A DNA stretch of 64,000 nucleotides, from positions 1-64,000 of the IMG/VR virus record IMGVR_UViG_3300025131_000013; one strand, 5' to 3'. The notes under the pieces were generated by a model that was not told the DNA's origin, ran no database searches, and saw only the letters and a program-made list of their open reading frames with translations. The number at the start of each line of letters is the position of its first letter. Within the stretch, counting starts at the first letter, position 1. Both the position numbers and the translations under genes were made by a program. Shown here piece after piece: positions 1 through 64,000 of the stretch. The DNA is from a virus.

Positions 1-118
1 ACGAAGATGACGAAGATGACGAAGATGACGAAGATGACGAAGATGACGAAGATGATGACGATGACGATGACGAAGATGATGACGAAGATGATGACGAAGA
101 TGATGAGGATGAGGATGA
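1..118 (+). repeat. Coding (GAAGATGAC)n / GATGAC microsatellite encoding poly-Asp/Glu
   Basis: Directly visible tandem 9-mers and 3-mers. Confidence 0.9.
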
Positions 119-584
119 GCCTCCCGCCAAGCCCAAGGCCAAGGCCAAGGGCAAGGGCCGTCCCGACATCAGCCAGTTCACGAAGCGTGCTGAAGGTCCG
201 GTGGGACCGGGAATTGAAGATGGTCTCCCGTGTTGTGCCTACAACGCCCCCTGGCCGTCATCTAAACCACGCAATATTGCATTCGAGGAAATCCAGAAGG
301 CTGGCAAGAAGGGTCTGGGTAAGGACGCTTGGGTTGAGAATGTTGCCGCTCGGTTTAAGAAGGAGAAGCTCACCCAGTCTCCGACTTCCTCGGTTACAAC
401 CGTCCTGAAGGCTGGTCGTCGCGTGACGATTGAGCCCAAGGGCAAGGGCGAGAAGGTTCGCTACGTGGTTGTCTGGCCGCTGAAGAATTCGCCTGAGTTT
501 GCTGAGTATGATAAGGCCCAGGCTGCCGCCGCCAAGAAGGGTGCGAAGGGCAAGACGAAGGGAAAGGGCAAGTCCAAGAAGTAA
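3..584 (+). CDS. 5'-truncated acidic/basic putative winged-helix nucleoid-like protein (paralog A)
   Basis: Frame of ORF 201..584 is open back to the window start: (E/D)n tract, PAKPKAK linker, a domain shared with 5986..6564 and 18533..18862 (RNxAF/W..Q.AGK.G....W...RRV.I...YV.V.P), and a Lys-rich tail. Confidence 0.75.
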   Translation, partial: EDDEDDEDDEDDEDDEDDDDDDDEDDDEDDDEDDEDEDEPPAKPKAKAKGKGRPDISQFTKRAEGPVGPGIEDGLPCCAYNAPWPSSKPRNIAFEEIQKAGKKGLGKDAWVENVAARFKKEKLTQSPTSSVTTVLKAGRRVTIEPKGKGEKVRYVVVWPLKNSPEFAEYDKAQAAAAKKGAKGKTKGKGKSKK

Positions 585-618
585 GTGCTCTGACGCATGC
601 CCTGGACTTTCTATTAAG

Positions 619-655
619 CAAGGGACGGGTCCGAAATATGGCCCGTCCCTTGTTT
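619..655 (+). terminator. Putative intrinsic terminator
   Basis: Stem CAAGGGACGGG/CCCGTCCCTTG followed by TTT, just after the stop at 584. Confidence 0.6.
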
Positions 656-671
656 CACAGTTGAGGATGGA

Positions 672-2042
672 ATGCCTAGACTAGTAATAATTGGCGGGGG
701 AATCTCGGGTGCCTCTATGTTCTACCATATGAGGATTAATTATCCTGAATGGGAAGTAGTCCTCCTTGAGCGGGGAGACAAGGTAGGAGGGATCAATCGT
801 AGTATTGAAGTAGAAGGGCTGAGATTTAGCCTGGGCAGTCGCTACATCTTCGCTATCGACGAGTATACTAACGACCTAGTGAACGGCCTTGCAAACAATG
901 AATGCGTTCGCGGACAATCGAATCATTCCGTGTTCTATAAGAAGCGTTATATAGAGTTTCCTGTACAATTGAATACCTCAGGTCTTTCAATCAGAGAACG
1001 GGCAGAGTGTCTCTGGAAGCTATGGTGGAGAAAGAAGTGGGATAGCGAGACTATGTGGTCCTTTGAAGACTGGGCTATTTGCAACTTCGGAGAGGCTATT
1101 GCCCGCAAGTTCATCTTGAGTCACGTAACGAAATGTTGGCGGACGGATCCAGGTGAGATTGACTATACCGGATCGGCCAAGAAGGTGATGGAACCAAGAG
1201 TAAGGGATATGGTCTGGGGAGCACTCAGGCGTCAGAAGTCTTTTAAGAATCAGGAGTTCCTGTATCCCAAAGGTGGGATTGGGACTATTGTGGATGAGAT
1301 GATAGAGCGCGGTCAATGTATTGACGACAATAAGGGATATGGCTCAGTCAGCACTAAGTTTATGGTTCACTCGGTAGATATGAGTGAGAGACTGGTTGCC
1401 TCTGAGGACGGGCAAGAGGTTCCGTATGACGCCATAGTTTCGACTATCCCGATGCCTGGGCTAGTAAACTTGATCGACAACTCCAATATTGGAGTCCCGC
1501 AATCAGTCATCCTTGCCGGGGACAAACTTAGATACAATTGTATGGCCTCGGTGATGCTGGTATTTGAAGGAGATATATTAGATGGGCGCCAAGAGCATTT
1601 CATTTACGTTCCTGGAAAAGAGTATTGGTTCTCCAGAGTTTCAATTCCGAGAAACTTTGATCCTACTTCCTGCCCAGAAGGGTATACCTCCCTCCTGGTT
1701 GAAATATGTTACAATAGGGAGCAGAAAGGATTGCTCTTTAGAAAAGACTACCAAACGGAGTTGGCTACGAAGGTGGCTAAAGAAGTAAATGATCTGTTCC
1801 CGAAGCTCGACCTGACTGCTAGGCTTAAGGGCTTTGCAGTAGGGGTTATTGACCCGGCCTATATCATAACGGATGAGAACTATAAGGAGTCCAGAGCGGA
1901 TTGTTTACGGTATCTAGCTCAGAACGACATCCATATGCTTGGCCGCTTTGGGAAGTGGGACTGGAGTAGGATTGAAGACACTATCCCTGAGTCGAGGGAT
2001 CTATCTCATCAAATCGGTGGGAGGCTGTGGCTAAATGAGTAA
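672..2042 (+). CDS. FAD-dependent oxidoreductase (UDP-galactopyranose mutase / protoporphyrinogen oxidase-like)
   Basis: N-terminal IIGGGISG..LLE...VGG dinucleotide motif, YPKGGIG, VSTIPM, C-terminal GRFGKWDW. Confidence 0.8.
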   Translation: MPRLVIIGGGISGASMFYHMRINYPEWEVVLLERGDKVGGINRSIEVEGLRFSLGSRYIFAIDEYTNDLVNGLANNECVRGQSNHSVFYKKRYIEFPVQLNTSGLSIRERAECLWKLWWRKKWDSETMWSFEDWAICNFGEAIARKFILSHVTKCWRTDPGEIDYTGSAKKVMEPRVRDMVWGALRRQKSFKNQEFLYPKGGIGTIVDEMIERGQCIDDNKGYGSVSTKFMVHSVDMSERLVASEDGQEVPYDAIVSTIPMPGLVNLIDNSNIGVPQSVILAGDKLRYNCMASVMLVFEGDILDGRQEHFIYVPGKEYWFSRVSIPRNFDPTSCPEGYTSLLVEICYNREQKGLLFRKDYQTELATKVAKEVNDLFPKLDLTARLKGFAVGVIDPAYIITDENYKESRADCLRYLAQNDIHMLGRFGKWDWSRIEDTIPESRDLSHQIGGRLWLNE

Positions 2043-2943
2043 GAGACTCCTGTATGTTGAGCGGGCTAAGAAGAATCTGAATGCCACACATCGCCTCAAA
2101 GGGTTTATCCAAGCAGGATGGGAACCCTATCTGATCGATATTGCGAATGTGCGTCCCGATATAATAATGAAGCAAGCCAAGATGTTAGACCCTCACGCCG
2201 TCTTTATATCGGTGGCCGCTTCCTCTTGTCTTGAGGAACTGGAAGCCTTGCTTCCAAAGGCGTATATCTTCCTGTTCTTGGGAGATATATATGGTCCTTC
2301 GTTCAGGTATGTTGCGTCTTTGGTCCCTCATTTTGATTGTCTGCTGGTAAGTAACAATGATACCAGAATTCACAATTACTTCTTGAGTCGAGGGGTGAAG
2401 AGGGTTGAGGAGCATCAATGTGCTACAGATACTATTCATTATAAGGACAATGGGACCGAGCCAGACAAGGATCTCGTTTTTGCCGGGAATGTAGTCAGGA
2501 GAACAAAGGACTATGCCTTCAGGCGAGAGATGGTTACAGAGTTGGTTGATAAGGGGGTCTTGGGTGCTTTCGGTGCAGGATGGAATGAGAGAGCCAGACC
2601 TTGTAGCCTACTTCAATACCCGAAGATGATGACCCGAGGCAAGATCCAGTTGGTGATTAACGGGTTTGGATTCCTGAGGAATTGTTACTCAAATAGAACT
2701 TGGAACGCCTTAGCTATGGGCCGGCCAGTCCTTCACTATAGGACGAGGAACGCTGAGAGGTATTTCCGCGATGGATTTGACTTAGCTTTCTTCTCAAGCC
2801 GGGACGAGCTGTATTTGAAGATGAGGTGGCTCTTGGATAATCCGGATGAGGCTAAGGCCATAGGGCAAAGGGGGCGTAGGTTGGTAGAGAAGTGGCATAC
2901 CTACAAGAACCGGGGCGAGGAACTGTTGGAGCTATTAGGATGA
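2035..2943 (+). CDS. CgeB-like glycosyltransferase (Glyco_trans_1_2)
   Basis: DLVFAGN, FGAGW, YSNRTWNALAMG, LLDNPDEAKAIGQRGR..V...HTY..R; clear paralog of 36113..37126. Confidence 0.8.
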   Translation: MSKRLLYVERAKKNLNATHRLKGFIQAGWEPYLIDIANVRPDIIMKQAKMLDPHAVFISVAASSCLEELEALLPKAYIFLFLGDIYGPSFRYVASLVPHFDCLLVSNNDTRIHNYFLSRGVKRVEEHQCATDTIHYKDNGTEPDKDLVFAGNVVRRTKDYAFRREMVTELVDKGVLGAFGAGWNERARPCSLLQYPKMMTRGKIQLVINGFGFLRNCYSNRTWNALAMGRPVLHYRTRNAERYFRDGFDLAFFSSRDELYLKMRWLLDNPDEAKAIGQRGRRLVEKWHTYKNRGEELLELLG

Positions 2944-3129
2944 AATGCTATTTGGACTCAAGAAGTTGGCCCCGTTTTCAAGTTACCCTGACTTCATTCC
3001 GAGAGAGGCTTTTGAGATACAACAAGTGATAGGATGGATTATCTAAGGGAGGATTTCAAAAAGAAGGTTTCCCAGCAGTGTCGAGTGAAGGCGTTTACTG
3101 AATTTTTTTTTAGAGAGTGGAGGAAAGCA

Positions 3130-3948
3130 ATGGCTGGTGAATCAATAGGACTCACAGCATCATCTTCAGAGCAGTCAACGGTTCCGATAACAAACTCACC
3201 GATAGTGAAGCTGGTGTCTCCGCCAGATTCCTTCGATTGTCTTACTCAGATCTCGACGATGTGGTTGGCGGCCCATCATGTCGATCCGATTGCGATCCAA
3301 AAGACGCTGACTATCGAACAGATGCGGTCTATGATTTGGGACGAGGTGATCCCGATTCCTGCTTGGCAGACGGTGTTGGAGTGTGTTCGGTTTACGTTTG
3401 TGATCCACAATATGAGCCGACCGGCGCAGCAGCAGTTGACCCGACAGAGGCTTGGAGTTGGCTTCAATAACAACTCCCTTCGGATCATCAAGCTTGAGAC
3501 GTTCGCGGACGATGACCGGTATCGGACGCCTCCTGGTTTGAATGAGGAACAGCACAATTTATACCACAGCGCCATAGATCGGTCGCAAGAGGACTATGAG
3601 GAGCTTCTTAAGGCAGGTGTGAGTCAAGAATCAGCCCGAGGTGTCCTTCCTCAGAATATCCACTCGCCTACGTTGACGATGTTCTCCGATCTGCGCGCCC
3701 TCCGAGGGTTCATCTCCAAGAGGCTTTGCTACGAGGCCCAGGATGAGATGAATGAATTTGCTGTATCCCTTAAGAGAGAAGTTGATGAGTGGGATCACTG
3801 GTTCGGTGGACTGCTTTCCTTCCCTTGCTCCCGAGATAAGGAGTGTGTGATTGGTCCAGGTGCCGCTGAACGTTGCCCGCTTCCGTATGAGTGGAAGGGT
3901 GGTGCCAATAAGGGTGTTGTTATTACTTCCCATAAGGAGATCAGGTGA
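3130..3948 (+). CDS. thyX: FAD-dependent thymidylate synthase ThyX-like (variant motif)
   Basis: LE.VRFTF.I..MSR..QQQLTRQR..GF...SLR, GVSQESARGVLP, LRALRGFISKRLC..AQDEM; start at 3130 chosen after a purine-rich SD. Confidence 0.8.
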   Translation: MAGESIGLTASSSEQSTVPITNSPIVKLVSPPDSFDCLTQISTMWLAAHHVDPIAIQKTLTIEQMRSMIWDEVIPIPAWQTVLECVRFTFVIHNMSRPAQQQLTRQRLGVGFNNNSLRIIKLETFADDDRYRTPPGLNEEQHNLYHSAIDRSQEDYEELLKAGVSQESARGVLPQNIHSPTLTMFSDLRALRGFISKRLCYEAQDEMNEFAVSLKREVDEWDHWFGGLLSFPCSRDKECVIGPGAAERCPLPYEWKGGANKGVVITSHKEIR

Positions 3949-4012
3949 TCTTAGGGATCGTAGGATTTTTGGCTTTCTTTAGTTTGACAGTTTACGAGAA
4001 TGGGAAATAGTC

Positions 4013-4321
4013 ATGGTACAGCAACGAGAAGGACGTATACTCACAGTTACCCCTGAGAATTACCAGCAGATTATGCTTGCCGTCTTAAGGACCAATAACG
4101 CTGGTAACCTCAAACTTCTTAGCATACGTGCTGGGGAAGCCGGCATTGCGGACCCGAAGGTAATAGACAAGTTGACTGATAATCAATGGATGGCGATGCT
4201 ACATAAGCTGAGGGCCGTTCATCCGGAGCTTACTGAGGATGAGCGTGAAAGTTCTAAGGAATGGTGCTTCAAGAACGGGGTCTATCCAGGAGGGAATAGT
4301 GAGTTCGACGAATCTGTCTAG
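4013..4321 (+). CDS. Hypothetical protein
   Basis: ORF track; tightly packed with neighbours. Confidence 0.6.
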   Translation: MVQQREGRILTVTPENYQQIMLAVLRTNNAGNLKLLSIRAGEAGIADPKVIDKLTDNQWMAMLHKLRAVHPELTEDERESSKEWCFKNGVYPGGNSEFDESV

Positions 4322-5135
4322 GCCAAAGATCACCCTCTCTTACCAAGGTGGGCTTAAGGGTAAATCCGGTCCCAACGGCCGCATCTCTGTAAGTAAAAGA
4401 CCTAAGAGGATAGCCCCAACAAAGCGGACCAAAGCGTCCCGTGTAACTGACTTCAATATTCATGTTAGGTCTACTTTACCGCAAGATGTTCCTCCCAGTC
4501 ATATCTGTAATGGCCCAACCTACAAGCGTTTATGTACAATATCTGCTGGGAAGGGGACAGATCATTCTGGGGTTGGTCGGTGTAAAACTCATGAATCCAG
4601 GACAAGCATGACAGTAAGAAAGCAAGCAGAAGGTTTGGAAGCAGTCAAGAGTAGATACGGGGGTGGTGCACCGACCAACCTCAAAAAAGCCTATGATGAG
4701 ATGCTTTCAGATAAGGGCTTGATGAGTGTAGATGAGGAGATGGCTGCCTCGAAAGCTATGCTCAAGGCTATTATGGAGAGTATAGGTGAGGTTGACTTCT
4801 CGTCAGATGAAGGAACGGATAAGGCTTTGAAGTTCTTGAAGGCGTTCAAGGACGTAACTACTCTCAACCTTAAATATCAGGAGATCCAGAGAAAGTCTGA
4901 TTTCATCATCACCCTTCCCCAGTTCATGAAGATAGTGAAACAAATCGGTGCTATTGTAACAGAGGAATTAGAAGCTGTTGATCCTGTAGTCAAGACCAAG
5001 CTGATGAGGCGGTTAATTGCAGAACTGGATATTACGGGCCAGTCAGCAATGGCCTCAGAAGGGGCTGTGGATGCCCCATTCGATGTGGAGGATGGTGATG
5101 AAGAGGAAGGAACACAGGAAGTTAAAGTGCTCTGA
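4299..5135 (+). CDS. Putative terminase small subunit-like protein (HGGxSTG-type Zn motif)
   Basis: C-x8-C..SAGKGTDHSGVGRCKTH motif followed by a helical body; GTG start inferred. Confidence 0.5.
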   Translation: MSSTNLSRPKITLSYQGGLKGKSGPNGRISVSKRPKRIAPTKRTKASRVTDFNIHVRSTLPQDVPPSHICNGPTYKRLCTISAGKGTDHSGVGRCKTHESRTSMTVRKQAEGLEAVKSRYGGGAPTNLKKAYDEMLSDKGLMSVDEEMAASKAMLKAIMESIGEVDFSSDEGTDKALKFLKAFKDVTTLNLKYQEIQRKSDFIITLPQFMKIVKQIGAIVTEELEAVDPVVKTKLMRRLIAELDITGQSAMASEGAVDAPFDVEDGDEEEGTQEVKVL

Positions 5136-5367
5136 GTGTAAGCAGTTATCCGTAGGGTCAGCAAGAGTGCACTGGCTTTATATAGGATTAGCTGCTGTTG
5201 TCAGATCTACGAGTAAATCAGGGAACCTCTTTGTGGTGTCTGTTGAGAATAAGTGGTTTTGCTGTGGTGAGTGTTTCTCGGACTTCATAGATCGGAAGAT
5301 GGATGAGTCTGATCTGGCTGATGCTAAGACCAAAAAGTATTTGAAAGCAAGTAGAAAAAAGCATTAG
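5092..5367 (+). CDS. Small Zn-binding hypothetical protein
   Basis: CSEC and CCGEC motifs. Confidence 0.55.
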   Translation: MVMKRKEHRKLKCSECKQLSVGSARVHWLYIGLAAVVRSTSKSGNLFVVSVENKWFCCGECFSDFIDRKMDESDLADAKTKKYLKASRKKH

Positions 5368-5393
5368 GGTTCCAGATGAGGATTCTTTACCTT
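5365..5393 (+). promoter_or_regulatory. Conserved early promoter copy (TAGGGT-N17-TACCTT)
   Basis: Matches the 9-copy motif with a 17-nt spacer. Confidence 0.7.
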
Positions 5394-5435
5394 TAGATAA
5401 CGAGAGGAATACTGCGAACGAAAGGAGGTGAAACC

Positions 5436-5792
5436 GTGGCCAAACGCAGAATTAAGAGAACAGCTTTATCCTCGACCAGATGTCCATATTGTGACTCCAG
5501 GCTTAAGCATCCGCTTGGAACTGGGCCAACGTCCAGGGAGATGGTGAAGCTAGGTAAAGAGCTTGGGATGAGGTTCAGTGACGCAAACCTCAAGCATTTT
5601 GTCCGGAAGGGATTGCTCCCAAGACCAATAAAGCGTCCGATGGTTATGAACGGCAAGCATACCTCTATTGGTGTGTTCCCTAAGATGGCCGGCAAACGCT
5701 TACGCATCTTGGCTAAGATGAAGTTGGTTCTTCATATGAGCGAGGCCCAGATCATAGATAAGTTTAGGGAGAAAGGGCTGATGTATGAGTAG
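5436..5792 (+). CDS. Zn-ribbon + MerR-like HTH DNA-binding protein
   Basis: CPYC, NLKHFVRKGLLPRP; AGGAGG SD. Confidence 0.6.
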   Translation: MAKRRIKRTALSSTRCPYCDSRLKHPLGTGPTSREMVKLGKELGMRFSDANLKHFVRKGLLPRPIKRPMVMNGKHTSIGVFPKMAGKRLRILAKMKLVLHMSEAQIIDKFREKGLMYE

Positions 5793-5848
5793 CCGATCCC
5801 CCTATATATAAGGAGTAAAGAAGTGGTGAGGGGCAGGAAAAAAAAGAT

Positions 5849-5877
5849 TAGGATCAGGGTTGCGGCTTTCGTATACT
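5849..5877 (+). promoter_or_regulatory. Conserved early promoter copy (TAGGAT-N17-TATACT)
   Basis: Motif match with an upstream A-tract. Confidence 0.75.
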
Positions 5878-5985
5878 TAGATAACGAAGGAAAGGGGGCA
5901 ACTAAGCCCCTGAAGGGTCGAACGGTGACGGACCCTTAAGGCCATAAGGCCCACGTCGCCAAGGGTAAACCGGATGGAGGTCCAG

Positions 5986-6564
5986 ATGCCCAAGACTACA
6001 AGTCGTAGGCGTGCCCCGTCTTCCAAGAAAGCCGTAGATGAGCTCGAAGCTGAGCTCGACGAGGCTCTGGAGGATGAGGAGTTGGAAGACCTCGATGAAG
6101 AGATCGAGGATGAGCTGGACGAGGACGAGGATGAGATCGAAGCGGAAGCTGAGGTCGAAACTCCTGCGAAGCCCAAGAAGGACAAGGCTCCGAAGGGATT
6201 CGTTTGCGCCTCTGTCGTCGAGAAGCACGGTGAGGGTGAAGCGAAGCCCTGCTACACCGCCATCGCTCCGTTCAGGACTTCGCCTGCTCGGAACCTGGCT
6301 TTCCAGACTCTCCAGGACGCCGGGAAGTCCGGCCTGAGTATGGACGACTGGATCGGCGAGGTCGCGACCACCTTTGAGGAGCAGAATATCTCTGGCTCCG
6401 CTAAGGGGGCTGTCTCCTTCATCCAGAAGGCGACGAAGCGCGTCACGATCCAGAAATTGGCCGGTGGCGACGACAAGGGTAACTACGTTGTCGTCGAGCC
6501 GTTGGCCGACAAGTCTCGTCGGACGTTCAATAAGAACGGGACTGTGCGGTCGAAGTCGAAGTAG
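5986..6564 (+). CDS. Acidic/basic putative winged-helix nucleoid-like protein (paralog B)
   Basis: Acidic tract, PAKPKK, RNLAFQTLQDAGKSGLSMDDW...KRVTIQ...NYVVVEP. Confidence 0.8.
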   Translation: MPKTTSRRRAPSSKKAVDELEAELDEALEDEELEDLDEEIEDELDEDEDEIEAEAEVETPAKPKKDKAPKGFVCASVVEKHGEGEAKPCYTAIAPFRTSPARNLAFQTLQDAGKSGLSMDDWIGEVATTFEEQNISGSAKGAVSFIQKATKRVTIQKLAGGDDKGNYVVVEPLADKSRRTFNKNGTVRSKSK

Positions 6565-6571
6565 ATCAATT

Positions 6572-6655
6572 GGGGTAGAGTTCAGCCACCCGCGCGTTCC
6601 TGGCCATTGTGCCCGCGCATCGGAGTGATTTAATGCTCAGGTTGGACTCTACCCC
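6572..6655 (+). other. Candidate structured intergenic RNA element
   Basis: 16-bp closing stem GGGGTAGAGTTCAGCC/GGTTGGACTCTACCCC (2 G-U pairs) enclosing two small hairpins. Confidence 0.45.
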
Positions 6656-6675
6656 TTCTTTTGCCCGGAGAGGAT

Positions 6676-7197
6676 ATGCGACACTTCGCTATGATAAGCC
6701 GAAAGGCGGCAAAGAGCCTCATAGCAAAGACCAGAAATATCCCCTTGGTCTTTGTTGAGTCGAAAGAGATTAGTTCAGGCAAATCTTTCTCCAGAAAGGA
6801 GATTCTCAGAAGGGCAGAGAAGGTGGCTGCTAAGCGGGACTGGAGGGTATCGTTCGCAGAAAAGGTGGTGCGACGAGAAATAGCCCGATTGAAAGTGAAT
6901 TTGTTTAAGATACCAACTGGCGCCTTTGTTGGTATGGCCTATTCAGTCAAAGGCTACAGAATCAGATATGACCTGATTGAAGTGCCTTTTCCAGTTGGTG
7001 GTAGAGTGCTTTGGAAGTACAGAGCCAAAGATTGTTCTTGTCCTGCTGGTAGCAGAGGTCGTCGATGTTGGCATCAGGATTATACAGACTACATGCTTGA
7101 CGGGCTGACTACTATTCCCCAGAAGTATGGCCCATTTAACAAAAGGATGCTGAAGTATATAGTGAAGCAAAAACGGGAATGGAAAGCCGAGAGGTGA
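6676..7197 (+). CDS. SWIM zinc-finger protein
   Basis: CSCPAGSRGRRCWH fits CxC-n-CxH. Confidence 0.7.
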   Translation: MRHFAMISRKAAKSLIAKTRNIPLVFVESKEISSGKSFSRKEILRRAEKVAAKRDWRVSFAEKVVRREIARLKVNLFKIPTGAFVGMAYSVKGYRIRYDLIEVPFPVGGRVLWKYRAKDCSCPAGSRGRRCWHQDYTDYMLDGLTTIPQKYGPFNKRMLKYIVKQKREWKAER

Positions 7198-7218
7198 AAA
7201 TGAGGAGGTCAGGTCGCT

Positions 7219-7401
7219 ATGATGGTCTGGAGAAATTCTGTGACGTGTTTACCAAGCGAACGGGAAGACCTGAGGAAGGCAATATACGCATATGCCTTGA
7301 CGTTGAAGAAGGGTAGTGTTGAGCGCAAGAAATATGTTAAATATTATCAGGCGTTTAAGAACGCAGACGAGCGGCAAGCCGAGGATGTGAAGGGGAATTA
7401 G
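7219..7401 (+). CDS. Hypothetical protein
   Basis: ORF track; GGAGG upstream. Confidence 0.45.
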   Translation: MMVWRNSVTCLPSEREDLRKAIYAYALTLKKGSVERKKYVKYYQAFKNADERQAEDVKGN

Positions 7402-7404
7402 CCG

Positions 7405-7433
7405 TAGGTTTTCAATTGGGGATTCGTTACCTT
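7405..7433 (+). promoter_or_regulatory. Conserved early promoter copy (TAGGTT-N17-TACCTT)
   Basis: Motif match. Confidence 0.75.
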
Positions 7434-7503
7434 TAAGTAGGTAGGGAAACGGCCCATAGAGGGCTAATCGGACAACCTAACTTACGCCCAAAGGAGGGCT
7501 AAG

Positions 7504-7887
7504 ATGGCTAACAAGAAAGACCTCGGTAGTCTCTTAGAGCAATTCTTACCGAAGCTGAACGCCTTCGCTTCAGAACCGGAAACGGTGAGAGAGTCGCTCA
7601 GGAAGATCCTGGAGCATACCGAACATAAGCAGTTCTTACTGGGCCTAGAGCAGGCCTCCGATCCACTCGCTTTCGCCTACAATATATACCTCTGGACTCA
7701 GGGGATGACGAAGGAAGTGAGAGGGTCGGGCGAACTGAAGAAAGGAAAGACCTGGACGGAGAAGCAGATGAGCAGGGGATACTCTCCTGACGAGATAGAC
7801 TGCGACGCCGATCAACCCTTCACGAGTAACGCGATGATCGCTACGATTGACGGTCACGTTAGACTAGGGAAGATGAGACGTGAGTGA
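7504..7887 (+). CDS. Hypothetical early protein
   Basis: AAGGAGG SD; first gene after a promoter copy. Confidence 0.7.
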   Translation: MANKKDLGSLLEQFLPKLNAFASEPETVRESLRKILEHTEHKQFLLGLEQASDPLAFAYNIYLWTQGMTKEVRGSGELKKGKTWTEKQMSRGYSPDEIDCDADQPFTSNAMIATIDGHVRLGKMRRE

Positions 7888-8311
7888 TACGATCCTATAT
7901 ACTGACGCAGGGTGTAGGAAAGATCTATCCCTTGGATCGTATGCCTACTATGTAGATGACTCACTCAAGGGATCTGGCTCCTTGAAGGGTCGTGTGAGTC
8001 CTACTAGTTGCGAGCTACTTGCCGTTCTTATTGGACTGAAGCGACTCAAGAAACTTGGCTATACTGAAGTGATAGTTAAGACCGACTCCCAGTATGTTGC
8101 GGGGATAATGAATAACCGAGCACATTGGCTTTCTATACCGAGGGATGAGAAGAGCCATAGCCGGATGGTTATGAGGCTCTACCGAGCGATTGAAGAAATG
8201 GAGGTAGAGGCTATTTGGATACCAGAGAATAGCGAGCACGGGAATGAGGTGGCCCATCGAATCGCCTCGGCCAGACTAAGAGAGGTGAAAGGATGTACAT
8301 CAATATCTTGA
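7880..8311 (+). CDS. rnhA: Ribonuclease HI
   Basis: LYTDAG, ELLAVL, VKTDSQYV, WIP...HGNEVAH; the last acidic residue (usually D) is replaced by H. Confidence 0.8.
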   Translation: MSDTILYTDAGCRKDLSLGSYAYYVDDSLKGSGSLKGRVSPTSCELLAVLIGLKRLKKLGYTEVIVKTDSQYVAGIMNNRAHWLSIPRDEKSHSRMVMRLYRAIEEMEVEAIWIPENSEHGNEVAHRIASARLREVKGCTSIS

Positions 8312-8616
8312 CCGCTGACGATCCTAGACTTGATGGATGTAAGATTGTTTTGTCGGCTATATGTGAAGAGCCAGGAAAGGATAATGAGAACAATCCTGGT
8401 GGAGAGAGGATTGACTCTGGCCCGAAAGTTGTAGAGTTTGTTACTCATCAGGTGAACAGGTATGGTGACCGATACCTGGGACATTACCATGTCTTCGGGT
8501 CGAGCGATGATGATATCCCTGTAGGTCGCAGTGCCGAAGATGCGTTAAAGCGTAGTCTGGAGGACTTTTATGAAAGAGTGGCCAGGGACAATAGGCTATC
8601 GGCTCAAGGCGCGTGA
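8293..8616 (+). CDS. Hypothetical protein
   Basis: ORF in an overlapping gene chain. Confidence 0.55.
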   Translation: MYINILTADDPRLDGCKIVLSAICEEPGKDNENNPGGERIDSGPKVVEFVTHQVNRYGDRYLGHYHVFGSSDDDIPVGRSAEDALKRSLEDFYERVARDNRLSAQGA

Positions 8617-8905
8617 GAATCCTAGATGGCCCCATGTTAGCCGCCACATGGAGGTGTTTTGGGACAATAAGGGCAGATTCGTCTCCTATGTTTACTGCTA
8701 CTCTAAGGAGCAGGCAAAAGAGACTCTCAAGGAATTAGTTAGGCAGGGGTTTCCGGTTTGGACGATGACGAAGAACAAAGGGAAGGTGATAAAGCAATGG
8801 GATGTTCCAGATGTCTGGATTATCTACCTTTCTGAAACAAGAGTCCTGTTGAAGCTACATCAGAGATGGTATGAGAAGGGTAAGGTGATATGGCGAAGAA
8901 AGTGA
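8570..8905 (+). CDS. Hypothetical protein
   Basis: ORF with GGAGG SD. Confidence 0.55.
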   Translation: MKEWPGTIGYRLKARENPRWPHVSRHMEVFWDNKGRFVSYVYCYSKEQAKETLKELVRQGFPVWTMTKNKGKVIKQWDVPDVWIIYLSETRVLLKLHQRWYEKGKVIWRRK

Positions 8906-9102
8906 CGCGTATTTGCCAAGAGCCGGGATGCGAGAAGCGCGTCCGAGTGAAGTCCAATATCAAGAAAGGAGAAAAACCATTCGTCCAGTATATCTTTGCT
9001 CGGTGTAAGGAGCATGATCTGGCTTATCGAAAGGAACAGGATGATGACCAGGCAAGAAGCGATAAACTTGGACCACAGAAGAGAGCTTCATCACGTAAGT
9101 GA
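8890..9102 (+). CDS. Small Cys/His-containing hypothetical protein
   Basis: CQEPGC...RCKEH. Confidence 0.5.
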   Translation: MAKKVTRICQEPGCEKRVRVKSNIKKGEKPFVQYIFARCKEHDLAYRKEQDDDQARSDKLGPQKRASSRK

Positions 9103-9319
9103 AAGAAACAGAGAAAATGAACCGATCCGGTGTCGGGTCAACGGGAAGTGTAAGACCTGGAAGACTCGACCTGATGAGTTCAGACTCCCTGTAGTATATG
9201 GTCTGAGAGATTACTTCTACATCAACCATACCAATGCCCATGAGTGGGCTACGAGCGAGGAAGAGGCTCGCAAGCAGAACAGGAAAAATCGAGATCGCAA
9301 AGCTGCGGTCACCGTATAG
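9041..9319 (+). CDS. Conserved-looking phage hypothetical protein
   Basis: RVNGKCKTWKTRPDEFRLPV.YGL. Confidence 0.65.
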   Translation: MMTRQEAINLDHRRELHHVSERNRENEPIRCRVNGKCKTWKTRPDEFRLPVVYGLRDYFYINHTNAHEWATSEEEARKQNRKNRDRKAAVTV

Positions 9320-9378
9320 TTAGATAGCGGGAGGCTAACTGGCCTCTCGCTATCACTACATTTAAAGGAGGTGGTAGA

Positions 9379-9783
9379 ATGCCTGATGGAGAAGATAGAG
9401 TGCCGGTCCCAGGGGAGGAAGAAATACAAAGGCAGTTCCTTAAGGAGACTGGCCTGGCGAAAACGATTGCTAGATTCTCAACCCGAATCGCTGAAGGGGT
9501 GGCGGACGATCTACAAAAGAAGTTTGCGGCAATGTTCGCTACCTACAGATCTCAGACGGCTACAGAGATCCAGGAGATCATTGATGCGTTGAGGGAGGCC
9601 AAAGAGAATTTGGTCGATCCAGAGAATCTTGAGATAGATGCTGTTATCGACCAAGTGGTAAATCTCAGAGCCGGTCTGCTGGAGCTTCAAGAAGGGGTGG
9701 ACGATGGGACGGGCGTTTGGTCTCACGAGGTGCGATCGGAGGTAGTAAGGAAGATCGTGACCGCTATCGCAAGCGAATGCTAG
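9379..9783 (+). CDS. Hypothetical protein
   Basis: AAGGAGG SD; helical composition. Confidence 0.65.
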   Translation: MPDGEDRVPVPGEEEIQRQFLKETGLAKTIARFSTRIAEGVADDLQKKFAAMFATYRSQTATEIQEIIDALREAKENLVDPENLEIDAVIDQVVNLRAGLLELQEGVDDGTGVWSHEVRSEVVRKIVTAIASEC

Positions 9784-9790
9784 GGCCGAA

Positions 9791-9852
9791 TGCAGGCCGA
9801 ACAAGGGGCGGGGCGGGTCCGGAACCTACCCGATACCGCTCAGCCCTGCTAC
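9791..9852 (+). repeat. Intergenic structured element, copy 1 (homolog at 13607..13665)
   Basis: TGCAGG(C/T)CG ... GGGGCGGGTCCG(G)AACC ... CCTGCTAC is shared by both copies. Confidence 0.5.
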
Positions 9853-9878
9853 ACCGCTTAGACAAAGCGAGGTAAACT

Positions 9879-10292
9879 ATGATCGGTAGGTGGCTAGGCT
9901 ACGTTCATGATCGGGTCGTTGGACGAGAGATTCGGATAAGTGACAGCCATAAATATAGGAGACAAAAGTGGATGATTGATCATCCGATGGGCGACCAGTC
10001 AAGAGAGAGAAATGTGATTGGTGATCCTGTGATAATGGGGAAAGATCCAAACTTCTTCCTGGTAATTGGCGGACTGGTGCTAGGCTTTATGTTCGCAAGG
10101 GGAGAGGTGGAAGCTACTATCTGGATAATCTTTCTAGCTGTGTGCGTTACTGCCCCGTTGATGATGGTAGGGAAGTGGGCCTCAAACAGGGAGTTGGAGA
10201 AGAAGGCTGAGAAGGATGAGGAGAAGTTTGCTGGTGGAGTTAAGGCTGTAGAGCCTAACACGGGAGACTTGGATGATCTTGTTGACCTATAG
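9879..10292 (+). CDS. Membrane protein (2 TM)
   Basis: Two hydrophobic stretches; start uncertain. Confidence 0.55.
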   Translation: MIGRWLGYVHDRVVGREIRISDSHKYRRQKWMIDHPMGDQSRERNVIGDPVIMGKDPNFFLVIGGLVLGFMFARGEVEATIWIIFLAVCVTAPLMMVGKWASNRELEKKAEKDEEKFAGGVKAVEPNTGDLDDLVDL

Positions 10293-10299
10293 ATTCCAC

Positions 10300-10328
10300 T
10301 AGGACGCCAGTTGTCGATTCGCTACCTT
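10300..10328 (+). promoter_or_regulatory. Conserved early promoter copy (TAGGAC-N17-TACCTT)
   Basis: Motif match. Confidence 0.8.
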
Positions 10329-10372
10329 TAAGTAACGAGGGAAAGGCTGGAACCGGAAGGAGGTGATACGAT

Positions 10373-10540
10373 ATGGCGAAGGAAAGTTTTGTGAACGACA
10401 AGAGAACGAAAGTCCAGTTCTACGACAGCGAGCTTAAAGCATTCAGGGACGGGACGAAGTGGGAGTTGGCGAAGTTCTACGCTCTTGAGTTCTACCGTAT
10501 GAAGTTGGCGATTAAGTATTCTTGGCTACCTTGGAGGTAG
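10373..10540 (+). CDS. 55-aa hypothetical protein (below the ORF-track cutoff)
   Basis: AAGGAGGT SD; MAKESFVNDK...WLPWR. Confidence 0.65.
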   Translation: MAKESFVNDKRTKVQFYDSELKAFRDGTKWELAKFYALEFYRMKLAIKYSWLPWR

Positions 10541-10545
10541 GGAAG

Positions 10546-10797
10546 ATGATTACCGAGCGCAAGATATATATACTTGAATCGGAGATCCCCAATAGTTGCT
10601 GGTTGCGGGAGATCGAGATGACGATAGGGCACGCTGGACTACACGCGATCCAGTTCATGCGCGATATGAATCTCTTTGGGATCAGGGGCGCAATTAGTTA
10701 CGTGAAAAGATACGAGGCAGAGGGTCACTTTGAAGAAGGGACGACTGCCGAATTGGAGCGAATCGCGACTGAGCTAGAAGGTCATCTCAGTCAATAA
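10546..10797 (+). CDS. Hypothetical protein
   Basis: GGAGG SD before the ATG at 10546. Confidence 0.6.
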   Translation: MITERKIYILESEIPNSCWLREIEMTIGHAGLHAIQFMRDMNLFGIRGAISYVKRYEAEGHFEEGTTAELERIATELEGHLSQ

Positions 10798-10810
10798 GGA
10801 GGAAACGCAA

Positions 10811-11113
10811 ATGCCTGATTCACGGAAACTCGCTGGCTCGCTCAAGTATGTGAGCAAGGCCAAGATTACAATGCAGAATGGGTTTGATTTCCCATTCGAC
10901 ATGCTCCGATACGATCATTGTCATCCCGCATCCAGTGAGGATGCGACAGCTATATGGACATTAGTGACTGAGACGATCTTCGGTCGTGGTGAGAACGATA
11001 TGATTGAGGTCACCCTCGTCAAGTATCACGAGACTAAGGACAATCCTGGTTGGACGCCTGGGCGTTGGCAGTCCTTTGGTGCGCAGCTGGAGATTGTTGA
11101 TGCCTACTCCTAA
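10811..11113 (+). CDS. Phage hypothetical protein (FPFDMLRYD motif)
   Basis: AAGGAGG SD. Confidence 0.7.
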   Translation: MPDSRKLAGSLKYVSKAKITMQNGFDFPFDMLRYDHCHPASSEDATAIWTLVTETIFGRGENDMIEVTLVKYHETKDNPGWTPGRWQSFGAQLEIVDAYS

Positions 11114-11306
11114 CGACAAAATCGAAGTGAAGGACATACCTCGCTTGAGTAAGGTGAGGGAGTTCAACGGAGGCCCGATCAAGGGCCTTGTGAAGGGTGA
11201 GTCAAAAGACTGGCCTGGACGATGGTATGTGGAGATCAGCATAGAGGATATGGTCCACACCTGGTGCCTCTGGGAAGATGAGTTCACGGTTGTTGATGGG
11301 GAGTAA
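11100..11306 (+). CDS. Small beta-rich hypothetical protein
   Basis: In-frame ATG at 11100 within ORF 11004..11306. Confidence 0.55.
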   Translation: MPTPNDKIEVKDIPRLSKVREFNGGPIKGLVKGESKDWPGRWYVEISIEDMVHTWCLWEDEFTVVDGE

Positions 11307-11314
11307 CTTTCCAA

Positions 11315-11343
11315 TAGGTTCCAGGTTGTCGATTCGCTACCTT
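11315..11343 (+). promoter_or_regulatory. Conserved early promoter copy (TAGGTT-N17-TACCTT)
   Basis: Motif match. Confidence 0.8.
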
Positions 11344-11386
11344 ATAATAAGGACGAGAGACTTGGACCGGAGGGAGGTGATACGAA

Positions 11387-11602
11387 ATGGTCGTAACGAT
11401 TGATAAGGAACGCCGAGCCAAAGGTGAGAAGCTATTCAACGAAGGATGGCGGATCGCCAGAACCTTCCGAGTCCCGAAGCAGGGACGCCATAAGGGGTGG
11501 GTTAAACTTAAGAAGCACGGAGCGGGTGGTATGCTCCAGATCCCGCCTGAAACCGCTGAGCGAATCAAGGAGCTTGAAGAAGATGAAGGTTCTGATTCTT
11601 GA
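11387..11602 (+). CDS. Hypothetical protein
   Basis: GGAGGT SD after a promoter copy. Confidence 0.65.
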   Translation: MVVTIDKERRAKGEKLFNEGWRIARTFRVPKQGRHKGWVKLKKHGAGGMLQIPPETAERIKELEEDEGSDS

Positions 11603-11954
11603 CGATAACATCGACGTAGCCTTGTCAGTCTCTCAGATGACTAAGGCTTGTCTTCCTGAAGCGGAGATCCTGGTGTTCTACGATTCGCTTGAGGCGTTAC
11701 GGAAGATGACCGGCGATATTGATATCTTTATCACCGACTTCGATATGCCGGGGTTGGACGGAGTAGCGATGGCGGTCAACGCTAAGACGATGAATAAGAA
11801 AACAGCGGTTGTGATGATTAGCGGATTGCCTCAGACAGAGATCGAGGATACTCCTCGACGGACAGAAGATTTTAGGTCAAGCGTCGATTGGTTTATTGCT
11901 AAGCCGGTCAACTTGGCGGACCTTCAACGGACGATTGGAGAGATAGTCGAGTGA
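11583..11954 (+). CDS. Stand-alone response regulator receiver (CheY-like)
   Basis: MKVLILDD, FITDFDMPGLDG (phospho-Asp), MISG, FIAKP. Confidence 0.85.
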   Translation: MKVLILDDNIDVALSVSQMTKACLPEAEILVFYDSLEALRKMTGDIDIFITDFDMPGLDGVAMAVNAKTMNKKTAVVMISGLPQTEIEDTPRRTEDFRSSVDWFIAKPVNLADLQRTIGEIVE

Positions 11955-12073
11955 ACTACTACCAGCGAAAGAAGCGTGAGAAGCAGCTCATCGCTCTCGC
12001 CTTGTTCCTGTTCGTCTGTCTCTATATAGGATCGGAGCTATTCATCCACTACTACCTGGGACCGGAGCCATGA
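11951..12073 (+). CDS. 40-aa membrane peptide
   Basis: GTG overlapping the upstream stop; basic N-terminus plus one TM. Confidence 0.45.
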   Translation: MNYYQRKKREKQLIALALFLFVCLYIGSELFIHYYLGPEP

Positions 12074-12297
12074 TGGACCTTAATAAGGCTACTGGGGCCA
12101 TAGCCCGTGGGCTATTTGATGCCGGCTGGAGGACTTCGATAATGTCCTGCCACGACAAGGATAACCCGATGGAGATATTTAGAGAGGTGGATGGCGAGGG
12201 TGAAGTAGATCATTGTAGTAACCTTGGGGTATACCGCGCTCTCGATGAGATGAGCGAACATGCGAGGGATGAGGAAAATGGAACCTTGGAACGATAA
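12070..12297 (+). CDS. Hypothetical protein
   Basis: ORF track; ATGA coupling with the upstream gene. Confidence 0.55.
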   Translation: MMDLNKATGAIARGLFDAGWRTSIMSCHDKDNPMEIFREVDGEGEVDHCSNLGVYRALDEMSEHARDEENGTLER

Positions 12298-12640
12298 TCG
12301 TTGGTCTGACTGTCCGGATCTCACCGAGCGTGAGGCGTATGAAGAGTTGATGGAAGAAGAAGTGAGTGACGAGGATTGGGAGGAAGAATTTGAAAGGAGG
12401 AAGGTCAAAGAGGAGGATGAGGGACGAATTGCCCCGCCTGTGGGAGCTACCCTTGTTGACGATAACTTCGGGACATACCACGATACGGATGACCCGGATG
12501 TAGTTGAGTTCTACGCCCAAGTTCAGAGGGAGAGTGTCCCGACTGAATGCCAGGGGTGTGGCCGCACTTTTAATTTGCGGCCGGGATACGGCTTCTGTAA
12601 CTCGTGCGCTGATAAGCGAGAGAGAGGAATGGACTTTTGA
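12278..12640 (+). CDS. Acidic protein with C-terminal Zn finger
   Basis: CQGC...CNSC. Confidence 0.65.
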   Translation: MEPWNDNRWSDCPDLTEREAYEELMEEEVSDEDWEEEFERRKVKEEDEGRIAPPVGATLVDDNFGTYHDTDDPDVVEFYAQVQRESVPTECQGCGRTFNLRPGYGFCNSCADKRERGMDF

Positions 12641-13020
12641 GGGCGAGATCGGAGTTCACCCAGGGCTTCGTCGGTGCCGGCGATGAGACGTTCAATTTTA
12701 TCGCTAAGTGCTGGAACGTAAGCCACGCAAGGGCGATCCTTGCGGAAGAACCTAGAGATGGCGGGCAGTATCCTCTGGTTAACGTCAGACCTTTCATCGG
12801 AGCAATCCGAGATGAGGGAAAGGAGGCGATTGAGACCGCAGACTTGGATGAGCCAATCCTTCTGGTTGCGGTCCCGTTTGAAGAGGAAGGGGATAAAGGC
12901 CACTACTTGTTCCCCATCGACGGTTGGCATCGAATCAAGAAAGCGATCGGGTTGGGACTGAAGGAGATTCCAGGCGTAGCACTAACTCTTGAGGAAAGTG
13001 AGGAGGCCACACTCTTATGA
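12637..13020 (+). CDS. ParB/Srx-like domain protein
   Basis: DLDEPILL...IDGWHRIKKA. Confidence 0.7.
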   Translation: MRARSEFTQGFVGAGDETFNFIAKCWNVSHARAILAEEPRDGGQYPLVNVRPFIGAIRDEGKEAIETADLDEPILLVAVPFEEEGDKGHYLFPIDGWHRIKKAIGLGLKEIPGVALTLEESEEATLL

Positions 13021-13343
13021 GTCTCGGATATGATCCTGAGTTACCGAATGGATTCCAAGACGCCGACTTTGAGATGAGGGAAATGGAAGCTCAAGGTCGG
13101 GAGCACAGACGGAAGGTGAACCGCTCTCAAGCCCTTCGGGATGAGGGAAAGTGGGATGAAGCGGCTGAGGCTTGCCCGCATAGCGGAGGGTATAGTAGTC
13201 CTTCCAAAGCGGCTGAGCGGGCGGATGATCCTCGGAAGGATGAGAAGGGGTTCCGCTGTGGGACCTGCGGATCGTTCCTCTCAGGAGATCCGTGGGAGGA
13301 TTACACTATCATTGCAGCTTGTGAGATAGAACCTTACATCTAG
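13017..13343 (+). CDS. Zn-ribbon hypothetical protein
   Basis: CPH...RCGTCG. Confidence 0.6.
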   Translation: MSLGYDPELPNGFQDADFEMREMEAQGREHRRKVNRSQALRDEGKWDEAAEACPHSGGYSSPSKAAERADDPRKDEKGFRCGTCGSFLSGDPWEDYTIIAACEIEPYI

Positions 13344-13352
13344 GAGGAAGGT

Positions 13353-13595
13353 GTGTCTAAGACCAGTAGTATCTTGAGGCAGAAGGAGCTTCAGTCCCAG
13401 AAGCACGACTCAGAAATAGCCTCTTGTATCTCTGTGCTACACGACGCAGTGCTGGCAAGACTGGCTATCGACCCAGACCATCTTAAGCGAGTGATGGTTG
13501 ACTTTACTCGATGTGATGATCACTCGGACGCAGTGATGTCCGTAGACTATATGCGGATGGAAGTGGCGGAATTCACTGAGAATTACGTAATATAA
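13353..13595 (+). CDS. Hypothetical protein
   Basis: AGGAGG SD; GTG start. Confidence 0.6.
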   Translation: MSKTSSILRQKELQSQKHDSEIASCISVLHDAVLARLAIDPDHLKRVMVDFTRCDDHSDAVMSVDYMRMEVAEFTENYVI

Positions 13596-13606
13596 TGCCG
13601 GCGTGT

Positions 13607-13665
13607 TGCAGGTCGTTTGTTTCGGGGCGGGTCCGAACCCGTAGAGTTACTGTTCGGCCTGCTAC
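13607..13665 (+). repeat. Intergenic structured element, copy 2 (homolog at 9791..9852)
   Basis: GCAGGTCG/CGGCCTGC closing stem around GGGGCGGGTCCGAACC. Confidence 0.5.
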
Positions 13666-13726
13666 GGGGCTGCATTCGAGCTGGAATAACCGCATCATAA
13701 GGGTCGAAAGGCCGAAGGAGCGAGGA

Positions 13727-13945
13727 ATGCCGATCAAGATGAAGAAGATCAAGTCGAGCAATATTCAGTCAGCGGGTTACGATGGGAAGAAGCACGTCAT
13801 GGTGATTAACTTTGGCGGTCCGGACTACCACTACGCCGATGTGCCGGTTGAAGTCTATACCAGTTTCTGTTCCGCAGATTCCAAAGGGAAGTTCTTCCAT
13901 ACGGAGATCAGAGACAAGTTTGAGCATGAGAAGCAGGAGGACTAA
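13727..13945 (+). CDS. KTSC domain protein
   Basis: SSNIQSAGYD...YHYADVP.EVY..F..ADSKGKFFH.EIR. Confidence 0.85.
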   Translation: MPIKMKKIKSSNIQSAGYDGKKHVMVINFGGPDYHYADVPVEVYTSFCSADSKGKFFHTEIRDKFEHEKQED

Positions 13946-13953
13946 ACCAGTCA

Positions 13954-14175
13954 ATGGTGCTTAATCGCAACTGGAAGGAAATGATGATGGAAGCTACAGA
14001 AGCCCAGATGAAAGCAATCCAGATCCTTTTGAAGCGCAACGAGAAGTTGATACTGTGGCGCCCAACGACGATGGACGCTCTGCCTGAGGGGTATATTGCG
14101 GGTGCCTACTGTATTAAGTTTGGTGATGATCCCAGGGCATGCGGGATTGATCCGGATGGCTCGGTGTCGTCATGA
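13954..14175 (+). CDS. Hypothetical protein
   Basis: ORF track. Confidence 0.55.
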   Translation: MVLNRNWKEMMMEATEAQMKAIQILLKRNEKLILWRPTTMDALPEGYIAGAYCIKFGDDPRACGIDPDGSVSS

Positions 14176-14206
14176 CCCTCTATTTGGCCCAAAATCTTAC
14201 TTAAGA

Positions 14207-14425
14207 ATGAAGGAGGAAGTGGTGACTGAAGAGACGCTCCTATATGCGGCTAAAGAAGTGAAGCCGATAGCTCCTGAGATTGCAAGGAGATTGAAGAAGT
14301 TGGGATGGGGAGTATTCGCTGATACTGTGATAGCGAAAGATGGGGACGACAACAACTCTGCCGCGATAGTTCGGGATATTGATCCTTCGGTTATAGCTGA
14401 GATGAAAGGAGAAGGTGATGGCTGA
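14207..14425 (+). CDS. Hypothetical protein
   Basis: 3' part of ORF 14096..14425; start uncertain. Confidence 0.55.
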   Translation: MKEEVVTEETLLYAAKEVKPIAPEIARRLKKLGWGVFADTVIAKDGDDNNSAAIVRDIDPSVIAEMKGEGDG

Positions 14426-14618
14426 GGGACCGTTTTTAGTGATTGAGGATATAGACTTGCCCTTCCCAGAGAGTCTAGGGATGCAGGTGCAGGTGACGCA
14501 AGCCTATCGGCTGACCGAGCTATTTGATCGAGTCGAAGCGGGTGAGGTAATTACGGTGTTGGTTGGTAGGACCGCAATTGGTTCTAAGACGCTAACCCTT
14601 TCACTGAAAGATAAGTAA
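14415..14618 (+). CDS. Hypothetical protein
   Basis: AAGGAG SD. Confidence 0.55.
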   Translation: MMAEGPFLVIEDIDLPFPESLGMQVQVTQAYRLTELFDRVEAGEVITVLVGRTAIGSKTLTLSLKDK

Positions 14619-14640
14619 GATGATGAGGTAAAGAAATCAA

Positions 14641-14669
14641 TAGGACGCCAGGTGCGGATTCGTTAATTT
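14641..14669 (+). promoter_or_regulatory. Conserved early promoter copy (TAGGAC-N17-TAATTT)
   Basis: Motif match. Confidence 0.8.
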
Positions 14670-14718
14670 TAAATAGGCCGGAGAAACCGGCAGAGAACCC
14701 GAACTGGGAGAAGAGAAG

Positions 14719-15042
14719 ATGGGAAACTACGGCGTTCAAGAAACTAACCCGATCACTAAAGGCTTCCACAACGAGAAGCCAGAGGGATCGGTTTGTTGGA
14801 CGGACCCGAGGCTTGAGAGTATCGAACGTCTCAGGCTACTTTCGGATCCAGGATTCCCGATGTGGGACGTAAGCTATTGTACGGGCAGGTTAAAGGACGG
14901 CACAAAAGTTGATGTCGAACTTCCGTTCGATCAGCTTCGGAAGCGCAGGAAGATCAACGCGCAGATAGTCGCTTACGCCAAGAAGGACGGTGTCTACGCC
15001 AAGCGGCTCGGAATCTTCAGCGCGATCTCGACGCTCAACTAG
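14719..15042 (+). CDS. Phage hypothetical protein
   Basis: RLRLLSDPGFPMWDVSYC; first gene after a promoter copy. Confidence 0.7.
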   Translation: MGNYGVQETNPITKGFHNEKPEGSVCWTDPRLESIERLRLLSDPGFPMWDVSYCTGRLKDGTKVDVELPFDQLRKRRKINAQIVAYAKKDGVYAKRLGIFSAISTLN

Positions 15043-15047
15043 GGGGA

Positions 15048-15263
15048 GTGATGAAAGAGAACAAGGTATTCGCAGTCATATCGTATGATGGCTACCTCGG
15101 TTGTAACTTCACTCGTTACGCCAACGGGGCCGCGACAGGTTGTCGGGACTTTCCCGATGGAGAAATCACCCTCGCAACTCTCGACCGAATCAGAGATGCG
15201 ATCGCAGAGCATCTCGGACTCATCGAAGGTTCCGGTCACTACAAAGAGAGTGTTGATGGATAA
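15048..15263 (+). CDS. Hypothetical protein
   Basis: ORF track. Confidence 0.55.
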   Translation: MMKENKVFAVISYDGYLGCNFTRYANGAATGCRDFPDGEITLATLDRIRDAIAEHLGLIEGSGHYKESVDG

Positions 15264-15585
15264 GATCAAGCTAGCAGGGGATTCGATCTGGTGGAATCGG
15301 AAGGATTTTGATGGGAGAGAGATAAGCGAGCAGGCAGGCAAGCCCTACCCGAAGGAAGCAGAAGTCGGTGATATGGAAGAGGAAGATAATGATCTTGGCC
15401 TCCCGAGCACGATCATAACGGTCTACCATAACCTTCCTTGGGAAATTTACACCGATACAGGATTCGCCGAGGGAGTCAAAAGACTCTGGAAGGAGAGGAC
15501 TGGTGAGGATCACGATATAGATTGGACGGAGCAGGGCATGCAGAACGACTCGGTAGCAACCTTCGATATGTTGGCCAAGCAGTAA
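15256..15585 (+). CDS. Hypothetical protein
   Basis: WEIYTDTGF...WTEQGMQ; in-frame ATG at 15256. Confidence 0.65.
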   Translation: MDKIKLAGDSIWWNRKDFDGREISEQAGKPYPKEAEVGDMEEEDNDLGLPSTIITVYHNLPWEIYTDTGFAEGVKRLWKERTGEDHDIDWTEQGMQNDSVATFDMLAKQ

Positions 15586-15594
15586 AGAAACCAA

Positions 15595-15623
15595 TAGGAA
15601 CTCAGGTGGGGATTCGTTACCTT
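15595..15623 (+). promoter_or_regulatory. Conserved early promoter copy (TAGGAA-N17-TACCTT)
   Basis: Motif match. Confidence 0.8.
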
Positions 15624-15672
15624 TAAGTAGGTCGAGAGCCGACTGGGACGGACTAACTGAGAAGGAGAAAAG

Positions 15673-15927
15673 ATGAGAGACAGGTTCGATGATATCGTAG
15701 ACGCCGATATGGCGGGCGACTCAGCGAAATCTGAACTCCTGAGGGAGTTGGATCGCTTGATGATAGACCCCGATGATTGCTCTCCGGACGTTTGCCCAGG
15801 TTGCGGAGGCGAACTGAAAGAGGGAGGCGGGTATGTTGGTGAGACGGTAGTTTACTGCGACGCTGACGGTTGTAAGGTCGGAATCGTCTGGGAAGATTCG
15901 GCTGCGGCTATCGCCGCTGTCTTTTAG
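15673..15927 (+). CDS. Zn-ribbon hypothetical protein
   Basis: CPGCGG...YC....C. Confidence 0.65.
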   Translation: MRDRFDDIVDADMAGDSAKSELLRELDRLMIDPDDCSPDVCPGCGGELKEGGGYVGETVVYCDADGCKVGIVWEDSAAAIAAVF

Positions 15928-15933
15928 GAGGGA

Positions 15934-16683
15934 GTGATGACGGAGAGAGCGAAGAAACTGCTGGCGGGGCGTAGTCTGCCCCGCTTTGTAGAGGAATTTG
16001 CTACCTCGGCTGAGCCGATAGACGGGCACCAGGGTGGCGGCGTTCCCTACTTGAACTTCTTGGCCGACCGTATTTGGAAGTTGGCCGAGAGGATGAATGG
16101 CGATAACCCCTCTGGATATCGAATATCAAAGTATGCTGAGGGAGTAAATCTTGAACATCAGCCAGATACGATTGAGGAAGCTACCCGGACAGTCCTGACT
16201 GATGAGGAGATGTATTCGGTTCCGTTTGAAGCCGGGGATGGACGAGGTGAAAAGAGTATCCTGGCTGCGAGACTCTACTCTTGGATGGCAGCCAGATACT
16301 ATGAGGAGTGTGAATCGAAGGAAGATCACAACCTGGAAAAGATCCCGCTGGATATCGAAGTTGACGTAGGCGGTGAAGTATTCCTCGCTGTTACGCTGAA
16401 GTATGGGGATAAGTCATTCTCCTTTGAACTAGACGAGTGGTTCGCTGGCTTTAGCTATAATGGATCTCTTGATCCTAATGGCGAAACGATTGATTCGTAT
16501 GATCGTTTTTGGTCCGACTACGCTGTAAGGCCGAAGGTTGATTCGCTAAAGAAGATGAGCGGAGAAGATGTTCTTAAGGCCGGATACAGCGAAGGATGGC
16601 TGAAAGAAGGAGTAGATGAATACGTGGCTATTCCTAATCCTGGAGTAGCTGGAGGCGTAACTATTGTTTCTTTGGAGGCTTAG
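15934..16683 (+). CDS. Hypothetical protein
   Basis: 249-aa ORF with SD. Confidence 0.7.
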   Translation: MMTERAKKLLAGRSLPRFVEEFATSAEPIDGHQGGGVPYLNFLADRIWKLAERMNGDNPSGYRISKYAEGVNLEHQPDTIEEATRTVLTDEEMYSVPFEAGDGRGEKSILAARLYSWMAARYYEECESKEDHNLEKIPLDIEVDVGGEVFLAVTLKYGDKSFSFELDEWFAGFSYNGSLDPNGETIDSYDRFWSDYAVRPKVDSLKKMSGEDVLKAGYSEGWLKEGVDEYVAIPNPGVAGGVTIVSLEA

Positions 16684-17319
16684 ATGGAACGAGTCGATGT
16701 GGAAGCGAAAGACTTCAAGCATCTGCTGGCCGCCTTCCTAGAGGGCCAGATGGAGGACCACGCGCCCGGTGTTTGGGTTGATATCGAAGGGAAGATTGAT
16801 ATTGTCCCGGCGGGGGAATCGTGGATGAGCGTTCGGTTGGACTTCGGTGATACGCCCTTTCTGTTCGAGATTGATACGTCCAAAGAAGATATCCAGATGT
16901 TCGAGGAACGGAAGGATGAGTTAGCTGAGGTAGTCCAAGCGAGGGCGTTGCTACGGGACGGTTGGCGCGCCGACGATTCCGCTGCTAAACCGGAATACTG
17001 CACTCATTCGATCTTTGACCCTAAAGGTGGCGCCTCGTGTGTGATCCCTCCGGGAGTATTTGACGAGATGGTGAAGATCCAGAATCGGGATGAGGATACC
17101 CCGAATGGCTGTATTGTCTCGGAGTCGGGTGTGAAAGTAGTTCCGGTTGTCGAGGCGACCGTAGTTGCCGCCCAGAAGCTCTATGACGAGGGATACCGCA
17201 ACTACCCAGCGAGGGAAGGCTTCTGGATCTACAGGACGGATGAGAACCAGAACGACGATGCCCAAGAAATAAGCCAGGCTACCTGGAGCGCGCTACTTGC
17301 TCTGGAGGATCGACACTAG
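16684..17319 (+). CDS. Hypothetical protein
   Basis: 211-aa ORF with SD. Confidence 0.7.
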   Translation: MERVDVEAKDFKHLLAAFLEGQMEDHAPGVWVDIEGKIDIVPAGESWMSVRLDFGDTPFLFEIDTSKEDIQMFEERKDELAEVVQARALLRDGWRADDSAAKPEYCTHSIFDPKGGASCVIPPGVFDEMVKIQNRDEDTPNGCIVSESGVKVVPVVEATVVAAQKLYDEGYRNYPAREGFWIYRTDENQNDDAQEISQATWSALLALEDRH

Positions 17320-17364
17320 AAGGTGAGGGTGAGTAGAGATTCCAATAATCAGAAAGGAGAAGTA

Positions 17365-17757
17365 ATGAACTGGGAACTTAACCGTAAACTGGAGAGGATA
17401 GCAGTGTATGCCGTCCTTAAGATGCTCTCGGATGATGAATGGAAGCCTTACCGCGTAGATGATGGGTGCGAAGATATCGGTATAAACAGGGTGACCGATA
17501 TCCACGAGGCATATCGCGCTGTGATGGCGGTAGACGAATCGTATGTCAACCTCAAGAAGGTAACTGCTGGTGTCCCTCCTAAGACTACGATTGGTTGGGT
17601 GCGGTTCGTTATGGGTAACGACCCGGACGAGGTGGTGTGCGACTATACTACCTCAATTGAGACTCTCGACCATGTTGACGTAAAGGATCTGATTGACGAG
17701 CAGCTCGACCGTATTCTGGATGAATATTTATACGAATACTTACACAACGTAGCTTAA
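17365..17757 (+). CDS. Hypothetical protein
   Basis: GWVRFVMGND..EVVCDY; AAGGAG SD. Confidence 0.7.
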   Translation: MNWELNRKLERIAVYAVLKMLSDDEWKPYRVDDGCEDIGINRVTDIHEAYRAVMAVDESYVNLKKVTAGVPPKTTIGWVRFVMGNDPDEVVCDYTTSIETLDHVDVKDLIDEQLDRILDEYLYEYLHNVA

Positions 17758-18124
17758 GGGGGTTTTGATGCAGGCAATTCTCAGTGGTACCAATGGCTAA
17801 AAACATCTTTTCCCGTAGGGAGGAAACATAGCAACCAATGGGCAAAAAGAAATTCGGGATGAGAAATGATGGGAAGGAAAGAAAGGTCAGCCCTAAAGAA
17901 TGTGAGGTATGCTGAGGGAGGTGTAGGACTAAGGTGGATGACGTATACTTAATGCTATGTAGCGTATATCGTCCTATATGTAGGAGTGCGTCTATGGCGT
18001 AGGGTTACGGACTATGACTGGATGTGGTATGATGACGACTGTAATATGATCTGCCTAGTCTTTACTGCTGTAGTTATGCTCGTGGGGTGGTTAGGACTAG
18101 AGTGCCTTATGTTCCTCTCCCACT

Positions 18125-18199
18125 CTCCCCGCTGAATCCTCTCATTATCAATCTAGCTCCCCGCTGAATCCTCTCATTATCAATCTAGCTCCCCGCTGA
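18125..18199. repeat. Perfect 32-bp tandem repeat (2.3 copies)
   Basis: CTCCCCGCTGAATCCTCTCATTATCAATCTAG twice, then CTCCCCGCTGA. Confidence 0.95.
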
Positions 18200-18229
18200 T
18201 GTGAGACACCGCTCGACTTCCCTCCTGGC

Positions 18230-18478
18230 ACTCAGTCACACACCCACACTGGGTTGATTGGATGATTGGCACGATGCCCAGCTGGCTGTGTTTTCAGTCA
18301 ACCGGCAGTAATCACAATTGACGTGCCTTATCAGCACCAAACCGCACCAAACAGGACTGGCCATTCAGTCAACCAGGCAAGTTTGGGTTGCTGAATGGTG
18401 AATTTAACCATCCAGTCAACCATGCAAGTCTGGGTTGTTGAATGTTGAATGGTGGATGCTGCTGGTTGTTGGTTGGGT
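18230..18478. repeat. CA/TG-rich block 1 with CAGTCAAC motifs and an imperfect 47-bp tandem duplication
   Basis: CAGTCAAC at 18295, 18366 and 18413; the last two start near-identical units. Confidence 0.8.
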
Positions 18479-18491
18479 CCGGCCCGGATGT

Positions 18492-18530
18492 GGAAAGGGG
18501 GTCGACCTTGGAGCTGGCCGACCCCCTTCC
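18492..18530 (-). terminator. Hairpin at the 3' end of the minus-strand gene
   Basis: GGAA(A)GGGGGTCG/CGACCCCCTTCC. Confidence 0.55.
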
Positions 18531-18532
18531 TG

Positions 18533-18862
18533 CTAGTTCTGCTTCTTCTCCCGTGGCTTACCGGGAGCTACCGCCACATAGTTCCCGTTCTCCAATCGGG
18601 TAACTACCACCCGCCTCTTCGCACGGACGACGAAATTGGCGTAGAATAGCGGGTTGGCGATACCCGCCTCGGTCAGCTTTTCGAGCCAATCGACCTTACT
18701 GATTCCCGTTTTTCCCGCGTCCTGGAGAATCTGCCAGGCTCGGTTGCGACCCTCGCTGCGCTTAAACGGTGATCGCGCGTTGTGGTACGGGAGTGCGGAA
18801 CTGCCGAGACTCTCAGCGAGACTCGGAACGACCTGCGGCTGCTTCTTACTCTGGGTGCCCAT
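18533..18862 (-). CDS. Putative winged-helix nucleoid-like protein, minimal form (paralog C)
   Basis: RNRAWQILQDAGKTGISKVDW...RRVVV...GNYVAVAP; GAGGAG SD before MGTQ. Confidence 0.8.
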   Translation of the reverse strand: MGTQSKKQPQVVPSLAESLGSSALPYHNARSPFKRSEGRNRAWQILQDAGKTGISKVDWLEKLTEAGIANPLFYANFVVRAKRRVVVTRLENGNYVAVAPGKPREKKQN

Positions 18863-18910
18863 ATCGGACTCCTCATTTTTAGGTCTGAGGCCTATCCCCG
18901 ACCTGCATTT

Positions 18911-18939
18911 AATATAACGGATTCGCACTGAGATTCCTA
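18911..18939 (-). promoter_or_regulatory. Conserved early promoter copy (TAGGAA-N17-TATATT), minus strand
   Basis: Reverse complement matches the motif; upstream of paralog C. Confidence 0.75.
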
Positions 18940-18972
18940 ATGAAATCTTCGCTTTCAGCGAAAAAAGTTTCG

Positions 18973-19157
18973 CTGGATGATGCCCGATATATCAGAGATT
19001 TCAGTCAACGGGTGGCGTGGGCTGTGGTGTGCGGTGTTGTTGTATAGGGATTTCAGTCAACGCCGGGCGCTGATGTTGCGCGCGGTGTTGTATAGGCATC
19101 AAGCTGCACCAACGCGCCCCGGACATATGCTTGATGGTGGCTGATGGTGGCTGGTGG
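18973..19157. repeat. CA/TG-rich block 2 between two divergent promoters
   Basis: GATTTCAGTCAACG at ~18997 and ~19049, GCGGTGTTG..TATAGG twice, TGATGGTGGC repeats. Confidence 0.75.
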
Positions 19158-19179
19158 AAAAAAAAAGTTTCTGTTGGGC

Positions 19180-19208
19180 TAGGATTCCAGTTGTCGATTC
19201 GCTATCTT
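19180..19208 (+). promoter_or_regulatory. Conserved early promoter copy (TAGGAT-N17-TATCTT)
   Basis: Motif match with an upstream A-tract. Confidence 0.8.
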
Positions 19209-19251
19209 TAAATAGGTAGAGAATCCGCTCTACCTAAACGAAGGGAACGAG

Positions 19252-19458
19252 ATGGATATCCCTATTCTTAGGGGGATCGTAAAGTCCAGCGTATTAGAGC
19301 TAGACGGTTGCGTTAACGAATACGGAGTAGAGGTTGATGTATGCTCCGGAGGCGGCCCCAACGCGGGAGGCGTTACGATCCAGCTTCGGATTCCAGATCG
19401 AGACGAAATCTCGATTAGACTTCAGAACGACGGAATCTTCACGGTAGTCGAACTCTAA
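19252..19458 (+). CDS. Small early protein
   Basis: Follows a promoter copy; followed by a UUCG hairpin. Confidence 0.65.
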   Translation: MDIPILRGIVKSSVLELDGCVNEYGVEVDVCSGGGPNAGGVTIQLRIPDRDEISIRLQNDGIFTVVEL

Positions 19459-19465
19459 CCTCAAC

Positions 19466-19487
19466 GGGCGGGACTTCGGTCCCGCCC
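19466..19487 (+). other. GC-rich cUUCGg hairpin
   Basis: GGGCGGGAC-TTCG-GTCCCGCCC. Confidence 0.7.
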
Positions 19488-19505
19488 AACGAAAGCGAGG
19501 GCGAT

Positions 19506-19760
19506 ATGGTGGATGGAGTAAAGGAAATGTTCGAGGGACTTTGCGGGTTTCTAAACGAGGTTACTGAAGGATGGTTCCTTGATATTAATCCTGTGTCGCC
19601 GATAACCGGGACTGTGACCCTTATCCCGAACGGAGAGGGATGGGTTGAGATGGTGATTTCAGTCGAAGGTAAGGAGTTTTCGGTGAAGGTGGACGCCTAC
19701 GGAAAGACCGGATGTGAGTATGGAGATCCTTCCCCCGAACGTAATTGCTTTGGAGGATAG
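19506..19760 (+). CDS. Small early protein
   Basis: GAGG SD; ORF track. Confidence 0.6.
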   Translation: MVDGVKEMFEGLCGFLNEVTEGWFLDINPVSPITGTVTLIPNGEGWVEMVISVEGKEFSVKVDAYGKTGCEYGDPSPERNCFGG

Positions 19761-19770
19761 GACGAGGAAG

Positions 19771-19948
19771 AACGATCCGTTGACTGGGATATTACTTATT
19801 CAGTCAACGGATCGTTGTTCGAGCTGGTAGGTATTGCTGGCTGCTGCTGGTTGCTGGTTGGCTTTCAGCCAGTCAGTCAGCTTCCAGTCAGTCAGCCAGT
19901 CAGCTTTCAGTCAGTCAGTCAGAAATCACAACCGGCATAGGGTAAGCA
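19771..19948. repeat. CA/TG-rich block 3: 16-bp inverted repeat, then (G/T)CTG and (CAGT)n tracts
   Basis: AACGATCCGTTGACTG (19771-86) / CAGTCAACGGATCGTT (19801-16); TG-rich 19824-19860 followed by CAGT repeats 19866-19921. Confidence 0.85.
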
Positions 19949-19966
19949 CGTTAGAAAAACTAAGTC

Positions 19967-20000
19967 CTACTACTTAGCCTTAAGCGATACTAAGTAGTAG
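19967..20000 (+). repeat. 34-bp palindromic site L (11-12-11)
   Basis: CTACTACTTAG-CCTTAAGCGATA-CTAAGTAGTAG. Confidence 0.85.
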
Positions 20001-20187
20001 TGGGAAAAATCTACCGGAAGAAAATTCTTAAGAAAAAGATTAGTTTCGCTTAAGGGAAAAATCTTCCTCTACGAAAATTATAAGACGTTCTACTACTTTT
20101 CCGCTTAAAGCGAAATCTATACCTAAAAGCGAAAAAAAGGCGAAAAAAGACGAGAAAATTTTTTTTACGAAAAGCGAAAAAAAACGC

Positions 20188-20216
20188 TAGACTCGACTAG
20201 TTTAATACCCTATACT
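20188..20216 (+). promoter_or_regulatory. sigma70-like promoter TAGACT-N17-TATACT free of CA/TG
   Basis: Near-consensus boxes, 17-nt spacer, upstream A-tracts. Confidence 0.7.
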
Positions 20217-20429
20217 TAGACCTACGAACCCTAACGAAAGGAAACGAAGAAAAGAGTAAAAAGAGTAGACTCTAGGCGAAGCGGGAACTTAGGCTTTCGC
20301 CCTTACTACCTAGAGTCCTACCGCCGGATTATCGGGATAACCCTTAAATATCCGGCTTAAAAGGTTCCTAGCTTACCGTAAAAAGCTAGACTCGATTTAT
20401 TTTTTTTTACTTCTCTTTAGGAGAAAAAA

Positions 20430-20978
20430 ATGTCTCTCGATATTACCCCCGTAGAGGCCGCCGTAGAGGTCCCCGTAGTCGGAGACTCTAAGGACGCCGG
20501 GATATACGCCTATAACCTTTTCGAAGTCGCCCGGATCGCCGTAGCGCGGCGTCCTAAAGACGCGAAAAAGGTTAAGGTAGGAACCGAAGATCGAGGCGGT
20601 TATACTAGTCCCGATCGATACGCGTCCTTCCGGCTCGCGTTTTCCCTCTCTCTAACGAATTCCGAAGCTAAACGGGTAGCTATCGTAGCGCGCTTCTCCG
20701 AGACGTTAAAGATTCGGAAACGGATCGTAGACGCCGGAATTCCCGTAGGGAAGGGTTATACCTATAAGGAACTCGCGTCTACCGCCGCCGCTCTACGCTA
20801 CGGCGAAAAGTACTCCGGGTTCGTAGCGTTTCGACCTAACGGTACTCGATTCGCCGTAGCGGAAAAAAACGAGCGTTTCTTTCTTTACGTAGTAAACGCG
20901 AACGGAGAGGTTTTCCCTAACCTTCCCGAATCGCTTAAGGTTAAGGAGGTCGAGGGGGAGCTAATAAAGGTAGAGTAA
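20430..20978 (+). CDS. 182-aa protein encoded without CA/TG dinucleotides (no Cys, His, Gln, Trp or internal Met)
   Basis: AGGAG SD, own promoter and terminator; composition is visible in the translation. Confidence 0.85.
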   Translation: MSLDITPVEAAVEVPVVGDSKDAGIYAYNLFEVARIAVARRPKDAKKVKVGTEDRGGYTSPDRYASFRLAFSLSLTNSEAKRVAIVARFSETLKIRKRIVDAGIPVGKGYTYKELASTAAALRYGEKYSGFVAFRPNGTRFAVAEKNERFFLYVVNANGEVFPNLPESLKVKEVEGELIKVE

Positions 20979-20987
20979 TAAATTCGA

Positions 20988-21021
20988 CTCCCGGTCCTAA
21001 CGGACCGGGGGTTTTTTTTTT
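20988..21021 (+). terminator. Intrinsic terminator
   Basis: CCCGGTCC-TAAC-GGACCGGG followed by T10. Confidence 0.9.
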
Positions 21022-21046
21022 AGCCTATAGGGAAGTTCCTTCCCTT

Positions 21047-21080
21047 CGACTACTTAGTATCGCTTAAGGTTAAGTAGAAC
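21047..21080 (-). repeat. 34-bp site R, inverted copy of site L
   Basis: CGACTACTTAG-TATCGCTTAAGG-TTAAGTAGAAC is 30/34 identical to the reverse complement of 19967..20000. Confidence 0.85.
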
Positions 21081-21290
21081 TAAGCAGAACGGGGTAGGGG
21101 TTAAACGCTAATTTCTTAGCTTTTAACGTCTCAATTGGTCTGCTTACATACACGTGCAATTTTTTGGTGAAATTTGCTTCAGGAGGGTGTTAGTGAGTAG
21201 CGAGGAATAAGAGGGCCACAGCACACCCAACGGTGACGATTACCGAACCTGGCGATTCAGCAATGATGGCGATTAGCGCGTTTAGGAGTT

Positions 21291-21548
21291 TCATAAGTCA
21301 ACATACTTTCCGATGCCAACTCTGCAAGGAGGCATCATAGGGTTGATTTTGAGCTCAAGCTGTTCGAACACTTCGTAGGCTTGAGCGTGGTTGGCCATGA
21401 GGAAGGAGACTATCTCAAGATCGGGGGTGATCTCTCTGAAGACCTCCTCAGATGGGGCCATAGCCTCAGTTGGCTTCTTACCGTGCTCCCGCATCTGTTC
21501 GATTAGGAGTATGAGTTTGTGGAGTGTAGCGCGGTTGTTTGGGGTCAT
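21291..21548 (-). CDS. Hypothetical protein
   Basis: Coupled (ATGA overlap) to 21545..22000. Confidence 0.6.
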   Translation of the reverse strand: MTPNNRATLHKLILLIEQMREHGKKPTEAMAPSEEVFREITPDLEIVSFLMANHAQAYEVFEQLELKINPMMPPCRVGIGKYVDL

Positions 21549-22000
21549 AGGTCTACCTTGCTGTCATCCTTTATAGCGAATAGTCCTGCTGGCTTTGGAT
21601 TTCTGAGTCGAGTGACTAACTGGACGCTATTGCCAGTGTAATAACCTCCCTGACTGATGTCGACAAATATATCTCTGTCTTCCTCATCAGTCCGGGTATG
21701 GAATCTTTTGTTTCTATTTGGGCGATGATAGTCAGGAGTGAGGCTTATCCTAAGTCCACCCTTCTCTTCGCCGGCATCCCCACTGGATGTATCTTCAATA
21801 CACCACTCTGAGCCATTGTTGAGAGTGATATAGAACTTTCGACGATTCTTGGCGAATCGCTTTTTCTTGTCCTCTTGAGGCGGCTTGATGCGTCTCCTCG
21901 GGGGATTCCGACTATTGTAATGTTCACGTCTGTTCTTTTCTTCAATGCTTTCTTTGCGGTCACCTCTAACCATATCCCAAATCTTCATCTTGTTCTCCAT
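21545..22000 (-). CDS. Basic hypothetical protein
   Basis: ORF track. Confidence 0.6.
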   Translation of the reverse strand: MENKMKIWDMVRGDRKESIEEKNRREHYNSRNPPRRRIKPPQEDKKKRFAKNRRKFYITLNNGSEWCIEDTSSGDAGEEKGGLRISLTPDYHRPNRNKRFHTRTDEEDRDIFVDISQGGYYTGNSVQLVTRLRNPKPAGLFAIKDDSKVDL

Positions 22001-22252
22001 TGAGGGTTCAAAGACTTTTTTTAGTAATTAGCTATACCATGCTGACGTCTGATGAATAGTGAAGGCCAGAGCTTTTCCAAGCCCTGGCCTTCTCAGGAGG
22101 TCCATATAGCCACGGCATTAGTCGCTTCATCCCGTAACTAAAATAAGTATACAAAGTTGTAGCTCGTGTAACGATCCGGGTCAGTCCGATGTATATTTTG
22201 TTGACGAGAACAAACCATCCAATGCTTTTAAAAAGTAGGAGAAATAATTAAG

Positions 22253-22663
22253 ATGCTTACTTTAAAGCAAAGACAAGAGCGAAAAGCTGAGCTAAGTGCT
22301 ATGAATAAGATTTATCTGGTGAATGAATTGGTTGACGCCGAAGACACAATTGCTCGCAAAGAAATGAACATCGCTGATAATGTTGATAGGTTGTCAGAAT
22401 ATAAGGGTAAGCTCAGAAACAATGAGCGTGTTGTTGTTACCCGTAAGAAGCGCAAGGGTGACATGGATAAAATGGCCATCAAGAAATGGAAGGAATTTAC
22501 TAAACTGCAGATATGGGTTAATATCTTGGCTGCTATACCCAACATACTGGGTGCAGCAGCCACAAACGAGTACACCCATTTTATGTTGGCACAGCTATTT
22601 ACTAATGCCGTTATTGGACCGGCCATTTTCTACTACCAAAAGAAGCAGGAGAGATTTGGATAG
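22253..22663 (+). CDS. Coiled-coil/membrane hypothetical protein
   Basis: AGGAG SD; hydrophobic C-terminus. Confidence 0.6.
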   Translation: MLTLKQRQERKAELSAMNKIYLVNELVDAEDTIARKEMNIADNVDRLSEYKGKLRNNERVVVTRKKRKGDMDKMAIKKWKEFTKLQIWVNILAAIPNILGAAATNEYTHFMLAQLFTNAVIGPAIFYYQKKQERFG

Positions 22664-22804
22664 ACCTAAGAAAGCTGACGGCAATGTTATTTTTTTGTTT
22701 TACCCGGCTAGGCAGTATTTATTTGACTGGTATAGGGAATCGAGACCGATGATGCCTTAAGGGTTTGGGTAATGGCTGACCTTAGCAGAAATTAAGGAAG
22801 GTGA

Positions 22805-24622
22805 ATGTCTAGTTTGACCCACAAAAAAAAGAAAAGAAACAAAAAGACTGATCCTGGGGCTTTGCTTCGGGGTGAGCTTTCCAAGCACTTTGGCCTAGAT
22901 GTTGATGAGAGAGCAAACCTTGGATCGGAAAGCGAGGCTAAACAGTTCTTAGAAGAGCAAGATGAGATTTGGGATGAATATCCGGTGACATCAAGTATCT
23001 TCTTTGAGGATTGGATTCGAGAAAAGATGTACCCAATCCAACAGGAGCTGTGCGATGCCGTGCTGGGTGTACTTCCTACAGAGTGGCCTAACGACTTTGA
23101 GGAGGCATTTGCCTTATGGGGTAAGGGGTCAGGTAAGGATAGAACGTCTGCTAAGATGTGTGTCTATCAAGGATACCGGCTGATGTGTATGAGAGACCCT
23201 CACGCCTTCTTTAAGCAGAGCCAGATAGACATCGCCAATATGTCGAGGAATTCTCGACAGGCCAAGAAGGTTTATTTCAATAACCTCAAGGAGGTGGTCC
23301 GAAGATGTTTTGATCCCGCTACCAAGAAGAATTGGTTTGAGGAGCGGGGTGTTGATCTTCGGGAGCAGAAAGATATTCAGTCCGCCGAGATCCGTTTATG
23401 TGGGGCTCACAACGAAGCCCACCATATAGAGCAGGATATAACCTGTCATTCTTTGGATTCAGAGCAGAATACGGGTGAGGGCTTTAACCTGTTCTTCTCG
23501 GTCTTGGATGAGCTTGGAGACTTTGCTGTAGGTAATGGAATAGAGCTTCACGAGGCTATCACAGAAACAACAGTCTCCCGGTATGAGGGTTATGGTAAGG
23601 TAATTGCGATCTCGTTCATGTATAATAAGAGCGACCCATTCCAAATTATCTGGGCTCAGACTAAGGGTGATCCAAAGGTCTTCCAATCTGGACCCCACGC
23701 TACATGGGATGTGAATCTTGGAAGATCAAAAACTTCATTCTCCAGACACTACAAGCGCAATCCTATTCGTGCGCGTAGAGTTTATGAATGCAAAGTGGAT
23801 GATAAACGTTCAGGACTTATCAAGCTCAGATCGGTGGTGGAAAGGATTTTTAATAACGGTGATGTCCTCAATCCCGTTGCCGGTGGTTCTCCTGTCGTCG
23901 GATATTATCCTGAGATTATATCATCACCTGAGACTGTGAAGGCCTTGAGGTTTACGGAGCATTTCAAGCCTAAATCTTCCGCGTGCTATACGGTCCATAT
24001 TGATCTTGCTAAGGGTAAGGCCAAAGGTGACTCCGTAGGATTCTGTATGGCTCACCCGGAGAGAATGAAAGGCTATATAGATGAGGGGATGAAGAAGCTC
24101 TGGGTTCAGATGGGGAATGCTGTCGATACTGAGGAGGAAGTATCCAAAGGCGTAGTGTTCGATCTTATGCTAGGTATAAGGGGAGCAGACGCGACTCAGG
24201 AAGTCCGGTTGGCCGAGATTCGACAACTCATCTATCGTCTCAAGTTTGAGATGAGCTTTAATATCATCAAGGTTACAATGGATGGCTACCAATCAGCTGA
24301 TACGATACAGGAGTTAAATGAAAGGGGAATCCCAACCGAACTGTTATCGGTAGATAGAACTCCAGACCCTTACGAATCTCTTGTTGATTTAGCTTACCAG
24401 GGGCTTGCAAAGGCTTACCCTCATGTTGTTGCCCTAAGAGAGCTAGATGAGGTCGACAATGATGGTAAAACAGGCAAAATCGACCATCCTGCCCTGTCTC
24501 TTGTCCGAATGGCAGAGGAAGGGTTTGAAAAAGGTAGCAAAGATGTTTCGGACGCTATGGCGGGGGCCAGTTATACGTGTATTAGGGACATTCCACTTGA
24601 TTCGGGTGTCTTCTTTGGATAA
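22805..24622 (+). CDS. terL: Terminase large subunit
   Basis: Walker A WGKGSGKD, Walker B SVLDE, nuclease motifs HIDLA, MDGYQS, KIDHP...SKDVSDA. Confidence 0.92.
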   Translation: MSSLTHKKKKRNKKTDPGALLRGELSKHFGLDVDERANLGSESEAKQFLEEQDEIWDEYPVTSSIFFEDWIREKMYPIQQELCDAVLGVLPTEWPNDFEEAFALWGKGSGKDRTSAKMCVYQGYRLMCMRDPHAFFKQSQIDIANMSRNSRQAKKVYFNNLKEVVRRCFDPATKKNWFEERGVDLREQKDIQSAEIRLCGAHNEAHHIEQDITCHSLDSEQNTGEGFNLFFSVLDELGDFAVGNGIELHEAITETTVSRYEGYGKVIAISFMYNKSDPFQIIWAQTKGDPKVFQSGPHATWDVNLGRSKTSFSRHYKRNPIRARRVYECKVDDKRSGLIKLRSVVERIFNNGDVLNPVAGGSPVVGYYPEIISSPETVKALRFTEHFKPKSSACYTVHIDLAKGKAKGDSVGFCMAHPERMKGYIDEGMKKLWVQMGNAVDTEEEVSKGVVFDLMLGIRGADATQEVRLAEIRQLIYRLKFEMSFNIIKVTMDGYQSADTIQELNERGIPTELLSVDRTPDPYESLVDLAYQGLAKAYPHVVALRELDEVDNDGKTGKIDHPALSLVRMAEEGFEKGSKDVSDAMAGASYTCIRDIPLDSGVFFG

Positions 24623-24636
24623 GAGGGGTTAAGAGC

Positions 24637-25086
24637 ATGGAAGAGATAGAAGTCAAGGATGAAGATTGTGATTTAATAGGTGATGGGAGTGAAATATTTG
24701 ATGCTCAGGCCGAAATAGATAAGATTTCAGCTGAAATTGATCCAAAACAACTTAAAAAGCCAGAAAAGAGATCAAAAGAGATAGATTGGCGTGATAAATA
24801 CCGTGCAAAACGGTATTTGGCTCGTTCTAAGGAGTATTTGGCTACTAAATGGGTTGTTTTGCGCAGAAACTGGCTCAACTTACCGGGTTTTGCGGCAATT
24901 TTCACCAATACGCTTAGTGTTTTCACAGTAATAATGATGGGCCTTGCAATGTATTATTCGGTAGGCCACCTCAGGAACGGGGCTAATTTCACCCTTATTA
25001 TTGCGGGTGCGGTCCTAATTGGTGTTATCGGATGGACTAATAGTAGGATTGGCGATGCCCCGAATGAGAAAGACGACAGCCAATAA
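24637..25086 (+). CDS. Membrane protein (2 TM)
   Basis: Hydrophobic C-terminal half. Confidence 0.6.
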   Translation: MEEIEVKDEDCDLIGDGSEIFDAQAEIDKISAEIDPKQLKKPEKRSKEIDWRDKYRAKRYLARSKEYLATKWVVLRRNWLNLPGFAAIFTNTLSVFTVIMMGLAMYYSVGHLRNGANFTLIIAGAVLIGVIGWTNSRIGDAPNEKDDSQ

Positions 25087-25113
25087 GAGCACCCATTAGC
25101 AGGAGATTGCTCA

Positions 25114-25422
25114 ATGGAGCGCGGCCTTCACGACCACGATATATCTGGTAAAAAACCATCTTGTATCCAAAAAATAATAAAAACAATCCTTAAACCATTC
25201 ATCATGTTGAAAAATATATTAGATGGTAATTGGTGGGCAGAAAAGATTGCAAATAAAACAGGCATATATGATATAGCAAAAGAATCAAAAATACGCTTGT
25301 GGGCTTTAGGACTAACAGGATGGCGTTACTGGGCCTATCAAATAGGTGGTGGCATACTGTTTGTTATAATAATAGAGACTATATTAAACCAAATCAATCT
25401 TTCTATATTACCATGGAGATGA
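25114..25422 (+). CDS. AT-rich membrane protein
   Basis: AGGAG SD; low GC; Trp-rich. Confidence 0.55.
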   Translation: MERGLHDHDISGKKPSCIQKIIKTILKPFIMLKNILDGNWWAEKIANKTGIYDIAKESKIRLWALGLTGWRYWAYQIGGGILFVIIIETILNQINLSILPWR

Positions 25423-25602
25423 AGGCAGCAGCCAAGGCTAATTCTGACACCAAGAGATAGGCAATGGCTCTACAAACACTTATATTTGATTCCTTTATAG
25501 CTATTCCGCTAAATCAGAGACACGCCTTCCCTTCTATTGGTGTCAAGAAGAGGGCACAGGGAAAGTCACTCAAGGATGGCGGGGACAAAAGAAAGTGAAG
25601 CA

Positions 25603-25977
25603 ATGTCTTCCGAGAATGGTCAAAATGCTCCAATCACTCGTCGAGAAGGAGATAGAATATGGAAAACTGTCGACGAGCTCAAAAAGGAAGTAGTAGACAG
25701 GCATGATGACGTTCGTGAGAACTTCAGATTGGTGTTTAACAAGTTAGATAAAGTCAGGAAAGAGTTCTCGCGCTGCCCGATTTATGCTAAAACCTTAAAT
25801 GATGTCGAAGAACGCGTTGGTGAGCTTGAAGGTGAGTGCAGTAAGATGAAGGTTGAGGTTTACGGAAATCAGCAAAATAGGTTCTCGAAAGGTCTGGGGG
25901 TATTTACTCAGACTGTTACAGTTTGCGCTGTTTTGATAGGCGGCGTCTGGTTCTTAATCACGAAAGTAGCCCAATGA
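25603..25977 (+). CDS. Coiled-coil protein with C-terminal TM (holin/XhlA-like)
   Basis: Coiled coil plus terminal TM; start inferred. Confidence 0.5.
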   Translation: MSSENGQNAPITRREGDRIWKTVDELKKEVVDRHDDVRENFRLVFNKLDKVRKEFSRCPIYAKTLNDVEERVGELEGECSKMKVEVYGNQQNRFSKGLGVFTQTVTVCAVLIGGVWFLITKVAQ

Positions 25978-27497
25978 TTTCCCTACTGAAAATCGCTACC
26001 AATCGGGGCAGTAAACCGGGGAGCAAAAAGAGCTTCCTTTCTGAAGATGACGCTTCAATAGGCTTGGGCTCAGCAGGAGGAAAGCTATTAGGGAAGTCCA
26101 AAGGCCTCAGGTCTGACCAGATGTGGAAGATGTATGAGCGGAATATCTGGGTCAGATCCTGTGTGGATCGGATTGCCAAGAAGATTGCTGCCACTCCTCC
26201 TATTATAAGAGGGTTTAACAAGAAGGATGCTAATACCTCTTTGACGAGTCGTCAGAAGCGACAAAAGGAACGTTTGGAGGAAATCTTTGAGAATCCTAAT
26301 AACAATGATCAGAATTGGTCGAACTTCCGTGAGGTATCTACAAAGGACATCTTGATCTACGGGCATACTGGGGTGGAGTTAGTTCCTGATCTAGTGTCTG
26401 GTGAGATCGTTGAGGTATATAACGTCACCGGATCAGAGATTCGACCCAATTTTAACTCTAGGGGTCAGTTTAAGAATGCTCAAGATGCTTACCGACAGTA
26501 TCAGCGCGGTTCTGTAGTAGCCAAATTCCCCAGGGATGAGTTTCTTTGGATGCGTGGAGAGTCGGTATCACATTCAGTTATGCCTGTCTCTCCTCTTGAA
26601 ACTTTGAGACAAACGGTGACGGCTGAACTTTACGCCTCCCAGCATAATCTTGATTTCTTTGCAAATAACGCCACCCCGCGATTGGCAGTCATGTTCGACA
26701 ATGTCGGACAGGGCCAGGGTGCTGGTGCTCTTGATAGAGCTAAATCTTGGTGGAATCGGGAACTTCTTGGACAGCCCCACAAGCCGATCTTTATGGGATC
26801 TGAACAAGGCTCGGTTAAACTTGAGACGCTTAATGTAAATAATCGGGATATGGAGTTTCAGGCCTATACTTCGTGGCTGTTGATGAAGATCATGGCGGTC
26901 TACCGTTTACAGCCTGTGGTTCTAGGAGTTATATTGGACGGCAACCAATCCAAGTTAAATTCCGCTCAGCAGATCCAGCTGTTCAAGGAGGATGCGCTTA
27001 AGCCCCAGCTTGATCTGTTCCGTGACGCCTGGACAACTAAGGTGATCTGGAATGCCTTCGGATATGATTCCTTATTCTTAGAGTTTCAGGGATTTGATCT
27101 CTGGGATGCGCAGGAGAAGGCGATCTGGCACGAGAGGTATCTGAGATCTGGAGTCTTTACGATCAATCAGGTTTTGGATGAACTCGGAATGGAGCCTGTG
27201 CCTTGGGGTGATGTTCCTTACATAGCCTCCAATCTTCAGGAATTAGGCGGGGAGGAAAACAGGACTGGGGATGCTGAGTCTTCTCCGCCATCGGCTGATT
27301 CTCCTTCATCTGAGACGGATGCCTCTAGGGAAGGTGATGCCAGACAATCAGCTCGTAAGTCTATGGCTGCTTCTGCTTCTTTGAGAGAGATAGGGGTGAG
27401 TGAGTCTCAGCTGAAAGAAGCCGGTTTGCGTCTCAGGAAGCAACACGGTAGTTTCCATGATAGGCTTATCAGTTTTCCTAAGTCGATGACCGCATAA
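25974..27497 (+). CDS. Portal protein (HK97 family)
   Basis: VRSCVDRIA, NPN, SPLETL, FFANNATP, DMEF, GVFTINQV..LGMEPVPWGD. Confidence 0.92.
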   Translation: MISLLKIATNRGSKPGSKKSFLSEDDASIGLGSAGGKLLGKSKGLRSDQMWKMYERNIWVRSCVDRIAKKIAATPPIIRGFNKKDANTSLTSRQKRQKERLEEIFENPNNNDQNWSNFREVSTKDILIYGHTGVELVPDLVSGEIVEVYNVTGSEIRPNFNSRGQFKNAQDAYRQYQRGSVVAKFPRDEFLWMRGESVSHSVMPVSPLETLRQTVTAELYASQHNLDFFANNATPRLAVMFDNVGQGQGAGALDRAKSWWNRELLGQPHKPIFMGSEQGSVKLETLNVNNRDMEFQAYTSWLLMKIMAVYRLQPVVLGVILDGNQSKLNSAQQIQLFKEDALKPQLDLFRDAWTTKVIWNAFGYDSLFLEFQGFDLWDAQEKAIWHERYLRSGVFTINQVLDELGMEPVPWGDVPYIASNLQELGGEENRTGDAESSPPSADSPSSETDASREGDARQSARKSMAASASLREIGVSESQLKEAGLRLRKQHGSFHDRLISFPKSMTA

Positions 27498-27570
27498 TAC
27501 AACTCTCTTAGTTTGATTTGAAGAAGTAACGCAAATTGCGCTGGTATACTGGATCATCGAGGCAAAATTT

Positions 27571-28731
27571 ATGAACATCCCAGATACAGCACCAGAGGGC
27601 GTCAAGATCGCGTTCCGTAAAGGCGGATGGGGTGCCGTTGAAAGGAAGTATCGGGTCACTCAAAAGAATGAGATGACTCATTTTCTCAGGAGAAAGACTG
27701 AAGTTCCTTTGCCAGGAGAGGGCTATACGAATCAAGCAGACCTTCCTGATGATGTTCAGGAGTTGCCCGGATCTGCAACCCTATATTGGATGGAGTGTTA
27801 TAACTTTGCTCTGAGTCATCACTATCCTGAGAAAGCTAAGGACGCGGCTTGGAAGGCCATTAAAAAGCGGTATTACAATAAAAAGGGTGCTTGGAGGATG
27901 AAGATGGAGAATTTGGAGAAAGTTGGCTCATTCAAGGCGAGTATGATCGCCAAGGTTCGTAAGGTTGAGAAAGATGGCGAGCCTGATCAGTTCTTTATAG
28001 AGGGAAAAGCCTCAGATACTTCGATTGATCTGGAAGATGATCGAATGGGTCCAGAGTTCATCAAGACGATGCGGGAAACTGCTGTCGGCCTCAACCTTTA
28101 TGTGGATCACGATCATACGCTCGACAAGACTATCGGAGTGATAGTCGAATCGGATGGTGATGATGACAACTTCTTCATCAAGGCACGCCTTGAAAGTCCT
28201 GAGAGTAATTCTCATGTAGCTTCGATTATCAGCAAATCCGAAGCGGGTATTCAGATCGGCTTTTCTATTGGTGGTCGAATCCTTAAGGCTGTAAAGCAGC
28301 ACGCTGAAGAGATTGGTAGAGCGGTCCGCACAATCGTTAAAGGCGTCTTAGCGGAAGTATCTGTTACCACAATGCCTGCCAACCCCAACGCTAGAACTTC
28401 TTCATTATCTCTCGCAAAGTCACTACACGGTGCACTTGATGATCTGGAAGAAGATGGGACCTTTGATCCCGATGACGCAGAGATCATCAAGATCCTAGAA
28501 GAAGTATTTGAGATGGATCAGGTTCGTGCTGCTTTGAGTCGGCTGACCTGGTCGTTTATTGACCTTACGCTGGATATTGTCCACTCTGACGATCTCGCTC
28601 CTGGTGCCAAGCAGGACAAGATTATAGAAGTGTCGAGTGAGTTCGCTACGGCAATATCTTCACTGTCCACCAAATTAGCAGATTTTATCGCAGGACAAGA
28701 TGACTTCCTGGAGGCAAGCGAGGCCGCTTAG
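27571..28731 (+). CDS. Prohead maturation protease with N-terminal ChaB-like domain
   Basis: IEGKAS..SIDLEDD, HDH..TIG, GFSIGG, LAEVSVTTMPANP; N-terminal DLP..VQELP...YN.A....AAWKAIKKRY..KKG.W. Confidence 0.85.
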   Translation: MNIPDTAPEGVKIAFRKGGWGAVERKYRVTQKNEMTHFLRRKTEVPLPGEGYTNQADLPDDVQELPGSATLYWMECYNFALSHHYPEKAKDAAWKAIKKRYYNKKGAWRMKMENLEKVGSFKASMIAKVRKVEKDGEPDQFFIEGKASDTSIDLEDDRMGPEFIKTMRETAVGLNLYVDHDHTLDKTIGVIVESDGDDDNFFIKARLESPESNSHVASIISKSEAGIQIGFSIGGRILKAVKQHAEEIGRAVRTIVKGVLAEVSVTTMPANPNARTSSLSLAKSLHGALDDLEEDGTFDPDDAEIIKILEEVFEMDQVRAALSRLTWSFIDLTLDIVHSDDLAPGAKQDKIIEVSSEFATAISSLSTKLADFIAGQDDFLEASEAA

Positions 28732-28761
28732 CATACCCAGGTTGCAAAAGGAGGTGAAAAC

Positions 28762-29337
28762 GTGACAGATAAAACCAAACAGAGCTTGGCTGATTCCATC
28801 GGGTCGATGATTACGAAAGCAATCGCGACAGGGGAAGTGCCTGAGGAGGAGACTCCGAAAACTGCCTCAACCGAAGAAATCACCAAGTCCGTGACCGAGG
28901 GTGTTCTGGCCCAGTTGGCAGATAGTCCGGTTTTTAAGGCGATTGCGGGAGCGCAGACGCCGGCAGAACCAGATCCGAACGCTGACATTAAGAAGTATGT
29001 CCGGCGTTACGTCCGTAAAGCGGTCCAGGAGGCTTCTGAAGTCCTCAGTATCGAAATCATCAAGGGTGTTTCGACATCTGTGATGGAAATGTTCGGTGGC
29101 GAGGAGCAGATCAAGAAACTGAATAAGATCGGCTCTAAGCTCAAGGTTGTCGGGACCAAGAAATCTCAGGCCCCGGTTGACGATGGTGAGGATGACGGCG
29201 AAGAAGATGAGGTTGTCGAGAAGAAGTCCAAGAAGTTTGCCAAACGAGATGCTCGTAGGGAGTCCGGTAAGCGTGGGACTGAAGAGCAACTCGATAAGCA
29301 CTTGGGCAAGATGGCCAGAGAAGCGTTGAAAGGCTAA
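28762..29337 (+). CDS. Scaffold-like protein
   Basis: Lies between protease and MCP; charged and helical. Confidence 0.65.
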   Translation: MTDKTKQSLADSIGSMITKAIATGEVPEEETPKTASTEEITKSVTEGVLAQLADSPVFKAIAGAQTPAEPDPNADIKKYVRRYVRKAVQEASEVLSIEIIKGVSTSVMEMFGGEEQIKKLNKIGSKLKVVGTKKSQAPVDDGEDDGEEDEVVEKKSKKFAKRDARRESGKRGTEEQLDKHLGKMAREALKG

Positions 29338-29413
29338 TCCTGCTATGGGGCAGGTAGTATTTCCTACAGCCGTTACGGGCTGAGAGTCTGATCCGGAAAG
29401 GTGGTGTTTCAAA

Positions 29414-30406
29414 ATGGATGAAGATGTTGTCCTAGTGCTCGGTGATTTGGATGATGCCCTCGAAAAACAGCAGTCTACGACTGCTGGTGTCGGTGGTGAC
29501 TTTCTTCCGGTCCCGTTGGCGAATACCTTTATTGATCTCGTAAGAGATCAGAACTGGGTCCGCCAACTGGTCCAGACCGTGCCGATGGGCTCCAAGACCC
29601 TTGATTTCCCAAAGATTCTAACAGGTCCGTCAGTGTATTACGAGTCAGCTGAGAATGCGCAGGCAGTAGAAACAAGCATGACGACTGGTTCGGTGCGTCT
29701 GACAGCCAAGAAGCTCTTTGCGCAGTTAAAGGCGTCTGAGGAACTCTTTGAGGATGCTGCGTTCGATATGGATACGATCATCCGACAGCATTTCGTGAAT
29801 TCCCTGGCTGATGCCGAGGAAGAAGCGTTTGTTGACGGTGAAACTACCCATACCGCCTCAGCAGTAACCCCAGGAGCTGCTACGGAGTCCAATTGGTATA
29901 CGAAAGATCACCGTCTGATTTTCGACGGGTTGGCTACACTCTCGACTGCCTCAGGGGCTGCAACGGGTGTCAACGGCGCAGGTGCGTCGATTACTTCCGC
30001 TATGATTAGGGAAGCAATCTACAACCTGGGCGTTTATGCGCGTTCAATGAAGGATGTGGTTGTCCTTCTTAACCCTTGGTCGGCGAACGAGCTTTTGGAT
30101 GACGCCAAGCTCGTAACTCTCGACAAGTATGGTTCCCAGGCGACGATTTTCACGGGAGAAATTGGCCGGCTGTACGGCCAGGCACGCGTTCTGACCTCGC
30201 CGTATCTGGCAGACGGTAAGGGTGTGTTCTTCCACCGGGGTAATCCTCTGATTGGTGACCGCAGACTTGTGCGTCTGCGCGGTGAGGATGTTATTGAGTA
30301 TGATCAGCGAAGGCTGGTGATCTCAGAGCGTCTTGACTTCGTGGTGCAGTATGCTAACGCCATCGGCGAGATGTTTAACTTGGATCGTCCTGGATCTGGC
30401 TCCTAA
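29414..30406 (+). CDS. Major capsid protein (HK97 fold)
   Basis: GGDFLP..LAN.FI, VRLTAKKL...SEELFED, EEEAFVDG, ERLDF. Confidence 0.92.
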   Translation: MDEDVVLVLGDLDDALEKQQSTTAGVGGDFLPVPLANTFIDLVRDQNWVRQLVQTVPMGSKTLDFPKILTGPSVYYESAENAQAVETSMTTGSVRLTAKKLFAQLKASEELFEDAAFDMDTIIRQHFVNSLADAEEEAFVDGETTHTASAVTPGAATESNWYTKDHRLIFDGLATLSTASGAATGVNGAGASITSAMIREAIYNLGVYARSMKDVVVLLNPWSANELLDDAKLVTLDKYGSQATIFTGEIGRLYGQARVLTSPYLADGKGVFFHRGNPLIGDRRLVRLRGEDVIEYDQRRLVISERLDFVVQYANAIGEMFNLDRPGSGS

Positions 30407-30430
30407 CCATTAGGTTAAGACCAGACCTAA

Positions 30431-30467
30431 ATGAAGGGGGCGGGGCTTTGGCCTCGTCCCTTTCATT
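30431..30467 (+). terminator. Hairpin/terminator after MCP
   Basis: ATGAAGGGGGCGGGGC/GCCTCGTCCCTTTCAT with G-U pairs. Confidence 0.55.
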
Positions 30468-30494
30468 GTATATAGTCTTAAAGGAGGTAGTTGG

Positions 30495-30629
30495 ATGAAA
30501 GAGGTATTTAAAAGTAAGACAGATGGAGAGCCGAAGCCGATCAAGAAAGAGATGATAGGCCAACGGACCCCTGAAGAGAAGAAGCGCAAGAAAGAGACAG
30601 AATTGAGGAAGGGATGTTTGATATATTAG
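30495..30629 (+). CDS. 44-aa basic peptide
   Basis: AAGGAGGT SD; Lys-rich. Confidence 0.45.
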   Translation: MKEVFKSKTDGEPKPIKKEMIGQRTPEEKKRKKETELRKGCLIY

Positions 30630-31204
30630 GTGCAGTAAGCTCTATAGCGACAGGAGGATTAACTGGACTCATCGGGTCCGGTATTTCGCAGTTTATGGAG
30701 CACAGGAAGCAAAAGACTGAATACGCCCATCAGCTTGCTTCTCGTAGACTTGATCTAGAGATAGTTGAGAAGAAGGCAGAGCTTCAGATCAAGGTAAAAG
30801 AGACCGATGCGAATATCGCGCTTGAGATTGAGGCTGGAAAAGATTTTAGGAACTCATTTGATAACGATAAGGCTAGATATGTTGATTCTAGTCGGACTGG
30901 TGCTGTTGTTAACTTTCTTCTAGGGTGTGTGGATGTAATTAGAGGGATGATCAGGCCAGTAGCTACTATTTTCTTCAGCTATTTGACCTATTCTATCTCA
31001 GACTCCCTTTTGACTCTATTAGGGGGAATTGATCAACTTCCCAGAGAACAATTAGTTGATCTCCTTAATAGAGTCACCCAAACAATACTGTATATCGCTA
31101 CGACTTGTATTTTATGGTGGTTCGGAACTAGGCCACCAAAGATGAACCAATATACCGGAGGTGTCTATGCCGCACAACGTGGCGAAGCACAGCGTTCTGG
31201 TTGA
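30614..31204 (+). CDS. Putative 3TM holin (GTA_holin_3TM-like)
   Basis: N-terminal Gly-rich helix, RGMIRP, WWFGTR. Confidence 0.65.
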   Translation: MFDILGAVSSIATGGLTGLIGSGISQFMEHRKQKTEYAHQLASRRLDLEIVEKKAELQIKVKETDANIALEIEAGKDFRNSFDNDKARYVDSSRTGAVVNFLLGCVDVIRGMIRPVATIFFSYLTYSISDSLLTLLGGIDQLPREQLVDLLNRVTQTILYIATTCILWWFGTRPPKMNQYTGGVYAAQRGEAQRSG

Positions 31205-31261
31205 CCCCGCATTTGTGTAGTTTTCGTCGTTAAGAGTAACGCCTAATCAGGAGTCAAGATT

Positions 31262-33385
31262 GTGAATAAGTTTGAAGGTAAGAATTTTGTGAATCCGGGC
31301 AATGTTAAGATTGATGATCCCAAGGCCGCGATTGCTATCGAAGCTCAGATCCTTTCGGATTTGATTATTGATCGAAAGCAAACCGGCCATGAATCATTGG
31401 GTGATAAGGATGCCCTGATCCAAGTAGCTCATGATGTTGATTGGGTTACTCTCCGAATAGCCAAGAGGCTTATTAAGGAGGCAGGACCACGAAAAGCTAT
31501 CGCGCTTGCTCAACTAGCGTCAGGGAATCTCTTTACTCCGCATAACGAGATACGGACGATAGAGAGAAAGCCCGGGAAATCATGTGCATTCTTCTCTGAC
31601 GGTCGTTCCTTCTATACGGGTGGTCGCTACAGCGTTTTTATGCACGCCGTCTTACTGGCCGAGGTGATGAATGTCACTTGGCTGACTGATGAACCCCTTC
31701 CGTTTGAGTCAGACTTCCCAGATCATAAGGTCAAGGTCATTGAAGACGCTCGGATATTTGAGCGGAAGATGGAGGATCTTGGTGTTGACTTTGTAGTTGG
31801 ACTCCCCAATCTATCAGGACAAGCTGCAGCCGCTTATTCGGAGCAGTTCAAGATCCCCTATTATTTGGTGATGTTTGAATCGCCGAATTTCATCAAGGAG
31901 TTCAGGAGTGATGGGGAAGATGCGAAGGAAACCTACTGGACTGACTATAAGAAGTGTATGCGTGGTTGCGACGCTGTTATCGCTCATAGCAATGTTAGTG
32001 CGGACTTTACTCGTGATTGGCTCTCTGACGGAGAAGGTAGACTCCCTCCAGTCCGAGTAACTCACCCTACGTGGAATAAGACAATACTTGACGCTGAACT
32101 GTTTAGCCAGCTCAAACCTAGAGAGGGTGTGGTAATTTGCTCCCGCTCTGCTCCGTTCAAAGATCCGTATGCTCTGCTAGTTGAGCTGGATAAGATAGGC
32201 TTTAAAGAGCGAGTGGTAATAATCGGAAAGACTTGGAAGACAGATCGTTACGAGAAGGATTGGTCTTTTGAGTTGATCCTATACGGGACTATCTCAGATA
32301 CTAGAAAGTTCTCGTATCTGAAGCAAGCCAAAGTTCTCGCTATGCCCTCCCAATTTGAAGGATTTGGGATGCCTCCAATGGAGGCACTGGCGTGCGGAAC
32401 TCCGGTGATCGCTTATGATCTGCCCGTTCTTAAGTCGATTTATGAAGGGGAGATTGTCTACACCCCTATAGGTAATGCTGGTTTGATGGCACGGCGTATA
32501 GTAGAGGCGTGTGATCCTGAGATCAGAGACATACCTTTCCAATCAAAGCCAATCCTCAAAAAGCTCTCCCCGCGTAGTGCGTTAACTTCCCTAAAGCGCG
32601 CCTTCCCAGGCCCATTAACACTTGGAGTAGGCATTATTGCCTACGATATAGGGGATTGGGTAGGAAAGGCAATTGAGAACGCCGCCCAGTATGCTGACGA
32701 GGTCTATATTGTCCACGGACGGTGCGCTGACTTCCCTGAAGCTCCTCACGGAGACCAGCATACGATTGAGGAGATTGAGCACGCCATCTCTCAGATAGAC
32801 GTTCCGGTGTTCTTCCATCGGCTGGGAGAGCATATCCCTCCGACTAAGGTTGCTCTCCAAAACTTCATCGCCGAACGGGTTGAGACCGACATCTATATGA
32901 AGCAGGATGCGGATGAGTTCTGGCATCCAGAAGATGTTCAGAAGGCTCTGGAGATGTTCGTTGAGGATGAGGAATTGGACATCATCCGAGTGTCCTGGCA
33001 TCACTTCTGGAAGAATTTGAAGCAGGTTACTTGTGATGCCGGAGGTCAGTGGACGAATAAGCACCCTCGCTTCTGGAGATGGAACTCAGGGTTCTCCCAT
33101 ACCTTTACCCATAACAACTTTGTCGACGCAGATGGTATAGAAGTCAGACCACCGGACTATCCAGAGGTTGTAACAGACCTAACCTGCTATCACTGCGGGT
33201 ATGCTCGGGGTGAAGAGTATGTCCAGCGCAAGATCGAGTTCTATCGGGATAGGGGAATTGAGAAGGATGTTAAAGATACCTATACCGATTGGAAGCCTGG
33301 AGATCGGACTCAGCCTACCCAGCACGCTAATGTGAATAGCTGGGTCGAGCCGTTCAAGGGTAAGTTGCCGGAGATCCTGAAATGA
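31262..33385 (+). CDS. Bifunctional glycosyltransferase (GT4 + GT2 domains)
   Basis: PSQFEGFGMPPMEALACGTPVIAYDLP; second domain with QDADEF. Confidence 0.85.
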   Translation: MNKFEGKNFVNPGNVKIDDPKAAIAIEAQILSDLIIDRKQTGHESLGDKDALIQVAHDVDWVTLRIAKRLIKEAGPRKAIALAQLASGNLFTPHNEIRTIERKPGKSCAFFSDGRSFYTGGRYSVFMHAVLLAEVMNVTWLTDEPLPFESDFPDHKVKVIEDARIFERKMEDLGVDFVVGLPNLSGQAAAAYSEQFKIPYYLVMFESPNFIKEFRSDGEDAKETYWTDYKKCMRGCDAVIAHSNVSADFTRDWLSDGEGRLPPVRVTHPTWNKTILDAELFSQLKPREGVVICSRSAPFKDPYALLVELDKIGFKERVVIIGKTWKTDRYEKDWSFELILYGTISDTRKFSYLKQAKVLAMPSQFEGFGMPPMEALACGTPVIAYDLPVLKSIYEGEIVYTPIGNAGLMARRIVEACDPEIRDIPFQSKPILKKLSPRSALTSLKRAFPGPLTLGVGIIAYDIGDWVGKAIENAAQYADEVYIVHGRCADFPEAPHGDQHTIEEIEHAISQIDVPVFFHRLGEHIPPTKVALQNFIAERVETDIYMKQDADEFWHPEDVQKALEMFVEDEELDIIRVSWHHFWKNLKQVTCDAGGQWTNKHPRFWRWNSGFSHTFTHNNFVDADGIEVRPPDYPEVVTDLTCYHCGYARGEEYVQRKIEFYRDRGIEKDVKDTYTDWKPGDRTQPTQHANVNSWVEPFKGKLPEILK

Positions 33386-34260
33386 GGATTTGTATAATCA
33401 GGAACAATAATCCGGGGCACGTCCAGATAGCAGATATGCTCTGGAGGTCAGCCTTAAGACTAGGGCATACTCCTGTTCTTGCCGGGGCAAATGATATGTC
33501 CCCAAGACCAGCGGATATGACCATCCTAGTCAATATCGTCCCTAAAGCTATGGCGGCAGTCAATAAGGCTACTGGGACTCTCGGCAGGATACGTAATAAG
33601 GTGTATATCAATCTTGAGAACTTGCCTTTTGCCGAGGGCAGTGGTCAGTTCGAGAGATACAGGATCAAAGAGTTTAACGCCCAGATAGAGATTTTCAATC
33701 CTGGCTGCGTAACACTCTGCGACCCCGGAGTGTATGATCGGGTGTCCCTTAAGAAGCTAGGCGTGATGATGCCTCGCCAGTTCTACGATAAAGGGTTCTT
33801 GTATGATCCAGACTTCCATAGGGATCTAAGGATGCTTAAGGATTTGGGAGCTTGTTTTATAGGGAGCTTGAGCGAGGACAGGAAAGAGAAGTTGGCGTCT
33901 ATTCGGAAGGTGAATGTCTTTCGATCCTGGGGGTATGAGAAGGTATCCTTGATGAACCGACACGCCATCTCCCTGAACTTCCAAAAGCGGGATGAGCACA
34001 ACTTCAAGACGTATAGGGCAGTAGACGCGATAATGTGTGGGTGCCTGTTCTTAACAGAGCAGGATGACTTCCATACTACTTTCCCTGATGATTGTTATGT
34101 CTCAGTCCCGATAGAGGATATGCCTGAGGCGGTGGAGTATTATCTTGAACACTCCAACGAGAGGGAAAAGATAGTAGGTTTGGCCCAGGAGTTCATCAAG
34201 AGTAATTTTGGAGTAGACCAGTATCTAAGTGGACTAGTAGAGGAATTTCAAGATGCCTGA
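33382..34260 (+). CDS. CgeB-like glycosyltransferase
   Basis: FIGSLS..R, ISLNF, R..DAIMCG.LFLTE, EYYLEH..ERE.I. Confidence 0.75.
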   Translation: MRICIIRNNNPGHVQIADMLWRSALRLGHTPVLAGANDMSPRPADMTILVNIVPKAMAAVNKATGTLGRIRNKVYINLENLPFAEGSGQFERYRIKEFNAQIEIFNPGCVTLCDPGVYDRVSLKKLGVMMPRQFYDKGFLYDPDFHRDLRMLKDLGACFIGSLSEDRKEKLASIRKVNVFRSWGYEKVSLMNRHAISLNFQKRDEHNFKTYRAVDAIMCGCLFLTEQDDFHTTFPDDCYVSVPIEDMPEAVEYYLEHSNEREKIVGLAQEFIKSNFGVDQYLSGLVEEFQDA

Positions 34261-35545
34261 TAAAGTTGATGGCTTGCGGGATATAGTGAATAATCTGAAG
34301 AAGAAGGATCGAGACTCCACTATCTTGTTCACCGAAGAAGAGATCATGGAGATTCGTCACGGTCAATCTTCAGAAGAGGACAGGAAAGCCTTGTTTGATG
34401 CCGTCAGGGAGAGGCCAGGATTCCAAGCTCCTGGAGCAGCAGCTCACGCCAGCAGACCGGAGATGATCGCTAGAGAAGGGCAGGAGAATATGACTAGTGA
34501 TCAACTAGCTGATCTCCTTATGCTCAAGCTACAGGTAACTCCTCAGCACAAGATACCTTTCACGGGGACTAAGGTCAATGTCAATAGTTGGTCTAACGCG
34601 ACTAGGACATTCAGATGTTGGGGAGACTACTGGGCCTGGATGCAATTGGGTCGTGCGTTTACTGAATTGGGCTACCATTTTAATGTTGATCCTGGGATCT
34701 CTGACGTCACAGTGTATCTGAGGGGCGGTCGATTCAAGACCGACGATCATTGGCAGGTCCCAAATCGGATCAACCCAAATACCCACAATATTGTCTGGAT
34801 CTATTCTCATCCGGACGACATATCGAGTCTTGAGCTTCGGGACTACGATGAGGTATGGTGCCTCTCCCAGAAAATGGTCGATCAAGTTCAGGCTTACGGG
34901 CACAAGGGATTAGTTGAGACTCCTATTACTTCGTGCACAAACATGGTGGAGCCTTCTACAGTCGATGACCGCTTCGACGTAGTATTTATCGGGAATGCCC
35001 GAGGTCAGACAATTAACGAGGATGGTAGGGACGTCATCCAGATGCTGAAGGATCGATCGGATCTAAACGTAGGCATCTACGGGATGAAGTGGGATCTCCC
35101 TCATCTTAGCTGGGTAGTAGATCGAGGATGGTGGCAGGGTGACTACTACGCCTACTACAAGCTACCAAGACTCTACAGCGGAGCAAAGGTAGTCCTGAAT
35201 GATACTCACCCCGATATGGCTAGGTTCGGGTTCATCCCGATGAAGCTATTCGATATCATTAGATCAGGTGGATTCCCGATCACGGACGGCATCGCTGGTC
35301 TTGAGGAGAAGCTCCCAGAGATAGCTGTCTATGAAAGCAAGAAGAATCTCAACGATCTGATTGACTATTACCTGGAGGAATCAGACGAGCGGACTGAGAG
35401 ACAGCGCGATATGTGGTATCGTATCAAGGATGATACCTTTACCGCAAGAGCAGCAGAAGCAGTCGAGAGTTCTCATTACGAGGGATGGAAGTCAAGAGAG
35501 TCAGTATCGCAGGAGATGTTCGATGTCCACCGAGTTGAAGCTTGA
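34253..35545 (+). CDS. CgeB-like glycosyltransferase
   Basis: DVVFIGN, YSGAKVVLNDTHPDMARFGFI..KLFD. Confidence 0.8.
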   Translation: MPDKVDGLRDIVNNLKKKDRDSTILFTEEEIMEIRHGQSSEEDRKALFDAVRERPGFQAPGAAAHASRPEMIAREGQENMTSDQLADLLMLKLQVTPQHKIPFTGTKVNVNSWSNATRTFRCWGDYWAWMQLGRAFTELGYHFNVDPGISDVTVYLRGGRFKTDDHWQVPNRINPNTHNIVWIYSHPDDISSLELRDYDEVWCLSQKMVDQVQAYGHKGLVETPITSCTNMVEPSTVDDRFDVVFIGNARGQTINEDGRDVIQMLKDRSDLNVGIYGMKWDLPHLSWVVDRGWWQGDYYAYYKLPRLYSGAKVVLNDTHPDMARFGFIPMKLFDIIRSGGFPITDGIAGLEEKLPEIAVYESKKNLNDLIDYYLEESDERTERQRDMWYRIKDDTFTARAAEAVESSHYEGWKSRESVSQEMFDVHRVEA

Positions 35546-36116
35546 GGTAGGGTGCGGCGGTAGATTGCCTGGAGGCTATATCGGAGTAGATATAGTCCAG
35601 ACTAAGGCAGTCAAAGGGAAGCCGTTTATCTATGGTGAGGCTGCTAAGATACCGTTTCAAAGCGGGACGGTAGATGAGGTATCCTGCTGTCATATGGTAG
35701 AGCATCTTGACCCTAGATACTTTGTGAGTTGTCTACTTGAATGGCGTAGAGTTCTGAAGGTAGGCGGGGCGTTGGTTATCCAATGCCCTAATGCTATTGT
35801 CTACCTAGAGGAACTTCTTGAGTTCTTTAGAGATGGTGGATTACCTCGCGCACCACGGCTAGAGCCGCAGAGGTATCCAGATGAGATGAAGAACCGACCG
35901 TATGAGATGTGGCCTATAATCCAGGTCACCGGACTTGCTTCGATAGGAGACCATATGGTTAATCGGAATCACTTCTCTATAGAGCATCTGAGATTCTACG
36001 TCGAGATATACGGTGGCTTTGAGATAAAGGAAGCCAAAGTCAAAAGGACTAGGCAGAGTCACGGAATCGAACATCGACCTGACGGAGATTTAATTGTCCG
36101 AGGAACAAAAAGATGA
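35523..36116 (+). CDS. Class I SAM-dependent methyltransferase (Methyltransf_11-like)
   Basis: LEVGCGG..GYIGVD, IPF.SGTVDEV..HMVEH, EWRRVLKVGG. Confidence 0.85.
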   Translation: MSTELKLEVGCGGRLPGGYIGVDIVQTKAVKGKPFIYGEAAKIPFQSGTVDEVSCCHMVEHLDPRYFVSCLLEWRRVLKVGGALVIQCPNAIVYLEELLEFFRDGGLPRAPRLEPQRYPDEMKNRPYEMWPIIQVTGLASIGDHMVNRNHFSIEHLRFYVEIYGGFEIKEAKVKRTRQSHGIEHRPDGDLIVRGTKR

Positions 36117-37126
36117 TCAAGGTATTCTATGTAGACGCTTTTGCCCAAGAGAGGTATTCAGGCCCCTTTAGGCTCAAAGGATTCGAGTTGGCTAAGTTCG
36201 ATGCGGTTGCGTTTGATTACCGACAGATCGGATATACTCACGGGGAGCTAGGGCTGAATCACTCTCTACTCAATTCTTTGAGGGTTTTCAGACCGGATGT
36301 TATATTCGTCAACAAGGGGCACTTCGGGATTAATCAGAAGGTGCTAAGGCAGTTCCTTGACGATAATCCTCATACTATGCTCATCACTTGGACCGGAGAT
36401 CAGCGCGGGACGGTAATGGATGAGGTAGTTCCCTGTGCTCAACTCTCTCATGTCCTTGCCCATAGTAATGACGATCCTAAGTTGGCTAAAGGGTATAATG
36501 AGGTGGGCGTCCCTAACGTAATAGAGCATCATTGCGCTACGGACGTTGAGGTGTATAAGCCTCACGATGCCTGGCCGCAATCAATGGAAGGAGAGGTATC
36601 CTTCTTTGGCAGCCAATACGGGGCGTATCCTCTTAGCGGGTTCAGGGATGAAGTCCTGAAAGCTGTTGATAAGGAGTATGACCTAAAGCTGTATGGAGGA
36701 AACTGGGAGAGGGTGTTTCCGGGCAAGCTGACTAGCCAAGCCCATCGAGATAGATACGCTTTGGCTGCCTCCGGCTGTAATATCCAACTCTGTGTCAATG
36801 CCTTCAATAATATCCACCGCTATACGTCGAATCGGGTATGGAACGCTTTGGCGTGCGAGAGGCTTGTTTTACAGCACCATTTCGCCGGGGCTGAGTCTTT
36901 ATTGGGTCCAGGTTGTGAGAATGTAGTATACTTCCAAGATACTGATCAGTGCCTGGCGCTTATTGACTACTATCTGGCCCATAAGGATGAGGCCCAGGAG
37001 ATAGCAGCCAGAGGCAGGAAGTTTGTTGAGGAGGCTCATACCTACTACCATCGGGCTATGGAGCTAAAGGATATATACGACAAGTGGATGGAGGATGATG
37101 CCTGGTCCTTCAACAGGAGGGGATAA
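36113..37126 (+). CDS. CgeB-like glycosyltransferase
   Basis: EHHCATD, TSNRVWNALAC, HTYYHRA; paralog of 2035..2943. Confidence 0.8.
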   Translation: MIKVFYVDAFAQERYSGPFRLKGFELAKFDAVAFDYRQIGYTHGELGLNHSLLNSLRVFRPDVIFVNKGHFGINQKVLRQFLDDNPHTMLITWTGDQRGTVMDEVVPCAQLSHVLAHSNDDPKLAKGYNEVGVPNVIEHHCATDVEVYKPHDAWPQSMEGEVSFFGSQYGAYPLSGFRDEVLKAVDKEYDLKLYGGNWERVFPGKLTSQAHRDRYALAASGCNIQLCVNAFNNIHRYTSNRVWNALACERLVLQHHFAGAESLLGPGCENVVYFQDTDQCLALIDYYLAHKDEAQEIAARGRKFVEEAHTYYHRAMELKDIYDKWMEDDAWSFNRRG

Positions 37127-37956
37127 TGCCTGATGCTTTTTGGCAAACTCCGGAGTTTCTGGAATTCTTGACTAAAGGTAAGGTTGAGAAGACCAGATAT
37201 AATCTGAATGTGGATGATCTATCTCCTGCTATACCAAGGAAAGAATCTACAGACATCCTATTCAAGCTATTCAAGCTATACCCCGGTTTAAAGGTGGATG
37301 CCTTTGTAATCCCTGACTGGAGAGGCGAGGCCTGTGTTAAGGACTACCCTGGTTGGATACAGGAAGTCAAGACCCTGGTCGATATGTTCGATCTGAGGCT
37401 CCACCACCACGGGCTTAACCATGATTTCAATCAAGGCTTTAGGACAGAGTTCTCGGATAAGTCAATAACTGAATGCGAGGACATTATAATAAAGGCCGTA
37501 GAGGTCTGGAGCAAGGTAGGGTTGGATGTAGGGATGGAAGTCTTCAGGTCACCTAGATGGGTTAGCAGCACGAACCTTTTGGATGCTTGTAAGAATCTAG
37601 GGTTCAAGATAATTGGCCTAAATTGGAGGCAGCATCCGGCAGAAGTATGGAAGAGGGGGATGGATGTAGTATATAGCAATTTCTACTACGCCAATACCCC
37701 GACCTACCCAAGCGGCAAGGCTAAGGATAAGGATCTCCACCAGTTATGGTCTGATTTCTCTAACGAGAGGATCTGCCACGCTCACTTCGGGCATCTAGGA
37801 TACGATGCCTTGAGGAAAAGAGTAGACAACACAAAGGTGGACATAAGAGATATGATCCTTTACGGGGCAGACTACGTGTATCTGGAAGAAGCAACTTCTT
37901 TCCGAGAGGTGGTGAAAAATGCAAATCCCGCTGTTCAAGCCGCATGTCAACCCTAA
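37126..37956 (+). CDS. Polysaccharide deacetylase-like (DUF2334/NodB fold)
   Basis: NVDDLSP, AFVIP, HHHGLNH, FRSPRW. Confidence 0.75.
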   Translation: MPDAFWQTPEFLEFLTKGKVEKTRYNLNVDDLSPAIPRKESTDILFKLFKLYPGLKVDAFVIPDWRGEACVKDYPGWIQEVKTLVDMFDLRLHHHGLNHDFNQGFRTEFSDKSITECEDIIIKAVEVWSKVGLDVGMEVFRSPRWVSSTNLLDACKNLGFKIIGLNWRQHPAEVWKRGMDVVYSNFYYANTPTYPSGKAKDKDLHQLWSDFSNERICHAHFGHLGYDALRKRVDNTKVDIRDMILYGADYVYLEEATSFREVVKNANPAVQAACQP

Positions 37957-39061
37957 AGCCCTAAAGGGATTAGCCGATATATTTGAGTCCGGTTGGACGG
38001 GTCTTGGCCCAAAGACTGAGGAGTTTGAAGAGGCTTTCTGCGAATATACCGGGGCTAAGTATGCGGTAGCTGTCAACTCGTGTACAGCAGCCCTACACTT
38101 AGCCTTAATTTGCGCTGGATCAAGGGATGAAGAGACAGTCATATCAACTCCTATGACTTTTGTTTCGTCCAATGAGGCTATTAAGTATACCGGGGCATAC
38201 GTTGATTTCGCAGACGTATGTTCTGAAACGCTTAGTATGGACCCCAAATCTTTACAAAAGATGTGCGAGGATCAAGGGCCACCGAAGGTTGTAGTTGTAG
38301 TCCACTATGGTGGCTCTCCGGCAGAAATTGATTCTTTTTCTAGTCTCCAAGATCAATACGGCTTCGAGATTGTATGGGATTGCGCCCATGCTATGGGTGC
38401 TTCTCATAGGGATAGGAAGCTGGGATCTTTTGAGAAGTTTGCCTGCTTCTCTTTTCACGCGGTAAAGAATCTAGGGATTGGTGACGGAGGGATGATAGCG
38501 ACGAATGATCAAGAGGTCTATGAGCGTCTCAAGCGTCTAAGATGGATGGGCGTTGATAGCTCGACTTACGAAAGATCCTCAAACGGAAAGTATAAATGGT
38601 TGTATTCCGTAGATGAGTTGGGGTATAAGTATCACATGAACGATGTCATGGCTACGATTGCTTTGGCTCAGCTTAAGGATCTAGAGTGGCAAAACGAGAG
38701 GCGCAGGAATTTAGCCCTCCAATACCAGCATTTTCTCGTAGACCAATGGGCTTCTAATGGGGATCTGCAGATCGTTAATCCTTATAAGTCAGATAGGGAA
38801 AATGCCCAGCACCTGTTCGTTATACGGGTGAAGAAGGGGGCAAGGGACGGCTTACATAACTATTTGGCTAAAAGAGGGATCACTACCGGGGTCCATTATT
38901 ACCCGAACCACCTATACAAGATGTTTTACGGGCAGTACCAGTGCCAGCAGGCTTGCTTGGCATTTGAGGAAATCCTTAGCCTACCGATGTATTGGCAGAT
39001 GGAAACTGAGGAGCAGACTTATGTTTGCGAAGCAATTAAGTCCTATTTTAACGCTGTCTGA
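37919..39061 (+). CDS. DegT/DnrJ/EryC1/StrS sugar aminotransferase
   Basis: VNSCTAALHLA, DCAHA, FSFHAVKNL..GDGGM, LSLPM. Confidence 0.92.
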   Translation: MQIPLFKPHVNPKALKGLADIFESGWTGLGPKTEEFEEAFCEYTGAKYAVAVNSCTAALHLALICAGSRDEETVISTPMTFVSSNEAIKYTGAYVDFADVCSETLSMDPKSLQKMCEDQGPPKVVVVVHYGGSPAEIDSFSSLQDQYGFEIVWDCAHAMGASHRDRKLGSFEKFACFSFHAVKNLGIGDGGMIATNDQEVYERLKRLRWMGVDSSTYERSSNGKYKWLYSVDELGYKYHMNDVMATIALAQLKDLEWQNERRRNLALQYQHFLVDQWASNGDLQIVNPYKSDRENAQHLFVIRVKKGARDGLHNYLAKRGITTGVHYYPNHLYKMFYGQYQCQQACLAFEEILSLPMYWQMETEEQTYVCEAIKSYFNAV

Positions 39062-39065
39062 TAAG

Positions 39066-39620
39066 ATGGCGATTAAAAATCTTGTTCCAAAGGAGCAAGA
39101 TAAGGTTCCTGTAACTCAACTTCGATGGATGATGGATCTGAGGAATAGGGATCAGGGCGTCCGGGATGCTCTAGGGATAGAGGGGCAACAGACTTGGGAA
39201 GAGCAATTGGCTTGGTACAAGGGTTTCATCTTCGACCATAAATCAGCTATTTATATGATTCACTACGGCAGTAATTTTGCCGGATACTTGAACTTTACAG
39301 CTCTTGATCTAAAGGGAAGGCACACTGAGATAGGGATTAAGATGACTGAGGCCTACCGGGGACAGGGGATAGGGAGGCAAGCCTTCGAGTTCTGGTGTGA
39401 TATGCTTACCAAATACTATAACCTGAATAAGCTCTACCTTTGGGTAAGGGAGCATAATTTACCCGCAATAGGCCTGTATGAGTCTATGGGTTTTGTTGAA
39501 ACAGGGCGCCACAAGGCTCACTTTTATGATGATGAATCAGGTCATTGGAGCGATTATATCTTAATGTCTCTGTACCATATTCTCTTTACGCCTTCAACTA
39601 TAGAGAAGAAGGATGGTTGA
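39066..39620 (+). CDS. GNAT N-acetyltransferase (PseH/RimJ-like)
   Basis: YRGQGIG, V.EHN.PAI.LYE.MGFVE.G. Confidence 0.85.
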   Translation: MAIKNLVPKEQDKVPVTQLRWMMDLRNRDQGVRDALGIEGQQTWEEQLAWYKGFIFDHKSAIYMIHYGSNFAGYLNFTALDLKGRHTEIGIKMTEAYRGQGIGRQAFEFWCDMLTKYYNLNKLYLWVREHNLPAIGLYESMGFVETGRHKAHFYDDESGHWSDYILMSLYHILFTPSTIEKKDG

Positions 39621-39673
39621 TTCTATCCAAGGTTGTTGGTATAAGTTAGCGACCGAACTATTTCAGGAGAAAT

Positions 39674-40309
39674 GTGATGCCCTACGCTGTAGCAAATGAC
39701 GCCGCGTCTCTTGCTGGCCTACAGGCTGGTGATGTAACAGCGGCCCACGCAACCCTAGCAGACGATATCGTTGACTCTCTGATGAATAGGGTGCCGGATG
39801 GTTTTAATCAAGTCACAGCTTCTGCGGAGTCACACACAGTGCGTATCGCTGGAACGCGTGAGCTTCTATTAAATCATCATCCGGTGATTTCTATTACTAC
39901 GGTGGTAGTGGACGCCAGGGCTTCTAATCCTACCACTCTAAATTCGGGTAACTATAGAGAGGAAAATGGAATCCTCAAGTTAGTTACCCCGGCTGCGGTG
40001 AACGCAGGGATAGAGTGGGTTTCTTCATGGCCAGTTGGAATCGAGCAAGTTGATGTCACCTACGAATACGGATATTCGTCAACTCCTGCTCTGATAGTCC
40101 AACTGGCTAATATTATCGCCGGAGAGATTGGCAAGAAGGCTAATCAAGCAGCCAATCAGCCAGCCTCCGGAGCTTCAAAAGTCCGAATCGGAGACTTTGA
40201 GGAGCAGTATGCGTCCGGATCAATGGACGCTATTACTCAAATGCTTACTGAAACAGGCAAGGTAATCCTTGCTCAAGCGAACTTAATTTATCGGGAGTAT
40301 CGCTACTGA
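39674..40309 (+). CDS. Head-tail adaptor
   Basis: L.HHPVISI..V, VTYEYGY..TP, V.IGDF...Y; synteny. Confidence 0.7.
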   Translation: MMPYAVANDAASLAGLQAGDVTAAHATLADDIVDSLMNRVPDGFNQVTASAESHTVRIAGTRELLLNHHPVISITTVVVDARASNPTTLNSGNYREENGILKLVTPAAVNAGIEWVSSWPVGIEQVDVTYEYGYSSTPALIVQLANIIAGEIGKKANQAANQPASGASKVRIGDFEEQYASGSMDAITQMLTETGKVILAQANLIYREYRY

Positions 40310-40674
40310 TGGCTATCCAGATCCCGACAATATATCTGAATCGGATAGCAACAATTACACGACCTGCCGATCCTTCAACTGCTGATGCTTCTGGTGTGAT
40401 CGGAGCACACACTACTGTTTCATTAGTTGCTAAGATAAGGATCTACCAGAACGATGATTATGGAGGTCGGACTGGTAAGATTGAAGAACAGGGTGTTGTA
40501 GCCGCTTCCTCGCATAAGGCGGTAGTTGGTGCGAACGAGGATGTATTAGCTGGAGATACGCTGGTAGATAATGCTACAAGTGAGTCCTTTTCAATTAACC
40601 TAGTAGATAGTCAGCCAGCAGGATACGTAGGCTCTCATAAAGAGATTTGGCTGACTTCGTCAGAGTATAAGTAA
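40309..40674 (+). CDS. Head-closure (stopper) protein
   Basis: Size and synteny. Confidence 0.6.
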   Translation: MAIQIPTIYLNRIATITRPADPSTADASGVIGAHTTVSLVAKIRIYQNDDYGGRTGKIEEQGVVAASSHKAVVGANEDVLAGDTLVDNATSESFSINLVDSQPAGYVGSHKEIWLTSSEYK

Positions 40675-41117
40675 TGGCTTCTAACAGACACATCTTTAGT
40701 GTAAGGTGGATAGGCATACCTAGCGCAATTATTAGCTTCCAGAATGAATTTAACGCAATTATTCGTGAAGCTAGGACAGTTGTGAAGAATACAGCTAACC
40801 GGACAGCTAGGAAGTCAGCTACTGCTCTTAGGCGAGGCAGGTATAAGGCGTATCAGTCAGGGAGACTTGCTAGTGCCCACTCGGTTGCTGAAATGATGAA
40901 TACAAATACGATAAAGACATATAGGGTTGCTAACACCTCAGACTACGCTCTGTTTATTCATAACGGGACCAAAAGGATGGCTGGTAGGCCGTGGCTCCGA
41001 GGAACGCTGAACGGAGAAATACCTAAGTTTACTAAGGATATCAGGGCTGTGGTTGCTCGTAAGAAGACAGTTGAGGTTGGGTCAGCACCTTCGTTATCCT
41101 TTACGGCTGGAAGGTAA
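40674..41117 (+). CDS. HK97 gp10-like neck/tail component
   Basis: SGRL, YA.FIHNGTKRMAGRPWL. Confidence 0.8.
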   Translation: MASNRHIFSVRWIGIPSAIISFQNEFNAIIREARTVVKNTANRTARKSATALRRGRYKAYQSGRLASAHSVAEMMNTNTIKTYRVANTSDYALFIHNGTKRMAGRPWLRGTLNGEIPKFTKDIRAVVARKKTVEVGSAPSLSFTAGR

Positions 41118-41120
41118 GAG

Positions 41121-41555
41121 ATGCCAGCAATTGCCCAAGATGATTATTTAATACAAGCCGCAATAGCCTATCTTCTGGCTGATGCGGATGTTTCTGGTAT
41201 AGTAGGAACGGATGTATACCAGAAAGATACGGAACTCGTTGGGGTAACACCACCTTACGTGACCGTGGGATTCGATTTTGAATCCAAAGTTTTAGGAATC
41301 TCGTCAAATAGGGGAACTTTCACGGTGATATGCTGGTATGCGGATAGTCCGTCTACCAACATCACACTACTCCGTCAACTGGCAGCAGAGGTTCGTAGGT
41401 TGTTCGACGTAGAGCACGCAGTTTCCTCCATTTTATCATATAAGAGCGGCCTCAAACTGCGCTACTCATCTCTACGTGACTCTCCAGTCTTAGTCGATAC
41501 AACCGACAACCTGTATTGGTGTCCAGCTGAGTTTGACGCTATTCTAGACACCTAA
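41121..41555 (+). CDS. Tail terminator (DUF3168-like)
   Basis: L.AD..V..IVG..VY, PPYVT.G; synteny. Confidence 0.7.
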   Translation: MPAIAQDDYLIQAAIAYLLADADVSGIVGTDVYQKDTELVGVTPPYVTVGFDFESKVLGISSNRGTFTVICWYADSPSTNITLLRQLAAEVRRLFDVEHAVSSILSYKSGLKLRYSSLRDSPVLVDTTDNLYWCPAEFDAILDT

Positions 41556-41575
41556 CTACGAAAGGAGGTGGAAAA

Positions 41576-42067
41576 TTGGCTGTTCAGTTCGGTATTGCTA
41601 CGATGAAGATGACGCCGCAGACTGCGGGCGGATCTCCTGACTCTAATGTAGGTCCGATCACCATGGGAATTCTTCAGAATGTGTCGTTGGACTTCTCGTT
41701 CGACTTTGCACAGCTATACGGTGGTTCTGGAGTGTTCCCGGTAGATGTTCGCGTCCATACAGGTTCTATTAACGGTCAGGCTGAAGAAGCTGAGATGACC
41801 GGCATCTTCTTCGCTTTATTGACTGGCGGGACTCAATCGAACGCAACGGTGACATTCACGAATACTACTCAGCCAACGGAGTGGCAGCTTGAGTTGGAAT
41901 TGGCTACGGATAGTTCGGATATGAACTTTACGTTGAATGCTTGCCGTTCTTCGTCGTTCAATGTCCCGTTCGCCCGTGATAGTCATGTTATTACCGGATT
42001 TCAGTTCCAGGCTTTTGCCGATAATAGCGGTAATATCGGAACACTTGTGATAGATGATCCAAGCTAA
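41576..42067 (+). CDS. Major tail (tube) protein
   Basis: Strong SD, TTG start, position before the chaperones and TMP. Confidence 0.7.
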   Translation: MAVQFGIATMKMTPQTAGGSPDSNVGPITMGILQNVSLDFSFDFAQLYGGSGVFPVDVRVHTGSINGQAEEAEMTGIFFALLTGGTQSNATVTFTNTTQPTEWQLELELATDSSDMNFTLNACRSSSFNVPFARDSHVITGFQFQAFADNSGNIGTLVIDDPS

Positions 42068-42094
42068 GTAGTTAAGAACACCCAACAGGCCTGT

Positions 42095-42128
42095 AGGGTG
42101 GCGGCGCTTGGGTCGTCACCCTCCTTTA
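42095..42128 (+). terminator. Intrinsic terminator after the tail tube gene
   Basis: AGGGTGGCGGC/GTCGTCACCCT followed by CCTTTT. Confidence 0.6.
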
Positions 42129-42144
42129 CTACGGAGTAGTCAAG

Positions 42145-42657
42145 ATGAATGCACCAATAAAGAAGCATAAGAGTAAGAAGAAACGCCGTCCAGAGACACC
42201 TCTTGAACCTGAAGCCGTAAAGGAAGTGGAGGATGAAGAGGAAGCTGGTGTGTTTGAGGAAGAGGATGAACTCTCTGTTTTGGAAATAGCCTCTGATCTT
42301 GATGGCACTCCACGGCCAGATGAGAACTTTGTTCTTAAGATCAATGGTAAGGACTACAAACTCGTTCCTGCTACCTTACGAGACATCCCGAAGTTGGGTG
42401 GTCTCGTTCAGTCGATTACTGCCTCGGCTGAGGATGAAGATGAGATGTCTTTCTTCTCTGAAGAGAAAGTCAATCTCGTTGCTGAACTAATTCTACTTTC
42501 CCTCTCGAAAAAAGATCGCAAGAAGGTCACAATAGACGACATTCTTGATTCTTGTCAGTTTGCAGACTTTCCGTTGGCGCTTCAGGCTTGTCTAAGTCTG
42601 AATGATTTTTTAAGAAGGATGGGTCAAGTCAAGAGGACGATGGAGAGCCTGGTCTAG
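42145..42657 (+). CDS. Tail assembly chaperone (gpG-like)
   Basis: Position upstream of TMP; slippery site near the 3' end. Confidence 0.75.
   Translation: MNAPIKKHKSKKKRRPETPLEPEAVKEVEDEEEAGVFEEEDELSVLEIASDLDGTPRPDENFVLKINGKDYKLVPATLRDIPKLGGLVQSITASAEDEDEMSFFSEEKVNLVAELILLSLSKKDRKKVTIDDILDSCQFADFPLALQACLSLNDFLRRMGQVKRTMESLV
42606..42612 (+). other. -1 programmed frameshift site T TTT TTA
   Basis: In-frame GAT TTT TTA; the -1 frame is open through 43145. Confidence 0.8.
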
Positions 42658-42677
42658 TCGATCCTTATCATATAGCT

Positions 42678-43145
42678 ATGACAATGTATGTGTTCTGTAG
42701 CGAATGTGGCTGGAAGCCAAAAGACTTCTTTGACTTAACTCGCAGGCAAATGAATGCCCTTATGAAGGGGCGAGAGAAATGGTTCAGACAAAAAGCGAAG
42801 GCAGAGGAAGATGCTGAGAAGGGCATCAAGCCTAGAGAACCTGTAAAAGGCGGTAACTATCGAACCAGAGCGGAAAATATCCACTATAATAAGGAGGCAG
42901 GAAACGCTTCGATTGTCGGTGGTAGCGAGATTAGTAAAGCGATAGAGGTTGCCGGCGATAAGGGCAAGATATCAGTTAGCTCCACCGGGGGAATGTTTGA
43001 AGGTCTTTCTAAGGCAGGCGGGATGGATACGAAGGTCTGGAGAGGCGGGGTCAAGAGGAAGGATCGACCCAAGAGTCAGAAGGAAAAGATAGCAGCAATC
43101 AAACGGGAAATGGCTCATAACGAAAAGCACTACGGGATAGACTAA
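42678..43145 (+). CDS. Tail assembly chaperone C-terminal extension (gpT-like)
   Basis: GWKPKDFFDLTRRQ..L; reached by the -1 frameshift. Confidence 0.7.
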   Translation: MTMYVFCSECGWKPKDFFDLTRRQMNALMKGREKWFRQKAKAEEDAEKGIKPREPVKGGNYRTRAENIHYNKEAGNASIVGGSEISKAIEVAGDKGKISVSSTGGMFEGLSKAGGMDTKVWRGGVKRKDRPKSQKEKIAAIKREMAHNEKHYGID

Positions 43146-43146
43146 G

Positions 43147-46100
43147 ATGCCATCTAAAGTAGCCTCAATATTTGCCGACATCGGCGTTGTTTTAGGGGGA
43201 TTCAATAGAGGAATGCAGGCCATCAAGTCCTCATTCCTTACCCTTAATAATGTTGCTGGTGATTCAGAGGCAATTCTGCGTCAAGCGGGATTTGCTTTAA
43301 CAGCTGTTAGTGTTGCCGCTGCTGCACTAGGCAGAGTAACTATAAAGACATTCGTTGAGTTCGAGCAGTCCATAGCGAACGTAGCGAGTGTCCTGGATGG
43401 CATGGATAGTGATTTTGAGGCGTTAGAAAGTGCCGCCAGAAAAGCAGCTATCCAGACTATTTTTACGGCTAACCAAGCCGCAGATGCTATGTATGTTCTT
43501 GGTTCTGCCGGTCTTGAGACGGGTGAGATCTTCTCAGCCCTTGAGCCTATTCTCGCTCTTGCTGCCGCTACTCAAGCTGAGATCGCTGATTCCGCTCGAC
43601 TAGTGGTATCGGCGATGGTTGCTTTCCAGATCCCGTTCTCGGATACCGCTAGAGCAGCCAACGCATTTGCCGCGGCAATCGCGAATTCTCAGGCTACTAT
43701 GGATAGGTTGACGAACTCAATGAAGTTTGTCGCCCCGGTAGCCAGAGCCGCAGGAATCTCGTTTGAGCAGACTACGGCGGCACTCTCCCAGTTACTCGAC
43801 GCAGGCATCTCTGCTTCGACTGCTGGCGTCTACCTCCGTGGTATTATGCTGAGTCTTCAGAATCCTACTATGAGGGCTAGAGGCGCAATTCGATCTCTTG
43901 GGCTCAGCATGGAGGATGTTTCACCTCAGGTGAATGATCTGGCTCAGATTATCCAGAACCTTGAAAGCGTCCAAGCGGGTGCCGTAGATAAGGGTGATGA
44001 GCTAGCGGACATCTTCGGTAGACGTTATACCACCGCAATGCAGGTCTTGATCCGGCTAGGATCTACTGCTCTTAGGGACTTTGAGGCCGGGATTACTGGG
44101 ACCAATAAGGCTTTCGATCTTCAGATGGTCCAGATTACGACCGTCAAGGGTGGCTGGTTACTCCTTAAGTCAGTCCTTCAGGATTTAGCTATTGGGCTCG
44201 GCAAGGTTCTCCTGCCGGCTCTTGACTTTGTTACTAAGTCATTGAGAGGGATGTTCCTACTCATCAACGAAGCGTTCAATGCCTTGCCTCCGATCCTTCA
44301 GAAAGCAGTGGTAGGGTTCGGTGCTCTAGCTACGGTCCTGATAGCAGTCCTTGGCCCACTGGCTTTATTTGTAGGATTCTTGCCTAAGATGGCGTTAGGT
44401 ATAGGCCTGATTGCGGGCACTATAGCATCGAGTATTGCCCCGTTTATAGCTTGGGCGGGAGCTATAGGATTGGCGGTGACCGCTATCGCAGGGGCTACAG
44501 CTGCTTTCATGGCCTTCCGAAAAGGTTCTGAATCCGGAATCAAGCGTCCTGTTGAAGAGACTATGTCTGTCCTTCGGGCCTTTGAGCAGAGGGTAGACCG
44601 GACTAACTTCTTGCTGGACGAGTATGCGCAGGGTGGAGAAAAGGCAGCCCATGCCGCTGGTGAGCTAGGAAGAATGTTTGTTGGCGTGGAGATGTCTACT
44701 ACGGCAATGGGTAAAGCCCTTACTGTAAATACGGTTGCTATTCGCGAGCAGATCCAAGCAGAGAGAGAATTAATAGACATCAAACGCCAATCTCTAGCTA
44801 CCGATCTACTGACTAATATAGATCAGGAGGTCAAGAAAAGAGATGAATTAATAGAGAGAGTAAGGATATCAGAGAGAGTCTACGAGGGCTCATTAAGAGT
44901 TGCTCGCGGCATGGTGGCGATCGGTAACCAGTCTGCGGCAGCCACCAAGAAACAAAATGATCGCCTTTCAGCAGCTACAAGGACTAGGGAAGCTGACGTA
45001 AATGCTCTTGAAGCTCAAGAGAAGGCTTTGTCTAATACTATAGCTCAATTTGTTAGGGCTGAGTTAGGTATTACTTCTGGTGAGATTTCTCTTGAAGAGT
45101 TTACGGCTGCGGTTGTCGCCGCACGACCTGCTCTTGCCGCTCTTGCCCCGGAATTGTATAAGATTTTCCAGCAGAATCAGAAATTGAACAAATCAGGCGG
45201 GGGATCTACTCAGCGAGATAGGGCTGAACGCCTTAAGGCTGAGACGGATATCCAGAAAGCCCGGTTTGGAGCAGTTGCGGCAGCTAACGCCTTGATCCAG
45301 GATGAGCTTGAGAGGGCGTTGGCAGCTAATAACCTTGCTTTGGACAAAGCCCTTGCGGACGCTGAGAAGAGGGGCAAGGAAGTAGCAGTCTCTCTAGGAG
45401 AGACTATTGGATTAGCCCACGAAGGGCGTTTGGCTGAGAATGCCTTTAAGCGAAAGGATGCGGCCGACAAGAAAGCGCGTGACGCAGCAGAAAAGAGGGC
45501 GATAGCTTCAGCTGAACGCATAGCTAGGGTCAGAAATCAGTTCGAGCAGCAGTCAAATGCCGCTATCGCTGTATCCAGAGCCAATATGATTGCGGATATT
45601 GATCAGCGTGAGATGGCTCAGCTCAAGGCTAGATTTGCTAATCAGATAGTAGCTATTAAAAGATTTGTGGATGAGAATGCTGAACTGAGTGTTGAAGGTA
45701 AGAGGCTGGCCAACCTTAGAATCTTAACTCTTGAGCAAGAGCTCATCTTCAAAGAAGATGAGCTTAGGGTTAAACAGGCTGAGCGTAGGGAGGATGAGAG
45801 GAAAGCAGAAGTCAAGAGATTGAAGAAAGAAAGAGATAAGGCTCTGTCTGAGGATAATCAGTTACAGGAAACGATGGCCGTAATTGATGGGATCCTGGGA
45901 GATTTCAGTAGGGATATTCAGGATATAGTCTTGGACGGTCTGTTCGGTGGAAATAAGGAAGTAGACCGAAGAACCAGAGATAGACTGCAAGATCTGGATG
46001 AGTTCCATCGCCAGCAGAAGGCAAGATTAGCTGGAAATTCCTCGGCTCTCATGGCTCTTGAAAGAGATGTGGCAGAGCAGAGAAGAAGGATTCAGCAGGA

Positions 46101-46602
46101 CGCAAACGAGCAGATAGGGTCGGCCTGGACTAAATTATGGGAAGGCCTCAAGAGATCCTTCATACGGAATATCCTACAGTCGATGGAGCGTAGTCTACGT
46201 GAGTTCATCAAGAGAGCAATCTTAAGGCTGGCTGCTCTCAGGCTAGGAGAGGCTGCGGCGCGTAAGGAGGGTGGCGGGATGCTTACCTTCCTGAAGGTAT
46301 TGGGGACGTTCGCTTCAATAGCGTCCGGCAATCCGTTGCCTGCTCTAGCTGCTGGATCTATCGATCAAGTAGTAGGAGGAGGTGGTGGTGGTGCCGGACC
46401 TGGGACGCATCGTAGTCCTGATTCAGTTCCATTTGCTGGCAAACCAGCTTTAGGCAGAGGTGAAGGCATTACGGTAGTGATCAATAATGATGGTCTTATG
46501 AGAGGTGCTCTTGTTATGGCAGACGATCCAGAGATTATGGATCGAGTTGTCAGGAATACGCTTGAGCCGGCCATCGCTAGAATTCAATCAGAGAACTTGT
46601 AA
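43147..46602 (+). CDS. Tape measure protein (TP901 family)
   Basis: FEQSIANV, FTANQAADAM..LGSAG, MKFVAPVA..AG.SFEQT; 1151 aa. Confidence 0.92.
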   Translation: MPSKVASIFADIGVVLGGFNRGMQAIKSSFLTLNNVAGDSEAILRQAGFALTAVSVAAAALGRVTIKTFVEFEQSIANVASVLDGMDSDFEALESAARKAAIQTIFTANQAADAMYVLGSAGLETGEIFSALEPILALAAATQAEIADSARLVVSAMVAFQIPFSDTARAANAFAAAIANSQATMDRLTNSMKFVAPVARAAGISFEQTTAALSQLLDAGISASTAGVYLRGIMLSLQNPTMRARGAIRSLGLSMEDVSPQVNDLAQIIQNLESVQAGAVDKGDELADIFGRRYTTAMQVLIRLGSTALRDFEAGITGTNKAFDLQMVQITTVKGGWLLLKSVLQDLAIGLGKVLLPALDFVTKSLRGMFLLINEAFNALPPILQKAVVGFGALATVLIAVLGPLALFVGFLPKMALGIGLIAGTIASSIAPFIAWAGAIGLAVTAIAGATAAFMAFRKGSESGIKRPVEETMSVLRAFEQRVDRTNFLLDEYAQGGEKAAHAAGELGRMFVGVEMSTTAMGKALTVNTVAIREQIQAERELIDIKRQSLATDLLTNIDQEVKKRDELIERVRISERVYEGSLRVARGMVAIGNQSAAATKKQNDRLSAATRTREADVNALEAQEKALSNTIAQFVRAELGITSGEISLEEFTAAVVAARPALAALAPELYKIFQQNQKLNKSGGGSTQRDRAERLKAETDIQKARFGAVAAANALIQDELERALAANNLALDKALADAEKRGKEVAVSLGETIGLAHEGRLAENAFKRKDAADKKARDAAEKRAIASAERIARVRNQFEQQSNAAIAVSRANMIADIDQREMAQLKARFANQIVAIKRFVDENAELSVEGKRLANLRILTLEQELIFKEDELRVKQAERREDERKAEVKRLKKERDKALSEDNQLQETMAVIDGILGDFSRDIQDIVLDGLFGGNKEVDRRTRDRLQDLDEFHRQQKARLAGNSSALMALERDVAEQRRRIQQDANEQIGSAWTKLWEGLKRSFIRNILQSMERSLREFIKRAILRLAALRLGEAAARKEGGGMLTFLKVLGTFASIASGNPLPALAAGSIDQVVGGGGGGAGPGTHRSPDSVPFAGKPALGRGEGITVVINNDGLMRGALVMADDPEIMDRVVRNTLEPAIARIQSENL

Positions 46603-47360
46603 TGAAAACAGTAGATGTGACATTCCTAGCAGAGCAAAATAAGCTCTCTGGCTCTAAGGCAATCGAAGAGGCCAAGGTATACAAGAGGTATCCGTGGCCG
46701 ATAACTGAGATTGTGGATGCCGGGAATTTCAAAGTAGAAGGGCACGCAGAAGATCATTTTTCCTTGAATGATTGGTTCATCATAACTACGAGGAAATTTA
46801 GCACCAAGTTTAGAGTGACTGGGACTCCATCGTTCGCATCAGGAGTGACTAATATACCTTCTGCTGCTCACTCTTTAGGGACGGCGCAAGATGTCGGAGG
46901 CTTCGTAGCCAAGCGTTATGACGTCTCAAGGCAGGTCTTGAAGATAGGGACAATAAGTCAGAGGTTTGAAGGACAAACTCTGAATAGCTTTAGGACTGGT
47001 GCCGCCACTATAGAGATGAACGACAGGGCATATCTAAATCTGTATGACGAGGCAAATCAAGATGGGGTATTCTTCCAGAGAAGCTGGTCGGATACCATAA
47101 GTGTCTCTACGCCTGGTGCCAGCACGACAGTATTTACCTTAGTTACCGGAGGTTTGACGACTAATAAGCTGAGGGGCTACACCCTACAGCTTTTATCAGG
47201 CCCCTACGAAGGCAAAGCCTACCCTATTATAGCAAATGCGGCAGGGACCGTTACGATTCAGGGAGTCGTTAGTAATGCTATATCTGGAGATGAGGTTTTG
47301 CTTGCTCTTGAGAATCTATTCTATGGCGAAATCTTGGCCGGATTTAAGGGTGCTCTGTAA
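46602..47360 (+). CDS. Tail tip/baseplate protein
   Basis: Immediately after TMP; beta-rich. Confidence 0.6.
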   Translation: MKTVDVTFLAEQNKLSGSKAIEEAKVYKRYPWPITEIVDAGNFKVEGHAEDHFSLNDWFIITTRKFSTKFRVTGTPSFASGVTNIPSAAHSLGTAQDVGGFVAKRYDVSRQVLKIGTISQRFEGQTLNSFRTGAATIEMNDRAYLNLYDEANQDGVFFQRSWSDTISVSTPGASTTVFTLVTGGLTTNKLRGYTLQLLSGPYEGKAYPIIANAAGTVTIQGVVSNAISGDEVLLALENLFYGEILAGFKGAL

Positions 47361-49678
47361 TGGCTACATATAGCTTCTGGCAATCAAAGACGGTAGCTCA
47401 ATTATCTTCGATTACGGATGGCGTGACTGATGCCGATAAGGCATATATGGAGGCTAATCCGTTTGACCAGATAGCTGCTATGTTCTCGGAACTAGGATCT
47501 GGCCCTAGTGGTAGTCTTATTGATCTGACGGTAAGACTGGCCGTATCGTTACAGGCTGATGGCGATTTAATACCTGGCTCTGTTACACTAGCCATAGACG
47601 GTCAAGATATATCTGTAAACGACCTGTTCGTATCAGGCATAACTAGCTTTAACGCTGTCCAGTATACATGGACTGGATCAGACGGTGGAGCCGGGGATGT
47701 TCTGACTACGGATGGTGGGGGTAGTCTTACTTGGACCACTCCTACTGTTTCCTCGCCTCTCTGGACTCAGTCAGGCAACGATATATACTACCCGTCTGGC
47801 GGAGTAGGAGTTGCCGGAAACGTAGGAATTGGATCTAGTTCATCCCCCAGCCACAGATTTACTGTTCAACAAACTGGATCTGCCTTCGTAGTCCTTAATA
47901 ATGCTGGGACAGTATTCTTTGAGGTTGATACTAGCCTCAATACGATAACTGCTCCTACGGTTGGAGTGACTACTACGATCTATACTCTTGAAGCCACTAA
48001 TTCGTTTGATGTTGGCTCGGGTAGCTTTACGGTTAATAGTGTAGGCAATACCGATATAGCCGATGACCTTAAGGTAGATGGCCACACAGGGTTGGGTGCT
48101 GGTGCTACCCCTTCGTCAAATCTGACGTTTTGGATACATAATACGCTTGGCGCAGGAGGAACTGTCTATAACTTTGTGAATCAGCTAGTTGTTAGTGGGG
48201 CCAATACTGACGTATATGGGCAATGGAATACGGTAGGGACTTCTGCCGCCGTAGCACTTACCAATATCTATAATCTCCGTATAACTGAGGGATCAAAGAC
48301 CCCAGGCACTACGATCACAAATCAGTATGGCGTCCTTATAGGGACGTTAAATGATGCTTCCAATAACTGGGGCATATGGTGCGAGACAGACTCGGTATTT
48401 ACCGGGACTCTTAAGGTTGGGCCGGATAGTGCCTTCCTGAATGCCTCTCATGGATTCAGAGTAGAAGTAGATCAAGCGTTCAATGCTGGCCTTGAAGTAG
48501 TCAACATAAATAGTAATGGATTTGCTGCAGCCTCTATGGACTTGAGAAGGACTGCTACTGGAGTAAGCGGTCATCATGTAGGCATCTTTAACGTCACTGG
48601 TAAGGATACAGCCGGCAACATCCATCAATATGCGAATGTTATTTTTTCATCAGAGATAGCGACCTCTGGTGGAGAGATGGGCCAGATATCTCTGTATGTA
48701 GCAGAGTCAGGAGTAGACACCCAAGAGTATTTGAGAATCTCTGCTAACAATACGGCTATTTCTCTGAAGGGGAACATCCTTCCTCTGTCAGGTGATGATA
48801 CGGGTCAGATAGGTGATACATCTGATAGGTTTTCAAAAGGATATTTTGCTGATTCGGTATCATCCGGTGCTACTGTTGCCCCAGGAACAAGTGGAGCATA
48901 TGTATACCGATTTGTTGCTCACAGCACTGCCGCTGAAGGAGTCTACTCACAATGGACTAACTCTGCTACCGGAACTGGAGCAGACCAGGGCTTTGTAATT
49001 GGAATTGATTCAACAGGTCAAGGGATTCTTTATAATAACGAAGCTCAGAATATCTTGTTCTATACTGCTGGCGTTCAGGCAATGATTATAGAGACTGGAA
49101 CTGAATTTCTTGGGATCGGGCCATCAACCACCACCCCCGCTTATCGAATTGATACCCAGGGTGTTGCCTCGAATGAGGCATACCGCATTTCTACTGATGT
49201 AGTTGACGGCGCAGTATGGTTTATTTGGAATAATGATGCCCGAACTTGGTGGGGTGGAGTCAGAACGGATGATTACTGGGCCCTTTGGGATCAAACCGGA
49301 GCCAATTATCGCCTTGTAATAGCCACTAATGGAGATATCTCAGGAACTCACGGAACTTACCATATATCGTCTGATGAGCGTCTTAAGACAAATGTTGTTC
49401 CGATAGAGAATGCTTTAGCTACTGTATGCCAGATGGAGGGTGTTCACTATAATTGGATAACCCCTCCTTACAAGCGAGAAGGAAAGCAGACTGGGATGAT
49501 AGCTCAGCAGATTTATGGAATAGCCTCTGAGCTCACTCAGACAGCAGATGATGAAATGGCTACTATGTCAATTAAGGATGACATCAGTGTTGACGCATAC
49601 TTAGTTGAGGCAATTAAGGAACTTAAATTAGAAAATGATGATTTGAGAGCAGAAATCGAGATTCTGAAGGCGATATAG
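47360..49678 (+). CDS. Tail fibre with C-terminal intramolecular chaperone (peptidase S74)
   Basis: GNVGIG repeats; SSDERLKTN...GMIAQ...LVEAIKEL. Confidence 0.85.
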   Translation: MATYSFWQSKTVAQLSSITDGVTDADKAYMEANPFDQIAAMFSELGSGPSGSLIDLTVRLAVSLQADGDLIPGSVTLAIDGQDISVNDLFVSGITSFNAVQYTWTGSDGGAGDVLTTDGGGSLTWTTPTVSSPLWTQSGNDIYYPSGGVGVAGNVGIGSSSSPSHRFTVQQTGSAFVVLNNAGTVFFEVDTSLNTITAPTVGVTTTIYTLEATNSFDVGSGSFTVNSVGNTDIADDLKVDGHTGLGAGATPSSNLTFWIHNTLGAGGTVYNFVNQLVVSGANTDVYGQWNTVGTSAAVALTNIYNLRITEGSKTPGTTITNQYGVLIGTLNDASNNWGIWCETDSVFTGTLKVGPDSAFLNASHGFRVEVDQAFNAGLEVVNINSNGFAAASMDLRRTATGVSGHHVGIFNVTGKDTAGNIHQYANVIFSSEIATSGGEMGQISLYVAESGVDTQEYLRISANNTAISLKGNILPLSGDDTGQIGDTSDRFSKGYFADSVSSGATVAPGTSGAYVYRFVAHSTAAEGVYSQWTNSATGTGADQGFVIGIDSTGQGILYNNEAQNILFYTAGVQAMIIETGTEFLGIGPSTTTPAYRIDTQGVASNEAYRISTDVVDGAVWFIWNNDARTWWGGVRTDDYWALWDQTGANYRLVIATNGDISGTHGTYHISSDERLKTNVVPIENALATVCQMEGVHYNWITPPYKREGKQTGMIAQQIYGIASELTQTADDEMATMSIKDDISVDAYLVEAIKELKLENDDLRAEIEILKAI

Positions 49679-49706
49679 CTGGTATCTTAGAGGAAAGGGG
49701 AATCAG

Positions 49707-50021
49707 ATGGCCTTGACAGAAGCAGAAGTTAAATTCGTAGCAAGACTTCAGGCTCAGGTAGACGGGATGAATCATTCCGTTAGAGCTGCAGCCCAGAGTC
49801 TGCTGGTAAGAAAGAAAGCCGTCACAGATTTGATGGCTGAAGAGGCAGCTTTATTTGGATCGTCCTTCGGTGATACCGATTCCGTTGATACTGCTGCTGC
49901 TGCTCTTCAGGTAGATCTGGATCGAGTGGACGTAGCGGTTGACGAACTATTTAATACCGGATTGATTTCAGGAAGTAGAGTGGAAATGGAAGGAGGGCTT
50001 AACCCGTCAATACCCCAGTAG
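49707..50021 (+). CDS. Hypothetical helical protein
   Basis: ORF with SD. Confidence 0.6.
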   Translation: MALTEAEVKFVARLQAQVDGMNHSVRAAAQSLLVRKKAVTDLMAEEAALFGSSFGDTDSVDTAAAALQVDLDRVDVAVDELFNTGLISGSRVEMEGGLNPSIPQ

Positions 50022-50036
50022 GGAGTTATTAAGAGT

Positions 50037-50582
50037 ATGAGTAAGAAGAAGTATGGCCAGTTCATGCGCAGTGCGCGCAAGCAGAAGTTAAGAATGAGGA
50101 GAGAATTCGTGGAATCACTCGCTTTTAAGCTCAGATACTACCTAGAGGACAGCGGTGACGTTGCCCCTCAAGAAGATGGAAGTAAGAAGCCAGTCCGGAT
50201 GGAGATCCAGAACGATCCGAAGTATCTCCTGGGCATTATGAACGGGATCGACACAGCCAAAGACCCGTATAAGTCCAGACGCCGAACGATTATGCGTCTG
50301 TTCTCTTCGTGTACCAAGGTCGCTCGTGATTGGGCCAGGTCAATGAAGGATACGGATATTCCTGACGAAGAGCAAGATTTCGTCCTGGAGATTGATATCC
50401 CGATCAGCCCAGAGGGGATGGAGTTTCTTAAGGAGTTGGTCGAGAAGCCGCCAGAAGGAGCCAAGTATCAGTCGATTCCGGTTCAGCATCTGCTGGTATC
50501 TATCGAAGATCAGTATAACGAGTGGAAATCGGAAAAGCCTGATGGCGCGGTTGCAGAGAGCGAACAAAAACCTCCCGCGTAA
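50037..50582 (+). CDS. Hypothetical protein
   Basis: ORF track. Confidence 0.65.
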   Translation: MSKKKYGQFMRSARKQKLRMRREFVESLAFKLRYYLEDSGDVAPQEDGSKKPVRMEIQNDPKYLLGIMNGIDTAKDPYKSRRRTIMRLFSSCTKVARDWARSMKDTDIPDEEQDFVLEIDIPISPEGMEFLKELVEKPPEGAKYQSIPVQHLLVSIEDQYNEWKSEKPDGAVAESEQKPPA

Positions 50583-50667
50583 CCTTTCGGATCGGACGGT
50601 GTTCGGACTGCTCAGGGGCTGCAAAGCTCCTGAGCAATCCTTCTTTTCCCTATCGGAAGGTTGTTAG

Positions 50668-53600
50668 ATGCCCATCGTAAGGTTCAGCCCTAGCTCAGAA
50701 TTCGGAACATTCAAATGGGGTCAACTAGACACAGGAGAGGCAGGAGAAGTGGCTAGATTACTCTATCATTCGGGATTGATCCATCCAGGGTCAATAGATG
50801 CTCTGACAAAGCAGAAGATGATGAGGGTTCGATCATTAGGATTCCTCAGAGAACTTGACCTATACAAAGCCTGGCAATATACTGAGCTCAAAGGCAGGAT
50901 GGTCACTATTCCCGGAATCCAACTCTGGTCATATGGTGAGGGACAATTATCAGCACCATCCTATGGCCCAAAGGATTTAAAATTGTCTGTCAAGGACAGT
51001 CAGCTGGGACAGATATCCATAGAGGACATTAGTTCCGATTATCATGCCGGACTATACCCTCTGAAGTATCGCTACCCATCTTTATTCTCGTGGGATAGGG
51101 GTGAGTGGGAAAGAATACTCGGAGTCACTGGCCTCGATGCCAATGGTGCTACCAAAGTAACAGGGATTGATGGATCTGCTAATGATGGATACGCCAGAGT
51201 TAAGGTGGCTGATTCAGACGCAGATCGCCCATATGTCTTCCCTGAGAATGATATAGTCGAGTTCGTAGAGGTGACTGGTAGGCTTGATGCTACAGAAAAA
51301 ATCCTGAATGTAGGATCTCTTGCCCTGTCGTATGATTCCGGACCAGAGGTTGCTCTGAATCCTTGGTTCGAGGATATTATATCCTGGGATGGCGCGAATC
51401 TTAGCACTCGCGCCAATAATCTGACCGGCAAGCTATCTGAGAATTTCAATAAGTCTGGAGATATTATCCAGAATACTGCCGGTGACTCCTTCTATATAGG
51501 GTCATCGCAACCATTCTACGGGTTTGAGTTATTCGCCTCTAGTTGGCTTGGAGTAGGCGAGACTATAGAGATAATGTTCTCCAACAGGCCTCACGTATCT
51601 GAGAATGGAGCAGTTGATACCGGGTTTAGTGCTGATTTCTGGTCTTCAGTGACAGATGAGACATCGGCCCTGAATGAGGACGGCAGTATATATTGGGACG
51701 ATACTGCCGTAGTAGGATGGACAAAGGCTAATCTGATCTATGATGATGGGGCAGAAAAGCAGTTCCTCCAGTATTACTGGATCAAAGTTAAGGTGACTAG
51801 TGCTACTCCAGGGACCTTGACGGCCCTTACCTTGAGGCGCCATCTTAGATTGCCTGGATCAAAAGGCGACTATATAACAGTTAAGGTAGATCCTGAGGCC
51901 TTGAGGCTAAAGGAATCAGACGAATCCCTAGTCATAAGGCCTGATAGTAATGGCGTTGCGACTCCATCATCCTGGCACAGATTTGTATCAATGGATAAGG
52001 CTATAACGGAATTAGCAGACGTAGCAAGGTTCAGAGGTGAGATACTGGACCAGGATGACATAAAGATAAATCTGAACTCAAGGTATATGAACGTATATTC
52101 CGATCTACCTGGTCCAGATTACTACCAGAGGATAACGGCTTCCTTTGTGGATTCAGATGATAATGATCGGGTATATCTGGGAATAGGGAAAGAGCTATGG
52201 TCCTATGAGCAGCAAGGATCATTACAGTTCCTAGGCAAGATAGTGAATAAGACCGATCCTGCCGGAACTCTTGACGATCTTACATTCACTTCTATTCAGA
52301 GAATAGTGAAAGACGGGAATGTAGTAAAGGGTGTAGCTTGGACAAGCCGTAGAGATGTAGGGACTGGCCGATCTGATTCGGCTGCAGTCACCTTTACCTA
52401 TACGGTGTCTACTGATACGTTTGCTTACTCCCAAGTCAATGATGGTATCTATGGCGTGATGCCGTCTAAGGAAGTATCAAGGATAGGAACGGTTCATGCT
52501 GCTGGAGGCCCGACATACTTCAGGTATATAGGGCAGGGATGGGTTGGTGATACTTTCCATGGCGGAGAGAATATGACCATCCCGTTTGAGCAAGATGTTT
52601 ACACAGAAGCAGCAAGCGCATCGGCTGGCTTTCTTTCCGTTCAGGTTCACTCCAGGGATGGTAATACTTCCTCAACTGGCTTAGACTATCCGATCTGGAT
52701 ATTTGAACCAACGATGGTAGGTGTCGCACACGAGCCTAACTATGAAGAGGGTCCATACTGGCACGCTAGGCCAGGTGTATACGCCGTCAATGATGGCGTA
52801 GGGACTGTTAATGAGAATGATAAAGACAGGATAGGGTTTAGATACTCTGTAGGCCAAAAGGGGATGGTCGAGTATCACTTTAACGATGACAACTGGTATT
52901 GTTTCGAGCGTAGAGATCAGCTAAATACAGATACTATAAGGTTGAGGCCTGCTGGAGGTGGAGCGGGTAGTTTTGAGGATTGTATTTTCTTCTATCCATC
53001 GATCAATGATGGAGATCCTACAAATACCAACCCTAACGTATTAGCTGGCCAATTCCCTGATGCGGCAGCCGATAAGGTATACCTGTCCTATATCATATGG
53101 AATGAGGAGGATGTAGCAGGGACGCTTGCTGAGTCAGTATCCTACTTTAGTCTTTACCAACAAGATGGTAAGGCTAAGGATTGGCCGAAGGCATTCCATT
53201 ACAATATAACGGGTGCTCTTTATACGGACAAGACAACCGTTTGGAATGCAGGGACTGGCGGAGCAGCCACCCTAGACGCCCAATACGATGCTGTCTATGT
53301 CGGCGATACTACTACCTTCAATTCCGTATATTTTTCTGTTACCAATAGTGCGTTTAACGCCACAGTCCTGCTTCAATACTGGAATGGGTCTGCTTGGACT
53401 ACAATTGACGCAAGCTTGCAGAATGACAACACTTCTGAGCTTACTACAGACGGTCATTGGACTTGGTCACCTCCTGCTGATTGGGCAGAAACAGCGGTTA
53501 GTCCTGGGGCGATAACACAGTATTGGATCAGATTCCAGGTCGATCCCTATGTCTCTGGATCTACGGTGATAGACGGTGCACAGAATGCTTGGACTAATTA

Positions 53601-54639
53601 CTGGGAATCAAGAGCAGCTATCGCAGGTGCTAATAGAGACTGTGAGATGATAACTGATTTCTGTCACAATCCCAATGAAGGGACGATCCACGCCTGTGTA
53701 TTTGATCGCGATATAACGGCAGGATCTAACCCCGGTGAGTATGCCTATCTGGTCATTGAGTTGTCTACCTTGGACTATAATTACAGCCAGACAGGGGACA
53801 ACTTCTTATTTGATCCTATTAGGCCAATCAAAGGATTCATCTACAATTCGACTGACTTTAACATCTATTCAATAGCCACTAGTCTAGCTGACTTTAATCA
53901 AGGCTCTTGGCTCCTGAAGTGTGACTTTACTGGCGGAAACACGATAGAGTTGGAGAACGTTGGAATCGCTCCAGGAGGTGCTTACGATTTAGAGGGGCAT
54001 CTTTCCGTAGATTCAGACGGAGGCATGTATGGGGTCGTTGGCGGTAATGAGAACGTCCTGTGGCAATACTCCGACGTAATATGGCCTAGAGTCCACATAC
54101 TTAATATGGGCGATATGGATGTATCAGAGGCCATCGTGAAATTGTGCCAAGCGTCCAATTTTGTCGTCCAAGTTACCTCAGAGAGGGTTTTGACTATTCA
54201 AGGAAGGCTCGGCAAGACCACTCCGGGGACATTCACTGCTGGCAGGAAGCAATTAATAGACGTGAGGCCGTCTAAGAAATACCAGCATATCTATCGGGCG
54301 GTCACAGTATCTTGGAGTAATGGAGTTGATTCAGGAGTAGAGAACTATGGCGATGTTAATAGTAAGGGCGCCATACTATCCGTCAACAATGAATTTATAC
54401 AGAGTCCGTATTACGCCAGGATTTTGGCCCGTATGCTATTCGACTATTTCAAGAACGTCAGATATGTCTTCCAGGCAGATATGACTTATCTACTGCAATT
54501 AGAGTTGGGAGATGAATTAACCTTTAGCGTTCCTTCAAGTGTAGCTGGTATAGATACTACGAAGGAATGGATTGTCTGGGGGCTTGATCTAGACACCACC
54601 AATAAAAAGTTACTTGGAACATTCTTGGAGAAAGTATAA
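50668..54639 (+). CDS. Large tail/baseplate hub-like virion protein
   Basis: 1323 aa; two YWI.(V/F).V carbohydrate-binding-like modules; C-terminal NEFIQ...LELGD. Confidence 0.7.
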   Translation: MPIVRFSPSSEFGTFKWGQLDTGEAGEVARLLYHSGLIHPGSIDALTKQKMMRVRSLGFLRELDLYKAWQYTELKGRMVTIPGIQLWSYGEGQLSAPSYGPKDLKLSVKDSQLGQISIEDISSDYHAGLYPLKYRYPSLFSWDRGEWERILGVTGLDANGATKVTGIDGSANDGYARVKVADSDADRPYVFPENDIVEFVEVTGRLDATEKILNVGSLALSYDSGPEVALNPWFEDIISWDGANLSTRANNLTGKLSENFNKSGDIIQNTAGDSFYIGSSQPFYGFELFASSWLGVGETIEIMFSNRPHVSENGAVDTGFSADFWSSVTDETSALNEDGSIYWDDTAVVGWTKANLIYDDGAEKQFLQYYWIKVKVTSATPGTLTALTLRRHLRLPGSKGDYITVKVDPEALRLKESDESLVIRPDSNGVATPSSWHRFVSMDKAITELADVARFRGEILDQDDIKINLNSRYMNVYSDLPGPDYYQRITASFVDSDDNDRVYLGIGKELWSYEQQGSLQFLGKIVNKTDPAGTLDDLTFTSIQRIVKDGNVVKGVAWTSRRDVGTGRSDSAAVTFTYTVSTDTFAYSQVNDGIYGVMPSKEVSRIGTVHAAGGPTYFRYIGQGWVGDTFHGGENMTIPFEQDVYTEAASASAGFLSVQVHSRDGNTSSTGLDYPIWIFEPTMVGVAHEPNYEEGPYWHARPGVYAVNDGVGTVNENDKDRIGFRYSVGQKGMVEYHFNDDNWYCFERRDQLNTDTIRLRPAGGGAGSFEDCIFFYPSINDGDPTNTNPNVLAGQFPDAAADKVYLSYIIWNEEDVAGTLAESVSYFSLYQQDGKAKDWPKAFHYNITGALYTDKTTVWNAGTGGAATLDAQYDAVYVGDTTTFNSVYFSVTNSAFNATVLLQYWNGSAWTTIDASLQNDNTSELTTDGHWTWSPPADWAETAVSPGAITQYWIRFQVDPYVSGSTVIDGAQNAWTNYWESRAAIAGANRDCEMITDFCHNPNEGTIHACVFDRDITAGSNPGEYAYLVIELSTLDYNYSQTGDNFLFDPIRPIKGFIYNSTDFNIYSIATSLADFNQGSWLLKCDFTGGNTIELENVGIAPGGAYDLEGHLSVDSDGGMYGVVGGNENVLWQYSDVIWPRVHILNMGDMDVSEAIVKLCQASNFVVQVTSERVLTIQGRLGKTTPGTFTAGRKQLIDVRPSKKYQHIYRAVTVSWSNGVDSGVENYGDVNSKGAILSVNNEFIQSPYYARILARMLFDYFKNVRYVFQADMTYLLQLELGDELTFSVPSSVAGIDTTKEWIVWGLDLDTTNKKLLGTFLEKV

Positions 54640-55559
54640 TGTCGTTTTCAGGGAACGTATTAGGCGGTGTCGGATATCCAAGATTCTATCTTCTATCAGA
54701 AGATATGGTATCAAATGGCAGCATGGAGGATGATGATAACTCTGATAATCTGCCTGATGGGTGGACTGCTGGCGGTGCTGGCTCTATTAATAGGGTAGCG
54801 GACACATCCACTATCTTTGGCGATTACGTCATGAACCTTATAGACGCTAGTGTTGGCGCTAATGGTTGGGCTCAATCATCTGTCATGGATCTTCCTTCAG
54901 GAGAAGATATAAACGGTCACGAGTTACTGGTTTCGATGTGGGTAAAGTTGATTACAGGAACCCCGAATCCTGGCGGTCTGATCGTCTATGTCTACAATTC
55001 TAGTAATATTCTGGTCGGCAACGAAGAAGTGGTAGCCATAATAGGGACTACGTGGCAGCAACTTTGGATCCCTGTTAGGCCGTTGGTATCACTCACAGGC
55101 GATACGGACCTGTACATAACTATTTTGCCAACCAGAGGCGGGGTATCAGAACTAGCCAATTACTACGTAGACAACGTCCAGGTTTTTGAAGTGAACGATA
55201 CGGTGGATATATCTGTCGAGCCGCAAGAGTATCAGGCTCAAGGCTGGGATAAGCAATTACAAACTGGCCGGCAGACCCTGATTGATGGCTCCCTGAAAGA
55301 GTATGTCCACGGATGGAGATACCGATGCGAGATAGGGTATGATCTGCTAACTGCCGCAGACGAGGTATTGAGGCAGAGTATAGCGGATCACGATGGCCTT
55401 ATAGGTTTTATGCCGCACATTGATACTGCCTGGGGCCAAATTTGCCTTTGGAATGGTGCTCTTGATAGAACATACTGGCTCAATCGCTTCCTCGGTCATA
55501 CGTCAGCTATTCCTTTGATTGGAGCAGAGTTGATGAATGAGAAGCCCACAGGAACCTGA
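54639..55559 (+). CDS. Distal-tail-like protein with an inserted CBM-like domain
   Basis: NGSMEDD..D.LPDGW, YYVDNVQV, LIDGSL. Confidence 0.55.
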   Translation: MSFSGNVLGGVGYPRFYLLSEDMVSNGSMEDDDNSDNLPDGWTAGGAGSINRVADTSTIFGDYVMNLIDASVGANGWAQSSVMDLPSGEDINGHELLVSMWVKLITGTPNPGGLIVYVYNSSNILVGNEEVVAIIGTTWQQLWIPVRPLVSLTGDTDLYITILPTRGGVSELANYYVDNVQVFEVNDTVDISVEPQEYQAQGWDKQLQTGRQTLIDGSLKEYVHGWRYRCEIGYDLLTAADEVLRQSIADHDGLIGFMPHIDTAWGQICLWNGALDRTYWLNRFLGHTSAIPLIGAELMNEKPTGT

Positions 55560-55723
55560 TGTCTCATAACCTCATTATTTCCAACGGTGTATACCTATTC
55601 GCCTACGCTCTGAGTGCTTCTGGGGACTTGCTTCTCAACGTAGGGCCGGAGACTAGATGGAATAGGTCACCAACGGGGGTAAGGGGGGACTTCCTTTTCC
55701 AGCCAAAGACTAAAAGGAATTAG
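55559..55723 (+). CDS. 54-aa hypothetical protein
   Basis: TGATG coupling; open frame filling the gap. Confidence 0.4.
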   Translation: MSHNLIISNGVYLFAYALSASGDLLLNVGPETRWNRSPTGVRGDFLFQPKTKRN

Positions 55724-55729
55724 AATCTA

Positions 55730-57295
55730 ATGGCCCCCGTTAATATTGGTGATTACTCAGCCTCTATAAATCAGGAGTTTAGAGTATCGGATGTTAGATG
55801 CTCTGGAGTTAGTGCTCCTAGTCTCGGACAGAGAGTAAGCGGTGATAGCGTGACTGTCACCTTTACCCTCATGACGTATGTCGATGCTGATCTCACCGGA
55901 TCGGTGATTATCGAGTTTTCGACTGCGGGTGCCGGCGGACCATGGAGTGCCGCAACGATTACTGGTGCTACTACGGGTTTAACCGTGTCTCAGGACGGCA
56001 ATACGTATAGCGTGACTTGGGATTCTCTAACTGACGTTGGCTCGAACGTAGATCAGAATAATATCCTGTTTCGCATTACAGCTAATGATGGGACGAACAA
56101 TGATGGTGATGCGGATACTCCTGTCAACTCGTCCTTCTTTACGGTAGACAACCTTCCATCTGCTCCTACAATTACTGCCCCGACTTCAGGGTGGTTCCGT
56201 AAGGATGATGACTATCCTTCCTTCGCAGTAGAGTTCACTATTCCTACTGATCCCGGCGGCGACAAGCTATGGCCGGTATTTGAAGCGGATACTTCGCCGA
56301 ACTTTGATTCTGTAGCCTTCTTCCAGGTGGACAGCAATGACGCAACGAACTATCTGTTCTTTGACGTTGAGGTTACTAATCCTCTCAAGCCTATCTCCGG
56401 ATATTATGTCCAGGATGTCGCAGCAAACGAGGATGGATCGGCAACCACGGTAGATTGGGATTCTTTGTCGGATGCCTATACTGGTGATGCCCTGCCCACT
56501 ACGATATTGGATGCCAGAGTCCTTCTGATACAAAAGAAGGATCGGAGGGTATTGCTGACCTCGGTATCGAATACACAGATCCAACTAACTGCTTCTGCTG
56601 CCGGAGTAGCAACGCCTGAAGTAGACCTCTACATATTCGATGACGTCCAAACAGACTTCTATATAGTATCCGGGTTGACTGTTCCGAATACTACTTTGAC
56701 GGCGCAAACATTTGCTTCGATGGGTGAGGACTTCGCCCAGGCAATCCCTAATCCGTTTGGTAGTGCCCCTCGTATCTTGATGTGTGATGAAGCAGAGCGA
56801 CTCTGCTATATGGGGACGATTACTACTACGGATGTAGAACTTGCTAAGTCAGTTGCTGGTCCTACGGGCAACGGAACGGTTACGCTATTCATCTTGAAGA
56901 CAAACTCAGATATCTACCAAGATGATAACTATGCTGTCACGCCTTCAGATCTTACGATCACTCGGTATGACAGCTTAAGCGATGGGGGCGCACTTCCTAC
57001 CTCTGTCGGTGGCGCCGTTCCTAGCGTGGTTCCTAACTCAGATCGGGCTGTATACGTAGACAGTCCCGGCTCAGAAGATTTCCAGATAGCTAAATCTGGT
57101 GCCGGGATTCCTACGGACGCGACAGTTGAGATGAATATCTTTACAGAAGAAGGTGCTTCAGGGATCTGGGTAGTTATGCCTGCTACTGGAATTGATGATG
57201 CGACATTTGAAGGTGGTAACGCCCGTTACAGAGCGCAAGCGGGTGACTTCGACGACAATGTCTGGTATTTTAGAGCTGCGTTCGGTAACACTTAG
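55730..57295 (+). CDS. Virion structural protein with internal repeats
   Basis: Ig/Fn3-like N-terminus; three ~85-aa repeats (..L/I.KS.AG..T...V.L.I). Confidence 0.65.
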   Translation: MAPVNIGDYSASINQEFRVSDVRCSGVSAPSLGQRVSGDSVTVTFTLMTYVDADLTGSVIIEFSTAGAGGPWSAATITGATTGLTVSQDGNTYSVTWDSLTDVGSNVDQNNILFRITANDGTNNDGDADTPVNSSFFTVDNLPSAPTITAPTSGWFRKDDDYPSFAVEFTIPTDPGGDKLWPVFEADTSPNFDSVAFFQVDSNDATNYLFFDVEVTNPLKPISGYYVQDVAANEDGSATTVDWDSLSDAYTGDALPTTILDARVLLIQKKDRRVLLTSVSNTQIQLTASAAGVATPEVDLYIFDDVQTDFYIVSGLTVPNTTLTAQTFASMGEDFAQAIPNPFGSAPRILMCDEAERLCYMGTITTTDVELAKSVAGPTGNGTVTLFILKTNSDIYQDDNYAVTPSDLTITRYDSLSDGGALPTSVGGAVPSVVPNSDRAVYVDSPGSEDFQIAKSGAGIPTDATVEMNIFTEEGASGIWVVMPATGIDDATFEGGNARYRAQAGDFDDNVWYFRAAFGNT

Positions 57296-57303
57296 AGGGA
57301 AAA

Positions 57304-59262
57304 ATGGCCGAGTATAAAGTTCCAGAACTCGCGTATGAGTTTCCTAGCGAGGACATTACCGCTGAGAGCGGATATCGTGTCCTTTCTGTTGATCTCAACA
57401 ACGGTCGGTTTATGTGGGACCTTGAAGTATTCCGGCAGCTTGAGCGGGCTACCTCTTGGTATCAGGAGTTAGGTGCGTTTCCGACTCACGCCTTGATATT
57501 TGTAGATACAACAAGAGGTATTGTTGAGATCTATGATAGAAAGGATAATACGACTTGGGCCACGTTTACAGCGGGAGCAAATAACTTCCTGCTGAATTCT
57601 ACTGCTATAAACGACATCGACTTTGTTGATGGTGTGCTAGCGGTGGCGGATGATACGAACGGGCTACAGTTGGTTGATTTCGTTCGGGACGCAGGATACC
57701 GCTATGATACGAATGGCCTATACGTTAAGGTAGGGGACATAGCGGATCGTGACGGTGCCCTCGGTGAGCTTCTGGTTAATACGATCATCCAGCTTAACCA
57801 CGATGACGTAACCTCGGTGAGTATGGCCCGAGACCACGACGACCAGTATGTGGAGATGGACATCGGTCGAACTGTTCCGGATATTTTGGTCACTACGGAT
57901 GATGAGGTGACTCTCCTTAAAGCGAGAGATCACGCATCGAACGAGCAGGCAGCCTACGATCTGGGCACCGCCTCTATAGTAGGATTGTATTGCGTCATCA
58001 CCCCAGACGGGCACTGCTTTAGCGCATACTCTGATGTTACGAACGATAAGGTGCGGTGGGATAAGACTGCCGGCATTATCGCTGATACGTGGCCTGCGGC
58101 AAACGATACGATTCATGGCGGTGGAACTACGGGAGGTGGTATTAATCCTGTATCATCTGGAGCCGTGATCTCAATGATTGGCGCCATACCAGGTGTGTCA
58201 GCGGCTGATGGTGCTTCGCCAGTGTTGGCAATTGGAACAGACGAGGGGCTGACGCTAAAGCATCTGGATGATACGAACGAGTCTGATGGTATCACTTTCT
58301 TTTTCGACAATGTGGCGGCCCATCCCCCGTTGGCTGGGAAAGCAACACTCAAGGACTCGTGGTGGCTAGGATCGGTTGCCGGCCTACAAGGAAAGACCCT
58401 TACGAATGGCGGAACTGTAACCTTTGCTGCCGCCGTTACGGGTAACGGTGCGGTATTTACGGAGGGTGGAGCGACCGTCCTGTCCAGGACTGGTGACGCC
58501 GATCTAGATACGGGCACCGATGACTTCGCTATAGGGTTCTACTTCAAATCGACGAATGCGGCAAATCCAGGATCTTCGGTCAACCTCCTTAACCTTGAGG
58601 ATGCCGGCGGTCAGGATATGCTGGAGATTTTCGCCAATACGTCCGGTCAGATCGTTGCTCGTATTACGGATGACTCCGGTGCTACTTGGGATACGATAAC
58701 GACAACGGCTGACTACTACAACGCTTTGTGGCATTCGCTGATGCTGGTCCGGGACAACAGCACTCTCTATCTTTATATAGATGGAAAGCAGGCAGGGACC
58801 GTAGCGGTGACGAATGCTGCTACTGCTCTCGACTTCGCTGAGATCTACGTAGGGAATGATAAGGCGGCAGGCACCGGATTCGGCGGGACGATGGATGATC
58901 TGTTCTTCTGGCAGCTGACGGATGCTACGAACGCAGCGAGACACTTCTCAAGGTTCTGGCACCGGAGAATGCAGTCAGGACTCAATAACGCTTCTATCGG
59001 GACCGAGCTAGATTTGGCTCCGGTCACTTGGGTTTCCTCAGACCATGAAGGCGAGCACTTCATGTTCGGTGACGCGAATGACATGTATGTGATTGATCGT
59101 TTCGGGATCATCATCCAGAACACTGCTACTCCTGGAGGGACTATCCAAGACGGAGATATATGGACCCTGCCTGGAGCAGCAGGATTTGCCTACGCTCTTG
59201 GGACTACTACTACTGTTAATGTCCAGCAGGTGAATGTCGACCTCGCTGATATCCTGCTCTAA
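57304..59262 (+). CDS. LamG/concanavalin-like domain virion protein
   Basis: WHSLMLVRD..LYLYIDG...FGGTMDDL. Confidence 0.75.
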   Translation: MAEYKVPELAYEFPSEDITAESGYRVLSVDLNNGRFMWDLEVFRQLERATSWYQELGAFPTHALIFVDTTRGIVEIYDRKDNTTWATFTAGANNFLLNSTAINDIDFVDGVLAVADDTNGLQLVDFVRDAGYRYDTNGLYVKVGDIADRDGALGELLVNTIIQLNHDDVTSVSMARDHDDQYVEMDIGRTVPDILVTTDDEVTLLKARDHASNEQAAYDLGTASIVGLYCVITPDGHCFSAYSDVTNDKVRWDKTAGIIADTWPAANDTIHGGGTTGGGINPVSSGAVISMIGAIPGVSAADGASPVLAIGTDEGLTLKHLDDTNESDGITFFFDNVAAHPPLAGKATLKDSWWLGSVAGLQGKTLTNGGTVTFAAAVTGNGAVFTEGGATVLSRTGDADLDTGTDDFAIGFYFKSTNAANPGSSVNLLNLEDAGGQDMLEIFANTSGQIVARITDDSGATWDTITTTADYYNALWHSLMLVRDNSTLYLYIDGKQAGTVAVTNAATALDFAEIYVGNDKAAGTGFGGTMDDLFFWQLTDATNAARHFSRFWHRRMQSGLNNASIGTELDLAPVTWVSSDHEGEHFMFGDANDMYVIDRFGIIIQNTATPGGTIQDGDIWTLPGAAGFAYALGTTTTVNVQQVNVDLADILL

Positions 59263-59271
59263 GGAAACGTA

Positions 59272-60867
59272 ATGAGAACCCTTTCTAAATTTGGATTATC
59301 AGATGACTCCATAGCATCGGGCATCTTATCAGGCATTCCTGCTGGGGACTACACCGATCCTACTCTATATGGAACGACTAGGATATGGTGGGATGCCACC
59401 AATACCTTGTTCCGATCTAAGATAGGGTCAGACCCTGCCTCCGAGACTGATGGCGCTCCAGAGTCTCATCTTACTCAGGTCTACGGTGATGAGTCCGATG
59501 GAGCCGTGGCTAATGCTACGGACGTAGATATTGAGGCTACTACGATTGCTCAATCTGGAGTCGTTACTCCAGCTTCTAATCGGATCTGGCGAGCTACAGG
59601 GAATGTTACCCTAACTCAGACGGTTGATGTAGTCCAACAGGACGGTCAAGCTCGTAGTCCTTTCCCGTTGAGACAAGGATCTCCAGGAATCGAGCTTGGC
59701 GCCATTATGGCGGCTATCGGATCGAAGGGGATGCCGGTTCCAATAAGGCCTGGTGGAGATGGAACAGGGCTTATTGGCGGTATTATCCAGATTATCTCTG
59801 GAGGCGATGTATCGGTTGGCGCAGCGATGTCTGCTTTAGGGACTAACGCTTCAGGAGATGGCGGTGGAGGCGGTGGAATAGTAATTATAGTTGCCGCTGG
59901 AACTATTTCTGGCGCTAGTGCTATTGACGTATCAGCGGGGGATGGACACGCTACTGCGGCTGCCCAAGGAGGCGGTGGAGGCTACTCAGGCGGATGGGGA
60001 GGTCACGGTGGTTGGGCGGGAGCGGGTGGAGGCGATGCGTATATAGGTAGGACGCCTGGAGCATCTGGAGCAGGGTATAAGGTTGCTCAAGCTGGCGGAG
60101 GTGGATACCAGGGTGGCGGTGGAGGCGGGTGTATAGATGCGGTTGGAGTTACTACTGGATCCACAGCTGGTGGCGCTGGAGGTGATGGAACGGCTTTCTT
60201 GAACTTTGATCAGCAGAAAGAAGATTTGACTGATCACTGGACTGACGCAGTAGAGGTTTGGAATGCTGCTGTGGCTGGTTCCAACTCGGGATGTTGTGCC
60301 GGTGGTGCAGCTGGAGTAAATGGAGGCGGTGGAGGTGGAGGCGGTGGTCGACCGGGATCTGCTGGAGCCGCAGGAGCAAATGGTGGAGCAGGAGGTGACG
60401 CGGGTTCGGGTGGTGGAGCAGGAGGCGCGTGTAATATCACTGGAACTGCTGGCAATGGAGGTGCTGGAGCCGCAGGATCTAACTACGCATACTCTTTGAC
60501 TAATAAGGACGTGTTTACTGGGATGCCTGGTGGCCAGGGAGGCGGTGGAGGCGGTGGCTTAGGCAAACTTCAGAACGGCTGTTCTGATGGTTCTGCTGGA
60601 GCAGGCGGTGCTGGAGGTGCGTCACCTGGACCATTCGTAGGTAGTATGGGTAATGGATCTGGCGGGGCAGGCGGGACAGGAGAGACTCCTAGTGGTGGTG
60701 ATGGTGATGGCGGTGACGGAGGCGATGGAGGAAATGGTGGCGGTGGCGCTGGCCTAGTTATCCTTGTTGCCCCTACTATTACCTACAATGGAACTGTAAC
60801 CGGAAAGCTCGTGAAGATAGCAGGCACAGACGCTGAGAACATCCTTAGAAGTGTATTCGGTAGCTAA
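59272..60867 (+). CDS. Glycine-rich virion/fibre protein
   Basis: Extensive GGxGG tracts. Confidence 0.7.
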   Translation: MRTLSKFGLSDDSIASGILSGIPAGDYTDPTLYGTTRIWWDATNTLFRSKIGSDPASETDGAPESHLTQVYGDESDGAVANATDVDIEATTIAQSGVVTPASNRIWRATGNVTLTQTVDVVQQDGQARSPFPLRQGSPGIELGAIMAAIGSKGMPVPIRPGGDGTGLIGGIIQIISGGDVSVGAAMSALGTNASGDGGGGGGIVIIVAAGTISGASAIDVSAGDGHATAAAQGGGGGYSGGWGGHGGWAGAGGGDAYIGRTPGASGAGYKVAQAGGGGYQGGGGGGCIDAVGVTTGSTAGGAGGDGTAFLNFDQQKEDLTDHWTDAVEVWNAAVAGSNSGCCAGGAAGVNGGGGGGGGGRPGSAGAAGANGGAGGDAGSGGGAGGACNITGTAGNGGAGAAGSNYAYSLTNKDVFTGMPGGQGGGGGGGLGKLQNGCSDGSAGAGGAGGASPGPFVGSMGNGSGGAGGTGETPSGGDGDGGDGGDGGNGGGGAGLVILVAPTITYNGTVTGKLVKIAGTDAENILRSVFGS

Positions 60868-60879
60868 AGAGAGGACGAT

Positions 60880-61332
60880 ATGCCAACGCCTGAAGAACTA
60901 GCTGATCAGATAGCCAAGCTTGACGCTGATAGAGCTATACTGGAAAAGAAGCTCGTTGAAGATCCTATCAACGAGATTACTTTCAAATCAGCGGTCGATA
61001 TAGTTGCTGCTGATCCCCTAATGTCGTCAATCGGAGTGGCGGTAGTTAAGTCAGAGATACACCCTCAATGGTGTAGTCTCGACTTTCCTGTTGGCGCTGC
61101 TTCAGGATTCCAAGCGTTGGCTATGAGGCAGATGATACAGCTTATGCTGTCTCTCGGTGCTGAGCCTGGATTCAAAGTGGTGGAGAACGGAGCCAAGAGT
61201 AGGCTGCCCTACAGGGTATACGTGGCTATTACGAATATCAACGAGTGTATTGAGGCTGTGAGGGTTATGGCTTTGACTGACTCCCAGAGAGTGTTGGAGT
61301 ATGCCGTTGAGGCAGACGAGGCAAGTATATGA
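60880..61332 (+). CDS. Hypothetical protein
   Basis: GAGG SD. Confidence 0.6.
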   Translation: MPTPEELADQIAKLDADRAILEKKLVEDPINEITFKSAVDIVAADPLMSSIGVAVVKSEIHPQWCSLDFPVGAASGFQALAMRQMIQLMLSLGAEPGFKVVENGAKSRLPYRVYVAITNINECIEAVRVMALTDSQRVLEYAVEADEASI

Positions 61333-61964
61333 TCTCAGGTGATATCAAATCCAACGGCTGCGCTCTGCTCCCAGGAGTAGTGACTGGACCGTCGACTAAG
61401 ATTATGATCGAGACTCTCAACGGGATGCTAGAAACCCTGGAAGAGATGTCTAGGGTTAATGGCTTGATAGTCAGAGAGACATTCTCAGACTTCTTCAATC
61501 TCCCACAGATAACGGATGTAGTCAAGGACGTTCTTGGGACTGATAGTCCTATCCTTTTGGCTACGAGAGGGAATGCTAGTGTCTCTAGTGATCCCGGTGA
61601 TCCGCCTCATTCTAACAATTATGAGTGGGGTAATATTGCCCCAGGAATCTCGATAGTCACGGCCTGTCTCTATCTGGATAAGATAGACGATACGTCAGGC
61701 ACGTTTGCTTACTGTCCAGGATCCCATCTGAAGTATTACCCTCCTTATACGGAAGTCCCGACCCAAGCAGATATAGACGCGGGGACATATGAGGAAGTCT
61801 ACGCAGAGGCGGGTGACGTTCTCTTTAGGATACCGGAAGTCTGGCATGCTGTAAGGCCGATAGGAAACCCAAGAAGATATATCACAGGCTTCTGGGTGAA
61901 TCCTGATAACGCGGGCAAGTTCCTCTCAGAGCGGGTGGAGCGATTTTTGGAGGTTCGGGCCTAA
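61329..61964 (+). CDS. PhyH-family 2OG-Fe(II) dioxygenase-like protein
   Basis: NGC.LLPG, LYLD.ID..SG...CPGSH, AGDVLF...VWH...RR. Confidence 0.75.
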   Translation: MISGDIKSNGCALLPGVVTGPSTKIMIETLNGMLETLEEMSRVNGLIVRETFSDFFNLPQITDVVKDVLGTDSPILLATRGNASVSSDPGDPPHSNNYEWGNIAPGISIVTACLYLDKIDDTSGTFAYCPGSHLKYYPPYTEVPTQADIDAGTYEEVYAEAGDVLFRIPEVWHAVRPIGNPRRYITGFWVNPDNAGKFLSERVERFLEVRA

Positions 61965-62185
61965 TGAGAACTATATCGAGATTCTCTGTCACCGCTCCAT
62001 TACCGGGTTCAGTTCCTGACGGGACGTTCACTGATCCGTTTATCTACGGGACTACATACGTCTGGCATGACTCGGTGAACAATGTGATGAGGAAGCAACT
62101 TACTACCCCGGTTACTGAGACTGAGGGAGAGATTCTGATGGAGGCTGAGGATTCACCACCAACAGCAGGTGTTAGTGATTTCTAG
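61964..62185 (+). CDS. Small paralog of the N-terminal domain of 59272..60867
   Basis: MRT.S.F...P.G..TDP..YGTT..W.D..N...R......P..ET.G is shared. Confidence 0.7.
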   Translation: MRTISRFSVTAPLPGSVPDGTFTDPFIYGTTYVWHDSVNNVMRKQLTTPVTETEGEILMEAEDSPPTAGVSDF

Positions 62186-62195
62186 GAGGATGGGG

Positions 62196-64000
62196 ATGAG
62201 AAAGTATTTCAGTCAAGTAGCTTTAGCACTACTTTTATTAGTAGGGGTGACGTTTGCTCAGACTCACCACTCGAACAAGAAGATATTGTTTCATAAGGCT
62301 ATTGGTGTCTTGCCTGATAGCCTTATTATGGTGAATCCTGATACCACGATCACCGGATTCAGCGCAAACATCGTCAAGCGTTACAGCCTGAACGACCCTG
62401 CCGTGATGTGGGACCGTGATGCGTTTCAGGCGAAGGTCAGCGTGTCGAGCATCGGCACACGCGGCGATACGACTGATGCGTGGCCGACGAACTTTGCTAT
62501 TGTATCAGCACAAGAGTCTGCCACAGACTCGCTTGGTATCATTAACACGGACACAGGCGAACAGTGGATGTGGTTTGTCGCGGGGGCGTCGTATATGCTT
62601 GGCAATGGCGCATCTGCCGTTTTTGCCAACAGCGTGTTCTTGGATGGAGTCCTCTACGTTGCCGTCGATGGGACAGGATTATTTGTCATCGACTTTCTTA
62701 GAGAGACGAGTGATTACGTTCTGGACCAAAACTCCTACAGGTTCAAGGGGAACATTTCCGAGAGGAACACAGGCGCAGGAATCATTCAGTATGCGAAGTA
62801 TCCGCCCATCACGAACGCGGATGTTAATGTCGTCGACGCGATCCGCGATCCAGAGGGCGGCATGGACGAGTTCGGGCGACCGTTGCACTATTGGGTGGTG
62901 GGAACTGATGGCGGTATCTCCGAATACAATCCCATCGACAACGCCATTTGGGACTCTGGGGGGACTGACGATGGCGATATTGTTAGGCTGATGGACCGGG
63001 GGGATGTGTGGTGGGCGTATGAAGATCCAACACGATACTGGGTGTATAGAACCGCTCCCATTCAGTCGCACTACAAAAATGGGTTTGGCCCACCGGGGGG
63101 TGGCGAGTATGCAGACGCGGGGGTTGGTGGAACAGATATTCCGTGGACAACATCAGCAGTTGTTACGAGCTTTACCGTTCCAGTTGGTTCTGTGACGCAC
63201 GATGGCGCACCTGTTGTAATTATTGGGTCGGACGAGGGCTTGATGATTTCGCAAAACAAGCCATTCGTATTGCCCTCTGGGTCCGCAAACAGTTCCCTCA
63301 CCCACACCATCGATGCCACGCAGAACGCGCCACTGTGGTCAGGCGTGGTTGTGGACTCGTATCCACTTGAAGATGCAACGGGGATGTTTGGTGAGGATCT
63401 GACTGACGAGGGCGTGACCTTCTCGTCGGCTGTAATCGGTAATGGCGTAGTCCTTGATGGCACCAACATTATGTATCGTAACAACGATGCGACCTACACG
63501 CCAACAGGGACGATGGGGACCGATCTGTATATGACTGTCGCGTTTTGGGTGAAATCAAGCTACGCAGACAGTTGGGATCCACTCCTTGCTTTGACAGAAG
63601 GCACGACCCCCGGTAACGATTGGTTCAGTATTTTCCCGTGGGCTGGTGTCGTCTACGTGCGAATAACTTCCAATGCCAACTCAACTGCCGAGACAGTAGA
63701 TACACAGATTGATGTTCTCGATAATACGTGGCACCATATTGCCTTCACTATTGGTGCAACTGAGTTACGGTGTTATTTGGACGGGATTCTTATAGATACG
63801 GATGCGTCACTTACCTCATTCTCAGGGGTTCCAGCGTGGGATACATTCACAGTTGGCGACCTACACGATGGGTTCACTGGTGCTGGTTCGATGTTTATAG
63901 GCACACTCGACCAAATCCTCCTGACGTATCGGGAGCTTACAGCCAAAGAGGTCAGGCACCTACATCAGCGCGGTCGTGACGCGCTACAACATAACGCCAT
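62196..64000 (+). CDS. 3'-truncated LamG-domain protein with N-terminal signal peptide; paralog of 57304..59262
   Basis: Not in the ORF track because it has no stop. AGGAGG SD, MRKYFSQVALALLLLVGVTFA-Q, MWD..F, FVAGA, FLDGVL.VA.D..GL..IDF.R, WHHIAF...YLDG in the same frame. Confidence 0.8.
   Translation, partial: MRKYFSQVALALLLLVGVTFAQTHHSNKKILFHKAIGVLPDSLIMVNPDTTITGFSANIVKRYSLNDPAVMWDRDAFQAKVSVSSIGTRGDTTDAWPTNFAIVSAQESATDSLGIINTDTGEQWMWFVAGASYMLGNGASAVFANSVFLDGVLYVAVDGTGLFVIDFLRETSDYVLDQNSYRFKGNISERNTGAGIIQYAKYPPITNADVNVVDAIRDPEGGMDEFGRPLHYWVVGTDGGISEYNPIDNAIWDSGGTDDGDIVRLMDRGDVWWAYEDPTRYWVYRTAPIQSHYKNGFGPPGGGEYADAGVGGTDIPWTTSAVVTSFTVPVGSVTHDGAPVVIIGSDEGLMISQNKPFVLPSGSANSSLTHTIDATQNAPLWSGVVVDSYPLEDATGMFGEDLTDEGVTFSSAVIGNGVVLDGTNIMYRNNDATYTPTGTMGTDLYMTVAFWVKSSYADSWDPLLALTEGTTPGNDWFSIFPWAGVVYVRITSNANSTAETVDTQIDVLDNTWHHIAFTIGATELRCYLDGILIDTDASLTSFSGVPAWDTFTVGDLHDGFTGAGSMFIGTLDQILLTYRELTAKEVRHLHQRGRDALQHNA

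What the first reader, a model, noticed from the sequence alone, without database searches (positions are those of the whole stretch)
19967..21080. Two inverted 34-bp palindromic sites bracket the CA/TG-free cassette
Site L (19967-20000) has 11-bp inverted arms around a 12-nt asymmetric core. Site R (21047-21080) is its reverse complement at 30/34 positions with an identical core. Their positions coincide with the edges of the depleted zone. The arm-core-arm design resembles recombinase or dimeric-protein sites, although the core is longer than the 6-8 nt of tyrosine-recombinase sites such as loxP or dif. They could invert or loop out the cassette, or mark terminase cutting or entry pausing. 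No recombinase is visible in this window.
Basis: partly seen in the sequence, partly recalled or inferred. Interest (0 to 1): 0.8.

Follow-up and report, generated by a model that had tools for sequence, protein, structure and literature searches.

The report
Inverted protein-binding sites bracketing CA/TG-free cassette
Two mirror-image 34-bp DNA sites really do sit at both edges of a small phage gene cassette that contains almost no CA/TG, and they look like docking sites for a DNA-binding protein that mark the borders of this unit, not like sites for flipping or cutting out the cassette.

Summary
L (19967-20000) has perfect 11-bp arms around CCTTAAGCGATA. R (21047-21080) is its reverse complement at 30/34 with the same core; 200 composition-matched simulations reached at most 25/34. 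Both lie 4-18 nt inside a 1.1-kb zone with 2 CA/TG where about 135 are expected.

L and R are the outermost of five copies of one element. Its core, CGCTTAAGG, occurs four times in the 93-kb phage genome, all in the cassette.

A related phage (terminase 82% identical) has the same cassette with zero CA/TG over 1,597 bp. It has inverted repeats at the same two positions and exact copies of TCGCTTAAGGTTAA, while the other non-coding DNA is unalignable.

The genome encodes no tyrosine or serine recombinase, orientation is the same in both phages, and R is a poor hairpin.

Best reading (0.42): binding sites of a dimeric DNA-binding protein, possibly the cassette's own 182-aa product (weak winged-helix-like fold), delimiting a self-contained early transcription unit. 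Main rival (0.2): borders of a terminal repeat or an injection stop; this needs reads.

This scan has already reported CA/TG-free islands in other phages. I confirmed one inside the terminal repeat of Wifcevirus.

The parts
19948..21084 (.). CA/TG-free zone (context of the sites): 2 TG and 0 CA in 1137 bp
19967..20000 (-). Site L: perfect 11-bp inverted arms plus the 12-nt core CCTTAAGCGATA. The core motif CGCTTAAGG reads on the minus strand.
   Evidence: As single-stranded DNA it folds at -7.8 kcal/mol, z -2.7.
20004..20016 (+). Box GAAAAATCTACCG directly after L. It is conserved as GAAAAATCTTCCG at the same place in the relative (L005).
20044..20055 (+). Internal copy of the core (TTTCGCTTAAGG), with a partial left arm TTAG
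20088..20112 (+). Degenerate internal copy: arm TTCTACTACTT plus the core-like CCGCTTAAAG
   Evidence: (families D5 and D8)
20188..20216 (+). Only sigma-70-like promoter in the cassette: TAGACT-N17-TATACT. 4/6 is the best match to the -35 consensus that CA/TG-free DNA can reach.
20430..20978 (+). 182-aa ORF with no Cys, His, Gln, Trp or internal Met. Orphan family; weak winged-helix-like fold.
20929..20948 (+). Core plus right-arm copy (AATCGCTTAAGGTTAAGGAG), written into the last codons of the ORF
   Evidence: (family D11)
20986..21023 (+). Intrinsic terminator: 12-pair stem followed by a T run
21029..21045 (.). Small palindrome AGGGAAG-TTC-CTTCCCT next to R. The word TATAGGGAA(G) recurs in the relative's cassette.
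21047..21080 (+). Site R: reverse complement of L at 30/34 with an identical core. Its own arms are only 7/11 complementary.
   Evidence: It is a poor hairpin (-3.7 kcal/mol, z -0.24).
21091..21100 (+). Box GGGGTAGGGG just outside R. It is conserved at the same place in the relative and fixes the right-hand site as positionally equivalent.

Best explanation
L and R are the outermost two members of a cassette-specific family of protein-binding sites. The family has the core CGCTTAAGG flanked by CTACTTAG-type arms. A sequence-specific protein that binds as a symmetric dimer recognises them. The most likely candidate is the 182-aa product of the cassette itself. Bound at both borders and at the internal copies, this protein would delimit and auto-control a self-contained early transcription unit (promoter, 210-nt leader, one gene, terminator), for example by looping or insulating it. 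The sites coincide with the edges of the CA/TG void because they are the outermost functional parts of a unit that must be CA/TG-free throughout. What is shown: the sites, their statistics, their restriction to the cassette, the conserved architecture and conserved 14-mer in a relative, and the absence of recombinases. What is inferred: that a protein binds them, which protein it is, and what binding achieves. The cause of the CA/TG void is a separate question. The reading I favour is that the unit escapes a TG-directed thymidine hypermodification or some other CA/TG-reading agent.
For: (1) L and R match at 30/34, against a maximum of 25/34 in 200 simulations. (2) CGCTTAAGG occurs 4 times in 93,475 bp, all within the 1.1-kb cassette, where about 0.7 is expected genome-wide. 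The 12-mer with up to 1 mismatch also occurs only there. (3) The relative L005 (terminase 82% identical, cassette protein 46-47% identical) has the syntenic cassette with 0 CA/TG over 1,597 bp. Its first and last 120 nt again hold inverted repeats above all 150 simulations (17/20 and 20/25, against maxima of 16 and 18). The pair 3300-3324 / 4747-4771 lies at the same places as L and R: directly before GAAAAATCTNCCG on the left, and between the terminator and GGGGTAGGGG on the right. Its core is CGCTAAAGG. (4) The exact 14-mer TCGCTTAAGGTTAA is shared by both phages, twice in each (once inside R in the window), only in the cassettes, while the surrounding non-coding DNA does not align. (5) The sites lie outside the transcript, about 190 nt upstream of the -35 element and 27 nt past the terminator. 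R has lost self-complementarity but kept its identity to L. So what is conserved is a double-stranded sequence, not a hairpin. (6) The protein model (pLDDT 85-95 over residues 50-125) gives only weak matches, but almost all are winged-helix DNA-binding domains (Z up to 4.2). The distant homologues P0005 and P0007 carry Lys-rich, histone-like tails. (7) No tyrosine or serine recombinase is found.
Against: No binding has been shown. The winged-helix resemblance is below any safe threshold, and Foldseek found nothing. No site overlaps the -35/-10 elements, so this is not classical repression. The centre-to-centre spacing of the arms (23 bp) is large for a simple dimer operator. With only two genomes, co-variation between protein and site cannot be tested. 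The binding protein could equally be the neighbouring conserved 131-aa protein (18533-18928), a terminase subunit or a host factor. The terminal-repeat rival explains the coincidence with the edges equally well.
Confidence: 0.42

Rival explanations
1. L and R mark the borders of a short direct terminal repeat, or of a first-injected segment. The cassette would then be the redundant end of the linear virion DNA. The sites would be where terminase or a nickase cuts, or where DNA entry pauses. Seen from either end, the DNA would begin with the same sequence.
For: All genes run one way and GC skew is positive around the whole map. The only break is at 18-22 kb, directly upstream of the large terminase gene at 22805. 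In cultured Wifcevirus phages I confirmed a CA/TG-depleted block (4-10 per 200 nt against about 29) inside the 3,784-bp terminal repeat. In Twort-like staphylococcal phages, 12-bp inverted repeats mark the borders between the long terminal repeat, which carries early genes, and the unique DNA (PMC7596081; PMC11598898). A 178-aa variant of the protein is on record only on a 1,471-bp contig, which is what a double-coverage repeat assembled on its own would look like. The arms flank a 12-nt core, which recalls the 12-nt stagger of lambda cosN (from my own knowledge).
Against: No read data are available. Three further partial copies lie inside the cassette. In the relative, the best-conserved copies (TCGCTTAAGGTTAA) sit in the upstream non-coding DNA, not at the edges. 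The Wifcevirus repeat has no inverted repeats at its ends, and its void is internal to the repeat.
Confidence: 0.2
2. The non-coding left part of the cassette is a replication origin. The repeated sites would be iterons, and the 182-aa protein would be their winged-helix initiator or a polar fork barrier of the RTP/Ter type.
For: There are several site copies in both orientations, plus phased A-tracts, at 20001-20190. The relative has an 800-bp non-coding region packed with several repeat families. The weak fold matches include the winged-helix domains of ORC2, MCM and Rpa2. The skew break lies here.
Against: The fold matches are weak and generic. One copy lies beyond the terminator and one inside the coding region, which is untypical of iteron arrays. 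No helicase-loading or Rep motifs were found, and there are no Pfam or PHROG hits. The monotonic skew can also be explained by transcription alone.
Confidence: 0.12
3. The sites are recombination sites. Either they are inverted target sites for a site-specific invertase, or they are the terminal inverted repeats of a small mobile cassette.
For: The layout is arm-core-arm, the two sites are inverted relative to each other, and they sit exactly at the borders of a compositionally foreign segment. A neighbouring gene module (18533-18928) has the opposite orientation in the relative, so inversions have occurred in this region.
Against: No Phage_integrase or Resolvase domain is found anywhere in the 93 kb, while the same searches rang in 14 and 13 of the 14 control genomes. 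The 12-nt core fits neither the 6-8 bp spacer of tyrosine recombinases nor the 2-bp core of serine recombinases. The cassette encodes no transposase. The cassette is at the same syntenic position and in the same orientation in a phage whose cassette protein is only 46-47% identical, and its divergence is in line with the neighbouring genes. That points to vertical descent. No clear target-site duplication is present.
Confidence: 0.06
4. The sites act through structure only, as cruciforms, hairpins or bidirectional terminators. Alternatively, the repeat is a by-product of the restricted CA/TG-free sequence space.
For: L is a stable hairpin. The reduced alphabet raises the chance of repeats.
Against: Simulations that keep the cassette's dinucleotide usage never came near 30/34. 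R is not a significant hairpin (z -0.24). Neither site is followed by a proper T run, and the real terminator lies separately at 20986-21023.
Confidence: 0.05

Closest known systems
12-bp inverted repeats at the borders of the long terminal repeats of Twort-like (Kayvirus) staphylococcal phages (PMC7596081; early LTR genes: PMC11598898)
   Same: Short inverted repeats bracket a segment that carries early genes with their own promoters and terminators.
   Different: There the bracketed segment is a proven 7.6-kb terminal repeat with many genes. Here redundancy is unproven, the segment is 1.1 kb with one gene, the sites are 34 bp with an asymmetric core, extra copies lie inside, and the segment is void of CA/TG.
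CA/TG-depleted early blocks in the terminal repeats of Wifcevirus (verified here) and the first-step-transfer region of T5
   Same: A small early-type block near a genome end or junction has a local sequence dialect that avoids a short motif.
   Different: In Wifcevirus WFC the depletion is partial (4-10 per 200 nt) and no inverted repeats mark the repeat ends. Here the void is nearly absolute and is bracketed by mirror-image sites.
Autoregulated small DNA-binding protein genes flanked by their own palindromic operators (for example ArsR/SmtB-type) and B. subtilis RTP with its inverted Ter repeats next to rtp (own knowledge)
   Same: A small, possibly winged-helix protein gene has copies of one palindromic or inverted site upstream and downstream.
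   Different: The fold assignment here is weak, the sites do not overlap the promoter, and no homology to these families was found.
loxP/FRT-type tyrosine-recombinase sites and hix/gix invertase sites
   Same: The total length is 34 bp, with inverted arms around an asymmetric core, and the two copies are in inverted orientation.
   Different: The arms are 11 bp and the core is 12 nt, against 13 + 8 + 13 for loxP or 12 + 2 + 12 for hix. No recombinase gene is present and there is no sign of inversion.
Lambda cos: cosN with 12-nt staggered nicks, and cosB R sites bound by the winged-helix protein gpNu1 (own knowledge)
   Same: Symmetric arms flank 12 nt, the sites lie upstream of the terminase gene, and repeated sites occur in both orientations.
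   Different: There are two full mirror-image copies 1.08 kb apart with a gene between them. No cohesive ends have been shown, and the protein matches no small-terminase family.

Membership tests
Tyrosine-recombinase core sites (loxP, FRT, dif) | Inverted arms of 11-13 bp | tested here: met
   L arms are 11/11 complementary and R arms 7/11.
Tyrosine-recombinase core sites (loxP, FRT, dif) | Asymmetric spacer of 6-8 bp between the cleavage points | tested here: not met
   The core is 12 nt.
Tyrosine-recombinase core sites (loxP, FRT, dif) | Cognate recombinase encoded by the element or genome | tested here: not met
   PF00589 gives no match in the 93,475-bp genome at E up to 1, and rang in 14 of 14 control genomes. 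A host enzyme cannot be excluded.
Serine invertase sites (hix, gix, cix) | 26-bp site with a 2-bp core, plus a resolvase-family invertase | tested here: not met
   The site is 34 bp with a 12-nt core. PF00239 gives no match in the genome.
Invertible segment (any recombinase) | Both orientations present in a population or among close relatives | not testable with these tools
The one relative that could be read has the same orientation.
Transposon or MITE with terminal inverted repeats | Transposase inside, target-site duplication, and variable location among relatives | tested here: not met
   The single ORF has no transposase family hit. The flanks give no clear direct duplication. The cassette is syntenic in the relative.
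Terminal-repeat border repeats (Twort-like type) | Inverted repeats flank a segment with early genes | tested here: met
   The L/R pair flanks a promoter-gene-terminator unit.
Terminal-repeat border repeats (Twort-like type) | The flanked segment is physically duplicated at both virion DNA ends | not testable with these tools
   This needs read coverage and read-end analysis. The contig is a collapsed assembly that breaks inside an acidic-repeat gene.
Operators of a winged-helix autoregulator | The product has a DNA-binding winged-helix fold | tested here: inconclusive
   The top VIA-align rows are nearly all winged-helix domains, but Z is at most 4.2. Foldseek found nothing in pdb or viral. 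There are no PDB sequence hits.
Operators of a winged-helix autoregulator | Repeated, gene-specific palindromic sites at its own gene | tested here: met
   There are five copies, all within the cassette and none elsewhere in 93 kb.
Operators of a winged-helix autoregulator | A site overlaps the promoter | tested here: not met
   The promoter-like site is at 20188-20216. The nearest copy ends at 20112.

The most novel reading that the evidence does not exclude
The mirror-image sites and the CA/TG void form one device. The cassette would be a terminal, first-entering and first-expressed segment that stays free of a TG-directed DNA mark, or of a CA/TG-reading nuclease, in an otherwise marked genome. 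L and R would be the points where this segment is cut out as the terminal repeat, or where DNA entry halts until the 182-aa protein has been made. This would be a border-defined 'unmarked landing strip', a kind of element not described in print as far as I could find.
Probability: 0.15. Interest if true: 0.85.

Novelty: new variant of a known kind. Interest (0 to 1): 0.58.

Why it matters
CA/TG-free gene islands keep turning up in unrelated phages in this scan, and nobody knows what reads the dinucleotide. Here the island has sharp, sequence-defined borders. Mirror-image sites that recur at the same positions in a relative, and a 14-mer that has stayed exact while the surrounding DNA diverged, give concrete things to test: oligonucleotides for pull-down or EMSA, and exact coordinates to look for read ends. 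If the sites bind the cassette's own product, that gives a first functional lead for an orphan protein family whose genes avoid five amino acids. If they are genome ends, that would tie the void to the first DNA to enter the cell.

Tried and rejected
Searches that found no further relatives:
- The cassette DNA and the cassette protein against GenBank phages gave no match.
- The protein, and the homologues P0005, P0007 and P0012, in IMG/VR and GTDB genomes gave no DNA loci.
- The metagenome scan returned only the L005 contig.
- The site pattern and a flank pattern in IMG/VR gave nothing useful.
- A last scan with the L005 protein found only the L005 contig itself.
- As a result, only two cassette DNAs could be compared.
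- More distant phages with a related terminase (35-39% identity), including a complete 87.9-kb genome, have neither the protein nor any CA/TG void.

Function of the protein:
- Pfam and PHROGs gave no hits, and PDB sequences, the ESM Atlas and Foldseek gave no significant or informative match.
- The single-sequence fold was useless.

Other checks:
- Rfam found nothing in 17.7-22.3 kb.
- Hypermodification genes: I scanned about 50 of the larger ORFs. I found ThyX-like, glycosyltransferase, FAD amine-oxidase-like, GT2, methyltransferase and UDG-family genes, but no recognisable 5-hmdU kinase, aGPT-pyrophosphorylase or DpdA. Only the polymerase is shared with Wifcevirus.
- The 123-bp 'terminal repeat' of the distant relative G003 falls in its Pol III alpha region and does not tell where the physical ends lie.
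- Chi-like GCTGGTGG: 4 on the plus strand and 0 on the minus strand, too few to use.

Full report
**What the window is.** The window is bases 1-64000 of a 93,475-bp IMG/VR phage contig. The two contig ends fall in the same acidic-repeat coding sequence, so the record is a collapsed, arbitrarily opened map. Nearly all genes run on the plus strand. The order is as follows:
- a structural block that starts with a large terminase at 22805;
- a replication block with Pol III alpha, DnaB, primase, RecA, SbcCD, an SNF2 helicase and a UDG-family protein;
- nucleotide-metabolism and small genes at 1-17.7 kb.

GC skew is positive all round the map. It drops to about zero only at 18-22 kb. That is the gene-poor, repeat-rich junction that holds the finding.

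**The observation.** It is correct in every countable respect.
- L (19967-20000) has 11/11 complementary arms around CCTTAAGCGATA.
- R (21047-21080) equals the reverse complement of L at 30/34 and has the identical core.
- R's own arms are only 7/11 complementary.
- The inverted repeat extends to 38 nt at 87%.
- In 200 first-order Markov simulations of the cassette, which keep its odd dinucleotide usage, the best 34-nt inverted repeat reached 25/34 at most.
- The void is real. There are two TG and no CA between 19948 and 21084, against about 135 expected. No other dinucleotide class has a comparable gap anywhere in the 93 kb.
- L begins 18 nt inside the left edge and R ends 4 nt inside the right edge.

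**Anatomy of the cassette.** It is a complete transcription unit:
- one sigma-70-like promoter, TAGACT-N17-TATACT, at 20188-20216. Without TG or CA, 4/6 is the best possible match to TTGACA;
- a leader of about 210 nt;
- a 182-aa ORF (20430-20978);
- a strong intrinsic terminator at 20986-21023.

L lies about 190 nt upstream of the promoter and R lies 27 nt beyond the terminator. Both are therefore outside the predicted transcript.

The sites are not just a pair.
- The core 12-mer with up to one mismatch occurs four times in the genome, all in the cassette (19978 minus strand; 20044, 20929 and 21058 plus strand).
- The 9-mer CGCTTAAGG also occurs four times, all in the cassette, where about 0.7 is expected genome-wide.
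- A fifth, degenerate copy with the arm CTACTACTT lies at 20088-20112.
- One copy (20929-20948) is written into the last codons of the ORF.

**The relative.** A scan with the terminase found one close relative, contig IMGVR_UViG_3300024259_000062 (loci L005 and L011; terminase 82% identical).
- At the syntenic place it has a 1,597-bp stretch with no CA or TG at all (L005:3256-4852).
- That stretch encodes a homologue of the 182-aa protein (46-47% identity).
- The stretch therefore holds no ATG, GTG or TTG, so the gene must start at a non-canonical codon, probably the ATT at 4053.
- Outside the terminase region the two phages do not align at the DNA level.

Three things are nevertheless kept.
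- First, the first and last 120 nt of the relative's cassette again hold inverted repeats stronger than in all 150 simulations (17/20 and 20/25, against maxima of 16 and 18).
- Second, one of these pairs (3300-3324 / 4747-4771, core CGCTAAAGG) sits where L and R sit. On the left it lies directly before a conserved box GAAAAATCTNCCG. On the right it lies between the terminator and a conserved GGGGTAGGGG.
- Third, the exact 14-mer TCGCTTAAGGTTAA occurs twice in each phage (once inside R in the window), and CGCTTAAGG occurs only in the cassette in each.

In the relative, the best-conserved copies lie in the 800-bp upstream non-coding region, and one inverted partner lies 255 nt away (pair I1). 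The family is therefore a set of cis elements distributed over the unit, of which the outermost two are mirror images.

**What this argues.**
- A double-stranded sequence is being conserved, not a fold. R is no better a hairpin than shuffled sequence (z -0.24), while L is a good one (z -2.7). Yet R keeps 30/34 identity to L.
- The sites are outside the mRNA.
- They are confined to the cassette in both phages.

This is the signature of binding sites for a sequence-specific protein. The symmetric arms point to a dimer. The asymmetric core, mirrored at the two borders, gives the unit a two-fold layout.

The cheapest candidate for the protein is the cassette's own product.
- With a six-sequence alignment its core (residues 45-165) folds with pLDDT 85-95 over residues 50-125.
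- Foldseek finds nothing.
- The exhaustive aligner returns almost only winged-helix DNA-binding domains, but at Z of 4.2 or less. That is below any safe level.
- The distant homologues P0005 and P0007 have long Lys/Ala-rich tails of the histone-like kind.

I treat DNA binding by this protein as an inference, not a result.

**Against recombination.**
- Profile searches of all six frames of the whole genome find no tyrosine recombinase and no resolvase/invertase. The same searches rang in 14 and 13 of the 14 control genomes.
- The 12-nt core fits neither class.
- The cassette has the same position and orientation in both phages.
- Its protein has diverged about as much as the neighbouring genes (46-60% identity), which indicates vertical descent.
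- There is no transposase and no clear target duplication.
- Flipping would not change expression, because the promoter is inside the cassette.

**The main rival.** L and R could be the borders of a terminal repeat, or an injection stop.
- The junction position, the skew break and the nearness of the terminase gene fit.
- I checked the lead from earlier notes of this scan that CA/TG-poor early blocks lie in terminal repeats. In Wifcevirus ECML-117 a block at 7.0-8.2 kb has 4-8 CA/TG per 200 nt, against a mean of 29.
- In the records that include both repeats, this block matches twice. In phage Mansfield it is annotated as lying in the PhageTerm-predicted direct terminal repeat.
- In WFC the repeat is 3,784 bp and the depleted part is about 1600-3500.
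- In Twort-like phages, 12-bp inverted repeats mark the borders between the early-gene-bearing long terminal repeats and the unique DNA (PMC7596081; PMC11598898).
- A 178-aa variant of the protein is on record only on a 1,471-bp contig. A double-coverage repeat could assemble that way.
- Against this rival: the internal copies; the fact that the best-conserved copies in the relative are not at the edges; and the lack of inverted repeats at the WFC repeat ends.
- Without reads this cannot be settled.

**Why the void exists.** This is a separate finding, but it frames the sites.
- Published work shows thymidine hypermodification that prefers TG: in phages M6, ViI and phiW-14 (PMC6449724) and in Pbunavirus F8 and 14-1, where about a quarter of T carries a sugar-derived group (PMC12191111).
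- Wifcevirus is described as a distant relative of Pbunavirus (PMC11990801).
- A unit free of TG on both strands would stay unmarked.
- In this genome the support is indirect. A ThyX-like gene sits beside a glycosyltransferase and an FAD amine-oxidase-like gene.
- Among 6-bp palindromes, strong avoidance (O/E below 0.5) affects 18 of 45 without CA/TG but only 1 of 15 with CA/TG (one-sided Mann-Whitney p = 0.023).
- Against this, the 4-mers CATG and TGCA are themselves avoided. No hallmark hypermodification enzyme was recognised.
- The cassette ignores the genome's restriction-site avoidance. It holds the only AGTACT, one of two TTCGAA, and 2 of 29 GTAC.
- The trait goes with the gene family. 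P0005 (201 aa) and P0007 (258 aa), only 32-43% identical by the two measures used, also have no Cys, His, Gln, Trp or internal Met.

**Verdict.** The sites are real, non-random, cassette-specific and conserved in architecture. I rate protein-binding border or operator sites at 0.42, terminal-repeat or entry borders at 0.20, origin or iterons at 0.12, recombination or transposition at 0.06, and structure only or chance at 0.05. The rest is unassigned.

As sites they are a new variant of a known kind. Their interest comes from giving the unexplained CA/TG-free island exact, testable borders.

Noticed in passing
L005:4035-4712 (relative contig IMGVR_UViG_3300024259_000062): The homologue of the 182-aa gene lies in 1,597 bp with no TG at all, so it has no ATG, GTG or TTG. 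The likely start is the ATT at 4053, after a GGGGAAAC ribosome-binding-like stretch. Its N-terminus carries four DTEAVD repeats.
   Followed up: partly
window 18533-18928 (-) versus L011:3700-4056 (+): A conserved 131-aa gene (51-61% identical in translated matches) in the same junction has the opposite orientation in the two phages. The module lies between blocks of CAGTCAAC repeats, and 7 of the genome's 13 copies of that motif lie at 18.3-19.8 kb.
   Followed up: partly
whole genome G000; cassette 19948-21084: There is strong restriction-site avoidance: GTAC O/E 0.11, AGCGCT and CTCGAG absent, and TTCGAA, CCTAGG, ACCGGT and AAGCTT at 0.15 or below. 6-bp palindromes that contain CA/TG are avoided much less (p = 0.023). 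The cassette does not obey the avoidance: it holds the only AGTACT and one of two TTCGAA.
   Followed up: partly
window 672-5135: A cluster of an FAD/NAD amine-oxidase-like protein (456 aa), a Glyco_trans_1_2 protein (302 aa), a ThyX-like protein with an N-terminal extension of about 110 aa (304 aa) and an unknown 298-aa protein. This is a candidate nucleotide or DNA modification module, but no known hypermodification enzyme was recognised.
   Followed up: partly
proteins P0005, P0007 (and P0004, P0012): The distant homologues (29-43% identity, depending on the measure) come from other metagenomes. P0005 and P0007 have no Cys, His, Gln, Trp or internal Met and carry Lys/Ala-rich tails. P0004 and P0012 have 2-4 such residues. 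The DNA of these genes could not be obtained.
   Followed up: partly
cluster of the window's protein: There are three near-identical variants: 182 aa (8 contigs, up to 93,475 bp), 175 aa (4 contigs, up to 93,835 bp) and 178 aa (a single 1,471-bp contig). The short contig is about cassette-sized.
   Followed up: no
Escherichia phage WFC MK373777, positions 1-3784 (L022), and ECML-117 JX128258, positions 7000-8200 (L020): Cultured Wifcevirus phages have a CA/TG-depleted block (4-10 per 200 nt against about 29) inside their 3.78-kb direct terminal repeat. The block ends about 200-300 bp before one repeat end. There are no inverted repeats at the repeat ends.
   Followed up: yes
window 21081-21170 and L005:4822-4900: The sequence just right of the cassette is conserved between the phages (GGGGTAGGGG, then a palindrome, then ACATACACG-N3-AATTTTTTG), although the surrounding DNA does not align. 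Its function is unknown.
   Followed up: no
window 1-200 and genome 93276-93475: Both contig ends lie in GAAGATGAC/GATGAG acidic-repeat coding sequence. The assembly broke in a repeat, so the 'linear' label says nothing about the physical ends.
   Followed up: no

What the first reader, a model, noticed from the sequence alone, without database searches (positions are those of the whole stretch)
20430..20978. Solitary 182-aa gene whose protein has given up Cys, His, Gln, Trp and internal Met
These are exactly the five amino acids whose codons all contain TG or CA. The stop is TAA and codon junctions also avoid the dinucleotide, so the DNA constraint has reshaped the protein. The gene has its own near-consensus promoter (TAGACT-N17-TATACT, itself CA/TG-free), SD and strong terminator. 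I recognise no family. Inference: it is the first-expressed gene and a candidate new anti-defence protein, de-modifying factor or activator of the other early promoters.
Basis: partly seen in the sequence, partly recalled or inferred. Interest (0 to 1): 0.88.

Follow-up and report, generated by a model that had tools for sequence, protein, structure and literature searches.

The report
Phage gene cassette lacking CA/TG
A marine phage keeps one self-contained early gene, with its promoter, leader and terminator, almost completely free of the DNA step CA/TG, at the cost of five amino acids and, in a relative, of the normal start codon; something still unidentified must therefore read that two-base step.

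Summary
The gene at 20430-20978 lies in a 1.19-kb tract (19947-21132) with 3 internal CA/TG where about 144 are expected. One of them is the ATG. No other dinucleotide pair has such a gap in the 93-kb phage genome.

Codon choice, codon junctions and non-coding DNA all obey the rule. A related phage (TerL 82% identical) has a 1597-bp tract with no CA/TG at all, so its copy of the gene has no ATG, GTG or TTG and probably starts at ATT. Distant homologs from marine metagenomes (30-40% identity) also lack, or nearly lack, Cys, His, Gln, Trp and internal Met.

The protein matches no named family. Its core models confidently, and the nearest solved folds are almost all winged-helix DNA-binding domains, but only weakly.

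Best reading: an early cassette with a host-type promoter, kept invisible to an agent that acts at CA/TG, encoding a DNA-binding regulator. The agent is unknown. The known TG-directed thymine hypermodification genes are absent here, and phage M6 and the first 50 kb of ViI, which use that pathway, show no such tract.

This scan has noted similar CA/TG-free early cassettes on other phage DNA. I found no published description.

The parts
19947..21132 (.). CA/TG-poor tract. Its core, 20002-21084, holds a single CA/TG, the TG of the start codon.
   Evidence: 3 internal CA/TG against about 144 expected; unique in the genome; sharp edges.
19970..20007 (.). Left arm of the inverted repeat that brackets the cassette. 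It is itself a small palindrome around a CCTTAAGCGA motif.
   Evidence: I1: 38 nt, 87% complementary to 21040-21077. The relative's tract is also bracketed by inverted repeats (I3/I4/I8).
21040..21077 (.). Right arm of the bracketing inverted repeat.
20151..20186 (+). A/T-rich tract with A and T runs directly upstream of the -35 box; UP-element-like (inference).
   Evidence: Read from the sequence.
20188..20216 (+). Sigma-70-type promoter TAGACT-N17-TATACT. The consensus -35 TTGACA is excluded by the CA/TG rule.
   Evidence: The position is kept in the relative, with a shared CTATAC -10 region.
20222..20429 (+). Leader of about 200 nt with predicted structure. It holds a second copy of the GCTAGACTCGA box (20385-20395) and the SD AGGAG (20419-20423).
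   Evidence: MFE -63 kcal/mol, z = -3.15; D6.
20430..20978 (+). Gene for a 182-aa protein. The core, residues about 55-165, models as helices plus a beta-hairpin (winged-helix-like). The N-terminal 53 residues are variable and poorly modelled.
20986..21023 (+). Intrinsic terminator: 12-bp stem with 8 GC pairs, then a T run.
20046..20055 (+). One of four copies of TCGCTTAAGG. The others are at 19978-19987 (- strand), 20931-20940 and 21060-21069. Candidate operator.
   Evidence: all four copies in the 93-kb genome lie in the tract, and the relative's tract has two exact copies plus further CTTAAG variants.
19865..19929 (.). CA/TG-rich CAGT array (TCAGTCAG-type repeats) abutting the left border. 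A CCAGTCAGTCA block also abuts the relative's tract.
   Evidence: (D2).
21146..21166 (.). Conserved block ACATACACG-N3-AATTTTTTG just outside the right border, shared with the relative. Its role is unknown.

Best explanation
This is an autonomous early-expression cassette. It consists of a host-type promoter with an A/T-rich upstream tract, a structured leader of about 200 nt, one gene and a strong terminator. It is bracketed by inverted repeats and holds four copies of a motif (TCGCTTAAGG) found nowhere else in the genome. Selection on the double-stranded DNA has removed the CA:TG base-pair step from the whole 1.1-1.2 kb, so that an agent which needs CA/TG cannot act there. The most likely agent is a mark that the phage places on its own DNA at CA/TG, which would otherwise hinder the unmodified host RNA polymerase on freshly injected DNA. 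The gene product is a winged-helix-like DNA-binding protein. I infer that it acts as an early regulator, binding the cassette's own TCGCTTAAGG sites and/or switching on the conserved CAGnTG...GATTCG promoter family that heads the neighbouring early genes. Shown: the void, its selection at the DNA level, its conservation, the anatomy of the cassette, and a real protein family. Inferred: early timing, DNA binding, the targets, and the identity of the CA/TG-reading agent.
For: The void exists and is unique. It covers non-coding DNA, codon choice and codon junctions. It is symmetric on the two strands, which points to duplex DNA rather than RNA or protein as the target. A relative (TerL 82% identical) has 1597 bp with zero CA/TG, so no ATG, GTG or TTG is possible there. 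Its ORF follows AAGGGGA-N6-ATT, which aligns with the window's SD and ATG. The two orthologs are 51% identical, so the rule has held through much divergence. Homologs P0005 and P0007 have none of the five residues, P0004 has 1 Gln and 1 Met, and P0012 has 2 Cys and 2 Met. Promoter and terminator. The core model has pLDDT 80 and pTM 0.77. Nearly all of the 50 nearest solved chains are winged-helix DNA-binding domains, such as Fur/Zur, PadR, MecI, IclR, the histone H1 globular domain, RPA32, and Z-alpha/Z-beta. Three homologs carry Lys/Ala-rich tails. The motif is confined to the tract in both phages. A distinct promoter family holding CA and TG heads the early genes. Published work shows that phage thymine hypermodification is aimed at TG (PMC6449724; PMC13458397), so phage enzymes that read this step do exist. 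The genome has unusual sugar and one-carbon genes among its early and replication genes: UDP-galactopyranose-mutase-like, glycosyltransferase and ThyX-like at 672-3948, and GT2, DUF5675 and methyltransferase at 71338-73605.
Against: No DNA mark has been shown for this phage. None of the known machinery was found: no HMUDK_hel, aGPT-Pplase3, ThyA-type, TGT/DpdA, C5 or N6/N4 methyltransferase, or Tet/JBP match. A tblastn with M6 gp51-54 and gp58 and with ViI gp67 and ThyA found nothing. Phage M6, which modifies T at TG, has no void in its whole genome, and ViI has none in its first 50 kb. A TG-directed mark therefore does not by itself call for a void. The fold matches are weak (Z at most 4.7; Foldseek found nothing at E <= 0.001). 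Early timing and DNA binding are untested. More distant TerL relatives show neither the void near TerL nor the gene.
Confidence: 0.4

Rival explanations
1. The agent is a nuclease, not a mark. The cassette is the first DNA in the cell, as in T5-type two-step entry. It must survive a nuclease that depends on CA/TG, either a phage-induced host-DNA degrader or a host defence, while its product prepares entry or expression of the rest of the genome.
For: It accounts for the same facts about the void. The cassette lies in about 4.5 kb of mostly non-coding, repeat-rich DNA next to the terminase genes, where genome ends often lie. No modification genes of known type were found. Phages with a known TG mark lack a void. 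A partial CA/TG depletion lies near the left end of the record of E. coli phage WFC. The genome encodes SbcCD-like nuclease subunits.
Against: No nuclease with two-base specificity is known. The rest of the genome has normal CA/TG content and would need another form of protection. Physical ends could not be mapped, and long contigs run straight through the region. The cassette protein has no invariant acidic residues and no resemblance to a nuclease.
Confidence: 0.25
2. The constraint acts on the RNA. The transcript avoids UG and CA to escape sequence-specific endoribonucleases, for example ACA-cutting MazF-type toxins, or to prevent internal initiation.
For: The mRNA has no internal AUG, GUG or UUG and no ACA.
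Against: CA and TG are removed equally, as expected for one duplex step read on both strands. The void extends 240 bp upstream of the promoter and about 70-120 bp past the terminator. In the relative it extends about 800 bp upstream of the gene. The dinucleotide UA, a common RNase target, is enriched.
Confidence: 0.07
3. The odd composition only reflects a foreign mobile cassette, bounded by inverted repeats, acquired from a donor with a different composition.
For: Inverted repeats bracket the tract in both phages. The gene and the void are absent from more distant TerL relatives, while protein homologs occur on unrelated metagenome contigs.
Against: No donor composition gives zero of one dinucleotide in 1.1-1.6 kb with normal base content (GC 0.45-0.48). 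The rule has been kept through 49% protein divergence at the same genomic position. Mobility may be true as well, but it does not explain the void.
Confidence: 0.03
4. The driver is the protein, which must lack Cys, His, Gln, Trp and Met. The DNA pattern is a by-product.
For: The five residues are absent.
Against: Synonymous codons containing CA/TG (GTG, GCA, TCA, ACA, CCA, CTG, TTG) are all unused. Codon junctions avoid the step (0 of 5000 permutations reach zero). About 600 bp of non-coding DNA obeys the rule as well.
Confidence: 0.01

Closest known systems
TG-directed thymidine hypermodification of phage DNA (5-hmdU pathway: M6, ViI, phiW-14, SH-Ab 15599)
   Same: It is the only described phage system that reads the TG (= CA) step. 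Restriction mapping places the modified T mainly at TG (PMC6449724; PMC13458397). A tract without TG on either strand would stay free of such a mark.
   Different: None of its enzymes is detectable here. M6 (whole genome) and ViI (first 50 kb) have no CA/TG-free tract. No modification is known for this phage.
First-entering early regions: the T5 first-step-transfer (pre-early) region and the T7 early region with gene 0.3 (my own knowledge of these systems)
   Same: A short block with host-type promoters, expressed before everything else, whose product prepares the cell for the rest of the genome. The idea that the leading DNA must avoid being recognised is the same.
   Different: Those regions avoid particular sites at most, not a whole dinucleotide, and their proteins keep all amino acids. 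Here the position at a physical end and the early timing are not shown. The product is basic, not an acidic DNA mimic like Ocr.
Restriction-site (palindrome) avoidance in phage genomes
   Same: A short DNA word is counter-selected.
   Different: The tract keeps many palindromic sites that lack CA/TG, such as CTTAAG (five copies), GAATTC, GATC, CCGG, GCGC and TCGA. The avoided word is a two-base step, which costs five amino acids and the -35 consensus.
Near-cognate start codons (AUU of E. coli infC; my own knowledge)
   Same: The relative's ortholog can only start at a non-ATG/GTG/TTG codon. An ATT lies 6 nt after AAGGGGA.
   Different: Here the unusual start is forced by a DNA rule rather than used for autoregulation. 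Use of ATT is inferred, not shown.
Winged-helix DNA-binding domains (Fur/PadR/MecI-type regulators; linker histone H1 globular domain)
   Same: The core model has the helix-helix-helix plus beta-hairpin layout. The nearest solved chains are almost all winged helices. Some homologs add Lys/Ala-rich tails like H1.
   Different: There is no sequence match to any winged-helix family. Z is at most 4.7. Extra helices lie between the first helix and the putative recognition unit.
CA/TG-free early cassettes noted earlier in this scan on other phage DNA (AI notes: soil phages, E. coli Wifcevirus and others)
   Same: The same void, the same loss of five amino acids, occasional loss of canonical start codons, and an early or terminal position. 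I confirmed a partial depletion in phage WFC at 1.6-3.6 kb of the record.
   Different: Those cassettes carry other genes. This one is marine, holds a single winged-helix-like gene, and its void is total rather than partial.

Membership tests
TG-directed thymidine hypermodification system (5-hmdU pathway) | dUMP hydroxymethylase of the ThyA family | tested here: not met
   No PF00303 match in the whole genome, while the controls match. A tblastn with the M6 gp58 and ViI ThyA-like proteins gave only noise. A ThyX-like protein is present instead, and its chemistry is unknown.
TG-directed thymidine hypermodification system (5-hmdU pathway) | 5-hmdU DNA kinase (5-HMUDK) | tested here: not met
   No PF18723 match. 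A tblastn with M6 gp54 and ViI gp67 gave E >= 0.3.
TG-directed thymidine hypermodification system (5-hmdU pathway) | aGPT-Pplase (amino-acid:DNA transferase) | tested here: not met
   No PF18746 (clade 3) match. A tblastn with M6 gp51 (clade 2) gave E >= 0.36. Clade 1 was not tested.
TG-directed thymidine hypermodification system (5-hmdU pathway) | Modified thymine present at TG in virion DNA | not testable with these tools
   This needs native-DNA sequencing or mass spectrometry. Only assembled contigs were served.
Winged-helix DNA-binding proteins | Three-helix bundle followed by a beta-hairpin wing | tested here: inconclusive
   The core model has pLDDT 80 and pTM 0.77, with helices followed by two strands. 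The nearest solved chains are nearly all winged helices, but Z is 3.5-4.7. Foldseek found nothing at E <= 0.001.
Winged-helix DNA-binding proteins | Sequence match to a described family | tested here: not met
   No hit in Pfam, PHROGs or NCBIfam, and none with a profile against PDB sequences.
T5-type first-step-transfer (pre-early) region | Lies at the physical end that enters first | not testable with these tools
   The record is linear by assembly and breaks inside an acidic repeat. Only contigs could be laid, and some of them run through the region.
T5-type first-step-transfer (pre-early) region | Host-type promoters that need no phage factor | tested here: met
   TAGACT-N17-TATACT matches 9 of 12 consensus positions and has an A/T-rich upstream tract. 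This is a consensus match only.
T5-type first-step-transfer (pre-early) region | Homologs of the pre-early proteins A1, A2 or Dmp | tested here: not met
   The only protein of the cassette matches no PHROG or Pfam family.
DNA-mimic anti-restriction proteins (Ocr/ArdA type) | Strongly acidic surface that mimics DNA | tested here: not met
   There are 29 Lys+Arg against 23 Asp+Glu, and homologs have basic tails. Only the relative's N-terminal repeat is acidic.
Restriction-site avoidance | Loss of specific 4-6-bp palindromes as such | tested here: not met
   Palindromes without CA/TG are kept (CTTAAG x5, GAATTC, GATC, CCGG, GCGC, TCGA). Only the CA/TG step is missing.

The most novel reading that the evidence does not exclude
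This phage and its kin coat their DNA with a mark of a so far unknown kind, aimed at the CA:TG step. It may be sugar-based and made by the early UDP-galactofuranose, glycosyltransferase and ThyX-like module and the GT2, DUF5675 and methyltransferase module. The CA/TG-free cassette would then be the only bare DNA in the virion. It encodes a linker-histone-like winged-helix protein that licenses the host polymerase to read marked DNA from the CAGnTG...GATTCG promoters. Together with the similar cassettes seen elsewhere in this scan, this would define a general, undescribed strategy for phage early genes.
Probability: 0.15. Interest if true: 0.92.

Novelty: new variant of a known kind. Interest (0 to 1): 0.8.

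Why it matters
Removing one dinucleotide from more than a kilobase costs five amino acids, the best -35 box, every canonical start codon (in the relative) and one stop codon. Such a cost implies a strong and long-lasting selective agent that reads only two base pairs. No such agent is described for this phage, and I found no paper describing the pattern. Identifying the agent could reveal a new DNA modification or nuclease. It could also show how phages get their first gene expressed from chemically disguised DNA, and it would give a simple sequence signature for finding first-expressed genes in uncultured phages. The protein family is new as well: a small DNA-binding-like protein built from 15 amino acids.

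Tried and rejected
- Pfam, PHROGs and NCBIfam scans of the protein and its neighbours found nothing.
- A profile search against PDB sequences found nothing.
- Foldseek against PDB and BFVD with both models found nothing at E <= 0.001.
- The ESM Atlas gave only sub-threshold leads.
- The beta-propeller (PD40/NHL) hits of the representative search were rejected as repeat-amplified matches to one short motif.
- The hhalign comparison with the neighbouring 131-aa protein (18533-18928) aligned only a 15-column SPF-RS-RN motif at probability 10%. Paralogy is not shown.
- The homodimer prediction gave no verdict.
- Phage database searches with the tract and its protein gave no match.
- More distant TerL relatives (25-41% identity; 18 loci) have no void within 10 kb of TerL. 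The one dip, in L019, is an Asp/Glu-rich coding repeat. The gene is also absent from the four more distant relatives' records that were searched in full.
- Rfam and tRNA scans of the region found nothing relevant.
- No RNA holder was listed among the sequencing runs.
- Laying contigs gave no read starts or ends, so neither genome termini nor depth could be judged.
- Six natural transitions inside the tract create no CA/TG, but the chance of that is 0.06, so the test is too weak to count.
- Literature searches for the pattern (TpG/CpA and early genes; Wifcevirus) found no description.

Full report
**Source and observation.** The window is bases 1-64000 of a 93,475-bp viral record that CheckV rates complete. 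Near-identical DNA occurs in many marine metagenome runs from 2017-2024. In large genes of this genome these five residues make up 10.0% of residues, so their absence from 181 positions has a chance of 5e-9.

**The constraint acts on the DNA.**
- The gene has one CA/TG, in its ATG. The same protein encoded with the genome's codon usage would carry 54 on average (minimum 36 in 2000 trials).
- If the gene's own CA/TG-free codons are kept but permuted among synonymous positions, 27.6 CA/TG appear at codon junctions on average. None of 5000 permutations reaches zero.
- The void is not confined to the gene. It runs from 19947 to 21132, with 3 internal CA/TG against 144 expected (log10 P about -57). 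From 20002 to 21084 the start codon holds the only one.
- It is unique in the genome. No other complementary dinucleotide pair has a gap longer than 218 bp, against 654 bp for CA/TG.
- Base composition inside the tract is ordinary (GC 0.45). CG, TA, AA and TT are enriched.
- CA and TG are lost equally, and DNA upstream of the predicted promoter and past the terminator obeys the rule. The target is therefore the duplex CA:TG step, not the RNA or the protein.

**Anatomy of the cassette.**
- A 38-nt inverted repeat (19970-20007 and 21040-21077, 87% complementary) brackets the tract.
- Reading left to right: an A/T-rich tract (20151-20186), a sigma-70-type promoter TAGACT-N17-TATACT (20188-20216), a leader of about 200 nt that folds better than shuffled controls (z = -3.15), the SD AGGAG, the gene, and a terminator with a 12-bp stem.
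- The consensus -35 box TTGACA cannot be written without TG and CA.
- The 10-mer TCGCTTAAGG occurs four times in the genome, and all four copies lie inside the tract. GCTAGACT occurs twice on the + strand, both copies in the tract, with one further copy on the - strand at 53881.
- Because the + strand lacks both TG and CA, neither strand can offer another canonical start codon.
- Outside the left border lies a CA/TG-rich CAGT array. Outside the right border lies a conserved block ACATACACG-N3-AATTTTTTG.

**A related phage.** A TerL search of viral contigs found one close relative (L006; TerL 82% identical) and several distant ones.
- L006 holds 1597 bp with no CA or TG at all (log10 P about -84), in the same position upstream of the terminase genes.
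- Inside is the ortholog, 51% identical over 148 residues. It lies in a 225-codon open frame with no ATG, GTG or TTG.
- The frame is preceded by AAGGGGA-N6-ATT, which aligns with the window's SD and ATG. An ATT start is the likely reading, though it is inferred and not shown. The stop is TAG.
- That tract is also bracketed by inverted repeats. It carries two exact TCGCTTAAGG copies with several CTTAAG variants, and two GCTAGACT boxes.
- The rule and the architecture have therefore persisted while the protein diverged by half.

**The protein family.**
- An exhaustive HMMER search found four true homologs from metagenomes (164-258 aa, 30-40% identical over the core), besides spurious repeat-protein hits.
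- P0005 and P0007 have none of the five residues. P0004 has one Gln and one Met. P0012, from Tara Oceans, has two Cys and two Met. By chance each would have 16-26 such residues.
- I could not obtain their DNA.
- The protein matches no Pfam, PHROG, NCBIfam or PDB sequence family.
- A model of the conserved core (residues 54-167, six-sequence alignment) has mean pLDDT 80 and pTM 0.77. It shows five helices followed by a beta-hairpin.
- Foldseek finds nothing significant. In the exhaustive structural comparison, nearly all of the 50 best chains are winged-helix domains (Fur/Zur/Nur, PadR, MecI, IclR, RPA32, ORC2, cullin WH-B, histone H1, Z-alpha/Z-beta), but Z is only 3.5-4.7.
- The invariant residues are Arg, Tyr, Ser, Gly and Phe, with no acidic ones. 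The protein is net basic. Three homologs have Lys/Ala-rich N-terminal tails.
- I read it as a DNA-binding protein of winged-helix type, at roughly 60% confidence. It does not look like an enzyme or a DNA mimic.

**What reads CA/TG?**
- The only described phage system aimed at this step is thymidine hypermodification through 5-hmdU. It is concentrated at TG in M6, ViI, phiW-14 and SH-Ab 15599 (PMC6449724; PMC13458397).
- I tested whether this phage has that system. It has no ThyA-type hydroxymethylase, no 5-HMUDK and no aGPT-Pplase, by Pfam model or by tblastn with the M6 and ViI enzymes.
- It also has no TGT/DpdA, C5 or N6/N4 DNA methyltransferase, or Tet/JBP.
- I also tested the converse. M6 has no CA/TG-poor tract anywhere (minimum 19 per 300 bp against a mean of 35). 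The first 50 kb of ViI has none either. A TG-directed mark does not by itself produce a void.
- What the genome does have, among its early and replication genes, is a UDP-galactopyranose-mutase-like protein (E 3e-19 to solved mutases), a glycosyltransferase and a ThyX-like protein at 672-3948. It also has GT2, DUF5675 and a class-I methyltransferase between the DnaB-like helicase and the Pol III alpha genes. These could make an undescribed DNA mark, but that is conjecture.

**Context.**
- The early genes at 5365-19500 are headed by a conserved motif of about 35 bp, TAGG-N4/5-CA-NN-TG-NN-GATTCG-N-TA-NN-TT. I confirmed it at 5365, 7405, 10300, 14641, 15595 and 19180, with variants at 5849, 11315 and 18939.
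- That motif is unlike the cassette's promoter and contains both CA and TG. This fits a two-stage programme in which the cassette's product acts on those promoters. Nothing here tests that.
- More distant TerL relatives lack both the void near TerL and the gene. The cassette may therefore move between phages.
- Earlier notes of this scan report similar CA/TG-free early cassettes in soil phages and in E. coli Wifcevirus. I checked one: phage WFC shows a partial depletion (4-11 per 200 bp against about 28) at 1.6-3.6 kb of its record.
- I found no published description of the pattern.

**Verdict.**
The DNA constraint, the autonomy of the unit and the lack of a named family hold.
- Of the proposed roles, regulator fits best. 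Timing and function remain untested.
- My best explanation, at confidence 0.4, is an early cassette kept invisible to a CA/TG-directed agent, most likely a phage DNA mark, that encodes a winged-helix-like regulator.
- The main rival, at 0.25, is protection from a CA/TG-dependent nuclease during stepwise entry.
- Explanations based on RNA, on the protein's own needs, or on foreign origin are largely excluded by the symmetry, the junction statistics and the non-coding extent of the void.

Noticed in passing
window 5365, 7405, 10300, 14641, 15595, 19180 (+); variants at 5849, 11315 (+) and 18939 (-): A conserved motif of about 35 bp, TAGG-N4/5-CA-NN-TG-NN-GATTCG-N-TA-NN-TT, heads runs of small early genes. 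It looks like a phage-specific promoter class, distinct from the cassette's host-type promoter.
   Followed up: partly
window 18201-18500 and 19865-19929: Non-coding blocks with CA/TG at 1.7 times expectation (CAGTCAAC and TCAGTCAG repeats) lie beside the void. They could be pac, ori or protein-loading sites.
   Followed up: partly
window 19251-19550: The small two-gene unit just left of the cassette has only half the expected CA/TG (O/E 0.48). This is a partial version of the same trend.
   Followed up: no
window 672-3948: An early cluster holds a UDP-galactopyranose-mutase-like protein (E 3e-19 to solved mutases), a CgeB-type glycosyltransferase-like protein, and a long ThyX-like protein with an N-terminal extension of about 110 aa. 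It is a possible nucleotide or DNA sugar-modification module.
   Followed up: partly
G000 71338-73605 (L004:7338-9605): GT2 glycosyltransferase, DUF5675 and a class-I SAM methyltransferase sit between the DnaB-like helicase and DNA polymerase III alpha genes.
   Followed up: no
window 21146-21166; L006 about 4866-4886: The block ACATACACG-N3-AATTTTTTG is conserved just outside the right border of the void in both phages. Its function is unknown.
   Followed up: no
window 21136: Contigs from two independent marine runs (X9, X13) both stop exactly at 21136, and neither run covers the next 470-940 bp, while two other runs bridge the place. This may be strain variation in the minus-strand gene block or a physical end.
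   Followed up: no
window 18533-18928 (-); L006:1965-2321 (+): A conserved 131-aa protein shares only a short SPF-RS-RN-aromatic motif with the cassette protein family (hhalign probability 10%). It is a possible distant paralog, and it is inverted between the two phages.
   Followed up: partly
window 21291-22000 (-) versus L006:5081-9305 (-): The minus-strand gene block between the cassette and the terminase genes differs in size and content between the two phages (2 against about 13 small genes). This is a variable region.
   Followed up: no
G000 1-200 and 93276-93475: The record begins and ends inside GAT/GAC/GAA/GAG repeats that encode an Asp/Glu-rich protein. The assembly break is therefore a repeat artefact and not a genome end.
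   Followed up: no
L014 (Escherichia phage vB_EcoM_WFC, MK373777) 1600-3600: A partial CA/TG depletion (4-11 per 200 bp against about 28) covers small genes of unknown function near the left end of the record.
   Followed up: partly
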